A stretch of DNA of 55,073 nt from the IMG/VR virus record IMGVR_UViG_3300045911_000603. One strand, 5' to 3'. Below the pieces are notes generated by a model. The model ran no database searches, was not told where the DNA came from, and worked only from the letters and a program-made list of their open reading frames with translations. Of this stretch, positions 1 through 55,073 are shown piece by piece. The position numbers and the translations under genes were made by a program. This stretch comes from an uncultured virus (IMG/VR IMGVR_UViG_3300045911_000603) (lineage: Duplodnaviria; Heunggongvirae; Uroviricota; Caudoviricetes). Positions within the stretch are counted from its first letter, which is position 1. Every line of letters starts with the position of its first letter.

Positions 1-929
1 AAACCAACAAAGCTGCAACGCCGTTGCACGCTTGAGTGTAGAAGGCCCTGGTCGGAGGGCAATCCCAAACCGAAGGGCCGCCGGGGTGCCAGCCCGGAGG
101 AGTGTAGAAGGCCCTGGTCGGAGGGCAATCCCAAACGCGCAGACCGAGCATAAAAGCTCGTAGTCCAGTGTAGAAGGCCCTGGTCGGAGGGCAATCCCAA
201 ACCTCGTCACCGTTTCACTCGCTTATCCCGGGAGTGTAGAAGGCCCTGGTCGGAGGGCAATCCCAAACGCCCGACCCCGTGACCATGTGGACCGTGAAGT
301 GTAGAAGGCCCTGGTCGGAGGGCAATCCCAAACACAGCTGCTTCCACAGTCTCGGGCGAGACCAGTGTAGAAGGCCCTGGTCGGAGGGCAATCCCAAACC
401 ACCCGTTCCAGGCCTGCGGCCCGGTTGCGAGTGTAGAAGGCCCTGGTCGGAGGGCAATCCCAAACCAAATCGTTGAATTTCTTGACGGGGATGTCAGTGT
501 AGAAGGCCCTGGTCGGAGGGCAATCCCAAACTACGTCAAGCGTAGGGGAAGAATCAGAGATTAGTGTAGAAGGCCCTGGTCGGAGGGCAATCCCAAACTT
601 CCGGGTCCGGCTGCCGTCCGGAATGGAGAGTATAGAAGGCCCTGGTCGGAGGGCAATCCCAAACGATTTGGCCGCCGTGCGGAAAGCGGTGGGGAAGTAT
701 AGAAGGCCCTGGTCGGAGGGCAATCCCAAACGCACTTCTCGAAGCGGCACTTCGCCATCCAAGTATAGAAGGCCCTGGTCGGAGGGCAATCCCAAACGCA
801 GTCAACGGCGCAACCGAGCCGCTCGCGAGTATAGAAGGCCCTGGTCGGAGGGCAATCCCAAACACTGCTCGGGATTGCTAGCGATTCGCTGCAAGTATAG
901 AAGGCCATGGTCGGAGGGCAATCCCAAAC
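1..929. CRISPR. CRISPR array, 36-bp repeat AGTRTAGAAGGCCCTGGTCGGAGGGCAATCCCAAAC; 14 full repeats plus a partial one at the window edge, 14 spacers of 29-31 bp
   Basis: Repeats start at 35, 101, 167, 233, 298, 364, 430, 496, 563 (AGTGTAG variant) and 629, 696, 762, 828, 894 (AGTATAG variant). The last copy has an extra C>A change. Bases 1-4 (AAAC) are the end of a further repeat, so the array continues off the window. Confidence 0.99.
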
Positions 930-1351
930 GTTATTATCCCTGCGGCTAGAAAGAAGTAACCTTGGTAATTTGGTAATGGGGTTGCCGTGCCCTCGACGAT
1001 GCCGAGAAGTTGGGCATTGTTCGTGCTGATGGCCCGTCTCACGCTGTATGTGTGTTCTTGGCCCTTTAAATCTTTTACCGTTTTCTCAATTGCGAGGATG
1101 ACGTTGAATTCGCTCACCTCGATGTGACCTTCGGGGTTGGCGAGCCATTCCTGGGCAAAAGCCTCGTCGGCTTCGTATACGTATTTCAGCCAGACATTGG
1201 CCAATCCAGTGATGAAAAGGCTGCCTGCAAGTGCCGCAAAGATTAATTTTGAACGGTCAAGATGTTGATCTCCAAAGAGGTAGTTCCCGGTGTAAATGCC
1301 CATTATGAGTAGGACGAACGCGATGAGTAGGATTATGAGGAGAGCGGTCAT
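878..1351 (-). CDS. Membrane protein (about 3 hydrophobic segments) whose C-terminus is encoded by the terminal CRISPR repeat and spacer
   Basis: 157-aa ORF with hydrophobic stretches ALLIILLIAFVLLIMG, LIFAALAGSLFITGLA and YFFLAAGIITFGIAL. Confidence 0.7.
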   Translation of the reverse strand: MTALLIILLIAFVLLIMGIYTGNYLFGDQHLDRSKLIFAALAGSLFITGLANVWLKYVYEADEAFAQEWLANPEGHIEVSEFNVILAIEKTVKDLKGQEHTYSVRRAISTNNAQLLGIVEGTATPLPNYQGYFFLAAGIITFGIALRPWPSILAANR

Positions 1352-1396
1352 TGTAGGGATGCAAGCGAATTATTCATTCAACGAAACGCGGCGCGA

Positions 1397-1720
1397 TTAA
1401 ACCGCAACCTTTTCTCCCTCGACGATCATGTGGGCCGTGATGCTCAATCCGGCTTGGGGTAGGTGCGCCAATTCGCACACCTTTTGGTCGGCCAGCTCCT
1501 CGAACAACTTGTCGAGCGGGAAGTCGCCGGTAGCCTTGAGCAGGATTTCGGCGCAGGAGAAGGTAAGCAGCACCCCGTCAGGACGCCGATTCATGTGAAC
1601 CAGGTGCATGTATGGCACCGCAAATCGCTTGTCCTCCCCCAAGCGCACAGTCAACGCAAGGGAGCGTTCTTCCGGTTTCGTCGTCCAGGTTTTGATGCTC
1701 TTGCTTGGAGGGGTGGCCAT
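1397..1720 (-). CDS. Hypothetical protein
   Basis: 107-aa ATG ORF with protein-like composition, co-oriented with its neighbours. Confidence 0.7.
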   Translation of the reverse strand: MATPPSKSIKTWTTKPEERSLALTVRLGEDKRFAVPYMHLVHMNRRPDGVLLTFSCAEILLKATGDFPLDKLFEELADQKVCELAHLPQAGLSITAHMIVEGEKVAV

Positions 1721-2021
1721 GAATGTGGGATTGACTCGCCGCTAATTATTGTTGAGTGTCACACCCTGCACTGTGAGTGGGTTATCTGCCTATGCCGTGA
1801 AGGATAAATCCTCGGCCTCCTCGCATTCTTTCTCATCACAGACCAAGGATGCCGAAGGGAGGCTTTTTTGCCCTGCCAACAAGCAGGCACTCCTCCCAGC
1901 CTCAACCTGGCGCACTTGGCGCACTTGGATCATTTGGTTCAGTCGGTTCAGCCTAACGGCCCCACGGCGCAAATGGCCGCGCAGCGACTCGGCCAAGGCG
2001 TGGCAGGAACGCCGGAAAGCG

Positions 2022-2207
2022 TCAGGACTCGGCAGCTTTTTCCACAATGACATCGGGTTCAAAATCAAGGCTATCTTCGTCAATATCGACATCGAGCAAG
2101 GGCAAGCCTCGGTTGATGCCGGTTTTAATCCACCGCATTCCAGCACAGTAAAACTCATCTCCGGGCATCAATTCCCCGAAGGTCACTGTGAAGGTTGATT
2201 CTGGCAT
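2022..2207 (-). CDS. Small hypothetical protein
   Basis: 61-aa ATG ORF with the operator-like motif immediately upstream. Confidence 0.5.
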   Translation of the reverse strand: MPESTFTVTFGELMPGDEFYCAGMRWIKTGINRGLPLLDVDIDEDSLDFEPDVIVEKAAES

Positions 2208-2208
2208 G

Positions 2209-2224
2209 ACTCAACTTTTTTAGT
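2209..2224. promoter_or_regulatory. Operator-like 16-bp motif (degenerate copy) in a divergent intergenic region
   Basis: ACTCAACTTTTTTAGT, 2 mismatches to ACTCAACWWGTTGAGT. Confidence 0.45.
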
Positions 2225-2801
2225 GACTTTTCACATTTTGACAAGTAAAGAAATGATTAATCTCACCACCGTGTCCAACCAAAATACACCAGATGATCGC
2301 TACCTAGACGATCTGCTCAAAAACCCAATCCGCATCCTTTCGGACAAGTTTGTTCGCCCCCGGTTTGCGGCCCTGGTGGAAATCATGCGCAAGGAAAACC
2401 GGGATGTGATCCTCTACCACCAGCGCGACTACATGAGTCTGTGGCAGAACGGCAAACGCCGGGGGATTTCGTTTTGGGCCAGGAAGGTGGATCATTCAAC
2501 GTGGATTTTTCGCATCCGCAAGGGTAAGGCGAAAAAGAGTCCACTCCTCAACATCCCCCGCCGCTACAAAATTGGCACCACCAAGTTGTCCGATGGCTCG
2601 GTCGTGCTCACGGAACGCATGGCTGCCAAATGGGCAGGACGGCGAATGAGCAAAAAAGCCCAGGCCCAATATGCGGAGGAGATTCTCGCCGGGAAAAAGG
2701 ACCCCAAAGAGGGACGCTTTCACCCAGACTTCCGCGAACGCGAGTTCAACAGGCGCAAGAGGAAACCGCAAACTCCAGCGGAACAAAAGCCCGAATCATG
2801 A
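2223..2801 (+). CDS. Basic hypothetical protein (start uncertain)
   Basis: 192-aa K/R-rich ORF whose stop overlaps the topB ATG (ATGA coupling). Confidence 0.7.
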   Translation: MTFHILTSKEMINLTTVSNQNTPDDRYLDDLLKNPIRILSDKFVRPRFAALVEIMRKENRDVILYHQRDYMSLWQNGKRRGISFWARKVDHSTWIFRIRKGKAKKSPLLNIPRRYKIGTTKLSDGSVVLTERMAAKWAGRRMSKKAQAQYAEEILAGKKDPKEGRFHPDFREREFNRRKRKPQTPAEQKPES

Positions 2802-5236
2802 GCCGGGAAACCATCTTTCTCTGCGAAAAACCAAGCCAAGCCCGCGATATTGCGGGTGTTCTTGGCGTGCTTGGTGGCGCAAAGCAGGATGGTTTTATTC
2901 CCACCAAGCAAGGCATCGTAACCTGGGCCATCGGGCATCTGTTGCAGCTTTGCGATCCCGATGAAATTGATCCGCAATGGGCAGGAGGATGGAGCCTGGA
3001 CAATCTGCCAATCGCTCCATCCTCATTCCCTGTGAAGCCGAACCCGAAAACGAAATCACAGCTCAATGTCATCAAAAAGCTTCTCAAAACGTCTAATCGC
3101 GTCGTGATCGCAACCGATGCCGACAGGGAAGGCGAAATGATTGCCCGCGAACTGCTCGACTACTGCCAATGGAAAGGCCAAATCGAACGGCTTTGGCTTT
3201 CGGCTCTGGATGAAGCCAGCATCCGCAAGGCCTTGGCCAATCTGCGGGCGGGGGAATCCACGGCCCCCCTTTATTACGCTGCCCTCTCTCGTTCCCGCGC
3301 CGATTGGCTTGTGGGCATGAACTTCACCCGAGCCTACACCGCCGCCATGGGACGGGGCGGGAAAACCTACTCGGTCGGACGGGTCCAGACTCCCACCCTG
3401 GCTTTGGTGGTTCGCCGCGACCGCGCCATTGAGGAATTTCGCCCAACGGATTATTTCACCCTCAAGGCAATGGCTCATCCGCAGGGCGCGGAGTCATTCG
3501 CCATGTTTCATCGGCCCGAGGAGAAAATCCTCGACCAAGCCAAGGCCAAGACCTTGGCGCAAGCAGCCGAAGGTGCTTCCGGATTGCTCAAGGTAGCCCG
3601 CAGCAAGAAAAGCACCAGCCCACCCAGGCTGTTTTCCCTCTCCACCTTTACCAAGGCCGCAAACGCTGCTTTCGGGTGGAGTGCCAAGCAATGCCTCGAC
3701 ATTGCGCAGTCTCTCTACGAAACGCATAAAGCGACGACCTACCCACGCTCCGATTGTGAGTATCTGCCCAACGAGCAGGAGTCCGATGTTCCGCAGATCG
3801 TCAAGCACGCCTTGGATGTCGCCGGTGCATGCAAACTCGAACTCGACGAGTCCAGCCGCAAACAACTTGCCTCCGCGCCCATCATCCGCAAAACGGTCTT
3901 TTGCACCGCAAAGGTAACGGCCCACCACGCCATCATTCCCACCACGGTCAAGCCCGACCTCGGAAGGATGAATGACAACGAGCGCAAAGCCTACGGGCTG
4001 ATCCTCGCCCGCTACCTGGCCAATCTCCTGCCAGACTACGAATACGAGGCCACCCGCATCTCCATGCAGGCCGCCGGACTGGAGTTTGTGGCCTCTGGCA
4101 GTGTGCCATTGGTCATGGGCTGGCAATCACTTTTTGCTGCCAGCGATACCGACGAACCCCGTCTGCCGAATGTGCAGGATGGAACCAAAGCAACTCTGCG
4201 CTCGGTCCAAGTAGAGCAGAAAAAAACCGAACCACCCCCGCGCTACACCGAGGGAAGCCTCATTGAGGACATGAAAAGCGTGGGCAAGTTCGTGGAAGAT
4301 CCCGAACTCAAAAAGCGTCTCAAGGAAAACTCTGGAATCGGCACGGAGGCCACCCGAGCCAATATCATCGCCACGCTCTTTTCTCGCGGCTTTATCGAAA
4401 CCAAAAAGCAGGGCAAGAAGGCAGTCATTATCTCCACTCCTACGGGGCGAGAATTTCTCGACATATTGGAACGCACCCTTCCCGCGCTGGCCGACCCTGC
4501 CCGCACCGCCATTTGGGAAACCGAACTCGAAGAAATCGCCTCCGGCTCCACCTCCCATCTGCCATTCGTGCGCAACATCATCAAAGAAATCTCCGATCAA
4601 ATCAACGCACTCAAAAACCACCGCAAAACCATGTCCAAACAACTCAATCTCAAGTGCCCGAAATCGGGCGAACCGATCCTTGAATACGAAACCACTTATG
4701 TGTTCCCCGGCTACCCGGAGGCCAGTTTTCCCAAGGTGGTGGCCCAACGCAAGATCACTCCCGAGGAAATGCTCCAAATCGTAACCGACGGCATCGGCCC
4801 GGAAATGGAGGGGTTTATCTCCAAGTCCAAGAAACCCTTCAAGGCCCGCCTGCGCTTTGATCCCAACCGGCAATACAACGGCAAGCCTTCGCCCGGCATT
4901 ACTTTCGACTTTGGGAGTTCTCCCTCCGAAAGCGGGGGAGGGGGCAAGGAACTTGATCTCAAGTGCCCCAAAACCGGCCAACCCATCAAGGATGTTGGAG
5001 ATGCCTTTGCCTTCGGGGTCGCGGGGCTTTACGGGCGAAAAACCCTCTTGGAAAGGCCCATGTCCGTCCAAGACTATATCGCCGTCCTGGAGAATCCCGA
5101 GGGGGTGGAGTTTGACGGGTTCCGCAGCAAGAAAACGGGCAAGACTTTTTCCGCCACGGTGGTGTTCGTGGCGAAATCCAAGTTCAATGGAAAACCAGGA
5201 TTCGAGTTCGAGTTTGGAAAGGAATCGCGTGAGTGA
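2798..5236 (+). CDS. topB: DNA topoisomerase III (type IA) with two C-terminal Toprim_Crpt-like repeats
   Basis: CEKPSQARDIA, ATDADREGE, SVGRVQTPTL, catalytic TYPRSD, HHAIIPT and GIGTEATRA motifs; two KCPK..G...GF.SK repeats. Confidence 0.95.
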   Translation: MSRETIFLCEKPSQARDIAGVLGVLGGAKQDGFIPTKQGIVTWAIGHLLQLCDPDEIDPQWAGGWSLDNLPIAPSSFPVKPNPKTKSQLNVIKKLLKTSNRVVIATDADREGEMIARELLDYCQWKGQIERLWLSALDEASIRKALANLRAGESTAPLYYAALSRSRADWLVGMNFTRAYTAAMGRGGKTYSVGRVQTPTLALVVRRDRAIEEFRPTDYFTLKAMAHPQGAESFAMFHRPEEKILDQAKAKTLAQAAEGASGLLKVARSKKSTSPPRLFSLSTFTKAANAAFGWSAKQCLDIAQSLYETHKATTYPRSDCEYLPNEQESDVPQIVKHALDVAGACKLELDESSRKQLASAPIIRKTVFCTAKVTAHHAIIPTTVKPDLGRMNDNERKAYGLILARYLANLLPDYEYEATRISMQAAGLEFVASGSVPLVMGWQSLFAASDTDEPRLPNVQDGTKATLRSVQVEQKKTEPPPRYTEGSLIEDMKSVGKFVEDPELKKRLKENSGIGTEATRANIIATLFSRGFIETKKQGKKAVIISTPTGREFLDILERTLPALADPARTAIWETELEEIASGSTSHLPFVRNIIKEISDQINALKNHRKTMSKQLNLKCPKSGEPILEYETTYVFPGYPEASFPKVVAQRKITPEEMLQIVTDGIGPEMEGFISKSKKPFKARLRFDPNRQYNGKPSPGITFDFGSSPSESGGGGKELDLKCPKTGQPIKDVGDAFAFGVAGLYGRKTLLERPMSVQDYIAVLENPEGVEFDGFRSKKTGKTFSATVVFVAKSKFNGKPGFEFEFGKESRE

Positions 5237-5480
5237 GGATCCCGCCATCTACCGCTCCCCGGTTGAGTCCCAACCGGGCAAGCCCCGGGTTGCCCCCATT
5301 GAGCAGGAGGCCCGACGCATGTTTGCGTGCGCTGCCCTGAGTGCGCTCATCGGCAAGTCAACCTACCCCGAGGGAAGTCTCGAAAAACTAACCCGCCTCG
5401 CGTTTGAGTTTGCCGACAAAATGATGGAGGAGGAGAGGATCAACTGGAGCGAGGAAAACCAATCCACCCGCAGTAGGTAA
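5229..5480 (+). CDS. Small phage/plasmid-type hypothetical protein
   Basis: GTG start overlapping the topB end; FACAALSAL...AFEFADKMM pattern typical of small mobile-element proteins. Confidence 0.6.
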   Translation: MSEDPAIYRSPVESQPGKPRVAPIEQEARRMFACAALSALIGKSTYPEGSLEKLTRLAFEFADKMMEEERINWSEENQSTRSR

Positions 5481-5512
5481 CCAGCTTATCCTGTGGTCAA
5501 CGATGCCACCCC

Positions 5513-5836
5513 GTGGAAACACCGCATCCAACGCAGTCGGGTCTATGGATCATCGGGCAGCCCTTGCTCGATCCTCGCCTCATTCCGCATGACAAGGCTG
5601 CGGCGACTTTATTTTGGCAGGTGCCTTTGGGCTACGCCACGCTCTTTCCTGCCAGGGAGTATTTCTGCGTGCAGGCAATTCTCGATGGAAAGGTCGCGCA
5701 GATCGAAAACCTGTGGATCCGGGCGGAAAACGGCGCGGTTCTCGTGAGCCAGGGCAACTCGGTTTTGCGCCGCTATCAAACAGAGGATTTTTCCGGCGCG
5801 TTGTTCGATTGGGTGCGGCAAAGGCAAGAACCGTGA
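5513..5836 (+). CDS. Hypothetical protein
   Basis: 107-aa ORF, GTGA-coupled to the next gene. Confidence 0.55.
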   Translation: METPHPTQSGLWIIGQPLLDPRLIPHDKAAATLFWQVPLGYATLFPAREYFCVQAILDGKVAQIENLWIRAENGAVLVSQGNSVLRRYQTEDFSGALFDWVRQRQEP

Positions 5837-6198
5837 ATTGCGTCACTCTCAGCGGCAAGGTGTCCGGCAATCCGAAAGTAATGCAAGATCCTTCGGGGAG
5901 ATTGCTTATGGCCGAGTTCCGCCTCGTGGACACCGGCCTGCTCATGGATGTGGTGGTGCCCTGCGATGTGGCCGAGCCGATTGCTCCCTGGTTGCGCAAC
6001 GGGCAACGTGTTGTGGTGCAAGGCTCCCTGCTGGTCGTTTTCTACGTCGAACGATCCTCTGGCCTCAAGCAATCCCGCGCAAGAATCAGAGCCAGGGAAA
6101 TCCTGCGCCTCCAAGAGGAAGGCGAACAACCAAACAAGGGAGGCATGGCGATGAAAGCCAAGGAATCCTTTCACCTCGCAGCCTCGTCCAATCTATGA
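5833..6198 (+). CDS. Divergent single-stranded DNA-binding (OB-fold) protein
   Basis: NCVTLSGKV...LRNGQRVVVQGSL...RIRAREI follows the SSB pattern; no acidic tail. Confidence 0.75.
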   Translation: MNCVTLSGKVSGNPKVMQDPSGRLLMAEFRLVDTGLLMDVVVPCDVAEPIAPWLRNGQRVVVQGSLLVVFYVERSSGLKQSRARIRAREILRLQEEGEQPNKGGMAMKAKESFHLAASSNL

Positions 6199-6635
6199 CC
6201 TGGAAAAGCCATACCACGGTAACCGGAGCATGGGCTTTCGCTCTGACCTCCGATCCAGGACTAACTGCCGCTGCTGTGGCCGGAAGCGTTCTGCCGGACG
6301 CAATCGAAATTGTGTTCCCTTTTCTCAAGCACCGAGGCAACACGCATGCCCTGGTTCTTTGGATCGCAGTCCTTGCGCTGATTCCGCTTGCCGGATTGGC
6401 TACACCGCTCTGGCCGTATGCCTTTGCTTTCGTGGCCGGAGGACTCGCTCATGTGGTCGAGGATGCGTTTTCTGTGACGGGAGTTCCTATTCTCCCAAGC
6501 GCGGTCGGCTCCGGCCCGCAACTACGTATTCCTCTTTACCGCACCGGCAAGCCAAGTGAGTTGCTTTTCAGCCTCACTCTCATTGCCTTGGCCGTTGGTT
6601 TTGCCAGTTCCTCTCTCCACAAGGTGTTGGGCTAG
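6195..6635 (+). CDS. YdjM-like membrane metal-dependent hydrolase
   Basis: SH, GSVLPD, HRGNTH and HVVED..TGVP motifs plus TM segments. Confidence 0.85.
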   Translation: MTWKSHTTVTGAWAFALTSDPGLTAAAVAGSVLPDAIEIVFPFLKHRGNTHALVLWIAVLALIPLAGLATPLWPYAFAFVAGGLAHVVEDAFSVTGVPILPSAVGSGPQLRIPLYRTGKPSELLFSLTLIALAVGFASSSLHKVLG

Positions 6636-6681
6636 TTCTCAAGGCCCACGTTGGCCTCGGAGGTCATGCGTATTATCAGGT

Positions 6682-6858
6682 ATGCAAACCTTCAAAATCA
6701 CCTACTCGTTCGGGCAAATGGACCCCACCCGCCGCATCGCAGAGATCACGCTCGCGCCGGGCTACACGGTGGGCCAAGCCGCCAGCATTTTTGCTGCGCG
6801 CATGGATTGTCGTTTTCTGCAAATCCACGAAATCTGCAATCTTATATGCCAACACTAA
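6682..6858 (+). CDS. Small hypothetical protein
   Basis: ATG ORF filling the gap and overlapping the next start. Confidence 0.45.
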   Translation: MQTFKITYSFGQMDPTRRIAEITLAPGYTVGQAASIFAARMDCRFLQIHEICNLICQH

Positions 6859-7829
6859 AACAGTTGGATCAAGCCGCAGAAAGGCTTGCGGAATTTGCGG
6901 GCAAGGACTGCTGCCCGCAGTATCTTTTCTGGCTCGCAGAGAATGCGAGCCGTCGTCCGCAGGACTGGGGATTTCCCCGGTCCTACGCATGGCGTCCCAA
7001 CTGGCTACAGCATGACATCCGCCGGGAGGTCTCCAGAGTGCTATGGCGTCTCCCCACCCATCCGTCAAGGGTGGCGCGGGAGTTCCGCTATCTCCCGTTC
7101 CGCATTCTTGCGGAGATCGCGGACGGTTTTATTCATTTGACGTGGCCCCACGCTCCGTCCTCAAAAATCCGCCACGAGTGGCTGGCGGCATGTTCTGCCA
7201 ACCGTCAATTTGGCGGCAAAGAATGGCGGGACTGGCTCAACAACCCGCTCCGGTGGGTTTGCCGCCACTGCCCTATCGGAAGCTATTACCCCCGCTCCCT
7301 GCTCATCGCGCAATGGCTCGAAGAGAAGAAGGGGTGGAAGGGTTGGACAAAGGGGATGTCTTTGGGATATGCGCCAGACGGACAGCCAATTACAATTCGC
7401 CCGGTCGAGTTGCTGGATGAGGTTTTCGATGATGACCTTACGGCCGGCATCAAAACCAACCCGGAGCGTGTTTTTCGGGCGGTATTGAAACGCAAGTCCG
7501 AGGCCGAGTTGGCGCGGATCGCCTACGAGAACGCTCCCTTCCCGGAAATGCCGTGGACGGAAATTCCCGGGGTGGAACAAATCCGCTACGCCCGTGACCT
7601 TGTGGCTGAAGGAGAACGCATGAAACATTGTGTCGGGGGTTATGCCGACCACTGCCGCCGTGGTGGGTGTTATATCCTCCGTCTGCCACACAGCACGGCA
7701 GAAATCCTTCCTGACGGCAAGGTCTATCAGCACCGGAGCTATCAAAATTCTGAGCCTACTCAAAAAGACCAAGAATTGCTGGCCCGGTGGCTGGCAAATA
7801 GAAAAACAAAACAACCTAAAACCAACTGA
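6846..7829 (+). CDS. PcfJ-like domain protein
   Basis: C-terminal LVAEGERMKHCVGGY motif followed by a Q.R...N motif. Confidence 0.8.
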   Translation: MPTLKQLDQAAERLAEFAGKDCCPQYLFWLAENASRRPQDWGFPRSYAWRPNWLQHDIRREVSRVLWRLPTHPSRVAREFRYLPFRILAEIADGFIHLTWPHAPSSKIRHEWLAACSANRQFGGKEWRDWLNNPLRWVCRHCPIGSYYPRSLLIAQWLEEKKGWKGWTKGMSLGYAPDGQPITIRPVELLDEVFDDDLTAGIKTNPERVFRAVLKRKSEAELARIAYENAPFPEMPWTEIPGVEQIRYARDLVAEGERMKHCVGGYADHCRRGGCYILRLPHSTAEILPDGKVYQHRSYQNSEPTQKDQELLARWLANRKTKQPKTN

Positions 7830-7833
7830 AAAT

Positions 7834-7962
7834 ATGAAAATCAACCGAATCATTAACCACGCCCGCTTTACGTGGGCACACATGCCCACTTGGGCAAAGA
7901 TTTGCGACGGCATTATTGTTGCAGCCATTGTTGCTGCCGTAATTGCGCGTCGCCTCAAATAA
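7834..7962 (+). CDS. Small membrane peptide
   Basis: 42-aa ORF with a hydrophobic C-terminal helix after an A/C-rich leader. Confidence 0.4.
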   Translation: MKINRIINHARFTWAHMPTWAKICDGIIVAAIVAAVIARRLK

Positions 7963-7989
7963 ACCAACCAACCAACCAAACCTACAAAT

Positions 7990-8397
7990 ATGAAAAAAGC
8001 CATCTGGTTCTCCCGGCACCAGCCAACAGCCGGGCAAATTGAGGACGCGGCCCGGATGGGCTACGCCCTCGAAGTCACGCCCGAGGGGACGACCCTTGGG
8101 GCAATGGACCTCCGCGACAACGGCGACGTGCTCGCCTGCGTCTCGGGGTTGCTGGGCCATTGCGCCGCGCAGGGCGCGACCGCCATATTCGGGGTTTTCG
8201 CCGCCCCGATCCTTGCCCAAATCGCGAGGACGTCCGAGGACGTCCGGCAGCGGGGAGAAATCACCGAAGGAGACATCCCGTGCTTCGCCGCCTGGAACGT
8301 CATGCGTTCGCAGGAGGGCGGCAAGCCCACTTTCGAGCACAAGCAATGGTTGGGCATTGGACGGATCAACCAGGATTCCTGCCGCTGGTTGAAATGA
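7990..8397 (+). CDS. Hypothetical protein
   Basis: 135-aa ATG ORF after an (AACC)n leader; coupled to the next gene. Confidence 0.75.
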   Translation: MKKAIWFSRHQPTAGQIEDAARMGYALEVTPEGTTLGAMDLRDNGDVLACVSGLLGHCAAQGATAIFGVFAAPILAQIARTSEDVRQRGEITEGDIPCFAAWNVMRSQEGGKPTFEHKQWLGIGRINQDSCRWLK

Positions 8398-8774
8398 ACA
8401 TAAGCCAGAAGATCGAAGATGCGGTCCGCGCCCTGATGGAGTTGGGCGTTGCGACCGAGGATCAAGCCCGGCTGTGGATCCAAGAGCAGATTCGCTTGCG
8501 CGGGGAGGAGGCTGGGATTGCCAGAGCGCACAGGGAAGTGCGCTGGCAGAAACTGGTCCACAAGGTGGCCGATGCCCTCGGATCGAGAGCGAGCAAGTCC
8601 GTTTGGGACGAAGAAGACGAGGGGTTTCGGATCGTCAGAAAGGGGATCGATGTAGTGGTGTGGCTCAATGCCAAGATTGACGAGGGGCTGTCTGACGCGG
8701 AGATTCTCGAAGCCGCCCGCCGAACAGGGGCGTCGGGCGATCCGCGCCGCCGCCCGTCTCGCGTGGTGGCATGA
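8394..8774 (+). CDS. Hypothetical protein
   Basis: ATGA-coupled ORF starting MNISQKIEDAVRAL. Confidence 0.65.
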   Translation: MNISQKIEDAVRALMELGVATEDQARLWIQEQIRLRGEEAGIARAHREVRWQKLVHKVADALGSRASKSVWDEEDEGFRIVRKGIDVVVWLNAKIDEGLSDAEILEAARRTGASGDPRRRPSRVVA

Positions 8775-8819
8775 AAACTTTGCCGAAAGGCACTGGAGAC
8801 TGCTTGGCGGTCGAACTAC

Positions 8820-8860
8820 CACAGAGCCCGCGCCGGAGCAATCCGGCGCGTGCCTCTGTG
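8820..8860 (+). terminator. Strong GC hairpin (GCAA tetraloop), possible terminator or structured RNA
   Basis: CACAGAG..CGCGCCGGA-GCAA-TCCGGCGCG..CTCTGTG; no clear U-tract. Confidence 0.45.
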
Positions 8861-8916
8861 TTGGAAAAACTTGACAAGTTGAGTAAATGAAAATAACACG
8901 AGGACTCTATGGCAAC
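8861..8916 (+). repeat. Direct repeat copy 1 (promoter, operator, RBS and ATGGCAAC)
   Basis: Near-identical to 9878-9934 (one indel, one substitution); contains TTGACA and ACTTGACAAGTTGAGT (8869-8884). Confidence 0.95.
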
Positions 8917-8971
8917 GCCAGTGGTTTGAGCACCAACACGGACTGCCGTTCCGTGGCGTGCTGATCCATTG

Positions 8972-9064
8972 GACGAACGCTGACCTATGACTGCCGCGCA
9001 AATACAGCCCGAACTTGCCACCGACTCCGACGCGGCAGACATTAGGTCCACCACCTCGTTGTCC
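8972..9064 (+). mobile_element. attC-like recombination site
   Basis: GACGAAC...GACCTATG/CAT-T-AGGTC (extrahelical base), CTGCCGCG/CGCGGCAG stem, ...GTTGTCC. Confidence 0.55.
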
Positions 9065-9874
9065 GTTTCTCGCCCCGTGGTCCGCTGGCACGGTGGGAAA
9101 TGGAAAATAGCCCCGTGGATAGTGAGCCACTTCCCGAAACATCGGGTCTATGTGGAATCCTTCGGCGGTGGTGGGTCTGTTCTCATGCGCAAAAAACGTA
9201 GCTATGCCGAGGTCTATAATGACCTCGACGGGGAAATTGTGAACCTTTTCCGGGTGCTCCGGGATCGCGGCAATGAATTGAGGGAGAAAATCGAACTGAC
9301 TCCTTTCGCTCGCGTGGAATTCCGCGAAAGCTACTTGCCGACGGAGGATCCAATTGAACAGGCACGCCGAACTCTCGTCCGTTCATTCATGGGATTTGGA
9401 TCGAACGCACACAACAAAAATACCGGATTCCGCTCGAACACGACACGTTCAGGAACGACACCTGCGCAGGACTGGAGGAACTACCCGGAAGCCATCGCTG
9501 CCATGATTGAAAGGCTGCGTGGCGTGGTGATAGAAAACCGAGAAGCCTGCGAGGTCATGCTGGCCCACGATGGCCCGGAAACGCTGCACTATGTGGACCC
9601 GCCCTACGTGCCAGAAACTCGGGACAAAGGCAGCGACTATCGGCACGAAATGACCGAGGACGATCACCGAAAACTTGCGGCCGTGCTGGAAAGCCTGACG
9701 GGTGCCGTGGTTCTCTCGGGCTATCGGTGCGGGCTTTACGACGAACTTTTTGCTGGGTGGAAGCTCGTCGAACGTCGCGCATTTGCTGACGGAGCGCGGG
9801 AGCGGGTGGAATGCCTGTGGCTCCGCAACGTCGAAATCACGCCAGACTTATTTTCTGCCAACGCAGAGGTATGA
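8987..9874 (+). CDS. DNA adenine methylase (D12/Dam-like class)
   Basis: WHGGK, YVESFGGGGSV, EVYNDLD and YVDPPY motifs. Confidence 0.93.
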   Translation: MTAAQIQPELATDSDAADIRSTTSLSVSRPVVRWHGGKWKIAPWIVSHFPKHRVYVESFGGGGSVLMRKKRSYAEVYNDLDGEIVNLFRVLRDRGNELREKIELTPFARVEFRESYLPTEDPIEQARRTLVRSFMGFGSNAHNKNTGFRSNTTRSGTTPAQDWRNYPEAIAAMIERLRGVVIENREACEVMLAHDGPETLHYVDPPYVPETRDKGSDYRHEMTEDDHRKLAAVLESLTGAVVLSGYRCGLYDELFAGWKLVERRAFADGARERVECLWLRNVEITPDLFSANAEV

Positions 9875-9877
9875 ATT

Positions 9878-9934
9878 TTGGAAAAAACTTGACAAGTTGA
9901 GTAAATGAAAATAACACGAGGAATCTATGGCAAC
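9878..9934 (+). repeat. Direct repeat copy 2 (ssb promoter, operator, RBS and start)
   Basis: Contains ACTTGACAAGTTGAGT (9887-9902), GAGGA and the ssb ATG at 9927. Confidence 0.95.
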
Positions 9935-10292
9935 ATTCAATCAAGCAACCATTGTCGGCAACGTCACCCGCGATCCCGAAGTTCGCTATACTCCGAAAGG
10001 AACCGCTGTGTGCGAAATTTCCGTGGCAGTCAACAAAACCTACACCACCGATGAAGGCGAAAAGAAGGAGGATACTACCTTCGTGGACGTGGTGCTTTGG
10101 GGCAAGCTGGCCGAAATAACCAAAGAGTATGTCAAGAAGGGGAGGCTGGTTCTCGTCGCAGGGGAATTGCAGCAGGAAACATGGCAGGACAAGGAGACTG
10201 GCAAAAACCGCTCGAAGCTCCAAATCAAGGCCGACACGATCCAATTTCTTTCTCCTCCTCCTACCCCGAAGGAGGATTCAGGCAGAGAGTAA
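9927..10292 (+). CDS. ssb: Single-stranded DNA-binding protein
   Basis: FNQATIVGNVTRDPEVRYTPKG...WGKLAE...KKGRLVLVAGEL...W.DKETG..RSKL. Confidence 0.95.
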   Translation: MATFNQATIVGNVTRDPEVRYTPKGTAVCEISVAVNKTYTTDEGEKKEDTTFVDVVLWGKLAEITKEYVKKGRLVLVAGELQQETWQDKETGKNRSKLQIKADTIQFLSPPPTPKEDSGRE

Positions 10293-10312
10293 TCAGCGAG
10301 AAATGTTAAGGC

Positions 10313-10348
10313 AAACCCGCTCCCGCACAATGCCGGGAGCGGGTTTTT
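10313..10348 (+). terminator. Rho-independent terminator
   Basis: AAACCCGCTCCCG-loop-CGGGAGCGGGTTTTT after ssb. Confidence 0.8.
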
Positions 10349-10427
10349 GCTGGAGTGAGGAGCAGAGTTCACAGAGCGAAGAATTGTGGCTTGACACGAC
10401 TGCCGCTTCTTCGTAAATAAATAATCT

Positions 10428-11621
10428 ATGGCTCGAAAATTCGACTACAACACTTTGGAGAGAAGCATCAGCAGCGGGAAGGAACAAGCACCCCAAGCAC
10501 CCCGAGCAGAACAAGGGGACATTGCGAGAACGCAAGAGCCCAAGCCCAGGCGAGCGTTAATGCAGGAGATGCAGGAAGAACCCACCAGCGGGAAGGAACA
10601 AGCAAAACCCTCCGCAGAGCCAGATCCTCTAACCCAGGAGGAAATGACCAAGCGGGCGTTGATGCAGCCAGAGTTCTACTCAATCATCGAGCAAGGCGTG
10701 AAGGCGTCGGCCACACGACTAACGGCTGAGGAGGTGAAAGCGAAAACCCTGCAAGCCATTGAGGATGCTGCCGCGTATCTGTCGGATCCATCGTCTCCAG
10801 AATACGACAAGCTCAAGGAGTGCAACCGGATGAGCAAGGTCCAAGCCATAGCCAAACTCGCCTCCATCGGGCTGACAGCCAACCGACGCAGCGGAACTGG
10901 CTTCATCGTGCCACGCTTCGACCGCGAATTGAGGATAATGGTGGCCCAAGCTACTCCAGGGGTGCGCGGAATGGAGCGATTGGTCGCTCCCCACATCAAG
11001 TGCATTTACAATTCGCTGATCCGTCGCCAGGACAAAGAGCACGAGCAAATCGACTCCAACACCGGCATGCCTTACATTGTCGTGTCGCGCAATCTGCGCC
11101 CCGATCCATCCAAGGCAAACGACATTATTGGCGTGGTCGCCAATATCACCTGCAACGATGGAACCATTATCTCCAAGCTGTTGCCCGTCAAGGTGTGCGA
11201 GGAAATCCAGAATGGACGAACCGTGCAAACGGCTTACATCGAAGGTCGGCGCATGCCCGTTGCGCCTGGGTTCATGGGGATGGAAAAGGCTCTGGAAATG
11301 GCTGCGCGGCGAGCGGTGCTCCGTGAGTTTATCTTCACCAAGCAGCATGGCATTGCCGAGCTTGCCGAGGCAGCAAAACTTGAAGCAGATGCCTATGCGG
11401 GGCTGGATGATGATCCAGCCGCAATCACCGCTTTGGAAATGGGCTCTCCAGGAGCCGAAGCCCAACCGTCCAATGCCGCGCCTCCTGTCGGGCAAATCGA
11501 GGAAACCGAACCAAATCTCCCCACCGCAGCAAAACAATCGACCAAGAATCCCCTTGCGGAAGCCCTTTCCCGAGTGGGCAAGGCGTCGGTTGAGTCCATC
11601 GAGGGGGGAATTAGCGCATAA
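10428..11621 (+). CDS. recT: RecT-family single-strand annealing protein with low-complexity N- and C-terminal extensions
   Basis: ASIGL....G.GFIVP...AQ..PG.RGM and EMA.R.VLR patterns. Confidence 0.7.
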   Translation: MARKFDYNTLERSISSGKEQAPQAPRAEQGDIARTQEPKPRRALMQEMQEEPTSGKEQAKPSAEPDPLTQEEMTKRALMQPEFYSIIEQGVKASATRLTAEEVKAKTLQAIEDAAAYLSDPSSPEYDKLKECNRMSKVQAIAKLASIGLTANRRSGTGFIVPRFDRELRIMVAQATPGVRGMERLVAPHIKCIYNSLIRRQDKEHEQIDSNTGMPYIVVSRNLRPDPSKANDIIGVVANITCNDGTIISKLLPVKVCEEIQNGRTVQTAYIEGRRMPVAPGFMGMEKALEMAARRAVLREFIFTKQHGIAELAEAAKLEADAYAGLDDDPAAITALEMGSPGAEAQPSNAAPPVGQIEETEPNLPTAAKQSTKNPLAEALSRVGKASVESIEGGISA

Positions 11622-11655
11622 CTAGCACAAACAATACGAAAGGCAAAACAAACCC

Positions 11656-12261
11656 ATGAAAGAAGAAAACATCCGAGTGTTCCCCGGGAAAACCCCGAGC
11701 GGGAAAAGCTATTACGACGTGAAAATCGGTGATGAACGCACCCGCGTTTGGGCCGAAGTCAAAGGTTACAAATTGAACGAGGTCGAAGCCGTTGGTTTGG
11801 TGCAGGGGATGGAACTCATGCGGGACCGCAAAGCCAATGCCATCCAACTGACGGGCAAATCAGGAAATCAGTATGGCGGGGCGATTTTCCCCATCGGAAT
11901 CAAGGAGGAGGAAGTCGTCAAAGATGGAACGACCTACCACAATCGAACGCTGGAGGTTGGCACTGCTGTGCTCAATTTTTCCGAGAAGGGTTACTGCAAT
12001 GGTTACCTGATCGACGGAGTGCAGTATCGGCGTTTCTACAAGCTCGAATCAGGGGATTTCTTGGAGATTGGGGCCAGCGATGCCTACCAACTGAGCCAAG
12101 GCCAAAGCGTTGAGGTGGACGGACATCGTTTTCAACTCGACACGGTGGAGGAGAAAACCCACGAGCCCAGCGGCCGAATCTACAAGAATGCCATGGTCAG
12201 CTTCACGCCTATTGCGGAAGCCGTCGAGGAACTGGACCAAGAACCAGCGGCGGTGTCCTAA
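11656..12261 (+). CDS. Hypothetical protein with DUF3945/Toprim_Crpt-like repeats
   Basis: EVKGYKLNEVEAVGLVQG...GKSGNQY segment; paralogous to the next ORF. Confidence 0.6.
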   Translation: MKEENIRVFPGKTPSGKSYYDVKIGDERTRVWAEVKGYKLNEVEAVGLVQGMELMRDRKANAIQLTGKSGNQYGGAIFPIGIKEEEVVKDGTTYHNRTLEVGTAVLNFSEKGYCNGYLIDGVQYRRFYKLESGDFLEIGASDAYQLSQGQSVEVDGHRFQLDTVEEKTHEPSGRIYKNAMVSFTPIAEAVEELDQEPAAVS

Positions 12262-12282
12262 CCTCTGCTGAGGAAAATCAAC

Positions 12283-13179
12283 ATGGGATTCAAGCCGTCC
12301 ACCAGCAGAAAAGATGCTCCCCTGCTACGCGAGGGAGATATCAGTATCTACCTGCGAAGAAGCACAGGCGGAGTTGGATTCTACAATATCCGAGACCTCT
12401 CTGGTTCGGCTCCCATGTATGTCACCGTGCCTTACGAAGTGATGGGCGCACGAATCCCACCCCGCCAAGCCATCGAACTCTATCAAGGCCGCAGCTTGCT
12501 GGAGGTGGAACTTGGCGACGAGGAAATTGCCGAACGCATCAAAAACCCGACGCCATCCGATCTGAAACATGGACGGTTGGAGAAGTGGACGGAATTGCAG
12601 GCAGCCAACCAGATGCGAACGGAAACCGAACGGGTGGCCATCATGGGGCCCCTCGTCGGCCATTTCGCCAATGGTCCCAGCGAGATCGCCGTCATTCCAG
12701 ACGGCATAATCAAGACCAGTAAAACGGTCAATGGAATCACCTACCACAATCAAGGACTGCACACCGCCTTTGCCTTCATCCGCTATTCCGCGAAAGATGT
12801 GCCAGCAGGACTTCGCTTCCGTCTCCCCGTCGAGGACTGCGAGCGGTTTGTCGAGGGCGAATCCGCGAGCCATATGGAAGCCATGCTCAAGTCCAGCGAG
12901 GACACCAATCACTTCTACCTGGACGTTTCGATGTATCATCGGGTGGACGAACGGATCGTCCGTTTGGACCCCCGCGAGTGTCTGGACCTGGTTCGTGGCA
13001 ACCCTGTGGAAACCAAAGGTATCCGATTTGAGATGACTTCCATCGAGGTCAAGCCTTCGAACAAGGGGGGCTATTATTCCAACGCGATGATCCTTGGGGA
13101 GCGGCTGAGTGTCTTGGAGCATCATGAGCCAATTCCGAAGGAAGAATCGGGGAAGGAAGAAGAATCAATCAGCATGTAA
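12283..13179 (+). CDS. Hypothetical protein, paralog of 11656-12261
   Basis: Shared motifs EV.G..(I/L)...A..L.QG, G.TYHN and Y.NAM. Confidence 0.65.
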   Translation: MGFKPSTSRKDAPLLREGDISIYLRRSTGGVGFYNIRDLSGSAPMYVTVPYEVMGARIPPRQAIELYQGRSLLEVELGDEEIAERIKNPTPSDLKHGRLEKWTELQAANQMRTETERVAIMGPLVGHFANGPSEIAVIPDGIIKTSKTVNGITYHNQGLHTAFAFIRYSAKDVPAGLRFRLPVEDCERFVEGESASHMEAMLKSSEDTNHFYLDVSMYHRVDERIVRLDPRECLDLVRGNPVETKGIRFEMTSIEVKPSNKGGYYSNAMILGERLSVLEHHEPIPKEESGKEEESISM

Positions 13180-13181
13180 TT

Positions 13182-13592
13182 ATGTTCGCAAGGAAACCGC
13201 AAACCAAAGTCGTCGCCAAGTATCCGGACGGGTGTGCTTTGCTTGACGCAGGCAAGAACCTGCCCGTTCAGGACCGATTCTTTATTACCGATATTACCGA
13301 TAAATCCGAAGTGCCCACACGTCTCCTTGATTGGGTGCGCACAGGCAAGGTGCAATCCCCGGGAGGATTGCCGAGCGAAGGATTCCGTGGATACCTGCGC
13401 TGCTTCCTCGAACTACATGAGGATGGAAATATGAGCTATCTGCTGCGGCCTGAAGTTGCCGAACTCTTTGCCGAACACAAGGAGGTTATGGAAAATATCA
13501 CCAATGCCCAGGACCGCCTGCGCGAAATCACCGAGCAAATCCAGGCAATCGAAATCTCCAAGAAAGACGAAAACCTGGCATCGCAACCATGA
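13182..13592 (+). CDS. Hypothetical protein with a C-terminal coiled coil
   Basis: 136-aa ORF in the operon. Confidence 0.65.
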   Translation: MFARKPQTKVVAKYPDGCALLDAGKNLPVQDRFFITDITDKSEVPTRLLDWVRTGKVQSPGGLPSEGFRGYLRCFLELHEDGNMSYLLRPEVAELFAEHKEVMENITNAQDRLREITEQIQAIEISKKDENLASQP

Positions 13593-13714
13593 AAAACGAG
13601 GAACATTTGAGACAGGAGATGGAGTTTCTGCGCAGACAGTTAGATGTTCTGGAAGCGCGCCGCCGTGAAATCGAAAAATTACTGATGCACTACAAAAAGG
13701 AAGGAATAGCGTAA
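13589..13714 (+). CDS. 41-aa coiled-coil peptide (not in the ORF track)
   Basis: MKNEEHLRQEMEFLRRQLDVLEARRREIEKLLMHYKKEGIA; ATGA and TAATG overlaps couple it on both sides. Confidence 0.6.
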   Translation: MKNEEHLRQEMEFLRRQLDVLEARRREIEKLLMHYKKEGIA

Positions 13715-15057
13715 TGGAACAAGCATACGTCAATGATGAAGAAAGCGGGAAAATTGTGGATGGTGGTTTTCCGGCGTTGAATCGGGATCAACTCATCGCC
13801 CGGTTGGATCCCTCGCAACCATCCCTGTATGATGCTCTCGTCGGAAGTTGTAACAGCGTCGAGGATTTGCGCGAGGTCACGCATGCGGTCGTTGCCAGAT
13901 TGGGGAACAATGCAGACTTTGCGCACCTTCAGCGTCTTGGGGAAGCCGCGACCCGCGACAAGGAGCTTCCCCCCATTGAGCGGGACAGCATGATCTCTAC
14001 GTTGCAGGCCTTTACCTCTCAATTCAGCAACAAGAACGATGTGTCCTCCCTCTCGCAGGAAGAGCGTTCCAAGAAACTTGCGCAGATCATGGATGCCCGG
14101 TGGCCTCGCCTCGACCAATCTGCCGAAAACCCCCAAAGCGCAAAAGAAGCGTTGGTGAGCATCCGGGGCCAGATCGATGCGAAAGCGAAGGAAGCAGAAG
14201 AGGTTGCCAGCCGAATTGATGCCCTTCGAGCGAAGGCTTCCGAGCTACGAGGTCAGAAGGCAGACATGGATGGGCAAAAACCCTCATCGCAACCCAAGAA
14301 GAAAAAAGATCCAGAAGAAGAGAAAGAGGACTTTGCTGCCGAGGAGAGAGCTTCTTTGTGGAAGCGAGCCATGGAAGCAATTAAAAGGTTCTTCTTTGGG
14401 AGTAACGCCGCGCAGTATTATGCTGCGCCTGCACCCCAAACGCAAGGCGAACCCAAATCCCAAGAAGAACCCAAACCGGAGGATGATCCCAGGCAAGAAG
14501 ATGATCTCAAGCCAGAGGATGCGCCCAAGCCGGAGGATGATCCTAAACTCTCTGTGGAGGAGCGGCTCAATGCCATTGAGGAGGAAATCCGCCAGTTGGA
14601 GGAAAGGCAAAAACAACTCATGCTGGAACTGGAACAGCTGCGAACCCGCCTCAAGGAGATGGACAAGGTGTTCCTGGACAATAAACAGGAAGGCGAAACA
14701 CTTGGCGTCAGCACACCGGAGGATTCTCCACGACCTTCTTCCGTGGTTGGCCCCAATCCTGGGAATGTGCAGAATGCGGGCCAAATCGTTGATAATCGAG
14801 CGAAGGAAGCAGATCGCAGGTTTCGGGATGCCCGGAAGGGAACAACACCAGAACAGGAGCAAGCTGCGGCAGGCAATCTTCCGTCAACAGTCCAGCAGCA
14901 ACAAGAGCAGGCAGAAACAGCCAATCTTCCGTCGGAATCAACACCCGGACAGCAGCAACAAGAGCAGGCCGAAACAGCCAATCTTCCGTCGGAATCAACA
15001 CCCGGACAGGAGGCTGTGGCCGAAGATCCTGTAGAAGAGGAAGGACTAAAAGTCTGA
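13714..15057 (+). CDS. Acidic coiled-coil, low-complexity protein
   Basis: 447 aa with E/Q/K-rich heptads, PEDD repeats and a tandem 19-aa repeat. Confidence 0.8.
   Translation: MEQAYVNDEESGKIVDGGFPALNRDQLIARLDPSQPSLYDALVGSCNSVEDLREVTHAVVARLGNNADFAHLQRLGEAATRDKELPPIERDSMISTLQAFTSQFSNKNDVSSLSQEERSKKLAQIMDARWPRLDQSAENPQSAKEALVSIRGQIDAKAKEAEEVASRIDALRAKASELRGQKADMDGQKPSSQPKKKKDPEEEKEDFAAEERASLWKRAMEAIKRFFFGSNAAQYYAAPAPQTQGEPKSQEEPKPEDDPRQEDDLKPEDAPKPEDDPKLSVEERLNAIEEEIRQLEERQKQLMLELEQLRTRLKEMDKVFLDNKQEGETLGVSTPEDSPRPSSVVGPNPGNVQNAGQIVDNRAKEADRRFRDARKGTTPEQEQAAAGNLPSTVQQQQEQAETANLPSESTPGQQQQEQAETANLPSESTPGQEAVAEDPVEEEGLKV
14893..15006 (+). repeat. In-frame 57-bp tandem duplication
   Basis: Two copies encoding QQQQEQAETANLPSESTPG. 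Confidence 0.95.
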
Positions 15058-15059
15058 CG

Positions 15060-16541
15060 ATGACGCAGGAACCCCAGCGCGGGCCTCGCCTGAGCGCGAG
15101 TGCCATGGACCGCATCTTTGCTTGCCCGGCAAGCTATGCCCGCAGCAAGGAGTTCGATGCGTTTGTTCGTTCTCTCGATCTGCCCGAGATGGAGGAGCCC
15201 GAGGATTCTGTGGCTGGGACCAAATTGCATGCGATTCTCGAGGAGGTTCCGTTCTCCTCTGCGCTCCTTGGGAACGGTGCTCCCGAAATGTCGGCCAGCA
15301 AGAAACTTGGGCAGGCACTTTCCAAGCTGGGCGTGGAATTGCCCAATGATGATTTTTGGTTCTTGACCCGCTGCATTGAGAAGCGGGATCACCTGATTAA
15401 CCAAAAGCTCCTCCAGGCCCGCGACCAGACGGGGGGATTTGCAATCACCGCAATTCATCTGGACTCCCAACGGCTCGCGCTGCCAAGTTTTTCCGAGTTC
15501 ACCGGCCTAGCCGATGTGCTTGTCCTCTACAAGGATGGAGCGGGACAATCACATGCCATTGTCCTGGATTGGAAGACGGGCCGCAAGGGCCACCTGTATC
15601 CAGATCCCACGCTCAACAAGCAATTGATGAGTCTGGCTGTGTTGGTGGAGCAGAACTATCCCGAAATCCAAAGCGTGACCATCGGACTCCTGCACCGGGA
15701 GAATGTTCGACTCGAAACCCCCACGCGAGTCACGAGGTATTCCAAGAAGCACTTGGAGAATGCCCGCCAAATGCTGGAAGAAAAGTTGCAGAAAGCCGCC
15801 GAGTTGCACAATCTGGTTGCTCCTCATCTGCAATCGAATGGAGGAGACGGCAAGCTGCCGGAAAATGTGCAGCGGATTCTGGAAGATGAATCCACAACCG
15901 GCGACCAGTGCGCCTTGTGTGCGGGCAAGTCTTGCTGCACGAAGCTCGCTGCCGAGGCGCGGGCTTTTGCCCGAACATTACAGGAATCGAGCTTGCGCGA
16001 AGTTACAAAAGAAACCATTGGCAACATGAACACAGAACAATTCCTCGCACATTTGCGCCAGTCCGCCTGGATCAATGAACTGGTTGCACCCTTTTCCAAG
16101 GTCCACAAGGAACTGGAAGCCGTGGCCAAAAAATTGCTGGAAGCGAACCGCAAATTGGAGGGATGCTCACTCAAGCCGGGCGCGAGAACCTGGACATTGC
16201 GGAGCAAAGTGGAAGTGGAGAAACCGGATGGCACCAAGGAAGTCCAGGAACGCCCCCTTTTCCCGCAGGATGTATTTAAGCAGCTTTTGCCACTCCTTGG
16301 CCAAACATCCTATGAAGATTTTCTCAAAACCACATGCAAGGTCAATGCGCCCGATCTGCGGGATTTACTGATGGCATCGCTGGGCACCAAGAAACCAGCC
16401 GACTTGGAGGAGAAGCTGCGGGAGATCTTCGGAGAAAACGCAATCCTTGCAGTTGTGCCTCGGGCACCATCGCTGATCGTGGATACCAGCATGGTCGAAC
16501 AACAACAACAGGAGACTGCGAGCGCAGGCGTGGCTGCATAG
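15060..16541 (+). CDS. PD-(D/E)XK RecB-like exonuclease (DUF2800/Cas4-like fold)
   Basis: LSAS....CP, GT.LH, G.AD, DWKTG, QL and C..C.....C motifs. Confidence 0.85.
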   Translation: MTQEPQRGPRLSASAMDRIFACPASYARSKEFDAFVRSLDLPEMEEPEDSVAGTKLHAILEEVPFSSALLGNGAPEMSASKKLGQALSKLGVELPNDDFWFLTRCIEKRDHLINQKLLQARDQTGGFAITAIHLDSQRLALPSFSEFTGLADVLVLYKDGAGQSHAIVLDWKTGRKGHLYPDPTLNKQLMSLAVLVEQNYPEIQSVTIGLLHRENVRLETPTRVTRYSKKHLENARQMLEEKLQKAAELHNLVAPHLQSNGGDGKLPENVQRILEDESTTGDQCALCAGKSCCTKLAAEARAFARTLQESSLREVTKETIGNMNTEQFLAHLRQSAWINELVAPFSKVHKELEAVAKKLLEANRKLEGCSLKPGARTWTLRSKVEVEKPDGTKEVQERPLFPQDVFKQLLPLLGQTSYEDFLKTTCKVNAPDLRDLLMASLGTKKPADLEEKLREIFGENAILAVVPRAPSLIVDTSMVEQQQQETASAGVAA

Positions 16542-16581
16542 CCCATCCAGTCAAACGGGAACACGGAAAATCAGGCAAAAC

Positions 16582-16597
16582 ACTTGACTTGTTGAGT
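16582..16597 (+). promoter_or_regulatory. Operator overlapping a -35 box, upstream of the transfer/pilus operon
   Basis: ACTTGACTTGTTGAGT containing TTGACT. Confidence 0.65.
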
Positions 16598-16623
16598 GAA
16601 AACGGGGACACATATCCCCGTCT

Positions 16624-17307
16624 GTGAAAACTGAACCAAAGAACGGTCAACCTAGCCCTTACCAAACGAAGTTTGGACCTCGCAAGATACTTGCCTCCCA
16701 AGCCAAGCAGACCCAATTTGCCTATATCCTAGCAGCATTGGCCCTGTGTTTCGCTGCGATCAGTCCCCACTACTTCCTGCATAAACTCCACCAGCAGGAG
16801 AACATCATTGTGCTGGATGGATCGGGCACCATGACTATTGGCCCGATTGAGCGGCTCAATGCCACCAGCCCCCTCTTCACCGAATTGGTCTTGCAAGCAA
16901 GCAAGGCCATGTTTGAGCGCAGCAAGGTCGGTCTGGAAAACCCGGAGCTTGTCACGTCCCTCTTCACGGCGTCCGCCATAGCGAAGCTCAATGATGACGT
17001 GCGCTGGCAGTTGCCCGATTTGCAAGCCAAGGACTTGCGCCAACACGCCACGATCGAGAAAATTAACGTGATTCGTGATGGGGGGGCTGGCAAGGCTCGT
17101 TTTTATCGCCTGGAGGGGCAGATCAACAGCGCGGGCATGGTCGGAGGGTCTCCGATTTCCTACACGGAACCTCTTATTGCGATTTTGTCCATTGTGCCTA
17201 ATTCGCGGATTGCGGATCGCGCGAGGTATCCCTTCCTCGTGGCCGACTTTCGCATAGACCAACCTCCCCGCCCCCCAGGGGTGTATCAGGAGGATCAAGC
17301 ACCATGA
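16624..17307 (+). CDS. VirB8/TraK-like T4SS inner-membrane component
   Basis: Single N-terminal TM, then IIVLDGSG and a helix-plus-sheet periplasmic domain; directly precedes the VirB9-like gene. Confidence 0.55.
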   Translation: MKTEPKNGQPSPYQTKFGPRKILASQAKQTQFAYILAALALCFAAISPHYFLHKLHQQENIIVLDGSGTMTIGPIERLNATSPLFTELVLQASKAMFERSKVGLENPELVTSLFTASAIAKLNDDVRWQLPDLQAKDLRQHATIEKINVIRDGGAGKARFYRLEGQINSAGMVGGSPISYTEPLIAILSIVPNSRIADRARYPFLVADFRIDQPPRPPGVYQEDQAP

Positions 17308-18662
17308 CAACAGTGAGATTGCTTTTGCTGGTCAGCGTCGTGCAGATTTTTTGGGGGATGGGAGCGATGGCCACCAATCCTCGGATATTGCGACTCCCGC
17401 TGGACGAAAACACGGCGTATTCCATCCCGGCCAACCCGATGGTGACAACCACTTTGCGGTTCCCTCTGCCAATCACCGATCTGAACGGTGCCGGATTCAT
17501 CATGGAGGATGATGGCGCAAGCACCATCCTGCCGGAAGGACAGTCTGAACCACCGCCGCCGCAGGGGGACTACCTGGTTCGCTGGCCGGAGGGTATGAAC
17601 TACTTCTCGGTGACTCCTCGCACGGAGAAGGCTCCCGCGCGCAACCTCAATGTGGTCGTCTCTGGCCGGATTTTTACCATCGAGTTCCGGCCTATTCCCG
17701 TCGGGGAAATGACGCCTGCCGTGGTCTTTTTTGATGATGACTCGAAGCTGTGGCAACGACCGTTTGGAGAGCCATTGGTGTCGCGCACAAAAACTCCACC
17801 GGCAAGTCCATTTCAACCAACAGGAGCCGCCCAACTGCTAGGCACCCTGGACACAATGCGAATGATTGCGGCCTTGGAAGATAATCCCTCAGCCATGGCC
17901 GATCTAGTGGCGCAGATTCCAGGAGCATCTCTGTTCGTCCATGATCCCCCGCTTCCCACGGATAACGGACCAGTCACGGTCGAAATCAAGCGGGTATTGC
18001 GCCTGGATCAGCGCGATGTGCTCGTGTTCGATCTTGGGGTGCGCAATAACTCATCCAGTCCGGTCCTTCTGGATGTGGAATCCTTCACCTTCAGCGTAGG
18101 AACCATGCCACCAATGCAGCAAGTAGTCGCGGATATTGCCCCGTTGGTCATGCCTGGCACCGAGTCTCGCGGATTTGTGGCCATAATCGGAACCCCGGAG
18201 GGAACAGCCAACCGACTTGCACCTGACAACGATTTTCGCGTTGGAGTGGATGTCATCTCCGGAGGGATGGCATCGAACGACCCGGATTTTCGAGGGAAGG
18301 AATACTTCACAACGCAACCCCCCACACCCAAGCCCACACCCACACCTACACCCAAGCCCACACCCACGCCTACGCCTACGCCTACGCCTACGCCTACGCC
18401 CACGCCTACGCCTACGCCCACGCCTACGCCCACGCCAACGCCCACGCCTACGCCCACGCCAACACCAACGCCTACGCCCAAAGCCCCTGTCTTTGAGTCA
18501 CAAATTAAAATCGAGAATGGGGTGCAGGTATTGCCTGCCATTCCCGTAAATCCTGCTGCTCAGATCATGGTTGCCCCAGGGCCCGTGAACAATGATGGTA
18601 ATAATAGCCGCGTGATTGATGAAAGTCTCAAAGTGACAATCAGGGCGAACAATCAACAATAA
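17304..18662 (+). CDS. VirB9/TraN-like secreted T4SS component with a long Pro-Thr linker
   Basis: Signal peptide, TTTLRFPLPI and RNLNVVVSGRIFTIEF beta-rich motifs, (PT)n tract. Confidence 0.55.
   Translation: MTTVRLLLLVSVVQIFWGMGAMATNPRILRLPLDENTAYSIPANPMVTTTLRFPLPITDLNGAGFIMEDDGASTILPEGQSEPPPPQGDYLVRWPEGMNYFSVTPRTEKAPARNLNVVVSGRIFTIEFRPIPVGEMTPAVVFFDDDSKLWQRPFGEPLVSRTKTPPASPFQPTGAAQLLGTLDTMRMIAALEDNPSAMADLVAQIPGASLFVHDPPLPTDNGPVTVEIKRVLRLDQRDVLVFDLGVRNNSSSPVLLDVESFTFSVGTMPPMQQVVADIAPLVMPGTESRGFVAIIGTPEGTANRLAPDNDFRVGVDVISGGMASNDPDFRGKEYFTTQPPTPKPTPTPTPKPTPTPTPTPTPTPTPTPTPTPTPTPTPTPTPTPTPTPTPTPKAPVFESQIKIENGVQVLPAIPVNPAAQIMVAPGPVNNDGNNSRVIDESLKVTIRANNQQ
18321..18480 (+). repeat. Hexamer tandem repeat (CCYACR)n encoding Pro-Thr
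   Basis: Direct reading of the sequence. Confidence 0.95.
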
Positions 18663-18674
18663 CCGCGACTCAAG

Positions 18675-19085
18675 ATGAAGAAAATCATGCGAATATCACG
18701 ACGAAACAAGTCAGGCTATACCCTGATTGAAATTGCCGCAGCCATTGCTGTGATGGTTGCGCTGGCGGCCATTGTGATCGCCGCAGGACGAGGCTATGCC
18801 AACTGGTCAGATGGCAAGCAGGCCGCAGATGCCCTCCGTGCAGTGGAGGCGGCTCGCAGGCTTTACTTGGCCGACAATCCGTATGCCGACGTGAACTTCC
18901 TCAACCAAGCCAACCTGCTGCCGTATCTGCCGGGCAATGTATGGCCCACATTGCCGTCCGTTGCCGGAGGAACACTCACCATTCATTTCACCACGCCCAA
19001 TCAACCCCCCACCTTGCGGCTTGGTGGAAGTGTGTATGACCCTTCACCCTCAACCACCGATGGCGTATGGGATGTAGGAAGATAG
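18675..19085 (+). CDS. Type IV prepilin (probable major pilin)
   Basis: Basic leader plus GYTLIEIAAAIAVMVALAAI class III signal. Confidence 0.9.
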   Translation: MKKIMRISRRNKSGYTLIEIAAAIAVMVALAAIVIAAGRGYANWSDGKQAADALRAVEAARRLYLADNPYADVNFLNQANLLPYLPGNVWPTLPSVAGGTLTIHFTTPNQPPTLRLGGSVYDPSPSTTDGVWDVGR

Positions 19086-19513
19086 CAAATTATCGTCGTT
19101 CGGGTTCGATTCTGATCGAGGCGGCAGTGGCCGCAGGCATCCTTGCAGGCATTGCCCTGTTTGCTCTCCGCACGGTGTCCTCGGCAGCGCAGGTCAATCG
19201 GAGTGCGGCGGTGGCTGCACTATCCGAAGCCCATGCGGATATTCGGGCCGGGGAGATTCGGCGGATTCCCTTGTCTCAACTCATGGATCCTGTGTCGCCC
19301 GCAGTTCCTACCACGGTGCGAACCTTTAATGCTGTTCCTCTCGGGCAGTTATACGGAGTGCCCGTTTTGGGTTCTCGCCGCGAACTCCGGCAGGTCGAAG
19401 AGGATGCGGTCGCAAGATTGCGGACCCATACCATCTTCATCGGGGTCCAATATACGGTGAATAACCGCAATTATGTCAAAACCAGGGTCGTTCGCAGGTA
19501 TGAAAGCTACTAA
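19067..19513 (+). CDS. Minor pilin (PilV/GspI-like)
   Basis: RRSGSILIEAAVAAGIL class III signal. Confidence 0.8.
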   Translation: MGCRKIANYRRSGSILIEAAVAAGILAGIALFALRTVSSAAQVNRSAAVAALSEAHADIRAGEIRRIPLSQLMDPVSPAVPTTVRTFNAVPLGQLYGVPVLGSRRELRQVEEDAVARLRTHTIFIGVQYTVNNRNYVKTRVVRRYESY

Positions 19514-20027
19514 AAGAGGCTACACTCTGGTAGAACTTGCCGCAGGGGTGGCGATCTTGCTCGTCATCGCGTTGATCCTGACGAGCATGGTCAACACCAC
19601 GGTGCATACCCTCGCAACCGCCCGGCGGGATGCGAACCTTGCGGGGGAGGCAGCCATCCTTCAAGGGGTGATTCAACGACTGGTCGGTCCCGTCATCATT
19701 TACAGCGTGCATACTTCTTACGCCGATGCGCAAACGGGGGCCAACGCCCAATCATCAGGAGCCTGGTTGCGACTGGTGTATGCCCCTCTCGCACCAGGAA
19801 GCCCCTTTCGCCCTGCCATTGTGGGACTCAATGGAGGCAATTTGGGATTCTACCGCGCAAACCCCGCGAGCGGAAGCTGGCCTGCGGAAAATGCTCCCAA
19901 CTGGATTGCGGCCCGCAACCTGGGAGGAATCTCGTTCGATGGCACCAACATGATGTTGCGCATGAGTCTTACCTGGAACCCCGGGCCCACTCAAACCATC
20001 TACACCGTGGGCATTGATCCACTCTAA
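19500..20027 (+). CDS. Minor pilin (PilW/GspJ-like)
   Basis: KRGYTLVELAAGVAILLVIAL. Confidence 0.85.
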   Translation: MKATKRGYTLVELAAGVAILLVIALILTSMVNTTVHTLATARRDANLAGEAAILQGVIQRLVGPVIIYSVHTSYADAQTGANAQSSGAWLRLVYAPLAPGSPFRPAIVGLNGGNLGFYRANPASGSWPAENAPNWIAARNLGGISFDGTNMMLRMSLTWNPGPTQTIYTVGIDPL

Positions 20028-20030
20028 TTT

Positions 20031-21776
20031 ATGCGCAGAGTAACCCGACAATCGAACTCAGGAGGAGCCGTCATAATCCTTGTGCTGGTGATGGCTCTGG
20101 TCATTATTCTTCTAACCACAGCGTTTTACCGGGAAGCACTTCGCGGCCAAAACATTGCGGTCAGCGCATCCATATCCTCCGAGGTGCAGGCCCGCAATGA
20201 CCTGGTGGGACGATGGCTCATGGCTGCCATCCCTCGCTATATCCAGACGCAGATGCAACAGCCCGGAGGAATTGGCAACAACGACCGCAATGGTTTTATT
20301 TCGACAGGGCAAGGCTCTGCCTTGCTGGCCACCATGCCTCCCTATTCTGCCGCGCAGACCATGACCACCTTGGGATTCGGCACCGACCACATTCCCGGCG
20401 ATGCGGGCCAACTTGGTGCTCCCCAAGCGGTCATGGTGGGATCGGCAAATCAGAGTGCCCCCGCCAACTACAACATCCTGGTGCGATCCTTGGCGAACTA
20501 CACCACCGGCGACCTGATTCCTGTGCCGCAGGCTCTCTTTGCCTTGCGACCTCCGGGGGGAACCTTCGTGGCCCGTCAGTATGAATACACGGCCAATACG
20601 ACATTTTCCATCGGGGCCGACAGTTTCTTCACGGGCACACGAGCTGCGGCCAACCCGTTGCGCAATCGTCGCATCACTCTGTATGAGGTGCCGATGCAAT
20701 CAGCCATCACGGCCGACGCGATGTTGCAACTAAACTCCAGCCCTGGCGTGAATCTGGCTGGCGGGGTGGTGGCCACGGAGGTCAATCTAACGGGAGGCAA
20801 CGTGGAGGGGAATCTCGCGGCTACTCGCAGAGTCAATGTCAATCCCGGGGCCACCGTGCGGGGAGCACCCGTCAACCTTCCATCCAACTACGGCACGGAA
20901 GTCTATGCCCCCGGAGGTATCTTGGCCGACCGACGCATTTCCACATCTGGCGATGCGGGCCGCACGCTCTTCTTACGGATCAACCGGGGTCTGCAATATT
21001 ACTCGTCGGTGGCATCCCCGACGAATTGGGATCTCTACACGCTGCCTTTTTACCGTTGCTCGGTTCGCATCGTGGTCAATTCTTCCACGGCCACAGCAAC
21101 CAGTGTCACAATCTCGGTCCACAACCCTTCGACGGTGGATGGTATGACATCCGCCATTGTTTCGCGCACAGCGCAAAGCAATCAAGCGACATGGAACACG
21201 CAGGGATTCAGCAACTTTCTCTCCATTGAGCAGACCACGGCCAACCCTTCTGATCCCCGCCGGATTCTGCGGATTGATCCTGTCGCCATGGCGACGACCG
21301 TGAGCGGCTGGCCTGGTGTGGCCGCATCGTTTGGAGGAACCCTGGCCAGTCAACGGGCTGCGCTCAACAAGGTGTATGTGGGTCTTTCCCCCAATTCCCT
21401 GCCCACCCCCGACACGGTTGGCGACCTGGGAGTGACCTTGGGCAATGCCAACGACTTGAGCATTTTCACCAACGGATTCTCCTTGGTCACGCGGCATCGG
21501 TTCTATTTCACTGGCCCATTTAACACCACTGGATTGGCAGCATCCATCATTGCGCCACAACTCCGATTCGGCGCGGACGCCGCACCGCAACCCGTCACTA
21601 TCGAAGGACGCATGGGCTTTGTGGGAGCATCTGGCACCGTGCAGCCCCATCAATTACGACATGGTTCCGGATCCACGGTGTCCACTCGCACACTCAATCT
21701 CTCGGATGCCATGACGGTTTCGCAGATCCCTCCCATTGTGCCCGTGGATTGGTTTCTGGTCCTCGAAGAACTCTAA
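20031..21776 (+). CDS. Large PilX/GspK-like tip pilin or adhesin
   Basis: GGAVIILVLVMALVIILL signal lacking Glu5; large T/S/N/G-rich extracellular domain. Confidence 0.75.
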   Translation: MRRVTRQSNSGGAVIILVLVMALVIILLTTAFYREALRGQNIAVSASISSEVQARNDLVGRWLMAAIPRYIQTQMQQPGGIGNNDRNGFISTGQGSALLATMPPYSAAQTMTTLGFGTDHIPGDAGQLGAPQAVMVGSANQSAPANYNILVRSLANYTTGDLIPVPQALFALRPPGGTFVARQYEYTANTTFSIGADSFFTGTRAAANPLRNRRITLYEVPMQSAITADAMLQLNSSPGVNLAGGVVATEVNLTGGNVEGNLAATRRVNVNPGATVRGAPVNLPSNYGTEVYAPGGILADRRISTSGDAGRTLFLRINRGLQYYSSVASPTNWDLYTLPFYRCSVRIVVNSSTATATSVTISVHNPSTVDGMTSAIVSRTAQSNQATWNTQGFSNFLSIEQTTANPSDPRRILRIDPVAMATTVSGWPGVAASFGGTLASQRAALNKVYVGLSPNSLPTPDTVGDLGVTLGNANDLSIFTNGFSLVTRHRFYFTGPFNTTGLAASIIAPQLRFGADAAPQPVTIEGRMGFVGASGTVQPHQLRHGSGSTVSTRTLNLSDAMTVSQIPPIVPVDWFLVLEEL

Positions 21777-21791
21777 CCCAAGCCAACCTCT

Positions 21792-23198
21792 ATGCCCATA
21801 GTTCACCTAACTGGCTCGCCCCTCGATCCAGCCGCCAAGCAGGAGGCCACGCCTCCACCTCTCCCACGACCCGAAGGAGAAGATCATCCCGATCTGCCGG
21901 ATGAACCCACACCCCCTCCTGCAATAACAAGAATTCCGGCAACGATCCCTCTGGATGGGGCGGATCTCACGGGCTTCACCATCGCCAACATCGAAAGCCT
22001 CTCCAAAGATTTGCTGGAGCAAGTAATCTCCGAGGGGGGAGTCCTCATCAACGAGATACTGCAAGCGTGCCCTGCTGGCACCTCGGACATTCAAATACGA
22101 ACCGATGGGTTTGTGCGCTTCCACACCAACACAGGGATTGAGATCATGCGCGATGTGCCGCGCCTGCCCGCCACGCACGTGCTGGCCATGCTGCTGGCCT
22201 TGCTGCGAAGCCGGACGACCATGCCCCTCGAAGAGGGAGGGGTGGGCGAGGGGGAAATCGCCATGTTGCGTCGGCTCCAAAACAACAAGTGCTTGGATTT
22301 TGCCGTGGAAGGCGGCAACCTGCTCTCGGGACTCATTACCAAGGGAAGATTGCGCCTCCAAGCATTCTTCTCCAACTCGGGCCTGGCTATGACCGCCCGC
22401 ATCCTCCAGGATAAGCCGCCCTCGCTGGAGAGCCTTGGCTTTGCCAAGGACTTTGTCGCCATCATGCAGCAAATGGTGCTCAAACGCTCCGGCCTGTGCT
22501 TGGTTACCGGCGTCACAGGATCGGGCAAGACGACCACCCTGGCTGCGCTCATCGAATGGGTGAAGTGCAACCACGACCGACATATTGTGTCTCTCGAAGA
22601 ACCGATTGAATATCGCTATTCGGATTGTGATGCAGATGGCCGCCCCACGGCAGGATTCGTAACCCAACAGGAAGTAGGCTCGGAAATCCTGAGTTTTTCC
22701 AAAGGGCTCGTGGATGCCCTGCGCAAACGTCCACACATTATCCTCGTCGGGGAAATCAGGGACGCCGAAACCATGGAGGCTGCTTTCCGAGCGGTTATGA
22801 CCGGGCACCTGGTCCTTGGCACCTTGCACACTCAAAGCGCATCGCGCACCATTGCCCGCATAATCGACCTGTTTCCGTCAGACCGCACAGAATCCATCCT
22901 CAATCAATTGGCGGATTCGATTCGGTTTATCTTGAGCCAGGGATTATTGCCTGCGGCCCAAGGACATTCAGGAAAGGTTCTCGCCTACGAGTTCTTCGCC
23001 TGCACGGATGATGCTGCCCGGTCCGCCATCCGGCAGTATAACAAGGATGACGTGCGCTTGGAGGAGGCCATCGCCCGCAGTGGCAACATCCTTTGGAGTG
23101 CCTGCCTGCGCCTCCTCGTCAACGAGGGGCGCATCACCCCGCAAACGGAGATGGAGAATTCCATCCGCCGCAGCAAGAATCATGCGGAGTTGGCCTGA
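21792..23198 (+). CDS. pilT: Type IV pilus retraction ATPase PilT/PilU family
   Basis: TGVTGSGKTTTL, SLEEPIEY, QQEVG, ALRKRP.IILVGEIRD.ET, TGHLVLGTLHT. Confidence 0.9.
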   Translation: MPIVHLTGSPLDPAAKQEATPPPLPRPEGEDHPDLPDEPTPPPAITRIPATIPLDGADLTGFTIANIESLSKDLLEQVISEGGVLINEILQACPAGTSDIQIRTDGFVRFHTNTGIEIMRDVPRLPATHVLAMLLALLRSRTTMPLEEGGVGEGEIAMLRRLQNNKCLDFAVEGGNLLSGLITKGRLRLQAFFSNSGLAMTARILQDKPPSLESLGFAKDFVAIMQQMVLKRSGLCLVTGVTGSGKTTTLAALIEWVKCNHDRHIVSLEEPIEYRYSDCDADGRPTAGFVTQQEVGSEILSFSKGLVDALRKRPHIILVGEIRDAETMEAAFRAVMTGHLVLGTLHTQSASRTIARIIDLFPSDRTESILNQLADSIRFILSQGLLPAAQGHSGKVLAYEFFACTDDAARSAIRQYNKDDVRLEEAIARSGNILWSACLRLLVNEGRITPQTEMENSIRRSKNHAELA

Positions 23199-23223
23199 AT
23201 TTGCAGCCGGTTTATCGCAAAAA

Positions 23224-23239
23224 ACTTTACTTGTTGAGT
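23224..23239 (+). promoter_or_regulatory. Operator motif upstream of the pilM-like gene
   Basis: ACTTTACTTGTTGAGT. Confidence 0.6.
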
Positions 23240-23264
23240 AAAATGCTGTTTTTTCCGTTACCGC

Positions 23265-25112
23265 ATGAGCCAGTCACAACCCTATAAAACCGCCGCCGCG
23301 AACACATCGCTCGGACGATTTCTGAATCCCGCCACCTGGCTCCCTGCCTTTCGGATGCCACTCCGGTTGCATATCTGGACAGACGGATCATCGGTTCGCA
23401 CAGCGGTCTATTTCCAAGGCAGATGGACGCAGGGGCCGGATATTGATTACCAGGAAACCAAAGAAGGCGATATTCTGGCCGTGCATGTCAGGGAAATCGC
23501 GGAACGAGGATATGGCGGCAAACGGGTTTCCGGCATCGGGGTAATTCTGCATGTGGCCGATGAGTTGGCCACCTGTCCACTGCGGGACGAATTTTTGGAG
23601 GAAAGCGAACTGCGCTATGCCCAGACAGCCATCCTCACCGAACCGCAAACCATCGTGGACGATATTGCCTCTCCCGAAGAAAACGTCTGGCGCATTCTGC
23701 CGTTGGCCCGCAAGCAAACTCTGGCCATTCGTCTATCGGCGGAGCGTGGTCGCATTCTGGCCAATCTGCGGAGTGCCCTGGCCACCATGTCCAAACGCTC
23801 GCGCCACAGAACTCCCATTCGGGTTGCGATGGTGAGTTCCCCATTGGTGGCTATTTCTACTCTGCCGATCTACTACCGTCCTGACAACGCCGCAACTTCC
23901 CGCACACACATTCTCTGTCTTGTCTATCCACGTTTTACCACCATCACCGTCATCGACGGGGCGGGCGATGTCGTTGAGTTCAACGCCCTCTCCCACGGAG
24001 TGCGCAGTAACCCGCAAGGGTTTGCCCAGCGGGTGCAAAACCACATCACAAAATACGGGACGGAAACCGAGCAACGCACCAATCTGACATTGGTGCAAAT
24101 GGGGCGAAACGACCTCCAACCATTCATTGAGGATATACGGCACCAGGCCGCAGGAGCGGCCGAAGTGTTCCGGGATGTGCGCATTGAAGTCATCAACGAG
24201 GAGGAACTGCGCGAAATCTCCGTGCAGCGCAATCTCCCCGGAGCGGAGTGGTTTTGCCCCGAGTTCTGCGCCTACGATCTGCCTGTCGATGCTGCCACAT
24301 GCCGAATGTCGTGCATCAATCAGGAAGCCTTTGCGCAGATCCGCGCCGCCGCAGAGGCCAATTTTTACACACCTCAAATCATGGCGGATAAAGCCAGCTT
24401 CAGCAAAGGCGAATCCCTCGCATTCCTTCTCCTTGGTTGGTGGAATTGGCTGGCGGCAATCGTCCTGCTGATACTAGCCGCTCTCTCTGGATTCTCTGCG
24501 ATGATGGCAATCCGTTCGCCCGCATGGAAATTGAATCAGGAGAAAGCTGCTGAAGTGGAGCAGATTCGTCAGCGCATCCTTGCCACCAATGCGTCCTTGG
24601 AGAGTTGGCGGGAAATAATGCGCCCTCGATCTCATGGATGGGAGGCAATGGAGTTCTTGCACCGATTGTTTCCCGATTCCGCGCCTGTGGTTCTGCGCAA
24701 GATGCGTCTGGAGATTCGGGGATTGGCTCCCGACCAGTCCGGCGAAACGACACCTGCCAAGATCGGGTTCCTGCGCAACTGGTCATTTGAGGGGTTAGCC
24801 GGGAGCGATGGACTCTCATCCATCGAAGCAGAGGCCATTGCCGAGTCCTATCAATCCGTAGCCGATGGCCAAGCGGATTCGACCTACCAACTGGAAAATC
24901 GACGCCTGACCATGGACATCAAACAGGAGCGGATGCCGGTCGATTTAGTCAACCGGATGCCGATGGAAACCAAATGGCAAGCGGTCATCTCCGACCGCAT
25001 CGAAGAAGCCAGCGGGCACGCCATGCCTCTGAAAATGATGCCGCTGCCGCAACTCGATGAAGCAACCATTGCCGGTTGGGAGAATCTAATATTGCAACAA
25101 AACCAACCATGA
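23265..25112 (+). CDS. PilM/PilN-like (GspL-like) alignment protein
   Basis: Cytoplasmic domain, single TM, coiled coil and periplasmic domain; position in the cluster. Confidence 0.55.
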   Translation: MSQSQPYKTAAANTSLGRFLNPATWLPAFRMPLRLHIWTDGSSVRTAVYFQGRWTQGPDIDYQETKEGDILAVHVREIAERGYGGKRVSGIGVILHVADELATCPLRDEFLEESELRYAQTAILTEPQTIVDDIASPEENVWRILPLARKQTLAIRLSAERGRILANLRSALATMSKRSRHRTPIRVAMVSSPLVAISTLPIYYRPDNAATSRTHILCLVYPRFTTITVIDGAGDVVEFNALSHGVRSNPQGFAQRVQNHITKYGTETEQRTNLTLVQMGRNDLQPFIEDIRHQAAGAAEVFRDVRIEVINEEELREISVQRNLPGAEWFCPEFCAYDLPVDAATCRMSCINQEAFAQIRAAAEANFYTPQIMADKASFSKGESLAFLLLGWWNWLAAIVLLILAALSGFSAMMAIRSPAWKLNQEKAAEVEQIRQRILATNASLESWREIMRPRSHGWEAMEFLHRLFPDSAPVVLRKMRLEIRGLAPDQSGETTPAKIGFLRNWSFEGLAGSDGLSSIEAEAIAESYQSVADGQADSTYQLENRRLTMDIKQERMPVDLVNRMPMETKWQAVISDRIEEASGHAMPLKMMPLPQLDEATIAGWENLILQQNQP

Positions 25113-25684
25113 AGTTCGCAGGGCAAATCTTTCTTCGACGCTTCCTAATTCCGTTAGGATTGATGGCAATTCTTGCCTTGGGCGGATTATTCGTGTTCGG
25201 GCAGTTCGCCCTGACCCTCGCCGCCAAACAGGAGGCTTATGAGCAATATGAGAATGGCAAGCAATTCATCGCCCTTTCCACAGACAATCTGCGCGGGGAA
25301 CTGCCGCAGATGGACTACCTGCGCTGGCAAAACTCGCAGGATGCCTCCACCTTGGTTAAGGCCACCCTTGACCGCATTCTGAAAGAATCGCGTCCAGGAT
25401 CCCTGATCAGGGAAAGCGTTAGCGTGACCCCTTCGGCCAACTTCCTCGGGTTCTTGCCGGAGTTCTCCGTGCATGAAGTGGAGGTAGCTTTGAGCGGAAA
25501 CTTCTCTGGACTGCAAAAAGCCCTGCTCACGCTGGAGACGATGCTGCCCAATCTCTTCCTCACGGAAATGTCGCTCGACTACCGGGAACCGGATTCCGGC
25601 ATGGGCAAGGAGAAGGAGCATATCTTCGCCCGGGCGAAATATACCATGATCGGCAGCAATCCGAGTAAAAGCCCACAACCATGA
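25109..25684 (+). CDS. PilO/GspM-like protein
   Basis: N-terminal TM; VEVALSGNFSGLQKALLTLE ferredoxin-like motif. Confidence 0.65.
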   Translation: MKFAGQIFLRRFLIPLGLMAILALGGLFVFGQFALTLAAKQEAYEQYENGKQFIALSTDNLRGELPQMDYLRWQNSQDASTLVKATLDRILKESRPGSLIRESVSVTPSANFLGFLPEFSVHEVEVALSGNFSGLQKALLTLETMLPNLFLTEMSLDYREPDSGMGKEKEHIFARAKYTMIGSNPSKSPQP

Positions 25685-26226
25685 GATTCCTTCTTATAGC
25701 CATGATCTTCCTGCTGCTGGCTCGTCAAGGGGTTGTCGGGCAGAGCACCCCTGGGGAGTCCGATATGAGTCCCACGGTCAAGGCGATCCTCCAAGCCAAG
25801 GAGCGTCAGGCCGCCTCGCGAGCAGCATCACTGACCGCAAGCAACCGACTCCTCGACCCCTTCGGCATTGCTCCCAACCAGAACATAAACGAAGCCCGCT
25901 TCGCCCCGGATGACCAGAACCCATCCAACGATGCAGGTTCAATGGTTGCTCCCGTCCAGCAAGATATAACCTCCGCAGTGGCCTTGGCCAATCTCCCCAT
26001 TGACGGAATTGATCCATTCAATCGCGAGTTCTTCGTCGGACCTCACAACATCTACCAAGGCGATGTGATGACAGTCGGTTTCATGGGACGAACCTGGAAG
26101 TTCCTCGTCCAAGAGGTTCGCTCCACGGCCATCTTCTTCGAGGAGATGGAGACTGGCCAAGCCCATCGCGTGGATATTTCCATCATTCCCGAGACCTACG
26201 ATTTCCCGGTAATGGAAGCCCCGTAA
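25681..26226 (+). CDS. PilP/GspC-like periplasmic protein
   Basis: Signal peptide, DPF motif and beta-rich C-terminus; directly precedes the secretin. Confidence 0.55.
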   Translation: MRFLLIAMIFLLLARQGVVGQSTPGESDMSPTVKAILQAKERQAASRAASLTASNRLLDPFGIAPNQNINEARFAPDDQNPSNDAGSMVAPVQQDITSAVALANLPIDGIDPFNREFFVGPHNIYQGDVMTVGFMGRTWKFLVQEVRSTAIFFEEMETGQAHRVDISIIPETYDFPVMEAP

Positions 26227-26247
26227 TCCAAAAAGCAAAATACGACC

Positions 26248-28206
26248 ATGAGTAAAAAAATCACAACCCTTGCCGCCCTGATTACCATTGTCTGTGGCCT
26301 TTTGCCCTGGAACGCCGGAGCGCAGGAATCCCTGCAAGCTACCCCACCAGCCGAACAAGTCACCCCGGGCATTCCGGCAGAAACCCCGCCTGCATCACCC
26401 GCCCCCACCCCGATGGAGGAAATGGCCGAACCGAATGCTGCGCCCCCACCGCAATCCGCCCCTGCGCCTGCACCTGCTCCCCCCGTTCCCGTGGACGGGG
26501 AAGGGAATCCCATTCCTCCCCAACCATCCACCGTGACCGAAGTAAATCGACAGTATATGCCTGACTCACGTGATGCGGGACGATGGGTTAGAAGCAAGAG
26601 CCTCAACAGCGTGCTGCAAATCCTCGCCCGCAAGGCTGGGTATGGGTATTTCTCCAACCCCAAAATCGAAGATGCAGTGGTGACCGGACACCTTGCCAGT
26701 GTGGACCCCGTGGAGAATCTCCGCGATCTGGCCACCATGTATGCCCTTACTCTCTACAAGCGGGGATCTACCATCTATGCACTCACGCCCGAACAAGTGG
26801 CCTCCCTGCCGCGCCGAGAACTCATTTACCAACTTCGCTATTTGCGGGGAACCAGCGCGGAGGATCAGGAGCGCCTGCTCTCCCTGATTGAACCTCTGAT
26901 CTCCGAAAACGGTGCGGCACGCTTCGAGGCCAAGACCTCCACGTTAGTTGTCATCGACAACGAATATGCGCTGAACATGGTGCGGGATGTGCTCGAAGCC
27001 GTCGATGTTCCGAAACGCCAGGTGGCCATTGAGGTAAAAATCCTGCGCATCAACAACGACAACAGCCGCCGGGTCGGGGTGGACTGGAGCAACACCCTCG
27101 GCAAGCAAGGTCTAAGCATTTCTGCGACCGCAGTGGGCGAAGTGGGCAGTTTTGCCAACCAAGCAATCTTTGCGGATGCTACGTCGGTTCTACAAACTTT
27201 AGCTGGTGGTCAAAATGCGGGCCAAGCGGCTGCCGGAATTGCCAACCCAGGGATTGTTCCTGCTGACGGGGGCGGGGCCGGGGCCATTCCCACTCCGTCC
27301 TTGCCGCCTGCTGGCGTAAATGCCTTCTCCGGAGATGGCATCATCCTCAATCCATTGACCGTCACAGCCGTGGTCCGTGCCCTCATCGACTCCAACCTGG
27401 CCAAACAAACAGCCAGCCCGCGCATTGTCACGGAGGACAATGAAACCGCATCGTTTGGCATCATTGATTATGTTCCCATTGTTACGCAGACGGTTTCGCA
27501 GACAACCGGAGTGAACAACATTTCGACGGAGGTTTCGTATGATATAACGAGTGGAAAGGCTGAGGTCGATATTGGCGTATCCATCCAAGTCCAGCCCACC
27601 ATCCTGCCCGATGGAACCATTCGCATGCGCCTTCTGCCGAAGGTCGGAACGATCACATCTTTCGTAGAAGCTCCCACCGGAGTTGCTGGATTTGTGAACC
27701 GTTACCCGGTGGTCAATGAGGCCAAGGCAGAATCCATTGCGCGAATCCCGAACGGGTATAGCCTCCTCTTGAGTGGGTATTACCAACACGAGGATCGCGT
27801 CGAGAACAACAAGGTTCCTCTGCTGGGGGATCTGCCTCTCATCAGCTTTGCCTTCCGATCCTCCCAAACCACTCGTGTGCGAAGCAATTTGCTCTTTATC
27901 ATCACCCCGACGCTCTACGATGCCCACGACATCGAACAAACCGTCGAGCAAACCGAACGACTCCGCACGGCAGGACTAACCAACCGGATGGAAGCCACGA
28001 GTCCAGACCCGGCAGCCCCGGGGGAGAACACCGATCCCGATATTGTGCGATTTGTGCGCAATTTCTGGCCGGTCAAACCGAAAGCCCCTGCTCCCCAGCC
28101 GGATAATGTGCTCTACTATGATGAGGATGACCCCATCATCCAGACTCCACAACAAGTCAACCAGCAACGCATCCAGCAACGCATCCGTCGCGCCGAGGCT
28201 CCCTGA
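26248..28206 (+). CDS. Secretin (PilQ/GspD family)
   Basis: QVAIEVKIL, GVDW, SPRIVT.DNE.A and KVPLLGDLPLI..AFR...NLLFIITP. Confidence 0.93.
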   Translation: MSKKITTLAALITIVCGLLPWNAGAQESLQATPPAEQVTPGIPAETPPASPAPTPMEEMAEPNAAPPPQSAPAPAPAPPVPVDGEGNPIPPQPSTVTEVNRQYMPDSRDAGRWVRSKSLNSVLQILARKAGYGYFSNPKIEDAVVTGHLASVDPVENLRDLATMYALTLYKRGSTIYALTPEQVASLPRRELIYQLRYLRGTSAEDQERLLSLIEPLISENGAARFEAKTSTLVVIDNEYALNMVRDVLEAVDVPKRQVAIEVKILRINNDNSRRVGVDWSNTLGKQGLSISATAVGEVGSFANQAIFADATSVLQTLAGGQNAGQAAAGIANPGIVPADGGGAGAIPTPSLPPAGVNAFSGDGIILNPLTVTAVVRALIDSNLAKQTASPRIVTEDNETASFGIIDYVPIVTQTVSQTTGVNNISTEVSYDITSGKAEVDIGVSIQVQPTILPDGTIRMRLLPKVGTITSFVEAPTGVAGFVNRYPVVNEAKAESIARIPNGYSLLLSGYYQHEDRVENNKVPLLGDLPLISFAFRSSQTTRVRSNLLFIITPTLYDAHDIEQTVEQTERLRTAGLTNRMEATSPDPAAPGENTDPDIVRFVRNFWPVKPKAPAPQPDNVLYYDEDDPIIQTPQQVNQQRIQQRIRRAEAP

Positions 28207-28226
28207 GACGCCTCATCCATTATGCC

Positions 28227-28862
28227 ATGATTCTCGGATCTCTCTTCCAACGCCATTCTACCACCGCGCAAGGCAACAACAATCCCCCTGATCGCGGGGA
28301 AGAGCCGTCCAATTCCGACGAATTGCTGGCCCTCATGGAAAAAGCTGGCCGGGAATTCATGCGACGGGCGGCGGCTCCCTCCACCGGATGGATTGCCAGT
28401 TCGTCGGCCACGGACTTTTTTGCCAAGTATGCCGAGTCCCTGCGGGGGGTCAAAGAGACCGAACCTTATCCCGAGATTCTGACTTCCCTGGCAGATGAGG
28501 TCGGACGGAGCACGGAGCCTGACTTGGAACGCCTGGCCGAAATCGCTGCGCACAACATCGGAGCATCCATCTCATTCTGCGACTTCTATGAGAGCCTGCG
28601 GCCTCCGAGCAAGGCGATCCTTTCGCAAAAAACGCAGAACTTGTTGCGGGATGCCTGGAGAATCAATTGCCCTGTGATCCATGCGGAACCGGGCGAAACG
28701 AGCATGTTGATCGGGTGTGTGAATCCTTTGCTGGCCAACGAGGCGCGCAAGCACTTTTCCCGCCAGCAATACGCCCCTCTAATCTCTGCCATGCGCTTAG
28801 GACGCACGCAATGGTCCAATGCCATGCAGTCAGCCAAGGCTCTATTCGCCGCAGGAACATGA
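28227..28862 (+). CDS. Hypothetical protein, possibly a stand-alone GspE/PilB N-terminal-like domain
   Basis: 211 aa coupled to pilB; CPV.......MLIGCVNP resembles VPL......LTIAVANP of PilB. Confidence 0.55.
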   Translation: MILGSLFQRHSTTAQGNNNPPDRGEEPSNSDELLALMEKAGREFMRRAAAPSTGWIASSSATDFFAKYAESLRGVKETEPYPEILTSLADEVGRSTEPDLERLAEIAAHNIGASISFCDFYESLRPPSKAILSQKTQNLLRDAWRINCPVIHAEPGETSMLIGCVNPLLANEARKHFSRQQYAPLISAMRLGRTQWSNAMQSAKALFAAGT

Positions 28863-30544
28863 AGTTTCCCGATATTGACATCAATATCCCGGATGGCGAA
28901 GTGCCGCGCATTATCGCCTTGCTGCGCCAACGAAATCCCGCCTTGGCGCATCTCTCCAACGAGGAGATTATGCAAAAGGCACCCAGGGAACAGGTGATGG
29001 CATCCATCGCTTTTCTGCAAGGGATGCCCTATATCAGCAAAATTGCTCATCTGGTGTCTGACGAACTGCTCGCGCAGTTCGATCCCGGCATTTTGCGACG
29101 GGGCGGCATGGTTCCGCTAACCATGAATTCCAAGCGGCTCACGATTGCCGTGGCCAATCCCTACGAGAGCTTTGCCGTCGATTATTGCAGTCAGCAATTC
29201 CGTCTGGAGTTGGTGGTGCTAATGGGGGGCGGCGCGGATATTGCCCGCATCATCGAGAGCCGGGGAGCCAGTGGACCATCGGAGGAGGATCTCGCCACAA
29301 TTGAAATGGTCAACGAAGGCGATGATTCCCTGAGCTTCTCCATCAGCGATCCGAGTGAGGATGTGATGACCGAGCTGGTGCGGTCCATATTTGTCCAGGC
29401 CGTGGCGGTCAATGCCAGCGACATTCACATCAAGACGGAAGAAAATGCCTTTTACAGCATGTTTCGAGTGGATGGCGATTTATGTATGCGCAAGGACTAT
29501 GACCCGGGACTCAAAGCCCGCATGGATGCCTTCCTGCTCAACATGGTCAAAATCTCCAGGGACGACGCATCTCGCTATCCGGCCGTTAGCTCCCGGCTGA
29601 CGCTCAAGCGCAGCAATGGCCGCAAGATTGATGTTCGCTACGAAAGACACCGCGCCCACAGTGGCTACCACATCACGCTGCGCCTGCTCGACAAGACGCT
29701 CCTGGATCCCAAGTTGGGACAGGGTTCCCTGAGCTTCGATGCGGAAACCTTGCTGGAGTTGCGCAAGGTTATGGCCATGCCGGACGGTATTCTCATCATG
29801 TCTGGACCGACCGGATCTGGCAAGAGCACGACACTTGGGGCCATGCTCCGGGAAATCTATCAGCCGAAATACAATATCATGACGCTGGAAAACCCCGTCG
29901 AAGATGTGATCCCGGGCGTGATCCACTGCGACATGAAAAGCAACGAGGAGTTCCCTCTCTATTTTCGCTCCATGATGCGCTCGGATCCAGACGTGTTGCT
30001 GGTCGGCGAAATACGCGATAAATCATCGGCAGAACTGGCCGTGGAGGCCGCCATAACCGGCCACCAAGTTTTGACGACCACCCATGCCAATTCTGCGGCG
30101 GATATTTTCAACCGATTGGCTCTCATCGGGGTGGAACGGTGGAAAATCGCCGCCACAGTGCGAGCGTGCTGCGCCCAAAGACTGCTCAAGCGGTTGTGCC
30201 CGCACTGCCGCCAACGGCACGAAATTACTGCTCAGGAGGTAGCTTTGTATAATTTGCCGGACTCGATGTTGGGGAAGGAAGTCTATTCGGCTAAACCTGG
30301 AGGATGTATGGAATGCAATGGCCGGGGCTATAGTGGACGAATGGCTGTCCTCGAAATCCTTCCGATCAATGAAGAAACCAGTGACTTCTTGATTTCACCT
30401 TCTCATTCGACCTACCAAATCCAGAAGAAGATTCGCTCGCAATACCCCCAGCTTCGCTCCTTGCGGGAATCTGCTCTGCAAGCCATTATCAGCGGTCAAA
30501 CCGATTTGGTTTCCGTGGCCGATCAAATCAACCTTGCCTACTAA
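28859..30544 (+). CDS. pilB: Type IV pilus assembly ATPase PilB/GspE
   Basis: ASDIHI, GPTGSGKSTTL, TLENPVE, MRSDPDVLLVGEIRD, CPHC/CMEC zinc motif, GYSGR. Confidence 0.95.
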   Translation: MKFPDIDINIPDGEVPRIIALLRQRNPALAHLSNEEIMQKAPREQVMASIAFLQGMPYISKIAHLVSDELLAQFDPGILRRGGMVPLTMNSKRLTIAVANPYESFAVDYCSQQFRLELVVLMGGGADIARIIESRGASGPSEEDLATIEMVNEGDDSLSFSISDPSEDVMTELVRSIFVQAVAVNASDIHIKTEENAFYSMFRVDGDLCMRKDYDPGLKARMDAFLLNMVKISRDDASRYPAVSSRLTLKRSNGRKIDVRYERHRAHSGYHITLRLLDKTLLDPKLGQGSLSFDAETLLELRKVMAMPDGILIMSGPTGSGKSTTLGAMLREIYQPKYNIMTLENPVEDVIPGVIHCDMKSNEEFPLYFRSMMRSDPDVLLVGEIRDKSSAELAVEAAITGHQVLTTTHANSAADIFNRLALIGVERWKIAATVRACCAQRLLKRLCPHCRQRHEITAQEVALYNLPDSMLGKEVYSAKPGGCMECNGRGYSGRMAVLEILPINEETSDFLISPSHSTYQIQKKIRSQYPQLRSLRESALQAIISGQTDLVSVADQINLAY

Positions 30545-31753
30545 ATGCCTCATTTTTCCGTAGAACTCCGCAGTATCAACGATCCCGACAAAACAAAAAA
30601 GGTCGAGGTCGATGCTCCCAACAAAGAATCAGCCCGCAGAATTGCCGCTGAAGGCAATTGGAGGGTGATCGGCGTGGAATCTTCCCCCCGCAAGGGCAGG
30701 GTAACCGGCGTTTCCCAAATCAAAGGCAAGCTCCTCGTGCGTTTTTGCTCATCTGTGGGATCGCAACTCAAGGCACAAATCTCCTTGCAGGATGCGCTCA
30801 CATTTTATGCCGCCCGTCTCCAGGACAGGAACTTGCGTGCGGCCTTGGGCGGAGTCGTGGAATACCTGCGGCAAGGGGAGGGGGCAGGAAGGGCTTTTGC
30901 CTTGGTCAATGTTTTCGACCCTATTTTCGTCGGACTCATCAAGGCGGGCGAGACATCGGCCAACATGCCGGATGCCTTTTTTGGGATCGCCCGCTTTAAC
31001 AAAATCCGCCTGGATGCTACATCCCGCGTTAAGAAAGCCATCGCCGTTCCGCTGGCCACCATCATTTTTGTGTATTTCATCTTCGTGGCCGCGATGACCA
31101 ACCTCACGCCGAAAATCGAGGGCATGTTGTTGGATTTTGAACAAGAACCCGATCCCTTCTCGGGAGCCATGTTTGCCGTCTCTCATTTTGTGCAGGCGAC
31201 CTGGATTCCCATCACGCTCGGCATGATCGTTCTGACCTTGGTCCTAATTTTTGCCCGCAATATTCGCACGCAGATCATCAATATCCTCATGGCCAAATTC
31301 CACATGGTCAAGGAACTGATTATGAGTTACCGGCAACTGGTGTTTTTGAGCACTTTCCAGATGCTCTATAACAACAAGATCGAGGTGCCGGAAGCCTTGG
31401 AAACATGCTCTTTTGTGCTGCGCACAAACCCGATGGGGGACGAACTCCGCACGGTCAAAGAGAAGTTTGTCGTGGGGGAGAAATTGGCCAAGGCCATCGA
31501 GAACTATACCTCGTGTGATCCCGAAGTCTCCCATATGTTGGGAATTGGCGAGGAAACCGGAACAACGGGGGAACAGCTCAATCTTTTGGTGGGGCTTTAC
31601 GAGGACCGGCTGGCCCAGGCCATTGATGTCTTTTCCACCCGAACCCAAGTGATAATTTTCATTACCGCCGCCATTCTGCTGGGGTCATGCTATGTCGCCA
31701 GTTACCTGCCGGTAATTCTCATGGGGCCGAAAATGTTGCAGTCTGCCGGGTGA
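30545..31753 (+). CDS. pilC: Type IV pilus platform protein PilC/GspF
   Basis: AGETS and IGEETG motifs with a 3-TM arrangement. Confidence 0.9.
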   Translation: MPHFSVELRSINDPDKTKKVEVDAPNKESARRIAAEGNWRVIGVESSPRKGRVTGVSQIKGKLLVRFCSSVGSQLKAQISLQDALTFYAARLQDRNLRAALGGVVEYLRQGEGAGRAFALVNVFDPIFVGLIKAGETSANMPDAFFGIARFNKIRLDATSRVKKAIAVPLATIIFVYFIFVAAMTNLTPKIEGMLLDFEQEPDPFSGAMFAVSHFVQATWIPITLGMIVLTLVLIFARNIRTQIINILMAKFHMVKELIMSYRQLVFLSTFQMLYNNKIEVPEALETCSFVLRTNPMGDELRTVKEKFVVGEKLAKAIENYTSCDPEVSHMLGIGEETGTTGEQLNLLVGLYEDRLAQAIDVFSTRTQVIIFITAAILLGSCYVASYLPVILMGPKMLQSAG

Positions 31754-31771
31754 GCAGCTCCGAAAATCCCT

Positions 31772-32761
31772 ATGCAACGCACAAGACTGGACTACTGGAT
31801 CAGAGCAAGGTATGTCCATGTCTATGAGGTGCTGGCGAACTCCTTGCCCAAGCCTATGCCGCACGGCATCGAAATCAGAGAGATCGGTCAGACTGTGGGA
31901 GGGATGGACTGGAATTATAGCATCTGGTGCGAGGATGAAAGTGCCTACCACCGAGTGATTGAGATTTTACGGCGCAACCGATCCATCTATCTACCCAAGG
32001 TGACACGACGCACAGGAATTCTGGTCCGACTCCTTGATCCGCCCCGTGGCCAAAGTTTCACGTATAATATGGTCTGGCACGTATTACGCATTATCGCCAT
32101 GATTGCTTTAACCATCGCTATTCCCATCGGCCAACTCGTCTCCCATGCCTCCAGCTATCTTCGAGGGTTGCTGCATGGGGCGGAAATAATCCGACGCTTT
32201 TTTGTGGTCGGAATCATATCCTGCGCGTTCGGGCCTACCATGGCCGCGCAGTCCGAGCCTCCAGAGGATCTGGCCGAGATGGTGGTGAAGTCTCTCAATG
32301 ATCCCATCTTCGCGGAGTGGGATACGGACCCGCTGCCTTCCGAACCGGGGTTTGACAGGGTGCCGCTCCCGGGCGATTGGGCTTCCCCCCGCACCTACAT
32401 CGTGACCCGCAAGGTGGTCGTAACCCCCCAGGAAACATTTGTCGCTGAAACCGAAGAAGGAGAGCAGGAGATTTCTGCCCTGCGAACAGGGGGTATGATC
32501 CGGCTCCATGTGGGAGGTCGCACAATGGAATACCAAATCTACGACGAATCCAAAGCCATCGTGGAAAATGCCTTGCAAGAGGGCATTGCCGCCATGCTTG
32601 ATTCCATCAAGGGGGTGCGCATCGGCAATAACCGACTCGAAACGGTGGCCCTCACCGAACGCACCATCCTGATCTCCACCACGGCATTCCGCCGCGACGA
32701 CGTGCTTGTTACCTACGGTCGCCGCAAGGATGCCAATTTTTCCTCCATCCTCCATCCATAA
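31772..32761 (+). CDS. Hypothetical membrane protein
   Basis: 329 aa with central hydrophobic segments. Confidence 0.6.
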   Translation: MQRTRLDYWIRARYVHVYEVLANSLPKPMPHGIEIREIGQTVGGMDWNYSIWCEDESAYHRVIEILRRNRSIYLPKVTRRTGILVRLLDPPRGQSFTYNMVWHVLRIIAMIALTIAIPIGQLVSHASSYLRGLLHGAEIIRRFFVVGIISCAFGPTMAAQSEPPEDLAEMVVKSLNDPIFAEWDTDPLPSEPGFDRVPLPGDWASPRTYIVTRKVVVTPQETFVAETEEGEQEISALRTGGMIRLHVGGRTMEYQIYDESKAIVENALQEGIAAMLDSIKGVRIGNNRLETVALTERTILISTTAFRRDDVLVTYGRRKDANFSSILHP

Positions 32762-32770
32762 CTCCGCACC

Positions 32771-33319
32771 ATGAGATTGACCACTGCTGCCAGCCAACGT
32801 TTTTGTGTTCTGCCCTTGCTCTTGATTTTCGGGGGATTGGGCGGGTGTCAGATCCTACGTAAATGGGATCCCAGCACCGAATCATGGAATGATTTTCTCC
32901 ATCGGTATTCGCAGGAAGTGCGAGATCCGGCAGGCAATTCACAGAATCGGCCCGTGCGAATTACCAAGGATGCTCCAAGCAGCAATAGCAGCAATCCCGG
33001 AACGTCACGAACGTCACCCGAACGAAGAGAACCACGAGCAACCGGCGATGATGATCCTCTTCTACGCAATGTTCGAGCCAGAAACAATCCGCCGGTTCGC
33101 GCTCCGCAACCCTCATCCACCCCGACCCCTTGGAAGCTGCCGGAGCAAGAATTGCTCGATCCCCAACTGCCCACGCCTGCGCGAGTCGCCAACAATCCAA
33201 ACCGGGTGGTTTCTCCCTACGACCCCACCAAGCAGGTGGATATTACCGGGATGTCCCCAGGGGAGGTGGTTCTTGATCCGTTCGCCCAAAGACCGTTTAT
33301 TATTCCTCCCATGCCATGA
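32771..33319 (+). CDS. Proline-rich lipoprotein
   Basis: LLLIFGGLGGC lipobox-like signal; C-terminal VVSPY...VDI.G..PG.VV.DP...F.IP motif that I recall from Verrucomicrobia proteins. Confidence 0.7.
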   Translation: MRLTTAASQRFCVLPLLLIFGGLGGCQILRKWDPSTESWNDFLHRYSQEVRDPAGNSQNRPVRITKDAPSSNSSNPGTSRTSPERREPRATGDDDPLLRNVRARNNPPVRAPQPSSTPTPWKLPEQELLDPQLPTPARVANNPNRVVSPYDPTKQVDITGMSPGEVVLDPFAQRPFIIPPMP

Positions 33320-33344
33320 GTCGAGTCATGCGTAGTATGAGAGA

Positions 33345-33899
33345 ATGAGCAATCAAGACCATCTCATGCTGGACCTAGAAACTCTCGGGCAACGTCCGGG
33401 AAGTGTAATCCTTTCCATTGGAGCGGTGTTCTTCAACGAATCGGGCATAAAAGGAAGATTCTACCGGGCGATCATCCTGGAATCCTCCCTCAAGGCTGGG
33501 CTAACCATCGACGCTCCCACCTTGGAGTGGTGGACCACCAAACATCCGCAAGCCCTGAAAGAATTGATGAACACTCCCACCAAAGTCCCGCTCCGTCACG
33601 CCTTGGATGATCTGGACTCTTTTGTGAGATTAAGGGCTGGGGTATGGGATAAAATCCTAGTTTGGGGAAATGGCGCGGCCTTTGACCTCGCCCTGCTCAA
33701 TGCCGCTTATGCCGCGTGCGGCCTGAACGCTCCATGGCGGCACTGGAACGAACGGTGTTTTCGCACGCTGCTTGCCCTAGCGAACAACGGCGCGAAGCCG
33801 AACCTCGGAAACTCACACCACGCCTTGGCCGATGCTGTCAACCAAGCCGAGATCACCATGCGGCTGCTGGCTACTCTCCCCCACAGAACGGAACAATAA
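33345..33899 (+). CDS. DEDDh 3'-5' exonuclease (Rv2179c/DUF5051-like)
   Basis: MLDLETLG, ILSIGAV, WGNGAAFD and HHALADA. Confidence 0.92.
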   Translation: MSNQDHLMLDLETLGQRPGSVILSIGAVFFNESGIKGRFYRAIILESSLKAGLTIDAPTLEWWTTKHPQALKELMNTPTKVPLRHALDDLDSFVRLRAGVWDKILVWGNGAAFDLALLNAAYAACGLNAPWRHWNERCFRTLLALANNGAKPNLGNSHHALADAVNQAEITMRLLATLPHRTEQ

Positions 33900-33950
33900 A
33901 AAGCAATCAGGTAAATCCACAACAAAACAAAAAACGAAACACATACGAAA

Positions 33951-34415
33951 ATGACCAACAAAGAAATCAGCAAAGCCGCAAAAACCGCATGGGAAGCGAA
34001 AATGGACCGCACGGAGTTCCTCCAGTCTTTACCGCCAACGGATCGGAACTTCGGAGCACTCCAATTCGACAGGATGGAAAGCCTTAGCAAATGCGCCCCA
34101 CCGTCCCAGGAAGAAGTCGATGCCAGAGCAAAGGAACTTGTGAAAACTATCGCATTCTGTCGCGTTGCCAGCGAAACTCGCATGCCTTACAGAACCGATA
34201 GCTTCATCGGGAGAGTCGTCTCCGGCAGGATGCTGTCACCTGGGGAGCAGCACATCGCGGATGAAATCCGAAGAAGAGCAACCCCGAACGACGAAGATTG
34301 GGACGTGGCAAGGAAACAGGCGGAATCCGAGCTTACATCGGATGAACTCTTCCTCAAGGAACGACTCGGAATTGACTCCATGGAAGAGGAAGAAGGACCA
34401 AGAATCGTTGGATGA
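33951..34415 (+). CDS. Hypothetical protein
   Basis: 154-aa ATG ORF after an A/C-rich leader. Confidence 0.7.
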   Translation: MTNKEISKAAKTAWEAKMDRTEFLQSLPPTDRNFGALQFDRMESLSKCAPPSQEEVDARAKELVKTIAFCRVASETRMPYRTDSFIGRVVSGRMLSPGEQHIADEIRRRATPNDEDWDVARKQAESELTSDELFLKERLGIDSMEEEEGPRIVG

Positions 34416-34452
34416 TGGTCCAAGCCTCTGAGGAATGAACAAATGATCGGCG

Positions 34453-34484
34453 GAAACCCCCTGCGTAAGCAGGGGGTAGTTCAC
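34453..34484 (+). mobile_element. IS200/IS605-like terminal hairpin (orphan end)
   Basis: GAA-ACCCCCTGC-GTAA-GCAGGGGGT-AGTTCAC. Confidence 0.45.
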
Positions 34485-34514
34485 GTCGCCATAGATAACT
34501 GCACCCGCGTGTAA

Positions 34515-35345
34515 ATGTCAATGAAATGCAAACAGGCAATTGCCGAACTGGAGAATGAAGTTCGCATTCTTTCCAAGGGCCGCACCCTGACCGCGAAGTG
34601 CAAGAAACTAATCAAACTCCTCAAGGAGCAATACACGTTGGGAACCGTGAAGGTGAAGTTATCCAACCTGCGCAAGAGCCTTGGCGAAGGGCACCCAGCA
34701 TTGGATAAACTCAAGCTCACAGATGCCGATTATGTGGTCCTCAAGAGGGGGTGGAACAGCCAGGTTGTCGCTGACCACAGGAACCTGCGTCCTTTGTCTC
34801 CGCAAGAATTGCTTGGCCGAGCGTTATGGATCATGCAGGACAAGGCATCCAGCGGTCTGGCCCTGGCCTTGGCCCTGGCCCTCGTCACCGGGCGCAGGAC
34901 GTTCGAGGTTATGGTTTGTGGAAACTTCAAGTCCGTTGAAGGCAGGGAGGATGTCTTGCACTTTTCCGGCCAAGCAAAGACCCGCAATGCTCCAGGCACA
35001 CGATCATCCTACATCATCCCGGTTCTGATCCCGGCCCCAACCATCTGCAAGGCGTTCAAGCGGCTACGGAAAATCTGCCCCCTCGCAGGAATGAGCAGCG
35101 AGCAGTTTCACAATCTCTATGGGAAGAGACTGCACGAAGCATGCACGGATACCTTCGGGGCTGACTTCACCCCGAAGCTCCTGCGCAGCGCATACGCCTG
35201 CATTTGTGCCGCATGGTTCAAGCCGTCCAATATGACCGATGTGGTGTATTTCTCGGATATTCTTGGCCACCGACTCCTGAATGATGAGGCTGCTGACATG
35301 GCAACTGCCTTGCACTACCAAGACTTCTACATTGAGGATCAATGA
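34515..35345 (+). CDS. Protelomerase (hairpin telomere resolvase), compact form
   Basis: LALVTGRR..EV, FSGQAKTR, Y.IP.L, LRSAYA, ILGH and TALHY (R-K-R-H-Y catalytic set present). Confidence 0.9.
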   Translation: MSMKCKQAIAELENEVRILSKGRTLTAKCKKLIKLLKEQYTLGTVKVKLSNLRKSLGEGHPALDKLKLTDADYVVLKRGWNSQVVADHRNLRPLSPQELLGRALWIMQDKASSGLALALALALVTGRRTFEVMVCGNFKSVEGREDVLHFSGQAKTRNAPGTRSSYIIPVLIPAPTICKAFKRLRKICPLAGMSSEQFHNLYGKRLHEACTDTFGADFTPKLLRSAYACICAAWFKPSNMTDVVYFSDILGHRLLNDEAADMATALHYQDFYIEDQ

Positions 35346-36841
35346 GTGGGATCGAACCATCCGCGGAACAGCAGGCAATCATTGCCCATGAACCATCCGC
35401 AGGCGAACTGGTGGCAGTCCGGGCGTATGCCGGTTGCGCCAAGACAACGACCATCCGAATGCTGGCGGAGGCGCATCCTCATCTCTCCTTTATCTATGTC
35501 TGTTTCAACAACAGTGTGGCGCAGGAGGCAGGGCGTCGGTTCCCTCGGAATGTGGTCTGCCGGACGATGCACTCCTTCGCCTACCGCGAGATTGTTCCCC
35601 GCTATCCCAAGGGAAAAATTGGAAATGCCCTCCGCGTCAAAGAAATTGCCGATCTGCTTTCCGTCCCGCCCGTCATTGCCTTTTGGGTGAGGGAAACCCT
35701 GGGGAACTGGTTGGTTTCCTCGGACTCGAAGATTACGACTGCGCATGCCAGAGGTGCGGGCGATGACGTGGATCTTGTGGTGGAGAAAGCCCGGTCGCTG
35801 TGGAGGAGGATGACTGATCCGCAAAGCCCCACGCCGCTTTCCCATGACGGGTATCTCAAGATGTTCTGTCTGGAGGAAGCGGATCTTCCGCAATGCGATG
35901 TGATTCTTCTCGACGAGGCTCAAGACACCAATCCCGTGGTGGCGTATTACCTATTGCAGCAACGCGAGAAGGGGCGTGCATTGGTGCTGGTTGGGGACCC
36001 GCATCAATCCATCTACGCCTTTCGTGGAGCGATCAATGCGATGGAGCGATTTGCGGGCCAATCGGAGAATGTAACTCACTTCGGGCTGACCACATCCTAC
36101 CGAATCACCCATGACACAGCACACTTGGCCAGCCTGTTACTCAACCGGATGAAAAACGATCCAGTGGCCATCAAAGGCTTCAAGGCGAATTCGCAAGGCG
36201 ATCCCGCTTCTTCGGTAATTTTGGCCAGGACCAATGCGGAACTCATTCGCCAGGCGCATTTTTTGGTGCAAAAAGGACTTCGCCTGCATTGGGCGGGAAC
36301 CGAGCGGCTGAACCATGATCCCTTCCAAGGGTATGGATTCGGCGACATTCTGGATGCCTACCATCTGTATGCGCAAACTCCCGGGATGATCCGCTCGCCG
36401 TATTTCCAGAGGTTTTCCAGCTTCCGCGAATTGGAGGACTTGGCAGAGGGAGAAAATGATGGCGATACGGCAGATCAAGAGATTCGTAAAATCGTCAACA
36501 TCGTCAAGGAATGGAAACATGAACTTCCTGCGGTGCTGCAATCCATCCGACAGGCATCTGCCGCTCCAGAACATGCGCACGTTGGGCTTTCCACCGCGCA
36601 CAAAGCCAAGGGGTTGGAATGGGATTCTGTGAGGCTCTGCGATGATTTCCTGAACCTCAACGATCATGAGAAAATGCAGGAAATGACTTCCGGGGAAATA
36701 GCTCAGGAGGTCAACCTTCTCTACGTGGCAATCACCCGTTCTGCCGGGCGGCTGCAACTCAATCCATCGCTGGAAGCGTGGTTTGGCAATCAGCCTACTT
36801 TCGTTGAAACTGAACCGGCAATGAGGAAAGCAAGTTGCTAA
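35342..36841 (+). CDS. UvrD/Rep-like SF1 helicase
   Basis: AYAGCAKTT, TMHS, DEAQD, VGDPHQSIYAFRGA, STAHKAKGLEWD, LLYVAITR. Confidence 0.92.
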   Translation: MSGIEPSAEQQAIIAHEPSAGELVAVRAYAGCAKTTTIRMLAEAHPHLSFIYVCFNNSVAQEAGRRFPRNVVCRTMHSFAYREIVPRYPKGKIGNALRVKEIADLLSVPPVIAFWVRETLGNWLVSSDSKITTAHARGAGDDVDLVVEKARSLWRRMTDPQSPTPLSHDGYLKMFCLEEADLPQCDVILLDEAQDTNPVVAYYLLQQREKGRALVLVGDPHQSIYAFRGAINAMERFAGQSENVTHFGLTTSYRITHDTAHLASLLLNRMKNDPVAIKGFKANSQGDPASSVILARTNAELIRQAHFLVQKGLRLHWAGTERLNHDPFQGYGFGDILDAYHLYAQTPGMIRSPYFQRFSSFRELEDLAEGENDGDTADQEIRKIVNIVKEWKHELPAVLQSIRQASAAPEHAHVGLSTAHKAKGLEWDSVRLCDDFLNLNDHEKMQEMTSGEIAQEVNLLYVAITRSAGRLQLNPSLEAWFGNQPTFVETEPAMRKASC

Positions 36842-36871
36842 AAATGTAAAGTTCTGCTTGGCTTTTGGTCC

Positions 36872-37822
36872 GTGACTCCTACCGCACCCACAATCTCCCG
36901 GGAAGAAGCAGCTCGGCTGCGGACCTTGGGGGATTTTTTGCGCTCGCAGATCGTGGGGCAAGATCCCGCGATTGAGCAGATTACCAAAGCCGTGCAGCGG
37001 GCCGCATTGGGCCTGCGCAACAAGCCTGGATGCGTGCAGGGAAACTACCTGCTGCTTGGTCCCACCGGGGTGGGCAAGACCGAAACCACGCTTTGCTGCG
37101 CCAGATTTTTATTTGGCAATGACGTGGGACGCATTCACCGATTTGACATGGCAGAATTCCAAAGCGAGGAGTCCCTTGGATCACTCCTTGGCAGCAGCAA
37201 AAGCAGGCAGGGGCTTTTGGGCGATGCCATTGACCACCTCAACGCCCAAGGGGGAGGGTTCCTGCTCTTTGACGAGATCGAGAAGGCGAGCAAAAACTTG
37301 GTCCAAATCTTCCTTGGCATGATGGACGCGGCTCGCGTCACCATGTCCACAGGCGAAACCAAGAACCTGGAGCAACTCTATCTGATTTTCACATCCAACC
37401 TAGGGACGGCAGATGCCATGCGCATGGAAAGCCTGCCCTATGCTGCCCTCAAGCGGCACGTCTTGCATGTGGCCGAGGAGTTCTTTGGTGCTCCCATCAT
37501 GGGTCGGTTTCAGGAGCGGGTGGTGTTTCGACGCCTCACCCACGAGGTCCAGATCGCCATTTGCGAGAAGATGTTGACCAAGGAAATCGCGCATGTGGAA
37601 GCCCTTTGCGGGCATCCGATTGTTGTGGATAAGGGGGTCTTTCCGTTCTTGATCCGCAAAGGGTATGACAAGATGCTGGGGGCTCGCCCGATGCGGGATG
37701 CGGTGGAGCGCGAAATTGGCAATGGGGTGGCGGAATGGCTTTTGCAGGGACGGCATATTGAATGTGCTCGGGCTGTGCTTGCTGTCGGAGACGACAAACT
37801 GGTTCTCTCGCCGGAGGCTTAA
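36872..37822 (+). CDS. Stand-alone ClpB/ClpA second-AAA-domain ATPase
   Basis: IVGQD.AI, LGPTGVGKTE, RFDMAEF, LFDEIEKA, TSNLG, GYD...GARP. Confidence 0.9.
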   Translation: MTPTAPTISREEAARLRTLGDFLRSQIVGQDPAIEQITKAVQRAALGLRNKPGCVQGNYLLLGPTGVGKTETTLCCARFLFGNDVGRIHRFDMAEFQSEESLGSLLGSSKSRQGLLGDAIDHLNAQGGGFLLFDEIEKASKNLVQIFLGMMDAARVTMSTGETKNLEQLYLIFTSNLGTADAMRMESLPYAALKRHVLHVAEEFFGAPIMGRFQERVVFRRLTHEVQIAICEKMLTKEIAHVEALCGHPIVVDKGVFPFLIRKGYDKMLGARPMRDAVEREIGNGVAEWLLQGRHIECARAVLAVGDDKLVLSPEA

Positions 37823-37838
37823 AAGAGCCAGCCCTGCG

Positions 37839-38033
37839 TCAGTCGTCATGCGGAACGAGTTCGCAGCCATATGGGACCGGCGGAATTTTCTGTCTGATTT
37901 TCGCTGCGGCAGATTTGTCTTTTGTCCATGCCTCGTAGAGCGGCATGTCCTGTGGGTCGAGCCCAGCCAGCCACCGATCATAAGCTTTCTGGCTCCAGTA
38001 TAGTTTTGAGGAGGTTTGGATTAGTGCTTTCAT
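37839..38033 (-). CDS. Small hypothetical protein
   Basis: 64-aa ATG ORF in an intergenic gap. Confidence 0.4.
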   Translation of the reverse strand: MKALIQTSSKLYWSQKAYDRWLAGLDPQDMPLYEAWTKDKSAAAKIRQKIPPVPYGCELVPHDD

Positions 38034-38151
38034 TTTTTTTGGGGTGGTTAGATTCCGATTCCGTTGGCGCGCTTAGACGTATCTTTGCGCCAGTTGATCT
38101 ATAATACGCATCGCGCCGTCTCTGACCAGCACCTTCCCAAGAAGTGGAGCA

Positions 38152-38181
38152 TTGACAGCAACGATCAGCCATCTATATAAA
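38152..38181 (+). promoter_or_regulatory. Sigma70-like promoter
   Basis: TTGACA followed 16-18 bp later by TATATAAAT. Confidence 0.5.
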
Positions 38182-38188
38182 TAATTTT

Positions 38189-40501
38189 ATGGCTGGAAAC
38201 CAAAAGCTGGATGACTTTGGGGAAAAAATCGGCGGGGCACGGAAGGACGTATTCCGCAGGAAATTCAGCGTGGAGGCGTTTGACCAACTCAACGCCATCG
38301 AACGCGAGAGCCTTATCACCCGGAACTCGATCTGGCCGACCCCGGACTGGAAAACACTCCATGAGGAGCAGCGCGCTCCGGTGCGATTGCTTTTTTGGGT
38401 GAAAAGTCTGCGGGATTCCATCGCTGCATCTCCCAATCGAAGTGCTGGGCACGAGGACAGCGATGATGCGCAAACGACGGCGGCGCAGAAAGTCTATGCG
38501 AAGCTCGTCTGCGAGGTCAGGGACCGTTGCATGGAGGCCATCGCCGGAGGCGAGGAATTGGAGCAACTGGCAGTCTCGGTGCAAAGCATCTATCGGAGCA
38601 TTTGCGAGGAAGCAGGCGAACCGAAGTTTGGGAGGATCATCGATCATGATTACAGAGCGTTCCGCCGCCTCAAAGGGATCGCCAGAGCAAATACGTTCGC
38701 GGGACTGTTGGAGAAAACCATCCCATTATCCAAGGATGATCCCGACTTTGAAAGCAAGAATCGTCGGCGGGAGTTTTTTGTGGAATCCATGGAGAGGGAA
38801 ATCGCCCGAACCGGATTCCCGAACACAGCAGACAGGGCAATCGAAAAACGCAGTCGCAACCTGGGTTTCTACATCCGCAGCGTGGAGGACTCGGATAAAT
38901 TTTATGTGTGGACGGAATACGCGACGATTGCGCCGGAGGAGGCGAAGAAAGAGTTTGCCGCCCGTCAGTTTGACACACACGAGGAGGCCCAGGCAGCCAT
39001 TTTGGAGTTCATTCGGGAAGCCCTAGCCCAACAGAAGAAAAGTGCCGATGCGGATGTGTGGCGGGTGCGTCCCCAACTCAAAAACGTGAGGAGGGAAGGA
39101 CTGCCCGACCATCGCAAGGGGGCCAATGCCACGCCGGAACTGTTCATGGAAACCTTCGGTTTTCGCGGAGGGGAGTTCGGCAACTGGCTCAATCAAGAGG
39201 ATCGGCAGCAGTCCTTCAACCATGCCTTTGATGCGCTGATGGACTTGGCGCAGGCTGTGGGGATTCCTCCGCGATCACTTTCCCTGGGAGGCACCCTGGC
39301 CATTGCGTTTGGGGCCAGAGGTCATGGTGGGCGGGCCGTCGCACATTACGAACCGGCGCGGCAGGTGATGAATCTCACCAAGATGAATGGGGCGGGTTCT
39401 TTGGCGCACGAGTGGGCGCATGCCCTGGACAACTTTTTGGCCGACAAGATATCGTATCAAGGGAAACATTCTAATGCTTTTCTGACGGACTTAATTAACG
39501 AAAAAAGATTTCATAGCCGTTATTTCTTTGACCTGCCGAACGATGAGGAAGAAAGACTTCGCTCGATTTGTAATGGGATGGATGCGTTTTTCACCAACCT
39601 GAAGAGTGCTCCTGCCAAGGTGGAGGATATTCAGGCAAAGGCACACCAAGGAGTGGAACGCATGGTCAGACAACTCCATCAATGGGCGGGAGATAGTCAG
39701 AACCTCTTCAGTCCAGAGTTGAATCCACTGCATCACAAGATTCCCGAATCTGTGGTCCATCGCTGGAATGAACTGGTCACGAAGATGGTGGACCCTCAAT
39801 CGGATTTCGACCACCGCAATCACTTACGCGAAATGGACGGAATTCTCAAAAATGTCGCCAAGGCGATCCTGCCAGAACTCAAGCAAATTGCAGAGAAGGA
39901 CGAAGGTCTGAAAATGCGTGTTTTCTTTTGCGAGAGAATGGCTCGGAGCGGGCTTGGATCATCCAAACGCGATGGAATCCAAAACAACCGAATGTTTCTT
40001 TGCAGGTATCACCATGAGTATGTCTCCGCAGAAGCCATTGCGCAAACCTCAAGGGTCAAGAGCGAATTCCTGAAGGATGCAATCGAGAAGGACAAGTCCC
40101 GCGCAACGGCTTATTACTCAAAGCCAGTGGAACTTTTTGCTCGCGCCTTCGAGTTCTGTGTGCAGCAACGCATCGAAGCGGTCAACGGTCGCCGCAGTCA
40201 GTATCTTGTGCATGGAGCAGACCGTCCACCAGTCTATCCAGGAGGGGAGGATGCAAAACGGATCATCGAAAGTTTCGGCAAGCACCTGCTGCCTGCGGTT
40301 TCGCTCATGCTCGGTGAGGGCGAAACATTGTCCGAGAATGCCATCGAGACGACGCAACGCACAGTCGATGCGATCAAGCAGGAAATCCGCGAGCGCATGA
40401 AGGAAATTCCTCCCTCCCAATGGGCCAAGGATGAGCGCATCCGAGAACTTTCCAAGGAGGTCAAGATGATGGCCGAACCAACCCAGGGAATTACTGCATG
40501 A
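38189..40501 (+). CDS. Large polyvalent protein (LPD5/LPD1-type domains, zincin-like HExxH)
   Basis: DFGEKIGGARKD, FGFRGGEFGNW, LAIAFGARG, GSLAHEWAHALD and YYS.P.ELFARAFE. Confidence 0.85.
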   Translation: MAGNQKLDDFGEKIGGARKDVFRRKFSVEAFDQLNAIERESLITRNSIWPTPDWKTLHEEQRAPVRLLFWVKSLRDSIAASPNRSAGHEDSDDAQTTAAQKVYAKLVCEVRDRCMEAIAGGEELEQLAVSVQSIYRSICEEAGEPKFGRIIDHDYRAFRRLKGIARANTFAGLLEKTIPLSKDDPDFESKNRRREFFVESMEREIARTGFPNTADRAIEKRSRNLGFYIRSVEDSDKFYVWTEYATIAPEEAKKEFAARQFDTHEEAQAAILEFIREALAQQKKSADADVWRVRPQLKNVRREGLPDHRKGANATPELFMETFGFRGGEFGNWLNQEDRQQSFNHAFDALMDLAQAVGIPPRSLSLGGTLAIAFGARGHGGRAVAHYEPARQVMNLTKMNGAGSLAHEWAHALDNFLADKISYQGKHSNAFLTDLINEKRFHSRYFFDLPNDEEERLRSICNGMDAFFTNLKSAPAKVEDIQAKAHQGVERMVRQLHQWAGDSQNLFSPELNPLHHKIPESVVHRWNELVTKMVDPQSDFDHRNHLREMDGILKNVAKAILPELKQIAEKDEGLKMRVFFCERMARSGLGSSKRDGIQNNRMFLCRYHHEYVSAEAIAQTSRVKSEFLKDAIEKDKSRATAYYSKPVELFARAFEFCVQQRIEAVNGRRSQYLVHGADRPPVYPGGEDAKRIIESFGKHLLPAVSLMLGEGETLSENAIETTQRTVDAIKQEIRERMKEIPPSQWAKDERIRELSKEVKMMAEPTQGITA

Positions 40502-41889
40502 ACATACCACCAGACTTCGAGGCCGCATCGGATTTTGAGGTGAGCAACGAATCAGACGGCGAGCGCAGGCCGACATTTCGCCTCACACACCGCGCCACCG
40601 GACGCAGGTTTGAGGCGCAATTCCACGAAAGGCGAAGCGAGGATTTAGCCATGGCCGACAATGGAGCGCATGAGGGAAAATGGTTTGCGGCTGAGTTTCG
40701 CCCCAACGGGAGGCTTGCCACTCCCCATGGGCAGTTTTATTGCGATGTCAAGGAATCCGTTTGGGAGCAAGTCAGAAATACCCCGAGCAAGGCATTGAAA
40801 ATAATGCAGGCCGCGGAAGAGGAGGCACCAGGATTTAGTGCCGTGGTAGTGGGTCGGGGATACGGGGTCAATTCTATCTATTACCCTACTCCGAAATCGG
40901 TCCTGCAAGCGGTCAGGAACGCGGTAGATGCAGATATGTGGCTTGTGTCCATTGAGCCAACGAAAACGGCGACATTGCCCTATCCTCGAACGGAAATTAA
41001 ACTGGACGCCCGCAATCTTCTTGGAGGGTCTATTCCACCCAAGCTCGCGCAAGCCTTGGAGAAAATCACCGCAGCCATGTCACCCACGGAGAGATGTTCC
41101 ATCAGCGAGGGGATTCCTTTTGGTGAAGGGTTACGCATCGAAGTGAATGATGCAGATCGCCAATACCCTCATAGTAAGAGGCTATTGTTGTTTTGCGATC
41201 TGGAAGGAAACTTCAAAGCCAATGCGGGCTTTGTGCGGACTGGCTTTGCCAGGATTGGCGATGCGCTGGCAGGAACGGTGTTGCCGAGATATGATGATCC
41301 AAGTTCCTACGTCCAAAATACCATTCCAGCTTGTGGGCAGGCCATCGGTCAACCACCGGCACCTCCGGCGAATTGTTGGAATGTGCATTGCGCCCTCTGG
41401 AACAATGAGAAGCAACACGACAAAATCTACCTGGTCTTGCGCAAGGGATCGGTGTGGGCGGCGTGTTGGGGAAGGCGGGATGCGGTGAAGTTGCAGACCA
41501 AGACGTATGACCAATACAAAGCCTTGCAGAAAATTGAGGAGAAACGGAACGACGGATATTTTGAGATCAATCCCATGCTGATTCCGGATATTGCCCAAAC
41601 TCTCCAAGCGAACGGTTTTGCCACGGACCTGGCCCCGGAGCCTCCGCGAATCTCGGAATTACCACCCCCGACATCCCGGAAAGACGGTTCTCTCATCGAA
41701 GATGGACCTCCGAGGATCGAGGAATTGCGCGAGGTCGTGCAAGAAGCCATGCGGAAGATACCCAAGGAGCAGTGGACTTCTTCGCCGCAACTGTTGAGCC
41801 TCACAAAGGATCTTCAGCATGTGATCGCGCAGCGGTCGGCCACTCATCAGCAATCCGTCAGCGAAGAAACGGCTCCGATGAGCCTATAG
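40498..41889 (+). CDS. Multidomain protein with a WGR-like domain
   Basis: HDKIY......WAACWGRR....Q...K..EK...GY. Confidence 0.65.
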   Translation: MNIPPDFEAASDFEVSNESDGERRPTFRLTHRATGRRFEAQFHERRSEDLAMADNGAHEGKWFAAEFRPNGRLATPHGQFYCDVKESVWEQVRNTPSKALKIMQAAEEEAPGFSAVVVGRGYGVNSIYYPTPKSVLQAVRNAVDADMWLVSIEPTKTATLPYPRTEIKLDARNLLGGSIPPKLAQALEKITAAMSPTERCSISEGIPFGEGLRIEVNDADRQYPHSKRLLLFCDLEGNFKANAGFVRTGFARIGDALAGTVLPRYDDPSSYVQNTIPACGQAIGQPPAPPANCWNVHCALWNNEKQHDKIYLVLRKGSVWAACWGRRDAVKLQTKTYDQYKALQKIEEKRNDGYFEINPMLIPDIAQTLQANGFATDLAPEPPRISELPPPTSRKDGSLIEDGPPRIEELREVVQEAMRKIPKEQWTSSPQLLSLTKDLQHVIAQRSATHQQSVSEETAPMSL

Positions 41890-41893
41890 CTCC

Positions 41894-42745
41894 TCAATCT
41901 GAGTGCTGTTCGAGGGCGGAGGCGAAGGACTCGCATTGCGAGCGCAGGCCATCGAACCATTCAATACTGAACATATCCCTGCGTTGCCAAAGCCCCAACT
42001 CCTCCAAACGCTTGCGCTGCCGGTTGGCGTCACCCACCAGGCGACGAATCTCTGCGGCCATTGCGGCCTTGTTCACAGGATTTCCAAGGAAGGCGTCCTG
42101 CACGAAAAGGGTTTGCAGAGTGCGGGCGGCGGCGAGGGTCTGCTCAGGCCAATAACCTGATTTGGTGTCGTAATGAGCCAGGCTGAAGAGAGCGATTTCT
42201 CGGGCCAATGCAGCGGGGGCCACAGAACCATACCGTTCCTTCCACTCCACGAACTCAGGCACTCTGGCAACCATGTTTTTGGGCCAACGGATGTTCTCCC
42301 AATCTGTCAGGATTTCCATGGCAGCGAAGTTGGCCGGATCCAGAAGGTAGGCGGCGAACACCGCACGGTTGCGATTGGAACGGGCAGCCACAATGGAGTC
42401 GAGGGTGGAGGAGGGAAGGGGGGCATCTTCTTCTGGAATCAATCCGGCGTGCATCCAGGCCAACCCTCGTGCCGTGAAAAGAAGGTAATCGTCGGGCGCG
42501 AACTCATTTTCCAAGCCTGCGTGATGCAGCACATCGGCCTCATCAATCATCATGGCGGAAATGCTTTTCCCGAGGGGACTTCCGTAAATGGCGAAAGGAT
42601 TGACAGGAATGTGGGGCACCGGATTGGAAGCTATGCCGGGCAGGCTGATAACGGCATCCCTGCTGCCAGCGACCATCCGTGTTGCGAGCACGAGCACGAG
42701 CAGGAGGAGTCCCCCGACGGCGCATAAATGGATTGCCTTTTTCAC
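41894..42745 (-). CDS. Membrane-anchored hypothetical protein of the ABC operon
   Basis: GTG start coupled (GTGA) to the permease stop; N-terminal TM. Confidence 0.65.
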   Translation of the reverse strand: MKKAIHLCAVGGLLLLVLVLATRMVAGSRDAVISLPGIASNPVPHIPVNPFAIYGSPLGKSISAMMIDEADVLHHAGLENEFAPDDYLLFTARGLAWMHAGLIPEEDAPLPSSTLDSIVAARSNRNRAVFAAYLLDPANFAAMEILTDWENIRWPKNMVARVPEFVEWKERYGSVAPAALAREIALFSLAHYDTKSGYWPEQTLAAARTLQTLFVQDAFLGNPVNKAAMAAEIRRLVGDANRQRKRLEELGLWQRRDMFSIEWFDGLRSQCESFASALEQHSD

Positions 42746-43503
42746 ACGCTCCTGAGTCGGAAGAGAATGCTTCCAGCGGCATAGCTGATGATCGTGAGAA
42801 CAAGCAGGTAGGCGCAGGCGGCCAACCATGGGAGAAGGTCGATACCCGGCCACCCGAAGGTCACGCGCAAAGACTGGTCGCCAAAGCGCAGATCGGGGAT
42901 GAAGGTCATGGCAATCTCCACCACGTATTGCAGGCGAGGATTTGCGGTTTCGTGCAGATACTCCAACCCGGCAGGAGCGTAAAGGCCGACAAGATTGATC
43001 AACATGGCGGCCATGAACGCAATGGAAGGCGCAATCACCTGGGACAATCCAACCGCAAAAGGAATGACGGCGAATGCGGCAAGCAGGGTCAGCGCGACCG
43101 ATTGAAACTTGGGCATAAGAGATTGGTTGGGAATCCCAAGAAATATCAGAGCGGCAAGAAGAAGAACTCCCACAAAGAGAGCGGGAACCAACGCCCCAAG
43201 AACGGTGCTGCCGAAATAGGATGCGTCGGACACCCCTTGGGCGCGGTAGAATAGCCGCAACCCATTACGGAACTGCTTGGACCCAAACTCGGTTGCAAAC
43301 GCAGGCAGGTAAATGAACAGCAGCAGGAAGCCGAAGCCAAACAGCCATTGCGCCCTGGCGGGTGCGGTCATGTTGGGGTCGAGATCCGCAGAGCTTAGGA
43401 GAGGTCCAGCCAGAGCGGCGAAGAAGAATCCGAAAAGAAAAAGAATCCAAATCTTGGATTTGATCCATTCGGCCAGAATCAGACGGGTGATTGGCGGGTG
43501 CAT
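42742..43503 (-). CDS. ABC-2-type permease
   Basis: About 6 TM segments; follows an ABC ATPase. Confidence 0.75.
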   Translation of the reverse strand: MHPPITRLILAEWIKSKIWILFLFGFFFAALAGPLLSSADLDPNMTAPARAQWLFGFGFLLLFIYLPAFATEFGSKQFRNGLRLFYRAQGVSDASYFGSTVLGALVPALFVGVLLLAALIFLGIPNQSLMPKFQSVALTLLAAFAVIPFAVGLSQVIAPSIAFMAAMLINLVGLYAPAGLEYLHETANPRLQYVVEIAMTFIPDLRFGDQSLRVTFGWPGIDLLPWLAACAYLLVLTIISYAAGSILFRLRSV

Positions 43504-43512
43504 ATTGTTGGG

Positions 43513-44163
43513 TTAATCGGTTCCTTCCAAGCGAGCTTCGATGGCCGCCCATGACTGCGTGGGAGGCATCGAAAAGAGAGATCCCCGACGAACCAGAAGC
43601 ACCTGATCCGGCTCGATCTGAATGTCATCGGGATGGAGGGAAACGATCAGGCGGGATCGTTGGCCTGCTTTGGCGAGAATGCCCCAAAGAACCTTGCGCA
43701 CAGCGTAATCCAGACCACTCATCGCCTCGTCCATGCAAATCAGTTGGGTTTGCTGCGCCATGCCAATGGCGAGAGTTAGTAGAACGCGAACCTTCTGCCG
43801 ATTGCCCTTGCTCAACCGACCAAACGCCCGCTCGGGCAAATCCAGAGCGGCTTGACTTTCGGCAAACCAAGCCCGCGCAGATTTCTCGATCACCATTGCT
43901 CGCACCAGATCGGCGGGGGCAAGTTCTTCCGGCAGACGCAATTCCTCGGGCAAGTAAGCGTGGCTGTAAGTGGTGGGGGGCTTTTCTGGCTGGCAACCAC
44001 ACAAATAGCGCAGGAATGTCGTCTTGCCTTCTCCGTTTCTGCCAGCCAGCAGGGTTACTCCAGGTTGGGAGCAGATGGTTGTTTCCTCCGCGAACCTCAC
44101 AACGGGCTTGGATCCAGGATACGTGATCGTTGTCGTTTCTGGAATAGTCACCAATGGTTTCAC
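43513..44163 (-). CDS. ABC transporter ATP-binding protein
   Basis: GRNGEGKTT, LSKGNRQK, MDEAMSGLD and H-loop. Confidence 0.9.
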   Translation of the reverse strand: MKPLVTIPETTTITYPGSKPVVRFAEETTICSQPGVTLLAGRNGEGKTTFLRYLCGCQPEKPPTTYSHAYLPEELRLPEELAPADLVRAMVIEKSARAWFAESQAALDLPERAFGRLSKGNRQKVRVLLTLAIGMAQQTQLICMDEAMSGLDYAVRKVLWGILAKAGQRSRLIVSLHPDDIQIEPDQVLLVRRGSLFSMPPTQSWAAIEARLEGTD

Positions 44164-44186
44164 AACTGCGTAGAAAACTGCAAAAC

Positions 44187-44202
44187 ACTCAACTTGTCGA
44201 GT
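44187..44202 (-). promoter_or_regulatory. Operator motif in the divergent ABC/AAA promoter region
   Basis: Minus strand reads ACTCGACAAGTTGAGT, 1 mismatch to the ssb copy. Confidence 0.65.
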
Positions 44203-44251
44203 GGAAGGTTAAACTTGCGCCGATGCGGCGTCTAATGCGTAGAATCCTCAC

Positions 44252-46372
44252 ATGGGATTTCACACCCGCACAATCCAAGCCCTGGAGAAGCAGTCCAGCG
44301 AAGTGAAGGCACGGGCCAACAAGCTGGCGGCGGATCTCGTGCAAGCCTCGGCGGGGGCATTTCCTCTCGGAATTGCCGTGGAGTCCAACCATATCCAAAA
44401 CCGCTGGAAAGCTTTATTCCCGGATGAACCCTGCCGCCTGGACAAGATGGCAGTGACATTTCTCTGGCGGGTGGGAAAAATCCGCGAGGTCGATGGGTTT
44501 GCTTCCACCTACCAAATCAATCCCGATTTTGTGCAAGGAGACACCAGCCGGAGTCCATTGATTCAAAGGATGACCCCGTTTGATGGGGTGGCTCCTGAAC
44601 AATCGGACCCGGATAACAAATCGAAGATGTATCCGGCTCTTATGGTCACGCATCGGGCCACGAAATGCCCGGTGGCCTCGCTGCCGCTCTACCTGTGCAA
44701 ACTGCTCAGGAGCGAGCCGGAGTGGGTCATGGACACTGCCCTGCGACTCGGCAAGAAGGCGCAGTTTTATTACGAAAAAGGGGTGGAAATCGTGGACCTG
44801 GATACCGTGGCAGACAACGCCAGCGACAAGGCCAAGGAACTTCGGCGGGCCGTCAAGCTGCTGCCCAACGTGGTCTTGCCGGAGGAAACCACCTTGGCCA
44901 TCGGATCGGTCTTGGCTCGGTTTATCGAGGAGGATGCGTCGCGTGCTCCTCGGGGATTGCTTCTGCACGGACCTCCCGGAACCGGAAAAACCCTCATCGC
45001 CAAGGAGATGGCTGAATCCATCCCCGCTGCGAAGTTTTTTTCCCTCTCGCTGCCGGATCTCAAGCAGGGGTATCTCGGGCAAAGCGGGCAGGCTGTCCGG
45101 CAAATCTGGCAGCAAGTCAAAGAAGCGGGCACAGCCGTTCTCTTCGTTGACGAGTGCGAGGGCGTTTTCTCCCGGCGCGGAGGGGTTTCTTCGGATGTGC
45201 TCCAAGGCGAAATCGTCCAGGCATTTCTGGCAGAGTGGGATGGGCTTTCGGCCAAGGATAACACGCACAAATGCCTGGTGGTGGGAGCCACTAATCGGTT
45301 GGATCTGATCGACGAGGCCATTGTTTCGCGCTTTGAGCAGTCGGTGGAAGTCCCGCTTCCCGATGCCAAGGCCAGGGTCTATATCCTGCATAGCGAATTG
45401 GGCGGAACTCTGCCCTTTGCGGAATCCAAAATTGCCGAATGCACCAACGGTTTCTCGGGCCGCGATCTGCGCACCTTGGCCAAGCAAATACGAAGCAAGG
45501 CTTTGGAGGGGCATCTTTCCGAGCGGGAACTCTCGGCAGCTTGCCAAAAGATTCGTGGCCGCGTCGCGGAATCCTCCGAGCACAAGCTGACTTGGGATGA
45601 TCTGGTTCTCGAAGCCTCGGCCAAGGAAAACTTGCAGACCGTGTGCTCCATGCTCCAACATGCCGATGTGCTTGCCGAGCAGGGTATCTCTCTCCCCAGG
45701 GGACTGCTCTTATACGGACCTCCCGGCACCGGAAAAACCCTCATCGCCAAAGTGATGGCTGCCGAAAGCGGCATGACGTTTCTCAGTGCCAGCACCGCAG
45801 AAATCAAGGCTGGCTATATCGGACAAAGCGGGCAGAAGGTGAGAGAACTATTTGAACGTGCTCGCTCCCAATCTCCCTGCATCCTTTTCATCGACGAAAT
45901 CGACATTCTGACTCCATCGCGCAGTTCGGGAGATTCCTTCAACAAGGAAATCGTCGGTCAAATGTTGCAAGAACTCGACGGTGTGCGCAAACATCCCGGC
46001 CATGTGTTCATCCTGGCGGCAACCAACTGCATGGAGGAGGTGGATGCAGCAATTCTTTCTCGGTTCCCCACCCGGCAAAATGTGCCACTTCCGTCCACGG
46101 AAGAACGAAGTGCGATTATCCAAACGCTCCTCAAAGGCAAGCCTTCCAAACTGACCAAGGAAGAAATTGATCTCATTGCAGATAATACATCAGGAGCCTC
46201 CGGCAGGGATCTTCGATCTCTTTTGGAGGACGCGGAAAAAAAAGCAGTTCGCCGAGCGATCAAAAATGGCGATCCGCGTTCCGTGGTCATTACATTCGAG
46301 GACTGGTCTATTTTGCCGCCGCCGATCACAACCACGCATGGGACTCCGTGTTCCATCGCCTCATGCGTATAA
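44252..46372 (+). CDS. Double-domain AAA+ ATPase (CDC48/VCP-like architecture)
   Basis: Two GPPGTGKT Walker A, FVDE/FIDE Walker B, ATN and SRF motifs. Confidence 0.92.
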   Translation: MGFHTRTIQALEKQSSEVKARANKLAADLVQASAGAFPLGIAVESNHIQNRWKALFPDEPCRLDKMAVTFLWRVGKIREVDGFASTYQINPDFVQGDTSRSPLIQRMTPFDGVAPEQSDPDNKSKMYPALMVTHRATKCPVASLPLYLCKLLRSEPEWVMDTALRLGKKAQFYYEKGVEIVDLDTVADNASDKAKELRRAVKLLPNVVLPEETTLAIGSVLARFIEEDASRAPRGLLLHGPPGTGKTLIAKEMAESIPAAKFFSLSLPDLKQGYLGQSGQAVRQIWQQVKEAGTAVLFVDECEGVFSRRGGVSSDVLQGEIVQAFLAEWDGLSAKDNTHKCLVVGATNRLDLIDEAIVSRFEQSVEVPLPDAKARVYILHSELGGTLPFAESKIAECTNGFSGRDLRTLAKQIRSKALEGHLSERELSAACQKIRGRVAESSEHKLTWDDLVLEASAKENLQTVCSMLQHADVLAEQGISLPRGLLLYGPPGTGKTLIAKVMAAESGMTFLSASTAEIKAGYIGQSGQKVRELFERARSQSPCILFIDEIDILTPSRSSGDSFNKEIVGQMLQELDGVRKHPGHVFILAATNCMEEVDAAILSRFPTRQNVPLPSTEERSAIIQTLLKGKPSKLTKEEIDLIADNTSGASGRDLRSLLEDAEKKAVRRAIKNGDPRSVVITFEDWSILPPPITTTHGTPCSIASCV

Positions 46373-46423
46373 TGTGACGTGATCGAAGGGATGCCCCCCT
46401 GAGACACGCAAACCGACCGCAGT

Positions 46424-46795
46424 ATGAGCACACGATCTCCCTTTGCCGTTTTCGCCGTCGTCCCCCTTGGCGATGGCTACTACGCAGCCACCACCCGCGC
46501 TGCCGATCGTGGCGAAGCTGGCAAGATCGGCCTGCCGGGGGGCAAGGTCGATCCGGGCGAAAGTCCGGTCGCCGCCCTTCTTCGCGAATCCCGCGAAGAA
46601 GGATGGGAGATTTCGGGTGTCAACCCGACTCCCGTTCACGCTCAAGACGTGGACGGAAAACCCGTCCAATGGTTCTTCGCAGAATCGGCAACGATGCTTG
46701 CCGATTACAAAGAAAAGGGACGGATCACCCCCATCCGTGCCACGAAATCCGCCGTAGCCGCATCGGGCTATGGCAATGAAAATCTCTACCTATGA
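46424..46795 (+). CDS. NUDIX hydrolase
   Basis: LPGGKVDPGESPVAALLRESREEG Nudix box. Confidence 0.9.
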   Translation: MSTRSPFAVFAVVPLGDGYYAATTRAADRGEAGKIGLPGGKVDPGESPVAALLRESREEGWEISGVNPTPVHAQDVDGKPVQWFFAESATMLADYKEKGRITPIRATKSAVAASGYGNENLYL

Positions 46796-46983
46796 AAGAA
46801 GCTACATTCAAAAAAGGCGACTTGGTCAAAATTCGCCCCGAATGGCAGGACCATGGTGATGAAACCTTAGAGTGGTTCTGCCTTGAAGATGAGGATGACG
46901 GGCGTGTCTGCATTCAGCCCAAACTCGGACTGCCAATTGAACCCAACCAAGTCGTATCTGTTGACATGATCGAACACGCATGA
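46792..46983 (+). CDS. Small hypothetical protein (SH3-like barrel?)
   Basis: FKKGDLVKIRPEW; coupled to the NUDIX gene. Confidence 0.55.
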   Translation: MKEATFKKGDLVKIRPEWQDHGDETLEWFCLEDEDDGRVCIQPKLGLPIEPNQVVSVDMIEHA

Positions 46984-46989
46984 AAGGAG

Positions 46990-47246
46990 ATGAGATCAAC
47001 ACCATGAATCGGCCTCTGACAGACACCGAAATCAAAGGCGCGCTTGTGAATAGTGCGAACGCCGAGATTTGCCACGCCGCACCGACCAGTGGCGTGACCA
47101 CGAAGAAAACCGCCAACGGGTCGGCGTTGGCATACTTGAAAGGTTAGGAATCCTATGAACCTGCAATACTGCACGGCAAAAGAAGCCCTTTATGAAATCA
47201 ACACCATGAATCGGCCTCTGACAGAGGCCGAAATCAAAGGCGCGCT
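46990..47246 (+). repeat. 55-bp direct repeat pair (46990-47044 and 47192-47246)
   Basis: 3 mismatches between copies; the pair brackets the first attC-like site. Confidence 0.9.
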
Positions 47247-47364
47247 GATCAACGCGCTTGAAAAGATCGCTCGACTCGAAGAGGATCTCAAGGAAGTTGA
47301 ACTGGCAGCATACCAAGCTGCAAATACGGCTAGCTGTCTGGCGAACGGCATAATTCCAGACTAA
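47155..47364 (+). CDS. Small cassette-like hypothetical protein
   Basis: 69 aa; its stop falls inside an attC-like site. Confidence 0.55.
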   Translation: MNLQYCTAKEALYEINTMNRPLTEAEIKGALINALEKIARLEEDLKEVELAAYQAANTASCLANGIIPD

Positions 47365-47583
47365 TATGACCGCGAATAATGCCCCCACTTCACCCTCGAC
47401 TTCAACGCGGTCAGCGTTGGGTCAATCCGCTGGTTCGGATTTTTATGACGCTCAATCTCGCCGCCGCTTCTGCTTGCTCTGTCAAGGAGCAGGCGGGTGG
47501 CCAGTGGCCGTGCTGGTGCATGACCGCTGGACGCAGGAGTGGAAAAAGTGTCATGCCTGTAATCCGAAGGTCCGTGATGACCG

Positions 47584-47982
47584 ATGAATACCAGCGAAAC
47601 AGACGTTGATTGCAAGGTGGGAGATTCCGATGGTAGGCATTTGGTCCATCGCCTTGTTCGGGGATTTTCGCCTTGTCGAGTGCAACGCCGCAGGTCTAAG
47701 GGCTGGCGGATGCCGGAAAACACCGTGAGCGTATGCAGGCCGGGCAAGTGGGGAAATCCATTTCCGGTGGGCAAACCTGCCAAGGATGTCCCTGCGAAAT
47801 ACCGTGGAATTGTCGCCACCGACCCCTCGCACGCAGTTGAGTTATATAGGCAGCTAATTGCAGAATACGGCCTCCCTTTTGATTGCGACATCGAGGAATT
47901 GCGCGGCAAGAATCTTGCCTGCTGGTGCAAGGCTGGAGAGCCATGCCATGCCGACATTCTGCTTGAACTTGCGAACGCATAA
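47584..47982 (+). CDS. DUF4326-family protein
   Basis: RPGKWGNPF, LRGKNLACWC and PCHADIL. Confidence 0.9.
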   Translation: MNTSETDVDCKVGDSDGRHLVHRLVRGFSPCRVQRRRSKGWRMPENTVSVCRPGKWGNPFPVGKPAKDVPAKYRGIVATDPSHAVELYRQLIAEYGLPFDCDIEELRGKNLACWCKAGEPCHADILLELANA

Positions 47983-47986
47983 GCTC

Positions 47987-48613
47987 ATGGACGCCGACCC
48001 TAAATATCCTCAGCAAGAAGGGCGACTCTCGGCGTTCCATGCAGCGTCTTGTTCGTCTTTGCCGCCGGTCCTGGATGCGTCTTGCTCTACTCGGATGTTC
48101 TGGTTCGACAAGCAAGATGACCGTGCGCTGTATGTGGACAAACGCCAAGTGACCCGCATCATAGATGTTGGCACGCCGGGGACGATTGGACGCACACCAA
48201 AAACCGTTGCTCCTGACATCGTGGCAGACTTCCGCAATCTGCGATTTCCCGATTGTTCGTTCTGGCACGTTGTGTTCGACCCGCCGCACTTCCACAAAGG
48301 AGCAGGCGCGACCGGGCGCATAGCCTTCGACTTCGGCCTACTGGATGCCACATGGCGAGAAGACCTCCGAGCAGGAATCGCTGAGTGCTTCCGCGTCCTC
48401 AAGGGTAACGGGACGCTGATCTTCAAATGGTGCGAGGCTGAAATACCGCTCCGCGAAGTGTTGGCACTCACGCCAGAACGCCCGCTCTACGGCCACCGGA
48501 GCGGAAAGAAAGCGCAGACTCACTGGGTGGCATTCTTGAAGCCGAACGTCCGTGATGACCGGCAGCTACCCGGCCACACGGCGCAACCTCAAAACCAACC
48601 TCCGACCGGGTAG
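47987..48613 (+). CDS. Small SAM-dependent (probably adenine DNA) methyltransferase
   Basis: VLDASCSTRMFWFDK, PD..ADFR, VVFDPPH, ECFRVLK..GTLIFKW. Confidence 0.88.
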   Translation: MDADPKYPQQEGRLSAFHAASCSSLPPVLDASCSTRMFWFDKQDDRALYVDKRQVTRIIDVGTPGTIGRTPKTVAPDIVADFRNLRFPDCSFWHVVFDPPHFHKGAGATGRIAFDFGLLDATWREDLRAGIAECFRVLKGNGTLIFKWCEAEIPLREVLALTPERPLYGHRSGKKAQTHWVAFLKPNVRDDRQLPGHTAQPQNQPPTG

Positions 48614-48645
48614 CTTTTCGGTCGATCACATTGTTCGACAATTTG

Positions 48646-48894
48646 ATGCCACGCAAGAAATCCCAAATCAAAACAGATCGCCTGAACTTTTGGCTGCCCA
48701 ATGCCCTTTGCGAGCGGGTTAAAAAGGTGGCGGCAGAGAAGGGATGGACGATCACAGAAGCCGCTCGAAACCTCATAGCCGAAGGGCTGGAAAGCCACGG
48801 AAGGTCCAGTCTGCGCGACGAAATCGAGGAGTTGAAACGACGCATGGATATTTTGTCGAACGCCCAAGATCACCAACAGAAGGAAGCAAAATGA
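48646..48894 (+). CDS. Ribbon-helix-helix DNA-binding protein
   Basis: RLNFWLP..L.ERVKK.A...G.TITE..RNLI..GL. Confidence 0.7.
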   Translation: MPRKKSQIKTDRLNFWLPNALCERVKKVAAEKGWTITEAARNLIAEGLESHGRSSLRDEIEELKRRMDILSNAQDHQQKEAK

Positions 48895-49208
48895 AATCTG
48901 AACAACACGATCCCAAGCGACTCGCCGAGGTAATGAGATCAGTCATAGAACTGGTCTATGCTGCAAGAGATGTTAGGGAAATGATGTCTCGTCCACCCGG
49001 AGGTAAAGACATGCGTGATATTGCCCGAGTGTTTGCGCGGCTGCATCTTGCGCTGGAGCCGTTTTCTGATTTGCCGAACGTCAAGGTCAGCCACGAGGCT
49101 GGCGAGAAAGGAGCAACGAAAAGCCTTCGGGAAATCTGCCAAGATCTGCTTGCCGCCTGCCCAGACAAAAAACTTCCAGAAGTCCAAACCTTTCTAAAAT
49201 CCCTGTAA
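48891..49208 (+). CDS. Hypothetical protein
   Basis: Coupled on both sides (ATGA and TAATG). Confidence 0.55.
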   Translation: MKSEQHDPKRLAEVMRSVIELVYAARDVREMMSRPPGGKDMRDIARVFARLHLALEPFSDLPNVKVSHEAGEKGATKSLREICQDLLAACPDKKLPEVQTFLKSL

Positions 49209-50974
49209 TGGCCAAAGAACTCACCCAAAACGAAATAACCAGCCGGGAATTGGAACGGCTTGTCGCCAAAATAGAACAAAAGGATTTACGAGAACAAATC
49301 CAACAAGCTATTGCCAAGTTGGAACTTCATAAAAGCTACGGGCTGCGTTTTGAACGACACATTCCAGAAATCATCACACACGACAACAAACCAATTCCCC
49401 TTGGTGGTAAATACTTCCCATGGCTCAAAAAAATAGACCAAGTGCAAGGTGCAAAACCCAAAGGTCCAGAGCATATCCTAATCGAATCAGATAACTACGT
49501 TGCCTTAAAATATCTACAATACACACACCAAGGAAAAATTGACGTAATTTATATTGATCCACCATATAACACAGGCGCGAAAGATTGGAAGTATAACAAT
49601 AACTACGTCGATGGCGAAGATGTGTTTCGGCACAGCAAATGGTTATCATTCATGGAAAAAAGGCTAAAACTAGCAAAAAGGCTTCTAAATCCAGACGGAG
49701 TGCTTATTTGCTCTATTGACCACTATGAACTATTTCCACTAGGCATGCTGCTAGAAGAAATCTTCAAGGGGTGGGAAGTTACACAAACGGTTGTAGTAAA
49801 TAATCCATCAGGACGCTATAATCAGCCGTTCTCCACATGCCACGAATACCACTTGATAGTCCACAGACCCAATAAAAAAAGTAAGCCAATTTTTCTTTCC
49901 GAAACCGAGTTGGGAAAAAAATTCCCCAAAAAAGATAACTCCGGAAGATACAAATTAAGAAGTCTAATAAGAAACTCAAATACTGCCGGACTAAGAAAAC
50001 AAAGACCACTCATGTGGTTTCCTATCTGGGTTGACAAAGAAGGAAAGAACATATCAATAGAAAAAAAATCTGAAGAACAAACCCCACTATTCCCCATCGA
50101 CAGCAAAGGAATAGAAAGAACATGGTATTGGAATAAAACCGGAGTAGAGACAAAACTGAACGATATAATAGCAATAAAAAGTAAAGGACTCATAAAACTC
50201 TACTTCAAAGAAAGAGAAAAAACCGGAGTATCCCCTAAAACGGTTTGGATGGGACCAGAACATAACTACACAACACAAGGAACAGGCACGTTAAAAGACC
50301 TACTACCATCCACCACATTCAATTTCCCAAAGTCTGTAGAAACCGTCAAATTCGCCATCGACCGTTTTCTACCAAGAAACGGAACCTGCTTAGATTTTTT
50401 CGCAGGATCAGGCACGACCTTCCAAGCCGTTGCAGAACTCAACGAAGCCGATGGTGGAACACGCCAGTGCATCCTTGTTACCAACAATGAGTCTAACATC
50501 TGCCGAGAAGTCACATGGGAACGGGTGAAAAGGGTCACCACCGGAACCCATGCCTATGCCGAATGCACCAAAAAATACGATGGGAACCCAAGAGCCCACG
50601 CAACATTCTACACTGTAGAGATCTACAGTGAAAACGAAATCGAGAAGATTTCCCGAGGATGGAAGCAAAACATGGAGGGATACCTCCCGCTTCTTTCCAC
50701 AAAGCTCAACCTACCACACAAGTGGACCCGGATACCCGACACAAAAGGTTTCTACCAGAAAGAAGCCGCCATCGTTGACGTGACCGAATTGGACTATGAA
50801 ACACAACAATTCTTAAAGAAATCGGGAGCAAAGACTCTTGCCATCATATCAGATGACAAAGAAGAGTTCCACCTTGCAGCAGCCAGATGCAAAAAAACAA
50901 CCAAGATAAAAGAATACATATTTCTCCCTAGAGAATACACCAACTACTTTGAAAGCTTCCACACAAAAGAATAA
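49208..50974 (+). CDS. mod: Type III R-M methyltransferase subunit
   Basis: YGL.FE.H, LIESDN, IYIDPPYNTG, HSKWLSFM..RL, FPK, LDFFAGSGTT. Confidence 0.92.
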   Translation: MAKELTQNEITSRELERLVAKIEQKDLREQIQQAIAKLELHKSYGLRFERHIPEIITHDNKPIPLGGKYFPWLKKIDQVQGAKPKGPEHILIESDNYVALKYLQYTHQGKIDVIYIDPPYNTGAKDWKYNNNYVDGEDVFRHSKWLSFMEKRLKLAKRLLNPDGVLICSIDHYELFPLGMLLEEIFKGWEVTQTVVVNNPSGRYNQPFSTCHEYHLIVHRPNKKSKPIFLSETELGKKFPKKDNSGRYKLRSLIRNSNTAGLRKQRPLMWFPIWVDKEGKNISIEKKSEEQTPLFPIDSKGIERTWYWNKTGVETKLNDIIAIKSKGLIKLYFKEREKTGVSPKTVWMGPEHNYTTQGTGTLKDLLPSTTFNFPKSVETVKFAIDRFLPRNGTCLDFFAGSGTTFQAVAELNEADGGTRQCILVTNNESNICREVTWERVKRVTTGTHAYAECTKKYDGNPRAHATFYTVEIYSENEIEKISRGWKQNMEGYLPLLSTKLNLPHKWTRIPDTKGFYQKEAAIVDVTELDYETQQFLKKSGAKTLAIISDDKEEFHLAAARCKKTTKIKEYIFLPREYTNYFESFHTKE

Positions 50975-50977
50975 ATT

Positions 50978-53428
50978 ATGGAACCACTACCATTTCAATC
51001 TGAAAAAGCCAAAGAACTCACACAGGAGATTCTTTCAGGCCTGTCCGCTGAAAAGACGAAGATCATCACATTACAAGCTCCAACCGGATCAGGAAAAACA
51101 CTGATCGTAACAGAAGCAATCAGGCCAATCCTCAACGAAGCCGCCTTTATCTGGATGTCATACTACCCGGACATCAACTCCCAGTCGTCTGGCAGGCTAA
51201 AACGCTATGGGATTCCTTCCAATAACATTGAAGAGATTTCAGCCGACGCAGGGATTAACCATTTGGAACGTGGAACCATATACTTCATAAACTTTCAAAA
51301 GCTGGCACCGGGGAACAATCTGGAACGAGGAGGGGATACCATCACCCCATTCAGAACATTATTACAAAATGCCCTATACCAAGGTATCCCTATTGTTGCG
51401 CTAATTGATGAAGCACATTTTGGTAGTGCATCTAGAAGAGACGTTAACGATTCCATGTCTATACTTGAGAATATCATCTGTTCTCCAGAATACCCAATAA
51501 ACTGCATAATAGGAATTACAGCAACCCCCGAACGATTCAAAACCTTGATTGAACGTGTAGAAAAACATCCCAACAACACGGTTGGTGCTAACACTTCACT
51601 GCCAAAAATATCACACGAAACGGTTAAGGAAGCCAAACTTCTTAAACATGATTTAGACATTACTACCGCAGCTCATACTGGAACAGACTTTGCTCGTCAC
51701 GCACATACAATCTGCGGAAATGCATTAAAGGAATGGAAACAAATAAAATTGAGATGGGCGGAAGAAGATGATTCTATTTATCCGCTACTTATCATTCAGA
51801 TTCCAGACAAATTTGACGAAGATAACACGCAGTTTATACAATCTTTTTGCCAACTATACAAAGATGTCACAGAAAGTGATCTAACACCTGATGAAATCAG
51901 GCATTGTTTTTCAGGGGGCAAAAGCCCTTGGGAAATCGAATACATCAAGCCACAAGACATTCAAGAATCATATCATGTCAAAGTGGTGTTTTTCAAATCT
52001 GCACTGACGACAGGATGGGACTGCCCAAGGGCAGAAATGCTCATCTCATTAAGATCTGCAAAAGATCAAACGTCAATCATACAACTTGTTGGAAGAATGC
52101 TCCGAAACCCCAAAGGATTCCAAGTGGAAAACCCTGAAAATCCCGATCTGGACATCGCCTTCCTCTACCTGCCTTTCTACGACAAGGCCGTGCTGGAAAA
52201 CATCCAAAAAGAATACAGAGAAGGGCTTACCGGAGATGTGAGACAGCATGCAGAACGTGTGACCTTAACTTGGAATCCAAAACTATCAGATAAACGTGAA
52301 AGAATAGAAGAAATACTAAAAACTCTTCCAACTGCAAAACGCGTTTGGAAAAGCAAAAACTTAGCAAGTCGAGTAAAAGAGCTTCGGGAAGCACTGATAT
52401 CAGCACCACTCAAAAAAGAAAACATCGACACCAAAAAACTGGCCGGAATGCTCTCCTCCTGGCTGGATGATCTCAAAAATGAGATCATCACATCCGCAGG
52501 GGAACAACTCCACAGAATCAAGGGGAAAACCAAGCTCGAAGGCATCGAACTCCAGAAAATCCGGATGGAAATGCCCATGGCGAGAACGGACCTAGCAGAA
52601 TTGGACGAACGGGATGAAAGAAAATGCTTCCGTCACTTGGAAGACCGGATTCCAAAACTTAAGGAGGGCGTCAGCGAAGACATCCTAAGGGAAGCCAACA
52701 GGGCTTTACGCGAAGACACTACAAAAAACCCGGATGGGCTCAAGTTTCCTATCTTGATTCTCCATGGAAAAGAAAAGCTCCTGCAAATAATCCAAGACTC
52801 CGTTAAACGGTGCCATAAAAAACTGGAAGATGCAGTGGAAATCATTCGCACAGATCTAGCGCAATCCGACTCGAAACCAAGGCGCGAGATGCGGGCTCTC
52901 GCCAGCTCGCTGCTTGACATCGACTGCACAATTGACTACGTGGAATGGGTCTGCCCAGAGGAACAAACATCCATCAAATCAGATGATTGGGTTGAAGCCC
53001 CCAAATGCATCCATTGCTGGGAAGGAAAAGTCCCCCCCGGATCACTGCCAGAACAAGTAGTGCGGAGAAAAATGGAGCAAGACCCCAATGTGGTTGCCTA
53101 CCTGAGAAACCCACAAAAAGGCAACGGGCTTGGCATCCGCTACACCAACCCCAACAGAACCGATGACATCACCTTCCCTGATTTTATCGCCATTGAGAAA
53201 ACAGATGGGGGAAACCACCAGATTCGGATCATCGAATGCAAAGGGATGGAAGAACGTGGGAAGGAACCCCAGAAATACAGGGGGCTTGCTGACTACGAGA
53301 AAAAACTCAGAGGGAACACTCAATTGGTCACCTGCGAATGGGTGGAAGTAGTGGACGGACAAATCAGACGTGCCCGGCCAACAGCAACAACCTACGAGCA
53401 GAGATGCGGGGCGATGAACCTGCTCTAA
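50978..53428 (+). CDS. res: Type III R-M restriction subunit (SF2 helicase plus PD-(D/E)XK nuclease)
   Basis: QAPTGSGKT, IDEAH, TATP, GWDCPRA, QLVGRMLR, FPDFI...IECKG. Confidence 0.88.
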   Translation: MEPLPFQSEKAKELTQEILSGLSAEKTKIITLQAPTGSGKTLIVTEAIRPILNEAAFIWMSYYPDINSQSSGRLKRYGIPSNNIEEISADAGINHLERGTIYFINFQKLAPGNNLERGGDTITPFRTLLQNALYQGIPIVALIDEAHFGSASRRDVNDSMSILENIICSPEYPINCIIGITATPERFKTLIERVEKHPNNTVGANTSLPKISHETVKEAKLLKHDLDITTAAHTGTDFARHAHTICGNALKEWKQIKLRWAEEDDSIYPLLIIQIPDKFDEDNTQFIQSFCQLYKDVTESDLTPDEIRHCFSGGKSPWEIEYIKPQDIQESYHVKVVFFKSALTTGWDCPRAEMLISLRSAKDQTSIIQLVGRMLRNPKGFQVENPENPDLDIAFLYLPFYDKAVLENIQKEYREGLTGDVRQHAERVTLTWNPKLSDKRERIEEILKTLPTAKRVWKSKNLASRVKELREALISAPLKKENIDTKKLAGMLSSWLDDLKNEIITSAGEQLHRIKGKTKLEGIELQKIRMEMPMARTDLAELDERDERKCFRHLEDRIPKLKEGVSEDILREANRALREDTTKNPDGLKFPILILHGKEKLLQIIQDSVKRCHKKLEDAVEIIRTDLAQSDSKPRREMRALASSLLDIDCTIDYVEWVCPEEQTSIKSDDWVEAPKCIHCWEGKVPPGSLPEQVVRRKMEQDPNVVAYLRNPQKGNGLGIRYTNPNRTDDITFPDFIAIEKTDGGNHQIRIIECKGMEERGKEPQKYRGLADYEKKLRGNTQLVTCEWVEVVDGQIRRARPTATTYEQRCGAMNLL

Positions 53429-53498
53429 CCACAAACCTATTGTAATTTTCCCAACTCAGCAGGCTACAGCCCAACTAAGAAACCATGTTTAACCCTAG

Positions 53499-53996
53499 AT
53501 GAAACACTACCTAACCAAAACAGCAGAGACAGCCAGCTCCAATGAACTGGAAGCTGTAAAATCTCTAATCCTACAAGGCATGGACAAGCTAGGATTAAAA
53601 CCAGATCCAATACTGGATGGGGATCTGAGAAACTTACAGGAAACCTACCGCCCCCCAAACTCAATGATCTTGATCCTCGATCCACAAACAAACATCATCG
53701 TCGGTTGTGGAGCCATCCGGACCCACACCAACCAAAGCGGAGAAATGCGCAGAATCTACATCCAAGAATCTCACCAAAACCGTGGAATTGGAACCCAAAT
53801 TATTCGAGAGTTAATCCATCAGGCATCCACTTTAGGTCTCAAACAATTATGGACCAGAACCACCACCAAAAGCAAAGGCACAGAGCTTTACAAAAAGCTG
53901 GGGTTCAAAATACGGCCCTGCACCGATCCCAAAGAAAGGGCCGGAACAGTCGAACTCATAATAACTCCCAAACCAATACTGAAAACAACCAGATGA
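53499..53996 (+). CDS. GNAT acetyltransferase
   Basis: IVGCGAI, EMRRIYI...HQNRGIG and LYKKLGF. Confidence 0.88.
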   Translation: MKHYLTKTAETASSNELEAVKSLILQGMDKLGLKPDPILDGDLRNLQETYRPPNSMILILDPQTNIIVGCGAIRTHTNQSGEMRRIYIQESHQNRGIGTQIIRELIHQASTLGLKQLWTRTTTKSKGTELYKKLGFKIRPCTDPKERAGTVELIITPKPILKTTR

Positions 53997-54326
53997 AACA
54001 CAAAATGTTGCAGTTCGATTTATTTTCTTCATGTTTGTTCTATGAGTTCACACCCCATGTCTGCCGGGAACCGACAGACTGCGCTCGTGGAGTTAGAACA
54101 GCGACGCTCGCAATTTCTCCCTTGTCAGACGCACTGGAGGCGAAGGTCACGAGAGTGCGGAAGGGATGGCCGCAACACTGACAGAAGGCACGGCCCCGAA
54201 ACCCGTTTCGGTAAATGCGGAGATGAGCGACAGGATAGCGACTCCAATAGCGGGGAACCAGTTAACCTGTGACAGTCGGAAAGACGGCCCGCGCACTCGG
54301 CTGGTGACGGGTGCGCGGTCATTTGT

Positions 54327-54659
54327 TCAAACCGTCTTTGTGCGAGGTCTGCCTCTTGGTCGCTTCCCTTGCTGAGGTAAGTTTTCTTCGCCCTCGATTT
54401 TGAGGTCGGTTCGACGGGGTGCTGGGAATATGGTGGGGACCAGAGAGCGGGTGCCATCTTCCCAAGTCAGAATGACATTGCCGACGATGCCATAGTCGTC
54501 TCCTTGCCATTCGATAGCCACGACGGAGCGGAAAGGAGCATGAGGGTCAGCGGTGACGCGGGCCTTTTTGTCGAGCCACCACCGTTGGTATTTTAAGGCG
54601 GCATTGATGCGTCGCTTGCGGCGACGTATCCGTTCTTCGATTGTCATGGGAGCAGGCAT
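54327..54659 (-). CDS. Basic hypothetical protein
   Basis: 110-aa ATG ORF ending in an AT-hook-like KRPRGRPR. Confidence 0.55.
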   Translation of the reverse strand: MPAPMTIEERIRRRKRRINAALKYQRWWLDKKARVTADPHAPFRSVVAIEWQGDDYGIVGNVILTWEDGTRSLVPTIFPAPRRTDLKIEGEENLPQQGKRPRGRPRTKTV

Positions 54660-54729
54660 TGGGTGGTATTGTAGGCTATTGTTCCTGCTGGGTCGATAAA
54701 ATCATCGGGCAGCAGCCTCATCCTGCAAT

Positions 54730-54972
54730 TTAAGGTTTGAGGTTGAGGATGGCGTAGGCGAGTCCATCGGGGATGGGATCGGGGAGTTCCTGTATGGCGT
54801 AGAGGAGTTCGGAGGCGAAGCCGAATTCGCCGGATTCGAGGTTGGCGACAGCGATGGCGAGAGCGGTGAGGGAGGGTTGAGGGAAATGAGATGCGTATTC
54901 GATAGCGGCGTCCGTGGAGGAGAAGAGTTTGAAGAGATCGGGGGAATCGGGGATGTCGGGTTGTTTTGGCAT
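54730..54972 (-). CDS. Hypothetical protein
   Basis: 80-aa ATG ORF. Confidence 0.5.
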   Translation of the reverse strand: MPKQPDIPDSPDLFKLFSSTDAAIEYASHFPQPSLTALAIAVANLESGEFGFASELLYAIQELPDPIPDGLAYAILNLKP

Positions 54973-55073
54973 GGTGAGGTAGGGTTGGGATGGTGAATGT
55001 GTTGGGGATTTACGCATGGGGGAAATGGGGATCGAAGAGGAAAGCCTCCATGGAGTCCTTGGAGGCTTGAGGG

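Follow-up and report, generated by a model that had tools for sequence, protein, structure and literature searches.

Type II-C CRISPR-Cas9 systems, such as those of Neisseria meningitidis, Campylobacter jejuni and Flavobacterium columnare, have 36-nt repeats, spacers of about 30 nt and promoters embedded in the repeats. As described in two reports, their arrays are transcribed toward the leader and the oldest repeat is altered (PMC5965381, PMC8092290); the II-C literature also describes extra-repeat mutations and upstream structures by which extra crRNA is suppressed. VI-B arrays, which serve Cas13b, likewise combine a 36-nt repeat and 30-nt spacers with an inner hairpin, and their repeats have complementary 5'-GUUG and CAAC-3' ends and a poly-U loop, according to 10.1101/092577. 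In Flavobacterium the II-C and VI-B repeats have a common leader-distal start, and the same report gives no repeat promoters for the VI-B array of F. columnare (PMC8092290). A Cas9-type CRISPR locus on a mobile element is a kind already known: CampyICE1, an integrative conjugative element with a type II-C system, carries a lone Cas9 and three short arrays (PMC8743540). Type II-D (MG102, MG34, NsCas9d) is associated with an adaptation module containing cas4 in PMC12669027. Other literature was also drawn on (PMC13187072, PMC9755519, PMC12339737, PMC12080349, 10.64898/2026.08.17.745286).

The window, as the term is used here, is the whole stretch of 55,073 nucleotides of IMG/VR record IMGVR_UViG_3300045911_000603. 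Its left edge is occupied by a CRISPR array with the following parts:

1..929, minus strand: visible part of the CRISPR array, with 14 full repeats and 14 spacers; the crRNA sense is the minus strand
1..4, minus strand: last 4 nt of a 15th repeat copy, cut by the window edge, read from the sequence
35..598, minus strand: nine repeats ending in TACACT, the younger variant, with a weaker -10-like box
629..929, minus strand: five repeats ending in TATACT, with a -35-like TTGCCC 16 nt ahead of the -10-like box
894..929, minus strand: terminal (oldest) repeat, with one extra substitution

The 14 complete 36-nt copies (35-929) and their 14 spacers of 29-31 nt bear out the lengths given in a preliminary description made from the letters alone (36 bp and about 30 bp) and are those of II-C arrays; the two-repeat pattern has 13 matches in the array and none in 100 shuffles. 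The minus-strand TAYACT ending read in that description is likewise found, as TACACT in the nine left copies and TATACT in the five right ones. Because of this division, and because the last copy is further changed, the old end of the array is placed at the right, so that the altered repeat (894-929) stands at the leader-distal end as in II-C. The newest spacers are at the left, and the array runs on past position 1. The orientation is based on 33 of 34 family loci, on the promoter scan and on the leader found at the left in a related assembly, all discussed below. For the repeat at window 35-70, sequencing run X5 also shows two spacers absent from the window, spacer 11 in a variant form and, at low depth, a variant repeat next to a different flank; either the strains vary or the community holds a second, related array.

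A sigma-70 scan scores all five TATACT copies as promoters (TTGCCC, 16 nt, TATACT). Within positions 1-2800 five of the six matches fall in these repeats, as compared with 1.4 +/- 1.2 matches in shuffled sequence, and the other nine copies differ from the scoring ones by one base. The II-C-like internal promoter of the preliminary description thus holds for five of the 14 copies, and the predicted promoters lie inside the repeats and point to the leader, as they do in II-C.

One verrucomicrobial Cas9 family (L097, L098, L100, L104, L109, L141-L202) has 18 distinct repeats that agree with the window repeat at 26-31 of 36 positions; with this family the locus shares the first 14 repeat bases, the leader start and the orientation. 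It differs from every relative at no fewer than five positions (5-10 of 36), and it comes from a hot-spring mat. A Cas9 search found matches in 69 of 401 genomes of a class centred on a Verrucomicrobiaceae genome; 50 of the 61 Cas9 loci fetched have an array, and four of the repeats are 26-30/36 identical to that of the window and share its first 14 bases. The Cas9s of these four loci led to 62 metagenome loci (several of them duplicates), 22 with arrays, all of the window's repeat family, and a further eight with a lone repeat copy. A repeat is present in 34 of the resulting 66 family loci (some duplicates), and all but one of the 34 have the order cas9-cas1-cas2-tracrRNA-array with the array antisense to cas9, in a cassette of 4,356-5,540 bp (29 loci). 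As in the II-C reference systems, the array's relatives carry only cas9, cas1, cas2 and a tracrRNA; they differ from the reference systems in the position of the tracrRNA between cas2 and the array, and the window locus differs in lying on a mobile element. The tracrRNA of the relatives lies 61-81 nt beyond the repeat, and its anti-repeat duplexes (-50 to -66 kcal/mol) are the best site in the locus in five of five loci. Pairing of the first 20 nt of the window repeat with the anti-repeats of 26 family loci scores -25.9, as compared with -14.5 +/- 2.6 in 200 shuffles.

Since the family loci had been fetched by their Cas9, the association was examined in reverse, by repeat alone. The repeat family occurs in 15 of 401 genomes of one order, 13 of which were not known from this cas9, and 12 of the 13 hold the family cas9, open in nine and broken in three by one stop, frameshifts or an internal deletion; the contig of the 13th ends within the array, on its leader side. 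In two further orders, of which 47 and 104 genomes were searched, the family pattern occurs in two and one, respectively, none of them new to the set. No conclusion here depends on the unpublished genome G162. Membership of the array in this type II-C repeat family is, on the sequences compared, very likely. Exact or end-anchored forms of the window repeat gave no match in viral, metagenome and genome collections, and a looser pattern gave one (L001), dismissed as chance. Neither the family repeat pattern nor the family Cas9 was found in viral contigs, and BLAST of the array against 301 genomes of the Chthoniobacter order returned chance-level matches only (best E 0.004). The titles and abstracts found on Verrucomicrobia Cas9 or Cas9d hold no description of the family, which survey tables may contain. 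Other verrucomicrobial Cas9 arrays (L110, L120, L126, L127, L128, L130, L131 and L135) have strong inner hairpins, and their spacers measure 32 nt instead of 30 nt.

The preliminary description had taken the self-folding of the repeat as typical of Cas13b and had assigned the repeat a mixed II-C and VI-B character. The fold itself is there, with a hairpin of -11.2 kcal/mol on the minus strand and a 5-bp inner stem on both strands, but it is not notable: z is only -0.9 to -1.6, and the window's value falls inside the range of -7.3 to -15.7 kcal/mol spanned by the 18 distinct family repeats linked to Cas9. Such a hairpin is therefore common among Cas9-linked repeats, and within a 36-nt repeat it is no mark of Cas13b. 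Together with the repeat and spacer lengths and the repeat start common to II-C and VI-B in Flavobacterium (PMC8092290), the stem on both strands would agree with a VI-B or hybrid array read from the plus strand and processed at its own hairpin without a tracrRNA. Against this, the paired GUUG and CAAC ends named in 10.1101/092577 are absent together on either strand, the plus strand has no terminal stem, and the loops are GGUCGG-type (plus) and CCGACC (minus) instead of poly-U. Moreover, the repeat promoters face the leader, whereas the F. columnare VI-B array is described as having none (PMC8092290), and a tracrRNA and Cas9 accompany the array in every relative whose leader side is assembled. 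The mixed character is accordingly dropped, as the repeat lacks the Cas13b features and its family is tied to Cas9, Cas1, Cas2 and tracrRNA, and a VI-B or hybrid array is considered extremely improbable. The plus-strand likeness to Cas13b direct repeats suggested earlier is the leader-distal start that PMC8092290 describes for both types.

Two further features adjoin the old end of the array:

930..1049, minus strand: trailer; in the predicted fold its RNA pairs with the terminal repeat, a possible, weakly indicated block on extra crRNA
878..1351, minus strand: 157-aa open reading frame with a hydrophobic N-terminus and no known family; the frame passes through the terminal repeat

In the trailer 26.9 nt pair with the terminal repeat, against 16.3 +/- 5.2 in shuffles, of which 1 in 300 reaches the value (fold z -1.95), in a segment whose size was picked after the fold had been seen. 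The relatives are mixed, nine of 25 showing a pairing that at most 2 of 40 shuffles reach. The fold may be weakly consistent with the II-C suppression of extra crRNA. Positions 964-1013 of the trailer, considered as a tracrRNA-type anti-repeat, ranked 349 of 5,410 segments and were rejected. The last codons of the 157-aa frame span the terminal repeat, so that its mRNA would extend into the array.

The left side of the array is represented in sequencing run X3, one of four runs compared with window positions 1-100; run X9 gave no match there. A contig of 6,642 bp from this run consists of 6,308 bp, a repeat, the window's last spacer, a repeat and the window's right flank, with the array collapsed; 30 bases of its left flank were seen next to the repeat. 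In crRNA sense this flank begins AGGTTGACGG, identical to the opening 10 nt of a consensus built from 34 family leaders. The string GGTTGACG is exact in 16 of 34 family leaders and in none of 46 other verrucomicrobial Cas9 arrays. As read from the listing, TTGAC stands at leader positions 4-8 in 32 of 34 family leaders, and it lies one base further out in three non-family arrays (L095, L099, L108). In the relatives this -35-like box of the leader precedes the tracrRNA. The left end of the array thus appears to carry the family leader, and a family cassette would fit within the 6,308 bp. The join passes through repeats longer than the assembly word, however, so the flank may instead come from a different array that shares this repeat. 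With the leader and the Cas9-linked repeat family, the class 2 system with cas genes to the left that the preliminary description expected is supported, and a canonical cas9-cas1-cas2 set with tracrRNA upstream of the array is very likely, to judge from the relatives. We infer from them, too, that the element has its own cas9, cas1, cas2 and tracrRNA and that these are intact.

Two spacers were compared with the mat runs, and each has a perfect protospacer:

5..34, minus strand: spacer 1, perfect match on a 257-bp contig with non-repeat flanks, mat run X3 record 3
71..100, minus strand: spacer 2, perfect match on short contigs, X3 record 5 and X5 record 12

The contigs matching spacer 2 come from two runs of one sample and have a non-repeat flank on the side seen. 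In crRNA sense the 3' flanks of the two protospacers begin CACAATTG and CCAATCTC; CAAT is common to both with a one-base offset, a hint, from two protospacers, of a PAM that would contain CAAT. The core of spacer 1 has no match in viral contigs, and the spacers do not match the window itself (best 21/31). The array compared with plasmids and phages gave nothing or single weak matches (E 0.3-1), taken as chance.

These observations bear on the state of the locus. The array could belong to the same II-C family while the element's own locus is incomplete or decayed, with a broken cas9, without cas1 and cas2, or with the array alone, so that it borrows a host Cas9 or is inactive. The broken cas9 in three of 12 repeat-picked genomes agrees with such decay, and so does one of the 34 repeat-bearing loci (L190, 1575-6384), which has a family cas9, a tracrRNA and two repeats and no cas1 or cas2. 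Orphan arrays and orphan cas loci are commoner on plasmids according to PMC9071438, and the lone Cas9 of CampyICE1 (PMC8743540) is a case on a mobile element. No Cas9 on a contig of 117,073 bp or 6,642 bp is among the 347 overlapping rows and 20 clusters listed; these searches score 8,000 candidates and are incomplete, each later one having listed family members missed earlier, and in the representative search 10 of roughly 20 divergent full-length matches were checked. Decay is countered by signs of recent acquisition: the repeats, 15 or more in number, are nearly identical, the leader is that of the family, the two newest visible spacers have perfect targets, and another run holds further spacers. 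Orphan arrays are, besides, on average 39% shorter in PMC9071438, and in contrast to CampyICE1 the window has one long array, of a family that normally keeps cas1 and cas2. A decayed locus is on this evidence unlikely, and an intact II-C cassette is preferred.

The Cas9 family, of at least 230 clusters, has enzymes of 995-1,133 aa (typically about 1,030 aa), and all five catalytic-site motifs are present by strict pattern in 91 of 120. The predicted model of one relative (P0034, pLDDT 86.5) has its best fold matches in Nme1Cas9, HpaCas9, ThermoCas9 and SaCas9 (top match E 6e-32; Z 26.2, rmsd 6.4, 808 aligned); in structural alignments its identity to solved Cas9s is about 12-22%, in which the family differs from the II-C reference systems. 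II-C enzymes and SaCas9 come first in this search, and the solved Cas9d enzymes stand at rank 34 (NbaCas9) and 37 (NsCas9d). By sequence, II-C enzymes are matched at E 3e-28 and NsCas9d (9LGI) at E 3e-8.

A II-D reading was raised by NCBIfam NF049971 (Cas9d), which outscores the general Cas9 model TIGR01865 in all 28 family Cas9s scanned. Like MG102, MG34 and NsCas9d, family Cas9s have RRxRR (119/120), a CxxC..HxxC zinc ribbon (117/120) and low Met (0.84%), counts made for family relatives only. The reading was set aside: none of the 28 relatives reaches the NF049971 cut-off of 375 bits (149-359 bits, against 660-1,250 for members), and published Cas9d enzymes have 600-970 aa and a REC lobe under 300 aa, whereas REC is about 339 aa in the family (measurable in 106 of 120). 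The family cas1 is TIGR03639 (177 bits against a cut-off of 120), and there is no room for cas4, the gaps being at most 289 bp between cas1 and cas2 and 440 bp between cas2 and the repeat (33 loci). Size, REC length, Cas1 type and the lack of cas4 agree with II-C; the family Cas9 would work like a II-C enzyme and is for now best filed there. Five verrucomicrobial loci (L095, L099, L101, L107, L108), with Cas9s of 880-1,600 aa and 36-nt repeats, do score 660-1,250 bits with NF049971; their Cas9s exceed published Cas9d in size, and what the model calls Cas9d may be another lineage. Unusually long Cas9 frames also occur in Verrucomicrobia at L099, L111, L110 and L135 (1,595, 1,662, 1,424 and 1,328 aa).

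Of the non-canonical effector proposed earlier, a weak form survives, in that the family Cas9 is a divergent lineage without a close solved structure. In a stronger form, the array and tracrRNA would serve a derived effector, either a Cas9 that is shortened or has lost its nuclease activity or some other protein, and would act in silencing or in conflicts among elements. The window repeat is the most divergent seen, and one genome offers a precedent: at L229 (G503:C1:928500-944000) the family cas9 lacks roughly residues 49-619 (bridge helix, REC, HNH) beside an intact cas1, cas2 and tracrRNA and a 59-repeat array. That case may be simple decay, however, and the catalytic-site motifs are complete in most family Cas9s, and such an effector is very unlikely here. 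Distinctly unlikely, too, is a combined reading in which the element's Cas9 would be a derived form (heat-adapted, possibly shortened or nuclease-dead) of a deep-branching lineage with Cas9d-like motifs and about 20% identity to any Cas9 of solved structure, used with a CAAT-containing PAM against other mobile DNA of the mat.

The rest of the window is that of a plasmid-like element:

2630..53428, plus strand: element body, with topoisomerase III, two SSB-like genes, a Dam-type methylase, a RecT-like gene, a PD-(D/E)xK gene, a type IV pilus-like cluster, a ResT/TelK-type domain, a UvrD helicase, an LPD1 protein, AAA ATPases and a type III restriction-modification system

Of 10 window proteins checked against existing records, seven are assigned to a contig of 117,073 bp. 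The window appears to be the right part of this contig, with 62 kb to its left, since 117,073 - 55,073 is exactly 62,000. Window DNA occurs in 13 runs, all hot-spring or microbial-mat metagenomes, and no RNA run is among those listed. Owing to the gene content and to the lack of phage structural matches among the 32 window proteins examined, the element is taken as plasmid-like, in agreement with the plasmid-borne placement proposed earlier. No transfer core was seen in this half of the contig, relaxase and VirB4 have no match in the window, topoisomerase relatives were not found in viral contigs, and Rfam has no match in the window. No cas gene was found by Pfam in 56 of the 182 listed open reading frames, no pair of HEPN-like motifs in the eight frames of 600 aa or more, and no significant tracrRNA anti-repeat within the window, as the preliminary description had also reported for cas genes and anti-repeat. 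Among 11 loci with relatives of the window SSB, the best are six from Verrucomicrobia, 51-60% identical, and two from Planctomycetes, 56% identical; the host is therefore probably a hot-spring verrucomicrobium.

Several other genes of the element deserve mention. The type IV pilus-like cluster (18675-31753) encodes prepilins and PilT-, secretin-, PilB- and PilC-like proteins of low identity to known plasmid genes. A 276-aa protein (34515-35345) has the ResT/TelK catalytic domain alone and may indicate a linear, hairpin-ended replicon. A three-gene unit on the minus strand (41894-44163), opposite to the remaining genes, encodes an ABC-type ATPase and two proteins of no known family; it is a possible defence cassette, for which PADLOC gave no clear system.

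Taken together, the locus is quite probably an ordinary type II-C CRISPR-Cas9 locus with its own intact cassette, carried by a large, plasmid-like element whose host is a hot-spring verrucomicrobium; transcription and cleavage at the window locus, as well as its host, are read here from sequence comparison. From left to right the predicted order is cas9, cas1 and cas2 on the plus strand, then the tracrRNA and the array on the minus strand. Because each repeat carries a sigma-70-like promoter, short crRNAs would be made leftwards, toward the leader. Each repeat would base-pair through its 5' 20 nt with a tracrRNA whose promoter lies within the leader of 60-80 nt. Together with both RNAs, Cas9 would cut matching double-stranded DNA, and Cas1-Cas2 would insert spacers at the left end. 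In this way the locus would protect the element, or the host that carries it, from other DNA of the mat. The array is a pointer to a Cas9 family whose repeat, leader and tracrRNA are well defined and which has no close relative of solved structure; its probable hot-spring member could be a heat-tolerant editing enzyme.

Follow-up and report, generated by a model that had tools for sequence, protein, structure and literature searches.

The window analysed here, by which we mean the whole stretch of 55,073 nucleotides from an uncultured virus of the Caudoviricetes (IMGVR_UViG_3300045911_000603), contains towards its right end a row of small genes separated by imperfect hairpins that resemble the attC sites of integron cassettes, and a related hairpin in front of a methyltransferase gene far to the left. 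The features are as follows.

8912-8971, minus strand: degenerate hairpin detected by folding, opening at an AAC in a duplicated ssb start
8972-9063, minus strand: site H, same attC family, 6-nt spacer deleted and core degenerate
8987-9874, plus strand: Dam-family methyltransferase gene (PF02086, phrog_56), starting inside site H
46980-47147, plus strand: short open reading frame that reads into site A in the AAC phase
47054-47149, minus strand: site A, left arm and inner stem being genuine; beyond about 47127 it matches a phage gene leader
47155-47364, plus strand: gene for 69 amino acids, its closing core lost here
47366-47439, minus strand: remnant of site B, whose left arm is deleted; loop, right arm and the core GTTCGGA remain
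47444-47587, plus strand: cassette with an open reading frame of 47 amino acids, stop inside site C
47563-47662, minus strand: site C, complete attC geometry, AAG instead of AAC (G for C) at the crossover
47584-47982, plus strand: DUF4326 gene (PF14216, phrog_464), starting inside C and stopping inside D
47970-48057, minus strand: site D, intact attC by detector, covariance model and fold
47987-48613, plus strand: DNA methyltransferase cassette gene (phrog_954), starting inside D and stopping inside E
48541-48639, minus strand: site E, intact attC by detector, covariance model and fold
48646-48894, plus strand: cassette with a ribbon-helix-helix (RHH)/Arc-like gene, cores complementary at 7/7 positions
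48855-48880, minus strand: half-site F, consisting of core, 6-nt spacer and left L box only
48891-49208, plus strand: front-truncated cassette gene, reading through half-site G
49073-49100, minus strand: half-site G, left arm only, where the array ends
49208-53428, plus strand: type III restriction-modification pair (Mod, Res), low in GC, identified by profiles

The complete sites were located with a geometric detector that requires AAC, 5 nt, an L box of 8 nt in which position 4 is the extra base, a loop, an L box of 7 nt, 6 nt and GTT. These numbers follow the general layout of attC sites and were checked against genome loci linked to the integron integrase IntI. In the whole window the detector found two strict sites, at 47974-48053 (D) and 48545-48635 (E), and a third at 47567-47658 (C) with a relaxed core; all three fit in the minus-strand orientation only, and no site was found in 300 dinucleotide shuffles of 46901-49300. 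Each has 7/7 L-box pairs, two extrahelical bases and asymmetric spacers of 5 and 6 nt, a layout equal to that of the IntI-linked genome loci. The motifs quoted in the earlier note all lie where it placed them, including its examples of extrahelical bases at 48552/48619 and 47983/48036. Its description of the cores as non-canonical does not hold: the hairpin is closed by an AAC/GTT pair in D and E (AAG/GTT in C), and the CGAAC/GTTCG family of cores adjoins IntI in bacterial genomes. The predicted crossovers fall at 47568/47569 in C, 47975/47976 in D and 48546/48547 in E. All three sites are scored by covariance model R1, which was built from 81 sites with C, D and E in the training set. The predicted probability of a recombinogenic fold on the plus strand is 0.83 for both D and E and 0.20 for C, in agreement with the folding that the earlier note had expected, and the coding (plus) strand would thus be the recombinogenic strand, with each site heading its gene. 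Pair counts on alignment A2 (96% paired) are circular, as the sites were chosen for pairing, and are not used as evidence.

One could also see in these hairpins elements acting at the RNA level, such as terminators or devices for translation coupling, rather than DNA recombination sites. The start and stop codons held in a fixed phase would suit such a role, but the integron geometry with asymmetric spacers and extrahelical bases, the occurrence of such sites next to IntI in bacteria and the covariation of the cores around one gene do not, and a terminator scan gave no match spanning a whole site (8 short matches compared to 4.2 expected). We consider this explanation highly improbable. Rfam and ARAGORN searches gave no matches.

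All genes of the array are on the plus strand, which is the bottom strand of the attC sites, each downstream of its site. The textbook polarity, with a top-strand gene upstream of its attC, is found for no gene of the window. This reversal of the genes relative to attC is the point missing from the earlier note, which had correctly remarked that open reading frames start and stop inside the sites: starts lie at 47584, 47987 and 8987, and stops in the next site, because the genes are on the attC bottom strand. All seven window genes (7/7) cross the core in phase; the Dam gene does so at the AAC at 9860 and has its stop in a left-arm stub. The cores flanking each gene are complementary, as had been claimed. 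In the pair GTTCGGA/TCCGAAG, previously counted as 6/7, the mismatch belongs to the next site, and the bases owned by the cassette of the 47-amino-acid frame (TTCGGA/TCCGAA) match at 6/6; the DUF4326 cassette cores match at only 4/6 owned bases.

The window has eight or nine site-like elements, and five or six of them are broken; in site C, the crossover base has changed. The five palindromes reported earlier are real as hairpins, but only three of them are complete. Site A is a chimera that is probably not recombinogenic: its sequence from 47127 onwards shares 90% identity with the leader of a phage gene, a leader that lacks the GTT core, and covariance model R1 gave it no score. The same similarity continues through the gene for 69 amino acids, with 47127-47363 90% identical to a gene of the complete 50-kb phage G001, and a 55-nt partial copy of this gene (46990-47044) lies in the short frame upstream. 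The G001 copy has no attC in front; it ends in a normal core, with an attC site after it, and the remnant of site B (8.7 bits, E = 2.8 with model R1) is for this reason read as having lost its left arm. The half-site noted at 49073 is present, and F at 48855 is a second one with a left arm only. The similar site reported at 8972 (H) is likewise real, with 29.2 bits and E = 2.4e-5 although outside the training set of R1, but it has no 6-nt spacer. Next to it, the hairpin at 8912-8971 is probably a second broken site, as suggested by its predicted folding. Copies of a 52-nt direct repeat (8865-8916 and 9883-9934) lie on either side of the Dam unit. At the right end of the array, homologues of the gene at 48891-49208 are either longer at the N-terminus (P0123 and P0124) or end in a different site (P0122); as judged from these sequences, it is a cassette gene minus its front part.

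We asked how far the reversed polarity extends in this attC family. A degenerate site pattern matched 94 viral stretches, of which 80 had flanks (57 of 86 matches were true hairpins), and at least 134 stretches in genomes, of which 80 with flanks were used; the genome matches listed come mostly from Planctomycetota, with some from Verrucomicrobiota, Acidobacteriota and others. When orientation was called from amino acid composition, 22 of 50 viral sites were reversed, 3 canonical and 25 uncalled, compared with 2 reversed, 32 canonical and 20 uncalled among 54 sites in the genome matches listed. Profile searches gave a cleaner picture. The viral genes with PHROG matches were all reversed (16/16 from 98 scanned open reading frames, one duplicate of 99 having been dropped), and 13 of them are DNA-modification genes. 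The Pfam-matched genes among the genome matches listed were all canonical (12/12 from 92 of 95 frames, leaving out one duplicate and two frames of L439). A looser detector yielded 43 reversed, 5 canonical and 47 uncalled viral sites, and 66 canonical, 14 reversed and 56 uncalled sites among the genome matches listed; its exceptions (14/80 called genome sites and 5/48 called viral sites) count against a clean polarity split. In Verrucomicrobiota, 19 of 151 genomes have sites of the CGAAC/GTTCG family, and with the looser detector 17 loci were canonical, 2 reversed and 7 uncalled. A test based on the longest open reading frame was weak (39 vs. 16 of 57), and the composition and profile tests were used instead.

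In viruses, the two cores around one gene agree at 4/4 variable bases in 30 of 37 adjacent pairs (mean 3.73 compared to 2.38 in shuffled pairs); the same full match is found in 44 of 64 pairs among the genome matches listed and in 1 of 3 metagenome pairs. The core is crossed in phase by 64 of 84 called viral genes compared with 39 of 102 among the genome matches listed, and a stop in the core-crossing phase is present at 83 of 99 viral sites. With a 17-nt site pattern, 25 viral loci were obtained that comprise two full sites (L001 and L009), one half-site (L025) and 22 chance matches inside genes; in isolated phages (28 records) and plasmids (1 record) the pattern matched gene interiors only.

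Two units of the window behave as cassettes in the sense that they have their own complementary cores and occur in other contexts with breakpoints at cores, namely the methylase and RHH units. Close homologues of the methylase (79-89% identity) are found in phages and metagenome contigs with other neighbours, and they align with the window from core to core, from 47972-47974 to 48547-48548 (L026, L497, L498). Thirteen loci were examined, and among the nine that are close and intact at the front, which include the near-duplicates L027/L493 and L497/L498, a D-like site lies upstream in eight (L026, L027, L493 and L495-L499; absent in L028). Site E is downstream in none of the eight methylase loci with a readable downstream junction. 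Phage L654 encodes an 80% identical RHH protein between the same 7/7 cores with different sites on both sides, and a 95% identical copy of site E heads another gene in phage contig L001/L267. The pairing of site and gene is therefore not fixed, with RHH under another site and site E before other genes. Such swapping of partners is not explained by bottom-strand exchange alone; it would require that exchange takes place at the other core, that arms recombine by homology, or that there is a step in which cassettes are made. Homologues of the DUF4326 and Dam genes (80 loci each) were too distant for mapping the ends of these units, and no close homologue of the DUF4326 gene was found in viral contigs, where even the best segments do not exceed 55% identity. 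At the 16 listed DUF4326 ends mostly no site follows, and their AAC belongs to a conserved 'LAN' ending.

Recent change is visible between strains. The comparison is based on four (X1, X3, X9 and X10) of the 12 sequencing runs listed. X1 and X3, from one sample, match the window, and X9 and X10 represent a sister strain, the backbone of X10 differing at 24 of 3,367 letters (about 99% identical). In record 11 of X10, the sequence departs from the window exactly after 47568, at the predicted crossover of site C, and continues with 1,185 other letters; past this insert lies a different DUF4326 allele with 18 other letters in 314. X9 and X10 also have a 386-nt deletion (47069-47454) whose ends are not at cores, and not all change is therefore site-specific. 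The methylase, RHH and restriction-modification genes are uncovered in the contigs of X9 and X10, which does not by itself prove their absence. Several short-sided joints (47363-48541, 47085-47366, 48582-54113 and 47140-54058) were not counted as excision and probably belong to other elements. Cassette order varies among the relatives compared, contrary to the invariance that the earlier note had named as evidence against its reading. Its central proposal of a single-stranded DNA hairpin cassette system carrying phage-type genes and methylases agrees with the fold, the recurrence of units and the profile searches.

Some of these observations would also fit a passive relic, in which the sites are true reversed attC by origin but the captured phage DNA is reshuffled by homologous or illegitimate recombination, with the similar arms serving as homology; the element encodes a RecT-like protein (profile match at 10428-11621). 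The fusion of site A to a phage gene leader, the breakage of B, F, G and H, the deletion in X9 and X10 that disregards cores, the direct repeats around the Dam unit, the differing DUF4326 alleles of the two strains and the lack of a docking junction or intI remnant in the window all point in that direction. However, the strain difference at site C begins exactly at the predicted crossover base, perfect geometry is kept in D and E, and the breakpoints of homologues cluster at AAC cores. On balance we regard the relic as unlikely.

The earlier note had stated that the array has no integrase, which is confirmed within the window and reaches no further. There was no NCBIfam or Pfam integrase match among the scanned window proteins, and tblastn of six IntI-family proteins against the window gave a best E of 0.07, with no IntI or remnant. 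The array thus has the properties of a CALIN, a cluster of at least two attC sites (C, D and E lie within 1.1 kb) with no nearby integrase in the 47 kb of window to its left and 6 kb to its right; the adjoining intI of a complete integron is not found in the window. A promoter scan gave results at chance level. Half-site G is followed by neither a docking junction nor intI, and in L627, L649 and L584 hairpin-less AAC junctions precede intI.

IntI occurs beside sites of this family and in the phylum of the probable host. At least eight genome loci have IntI within 2.5 kb of the sites, six of them above the TIGR02249 cut-off, and IntI above the cut-off was found in 86 of 301 Verrucomicrobiota genomes; the phylum surveyed is that of G008 (Ca. 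Didemnitutus). In G017, three reversed sites of a Mu-like prophage are followed on the same strand by an IntI-like gene with 262.7 bits, just below the profile cut-off of 265 bits; G008 is arranged similarly, with an IntI-like gene that is shorter (177.7 bits). These are the two reversed cases among the Verrucomicrobiota loci. In the phage contig whose copy of site E is the closest, the array is followed by an IntI-like gene that is shortened internally. The complete phage G001 has one scored attC site and no PF00589 match.

The recombinase could also be encoded in cis, either by an intI elsewhere on the contig or by a ResT/TelK-like protein of 276 amino acids (34515-35345) that would recombine the hairpins. 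The window proteins map to a contig of 117,073 nt, which equals the window plus exactly 62,000 nt, and about half of the contig (~62 kb) thus probably lies outside the window. An IntI-like gene is on the same element as a reversed array in L627 and L649 (truncated in L584), and the ResT/TelK domain is a member of the tyrosine recombinase superfamily. In those examples, however, intI is directly downstream of the array, a position occupied in the window by half-site G and the Mod/Res pair. The ResT/TelK-like protein was rejected as an IntI, as it matches telomere-resolvase models only and not TIGR02249, and with its sequence as query it was not found in 401 genomes of Verrucomicrobiota. An enzyme in cis therefore appears distinctly improbable to us.

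Profile searches of the window further identified topoisomerase III, SSB, a PD-(D/E)XK nuclease, UvrD, polyvalent domains and a type IV pilus locus. Neither capsid nor terminase was matched among the scanned window proteins. We can only infer a plasmid, since no relaxase, coupling protein or type IV secretion gene was found among 60 window proteins, and we speak of a plasmid-like, pilus-encoding element. Its host is probably verrucomicrobial, as judged from PilB, whose nearest named relatives are mostly Verrucomicrobiota at only ~45% identity. The array was found in sequencing runs from hot springs and microbial mats, and backbone relatives are known only from sequencing-run contigs. A search of metagenomes with the AAA protein of the element gave 44 pattern matches and no confirmed relatives, and protein P0123 has no relative in viral contigs. 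CRISPR spacers had no convincing target among the fetched loci (best 21/30 against G001). Phages of the same host are the probable source of the array itself, as G001 shares both the gene for 69 amino acids and a 72-nt element (8779-8850, 75% identical).

Taken together, we consider it likely that the array is a phage-type reversed CALIN on a plasmid-like element, whose site-plus-gene units are moved by IntI in trans while the array decays. On this reading the sites are true integron attC sites, from a family in use among bacteria of the PVC group. Nivina et al. (2016, PMC5027507) describe crossover on the bottom strand between A and C of AAC, and with genes reversed each site is predicted to travel with the gene behind it. 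The folded coding strand would be bound by a recombinase of the IntI family, with exchange between A and C of the core; excision would yield a circle of site plus gene, which could insert at another AAC junction. Many start codons would come from the loop of the site, while the left arm would hold stops in a single phase, which would allow cassettes to be added to a running operon in any order. The enzyme would act in trans and most likely be a chromosomal IntI of the host or a prophage IntI-like gene. The array would have passed from phages of the same host group to the plasmid-like element of a probable verrucomicrobial host, where docking junction and integrase were lost and decay set in, with D and E still intact. 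A probable role of the methylases is to protect incoming DNA against restriction.

CALINs that carry methylases and functional attC sites are already known from phages: the phage attC sites studied by Qi et al. (2023, PMC9892861) recombine with attI1 under IntI1. In the parts of that report on which we draw, phage CALINs resemble the array as attC clusters without integrase, with small genes and enrichment in DNA methyltransferases. They differ in that the window has no phage structural gene and appears plasmid-like, and in that its cassette genes, which lie on the attC bottom strand, overlap the sites; the same parts of the report note only divergent sites in one phage. The chromosomal integrons of Planctomycetota and Verrucomicrobiota (IntI, TIGR02249) have the same cores, spacers and position of extrahelical bases, and an IntI-linked site in G017 agrees with site C at 41 and with site E at 42 of 52 arm positions. 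These integrons differ from the array by their top-strand genes (12/12 Pfam-confirmed among the matches listed) and by the presence of intI and attI. Canonical attC sites, as presented in the relevant part of PMC5027507, likewise have R and L boxes, extrahelical bases on one arm, an unpaired spacer and a variable loop. On the predicted bottom strand, C is the first extrahelical base of sites C and D, whereas E has G, like the sites tested in that study; the AAG at the crossover of site C is unlike the canonical AAC. The Treponema integrons with inverted integrase (Cury et al., 10.1101/030866) also depart from the textbook orientation, but as described there it is intI that is flipped relative to attC, whereas in the window it is the cassette genes. 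From what 10.1101/2022.02.06.479319 and PMC13323075 state of them, inverted-integrase integrons are an arrangement other than that of the window. We found no publication on attC cassettes with reversed genes in the literature searched, which covered subscription journals only in small part. Single-stranded DNA during conjugation or replication favours attC folding, according to the portion of PMC5371416 that deals with it.

These results lead us to a broader and more tentative speculation, namely that mobile elements of the PVC group run mirror-image integrons of their own, with reversed cassettes that bring their own starts and in-phase stops, prophage IntI-like enzymes encoded downstream of the array, and exchange between phages and large plasmids as anti-restriction modules. 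We hold this possible, though somewhat short of an even chance. If it is true, the window exemplifies a pool of genes that has passed from phages to a plasmid encoding a pilus and whose shuffling among strains continues. As a decayed example the window itself is of limited value; sites D and E are natural sites for the question of strand choice, and L627 holds a candidate phage-type integrase.

Integron cassettes are taught as having one polarity, enforced by the structure of attC. Here the genes at sites of a single attC family have the canonical polarity in chromosomes but the reversed one in viruses and in this plasmid-like element. The polarity split implies two gene pools with shared recombination chemistry, whose cassettes are not mutually expressible from the same promoter, and suggests that plasmids and phages share a pool of mobile genes of their own. 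Reversed arrays thereby give a handle on the origin of cassettes, and the swapping of partners between sites and genes means that they may show how new cassettes are made.

Further features of the window, outside the cassette array, are as follows.

35-933: CRISPR array (repeat length 36 nt, 14 copies; 13 spacers, each 29-31 nt long)
8779-8850: non-coding element, 72 nt long, that contains a hairpin
8862, 9880, 16575, 23217 and 44180: 27-nt motif that resembles a promoter and contains TTGAC, present in five copies
18288-18496: Pro-Thr tandem repeat within a 452-aa gene
18675-31753: type IV pilus locus on the plasmid-like element, with prepilins, a PilT/TraJ-like ATPase, a secretin, PilB and PilC
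34515-35345: compact protein (276 aa) with a ResT/TelK (protelomerase) catalytic domain
38189-40501: polyvalent protein that matches LPD1 and CLCA_X
44252-46372: double AAA ATPase
49208-53996: low-GC block that encodes a GNAT acetyltransferase as well as a type III restriction-modification pair
54058-54320: GC-rich non-coding stretch, structured in appearance

The ResT/TelK-like protein, which as a query found no match in 401 genomes of the phylum, hints at a linear replicon with hairpin ends. The closest named relatives of PilB are from Verrucomicrobiota (~45% identity), and a metagenome scan gave no relative of the double AAA ATPase. No cas gene accompanies the CRISPR array in the window, and such genes may lie in the stretch of the contig beyond the window; none of the fetched loci contains a convincing target of the spacers.

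Comparisons with sequencing runs concern three of these regions. The apparent ends of the 28,624-nt contigs lie close to the Pro-Thr repeat. The low-GC block has scant or zero cover in X9 and X10, the runs with the sister strain, and is possibly a recent insertion. In each of the four runs read depth rises from ~54130 onward, and contigs at the GC-rich stretch differ from the window sequence; together these suggest that this stretch, for which Rfam gave no match, is a repeated region.

Two of the five copies of the 27-nt motif are lengthened into a 52-nt direct repeat that includes the ssb start and flanks the Dam-family methyltransferase gene with its site; the 23-nt core of the motif has no exact match in 670 fetched loci. 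The 72-nt element is 75% identical to 11766-11830 of the complete 50-kb phage G001.

Reversed attC sites, each heading its gene, also occur in other elements. A Mu-like prophage of a verrucomicrobial genome (L658, G017:C18, 9088-11214) contains three, together with its own IntI-like gene, placed between early genes and head genes. In L029, L495, L570, L584, L627 and L649, the last part of a reversed array is often an AAC core, after which comes a short AT-rich stretch that has no hairpin; where intI is present, it follows directly. This arrangement, absent from the window, is a candidate attI-like docking junction. In phage G001 (L621, 13177-15878), gene N-termini past the sole intact site resemble decayed site sequence, which suggests that the arrays compact into fixed operons.
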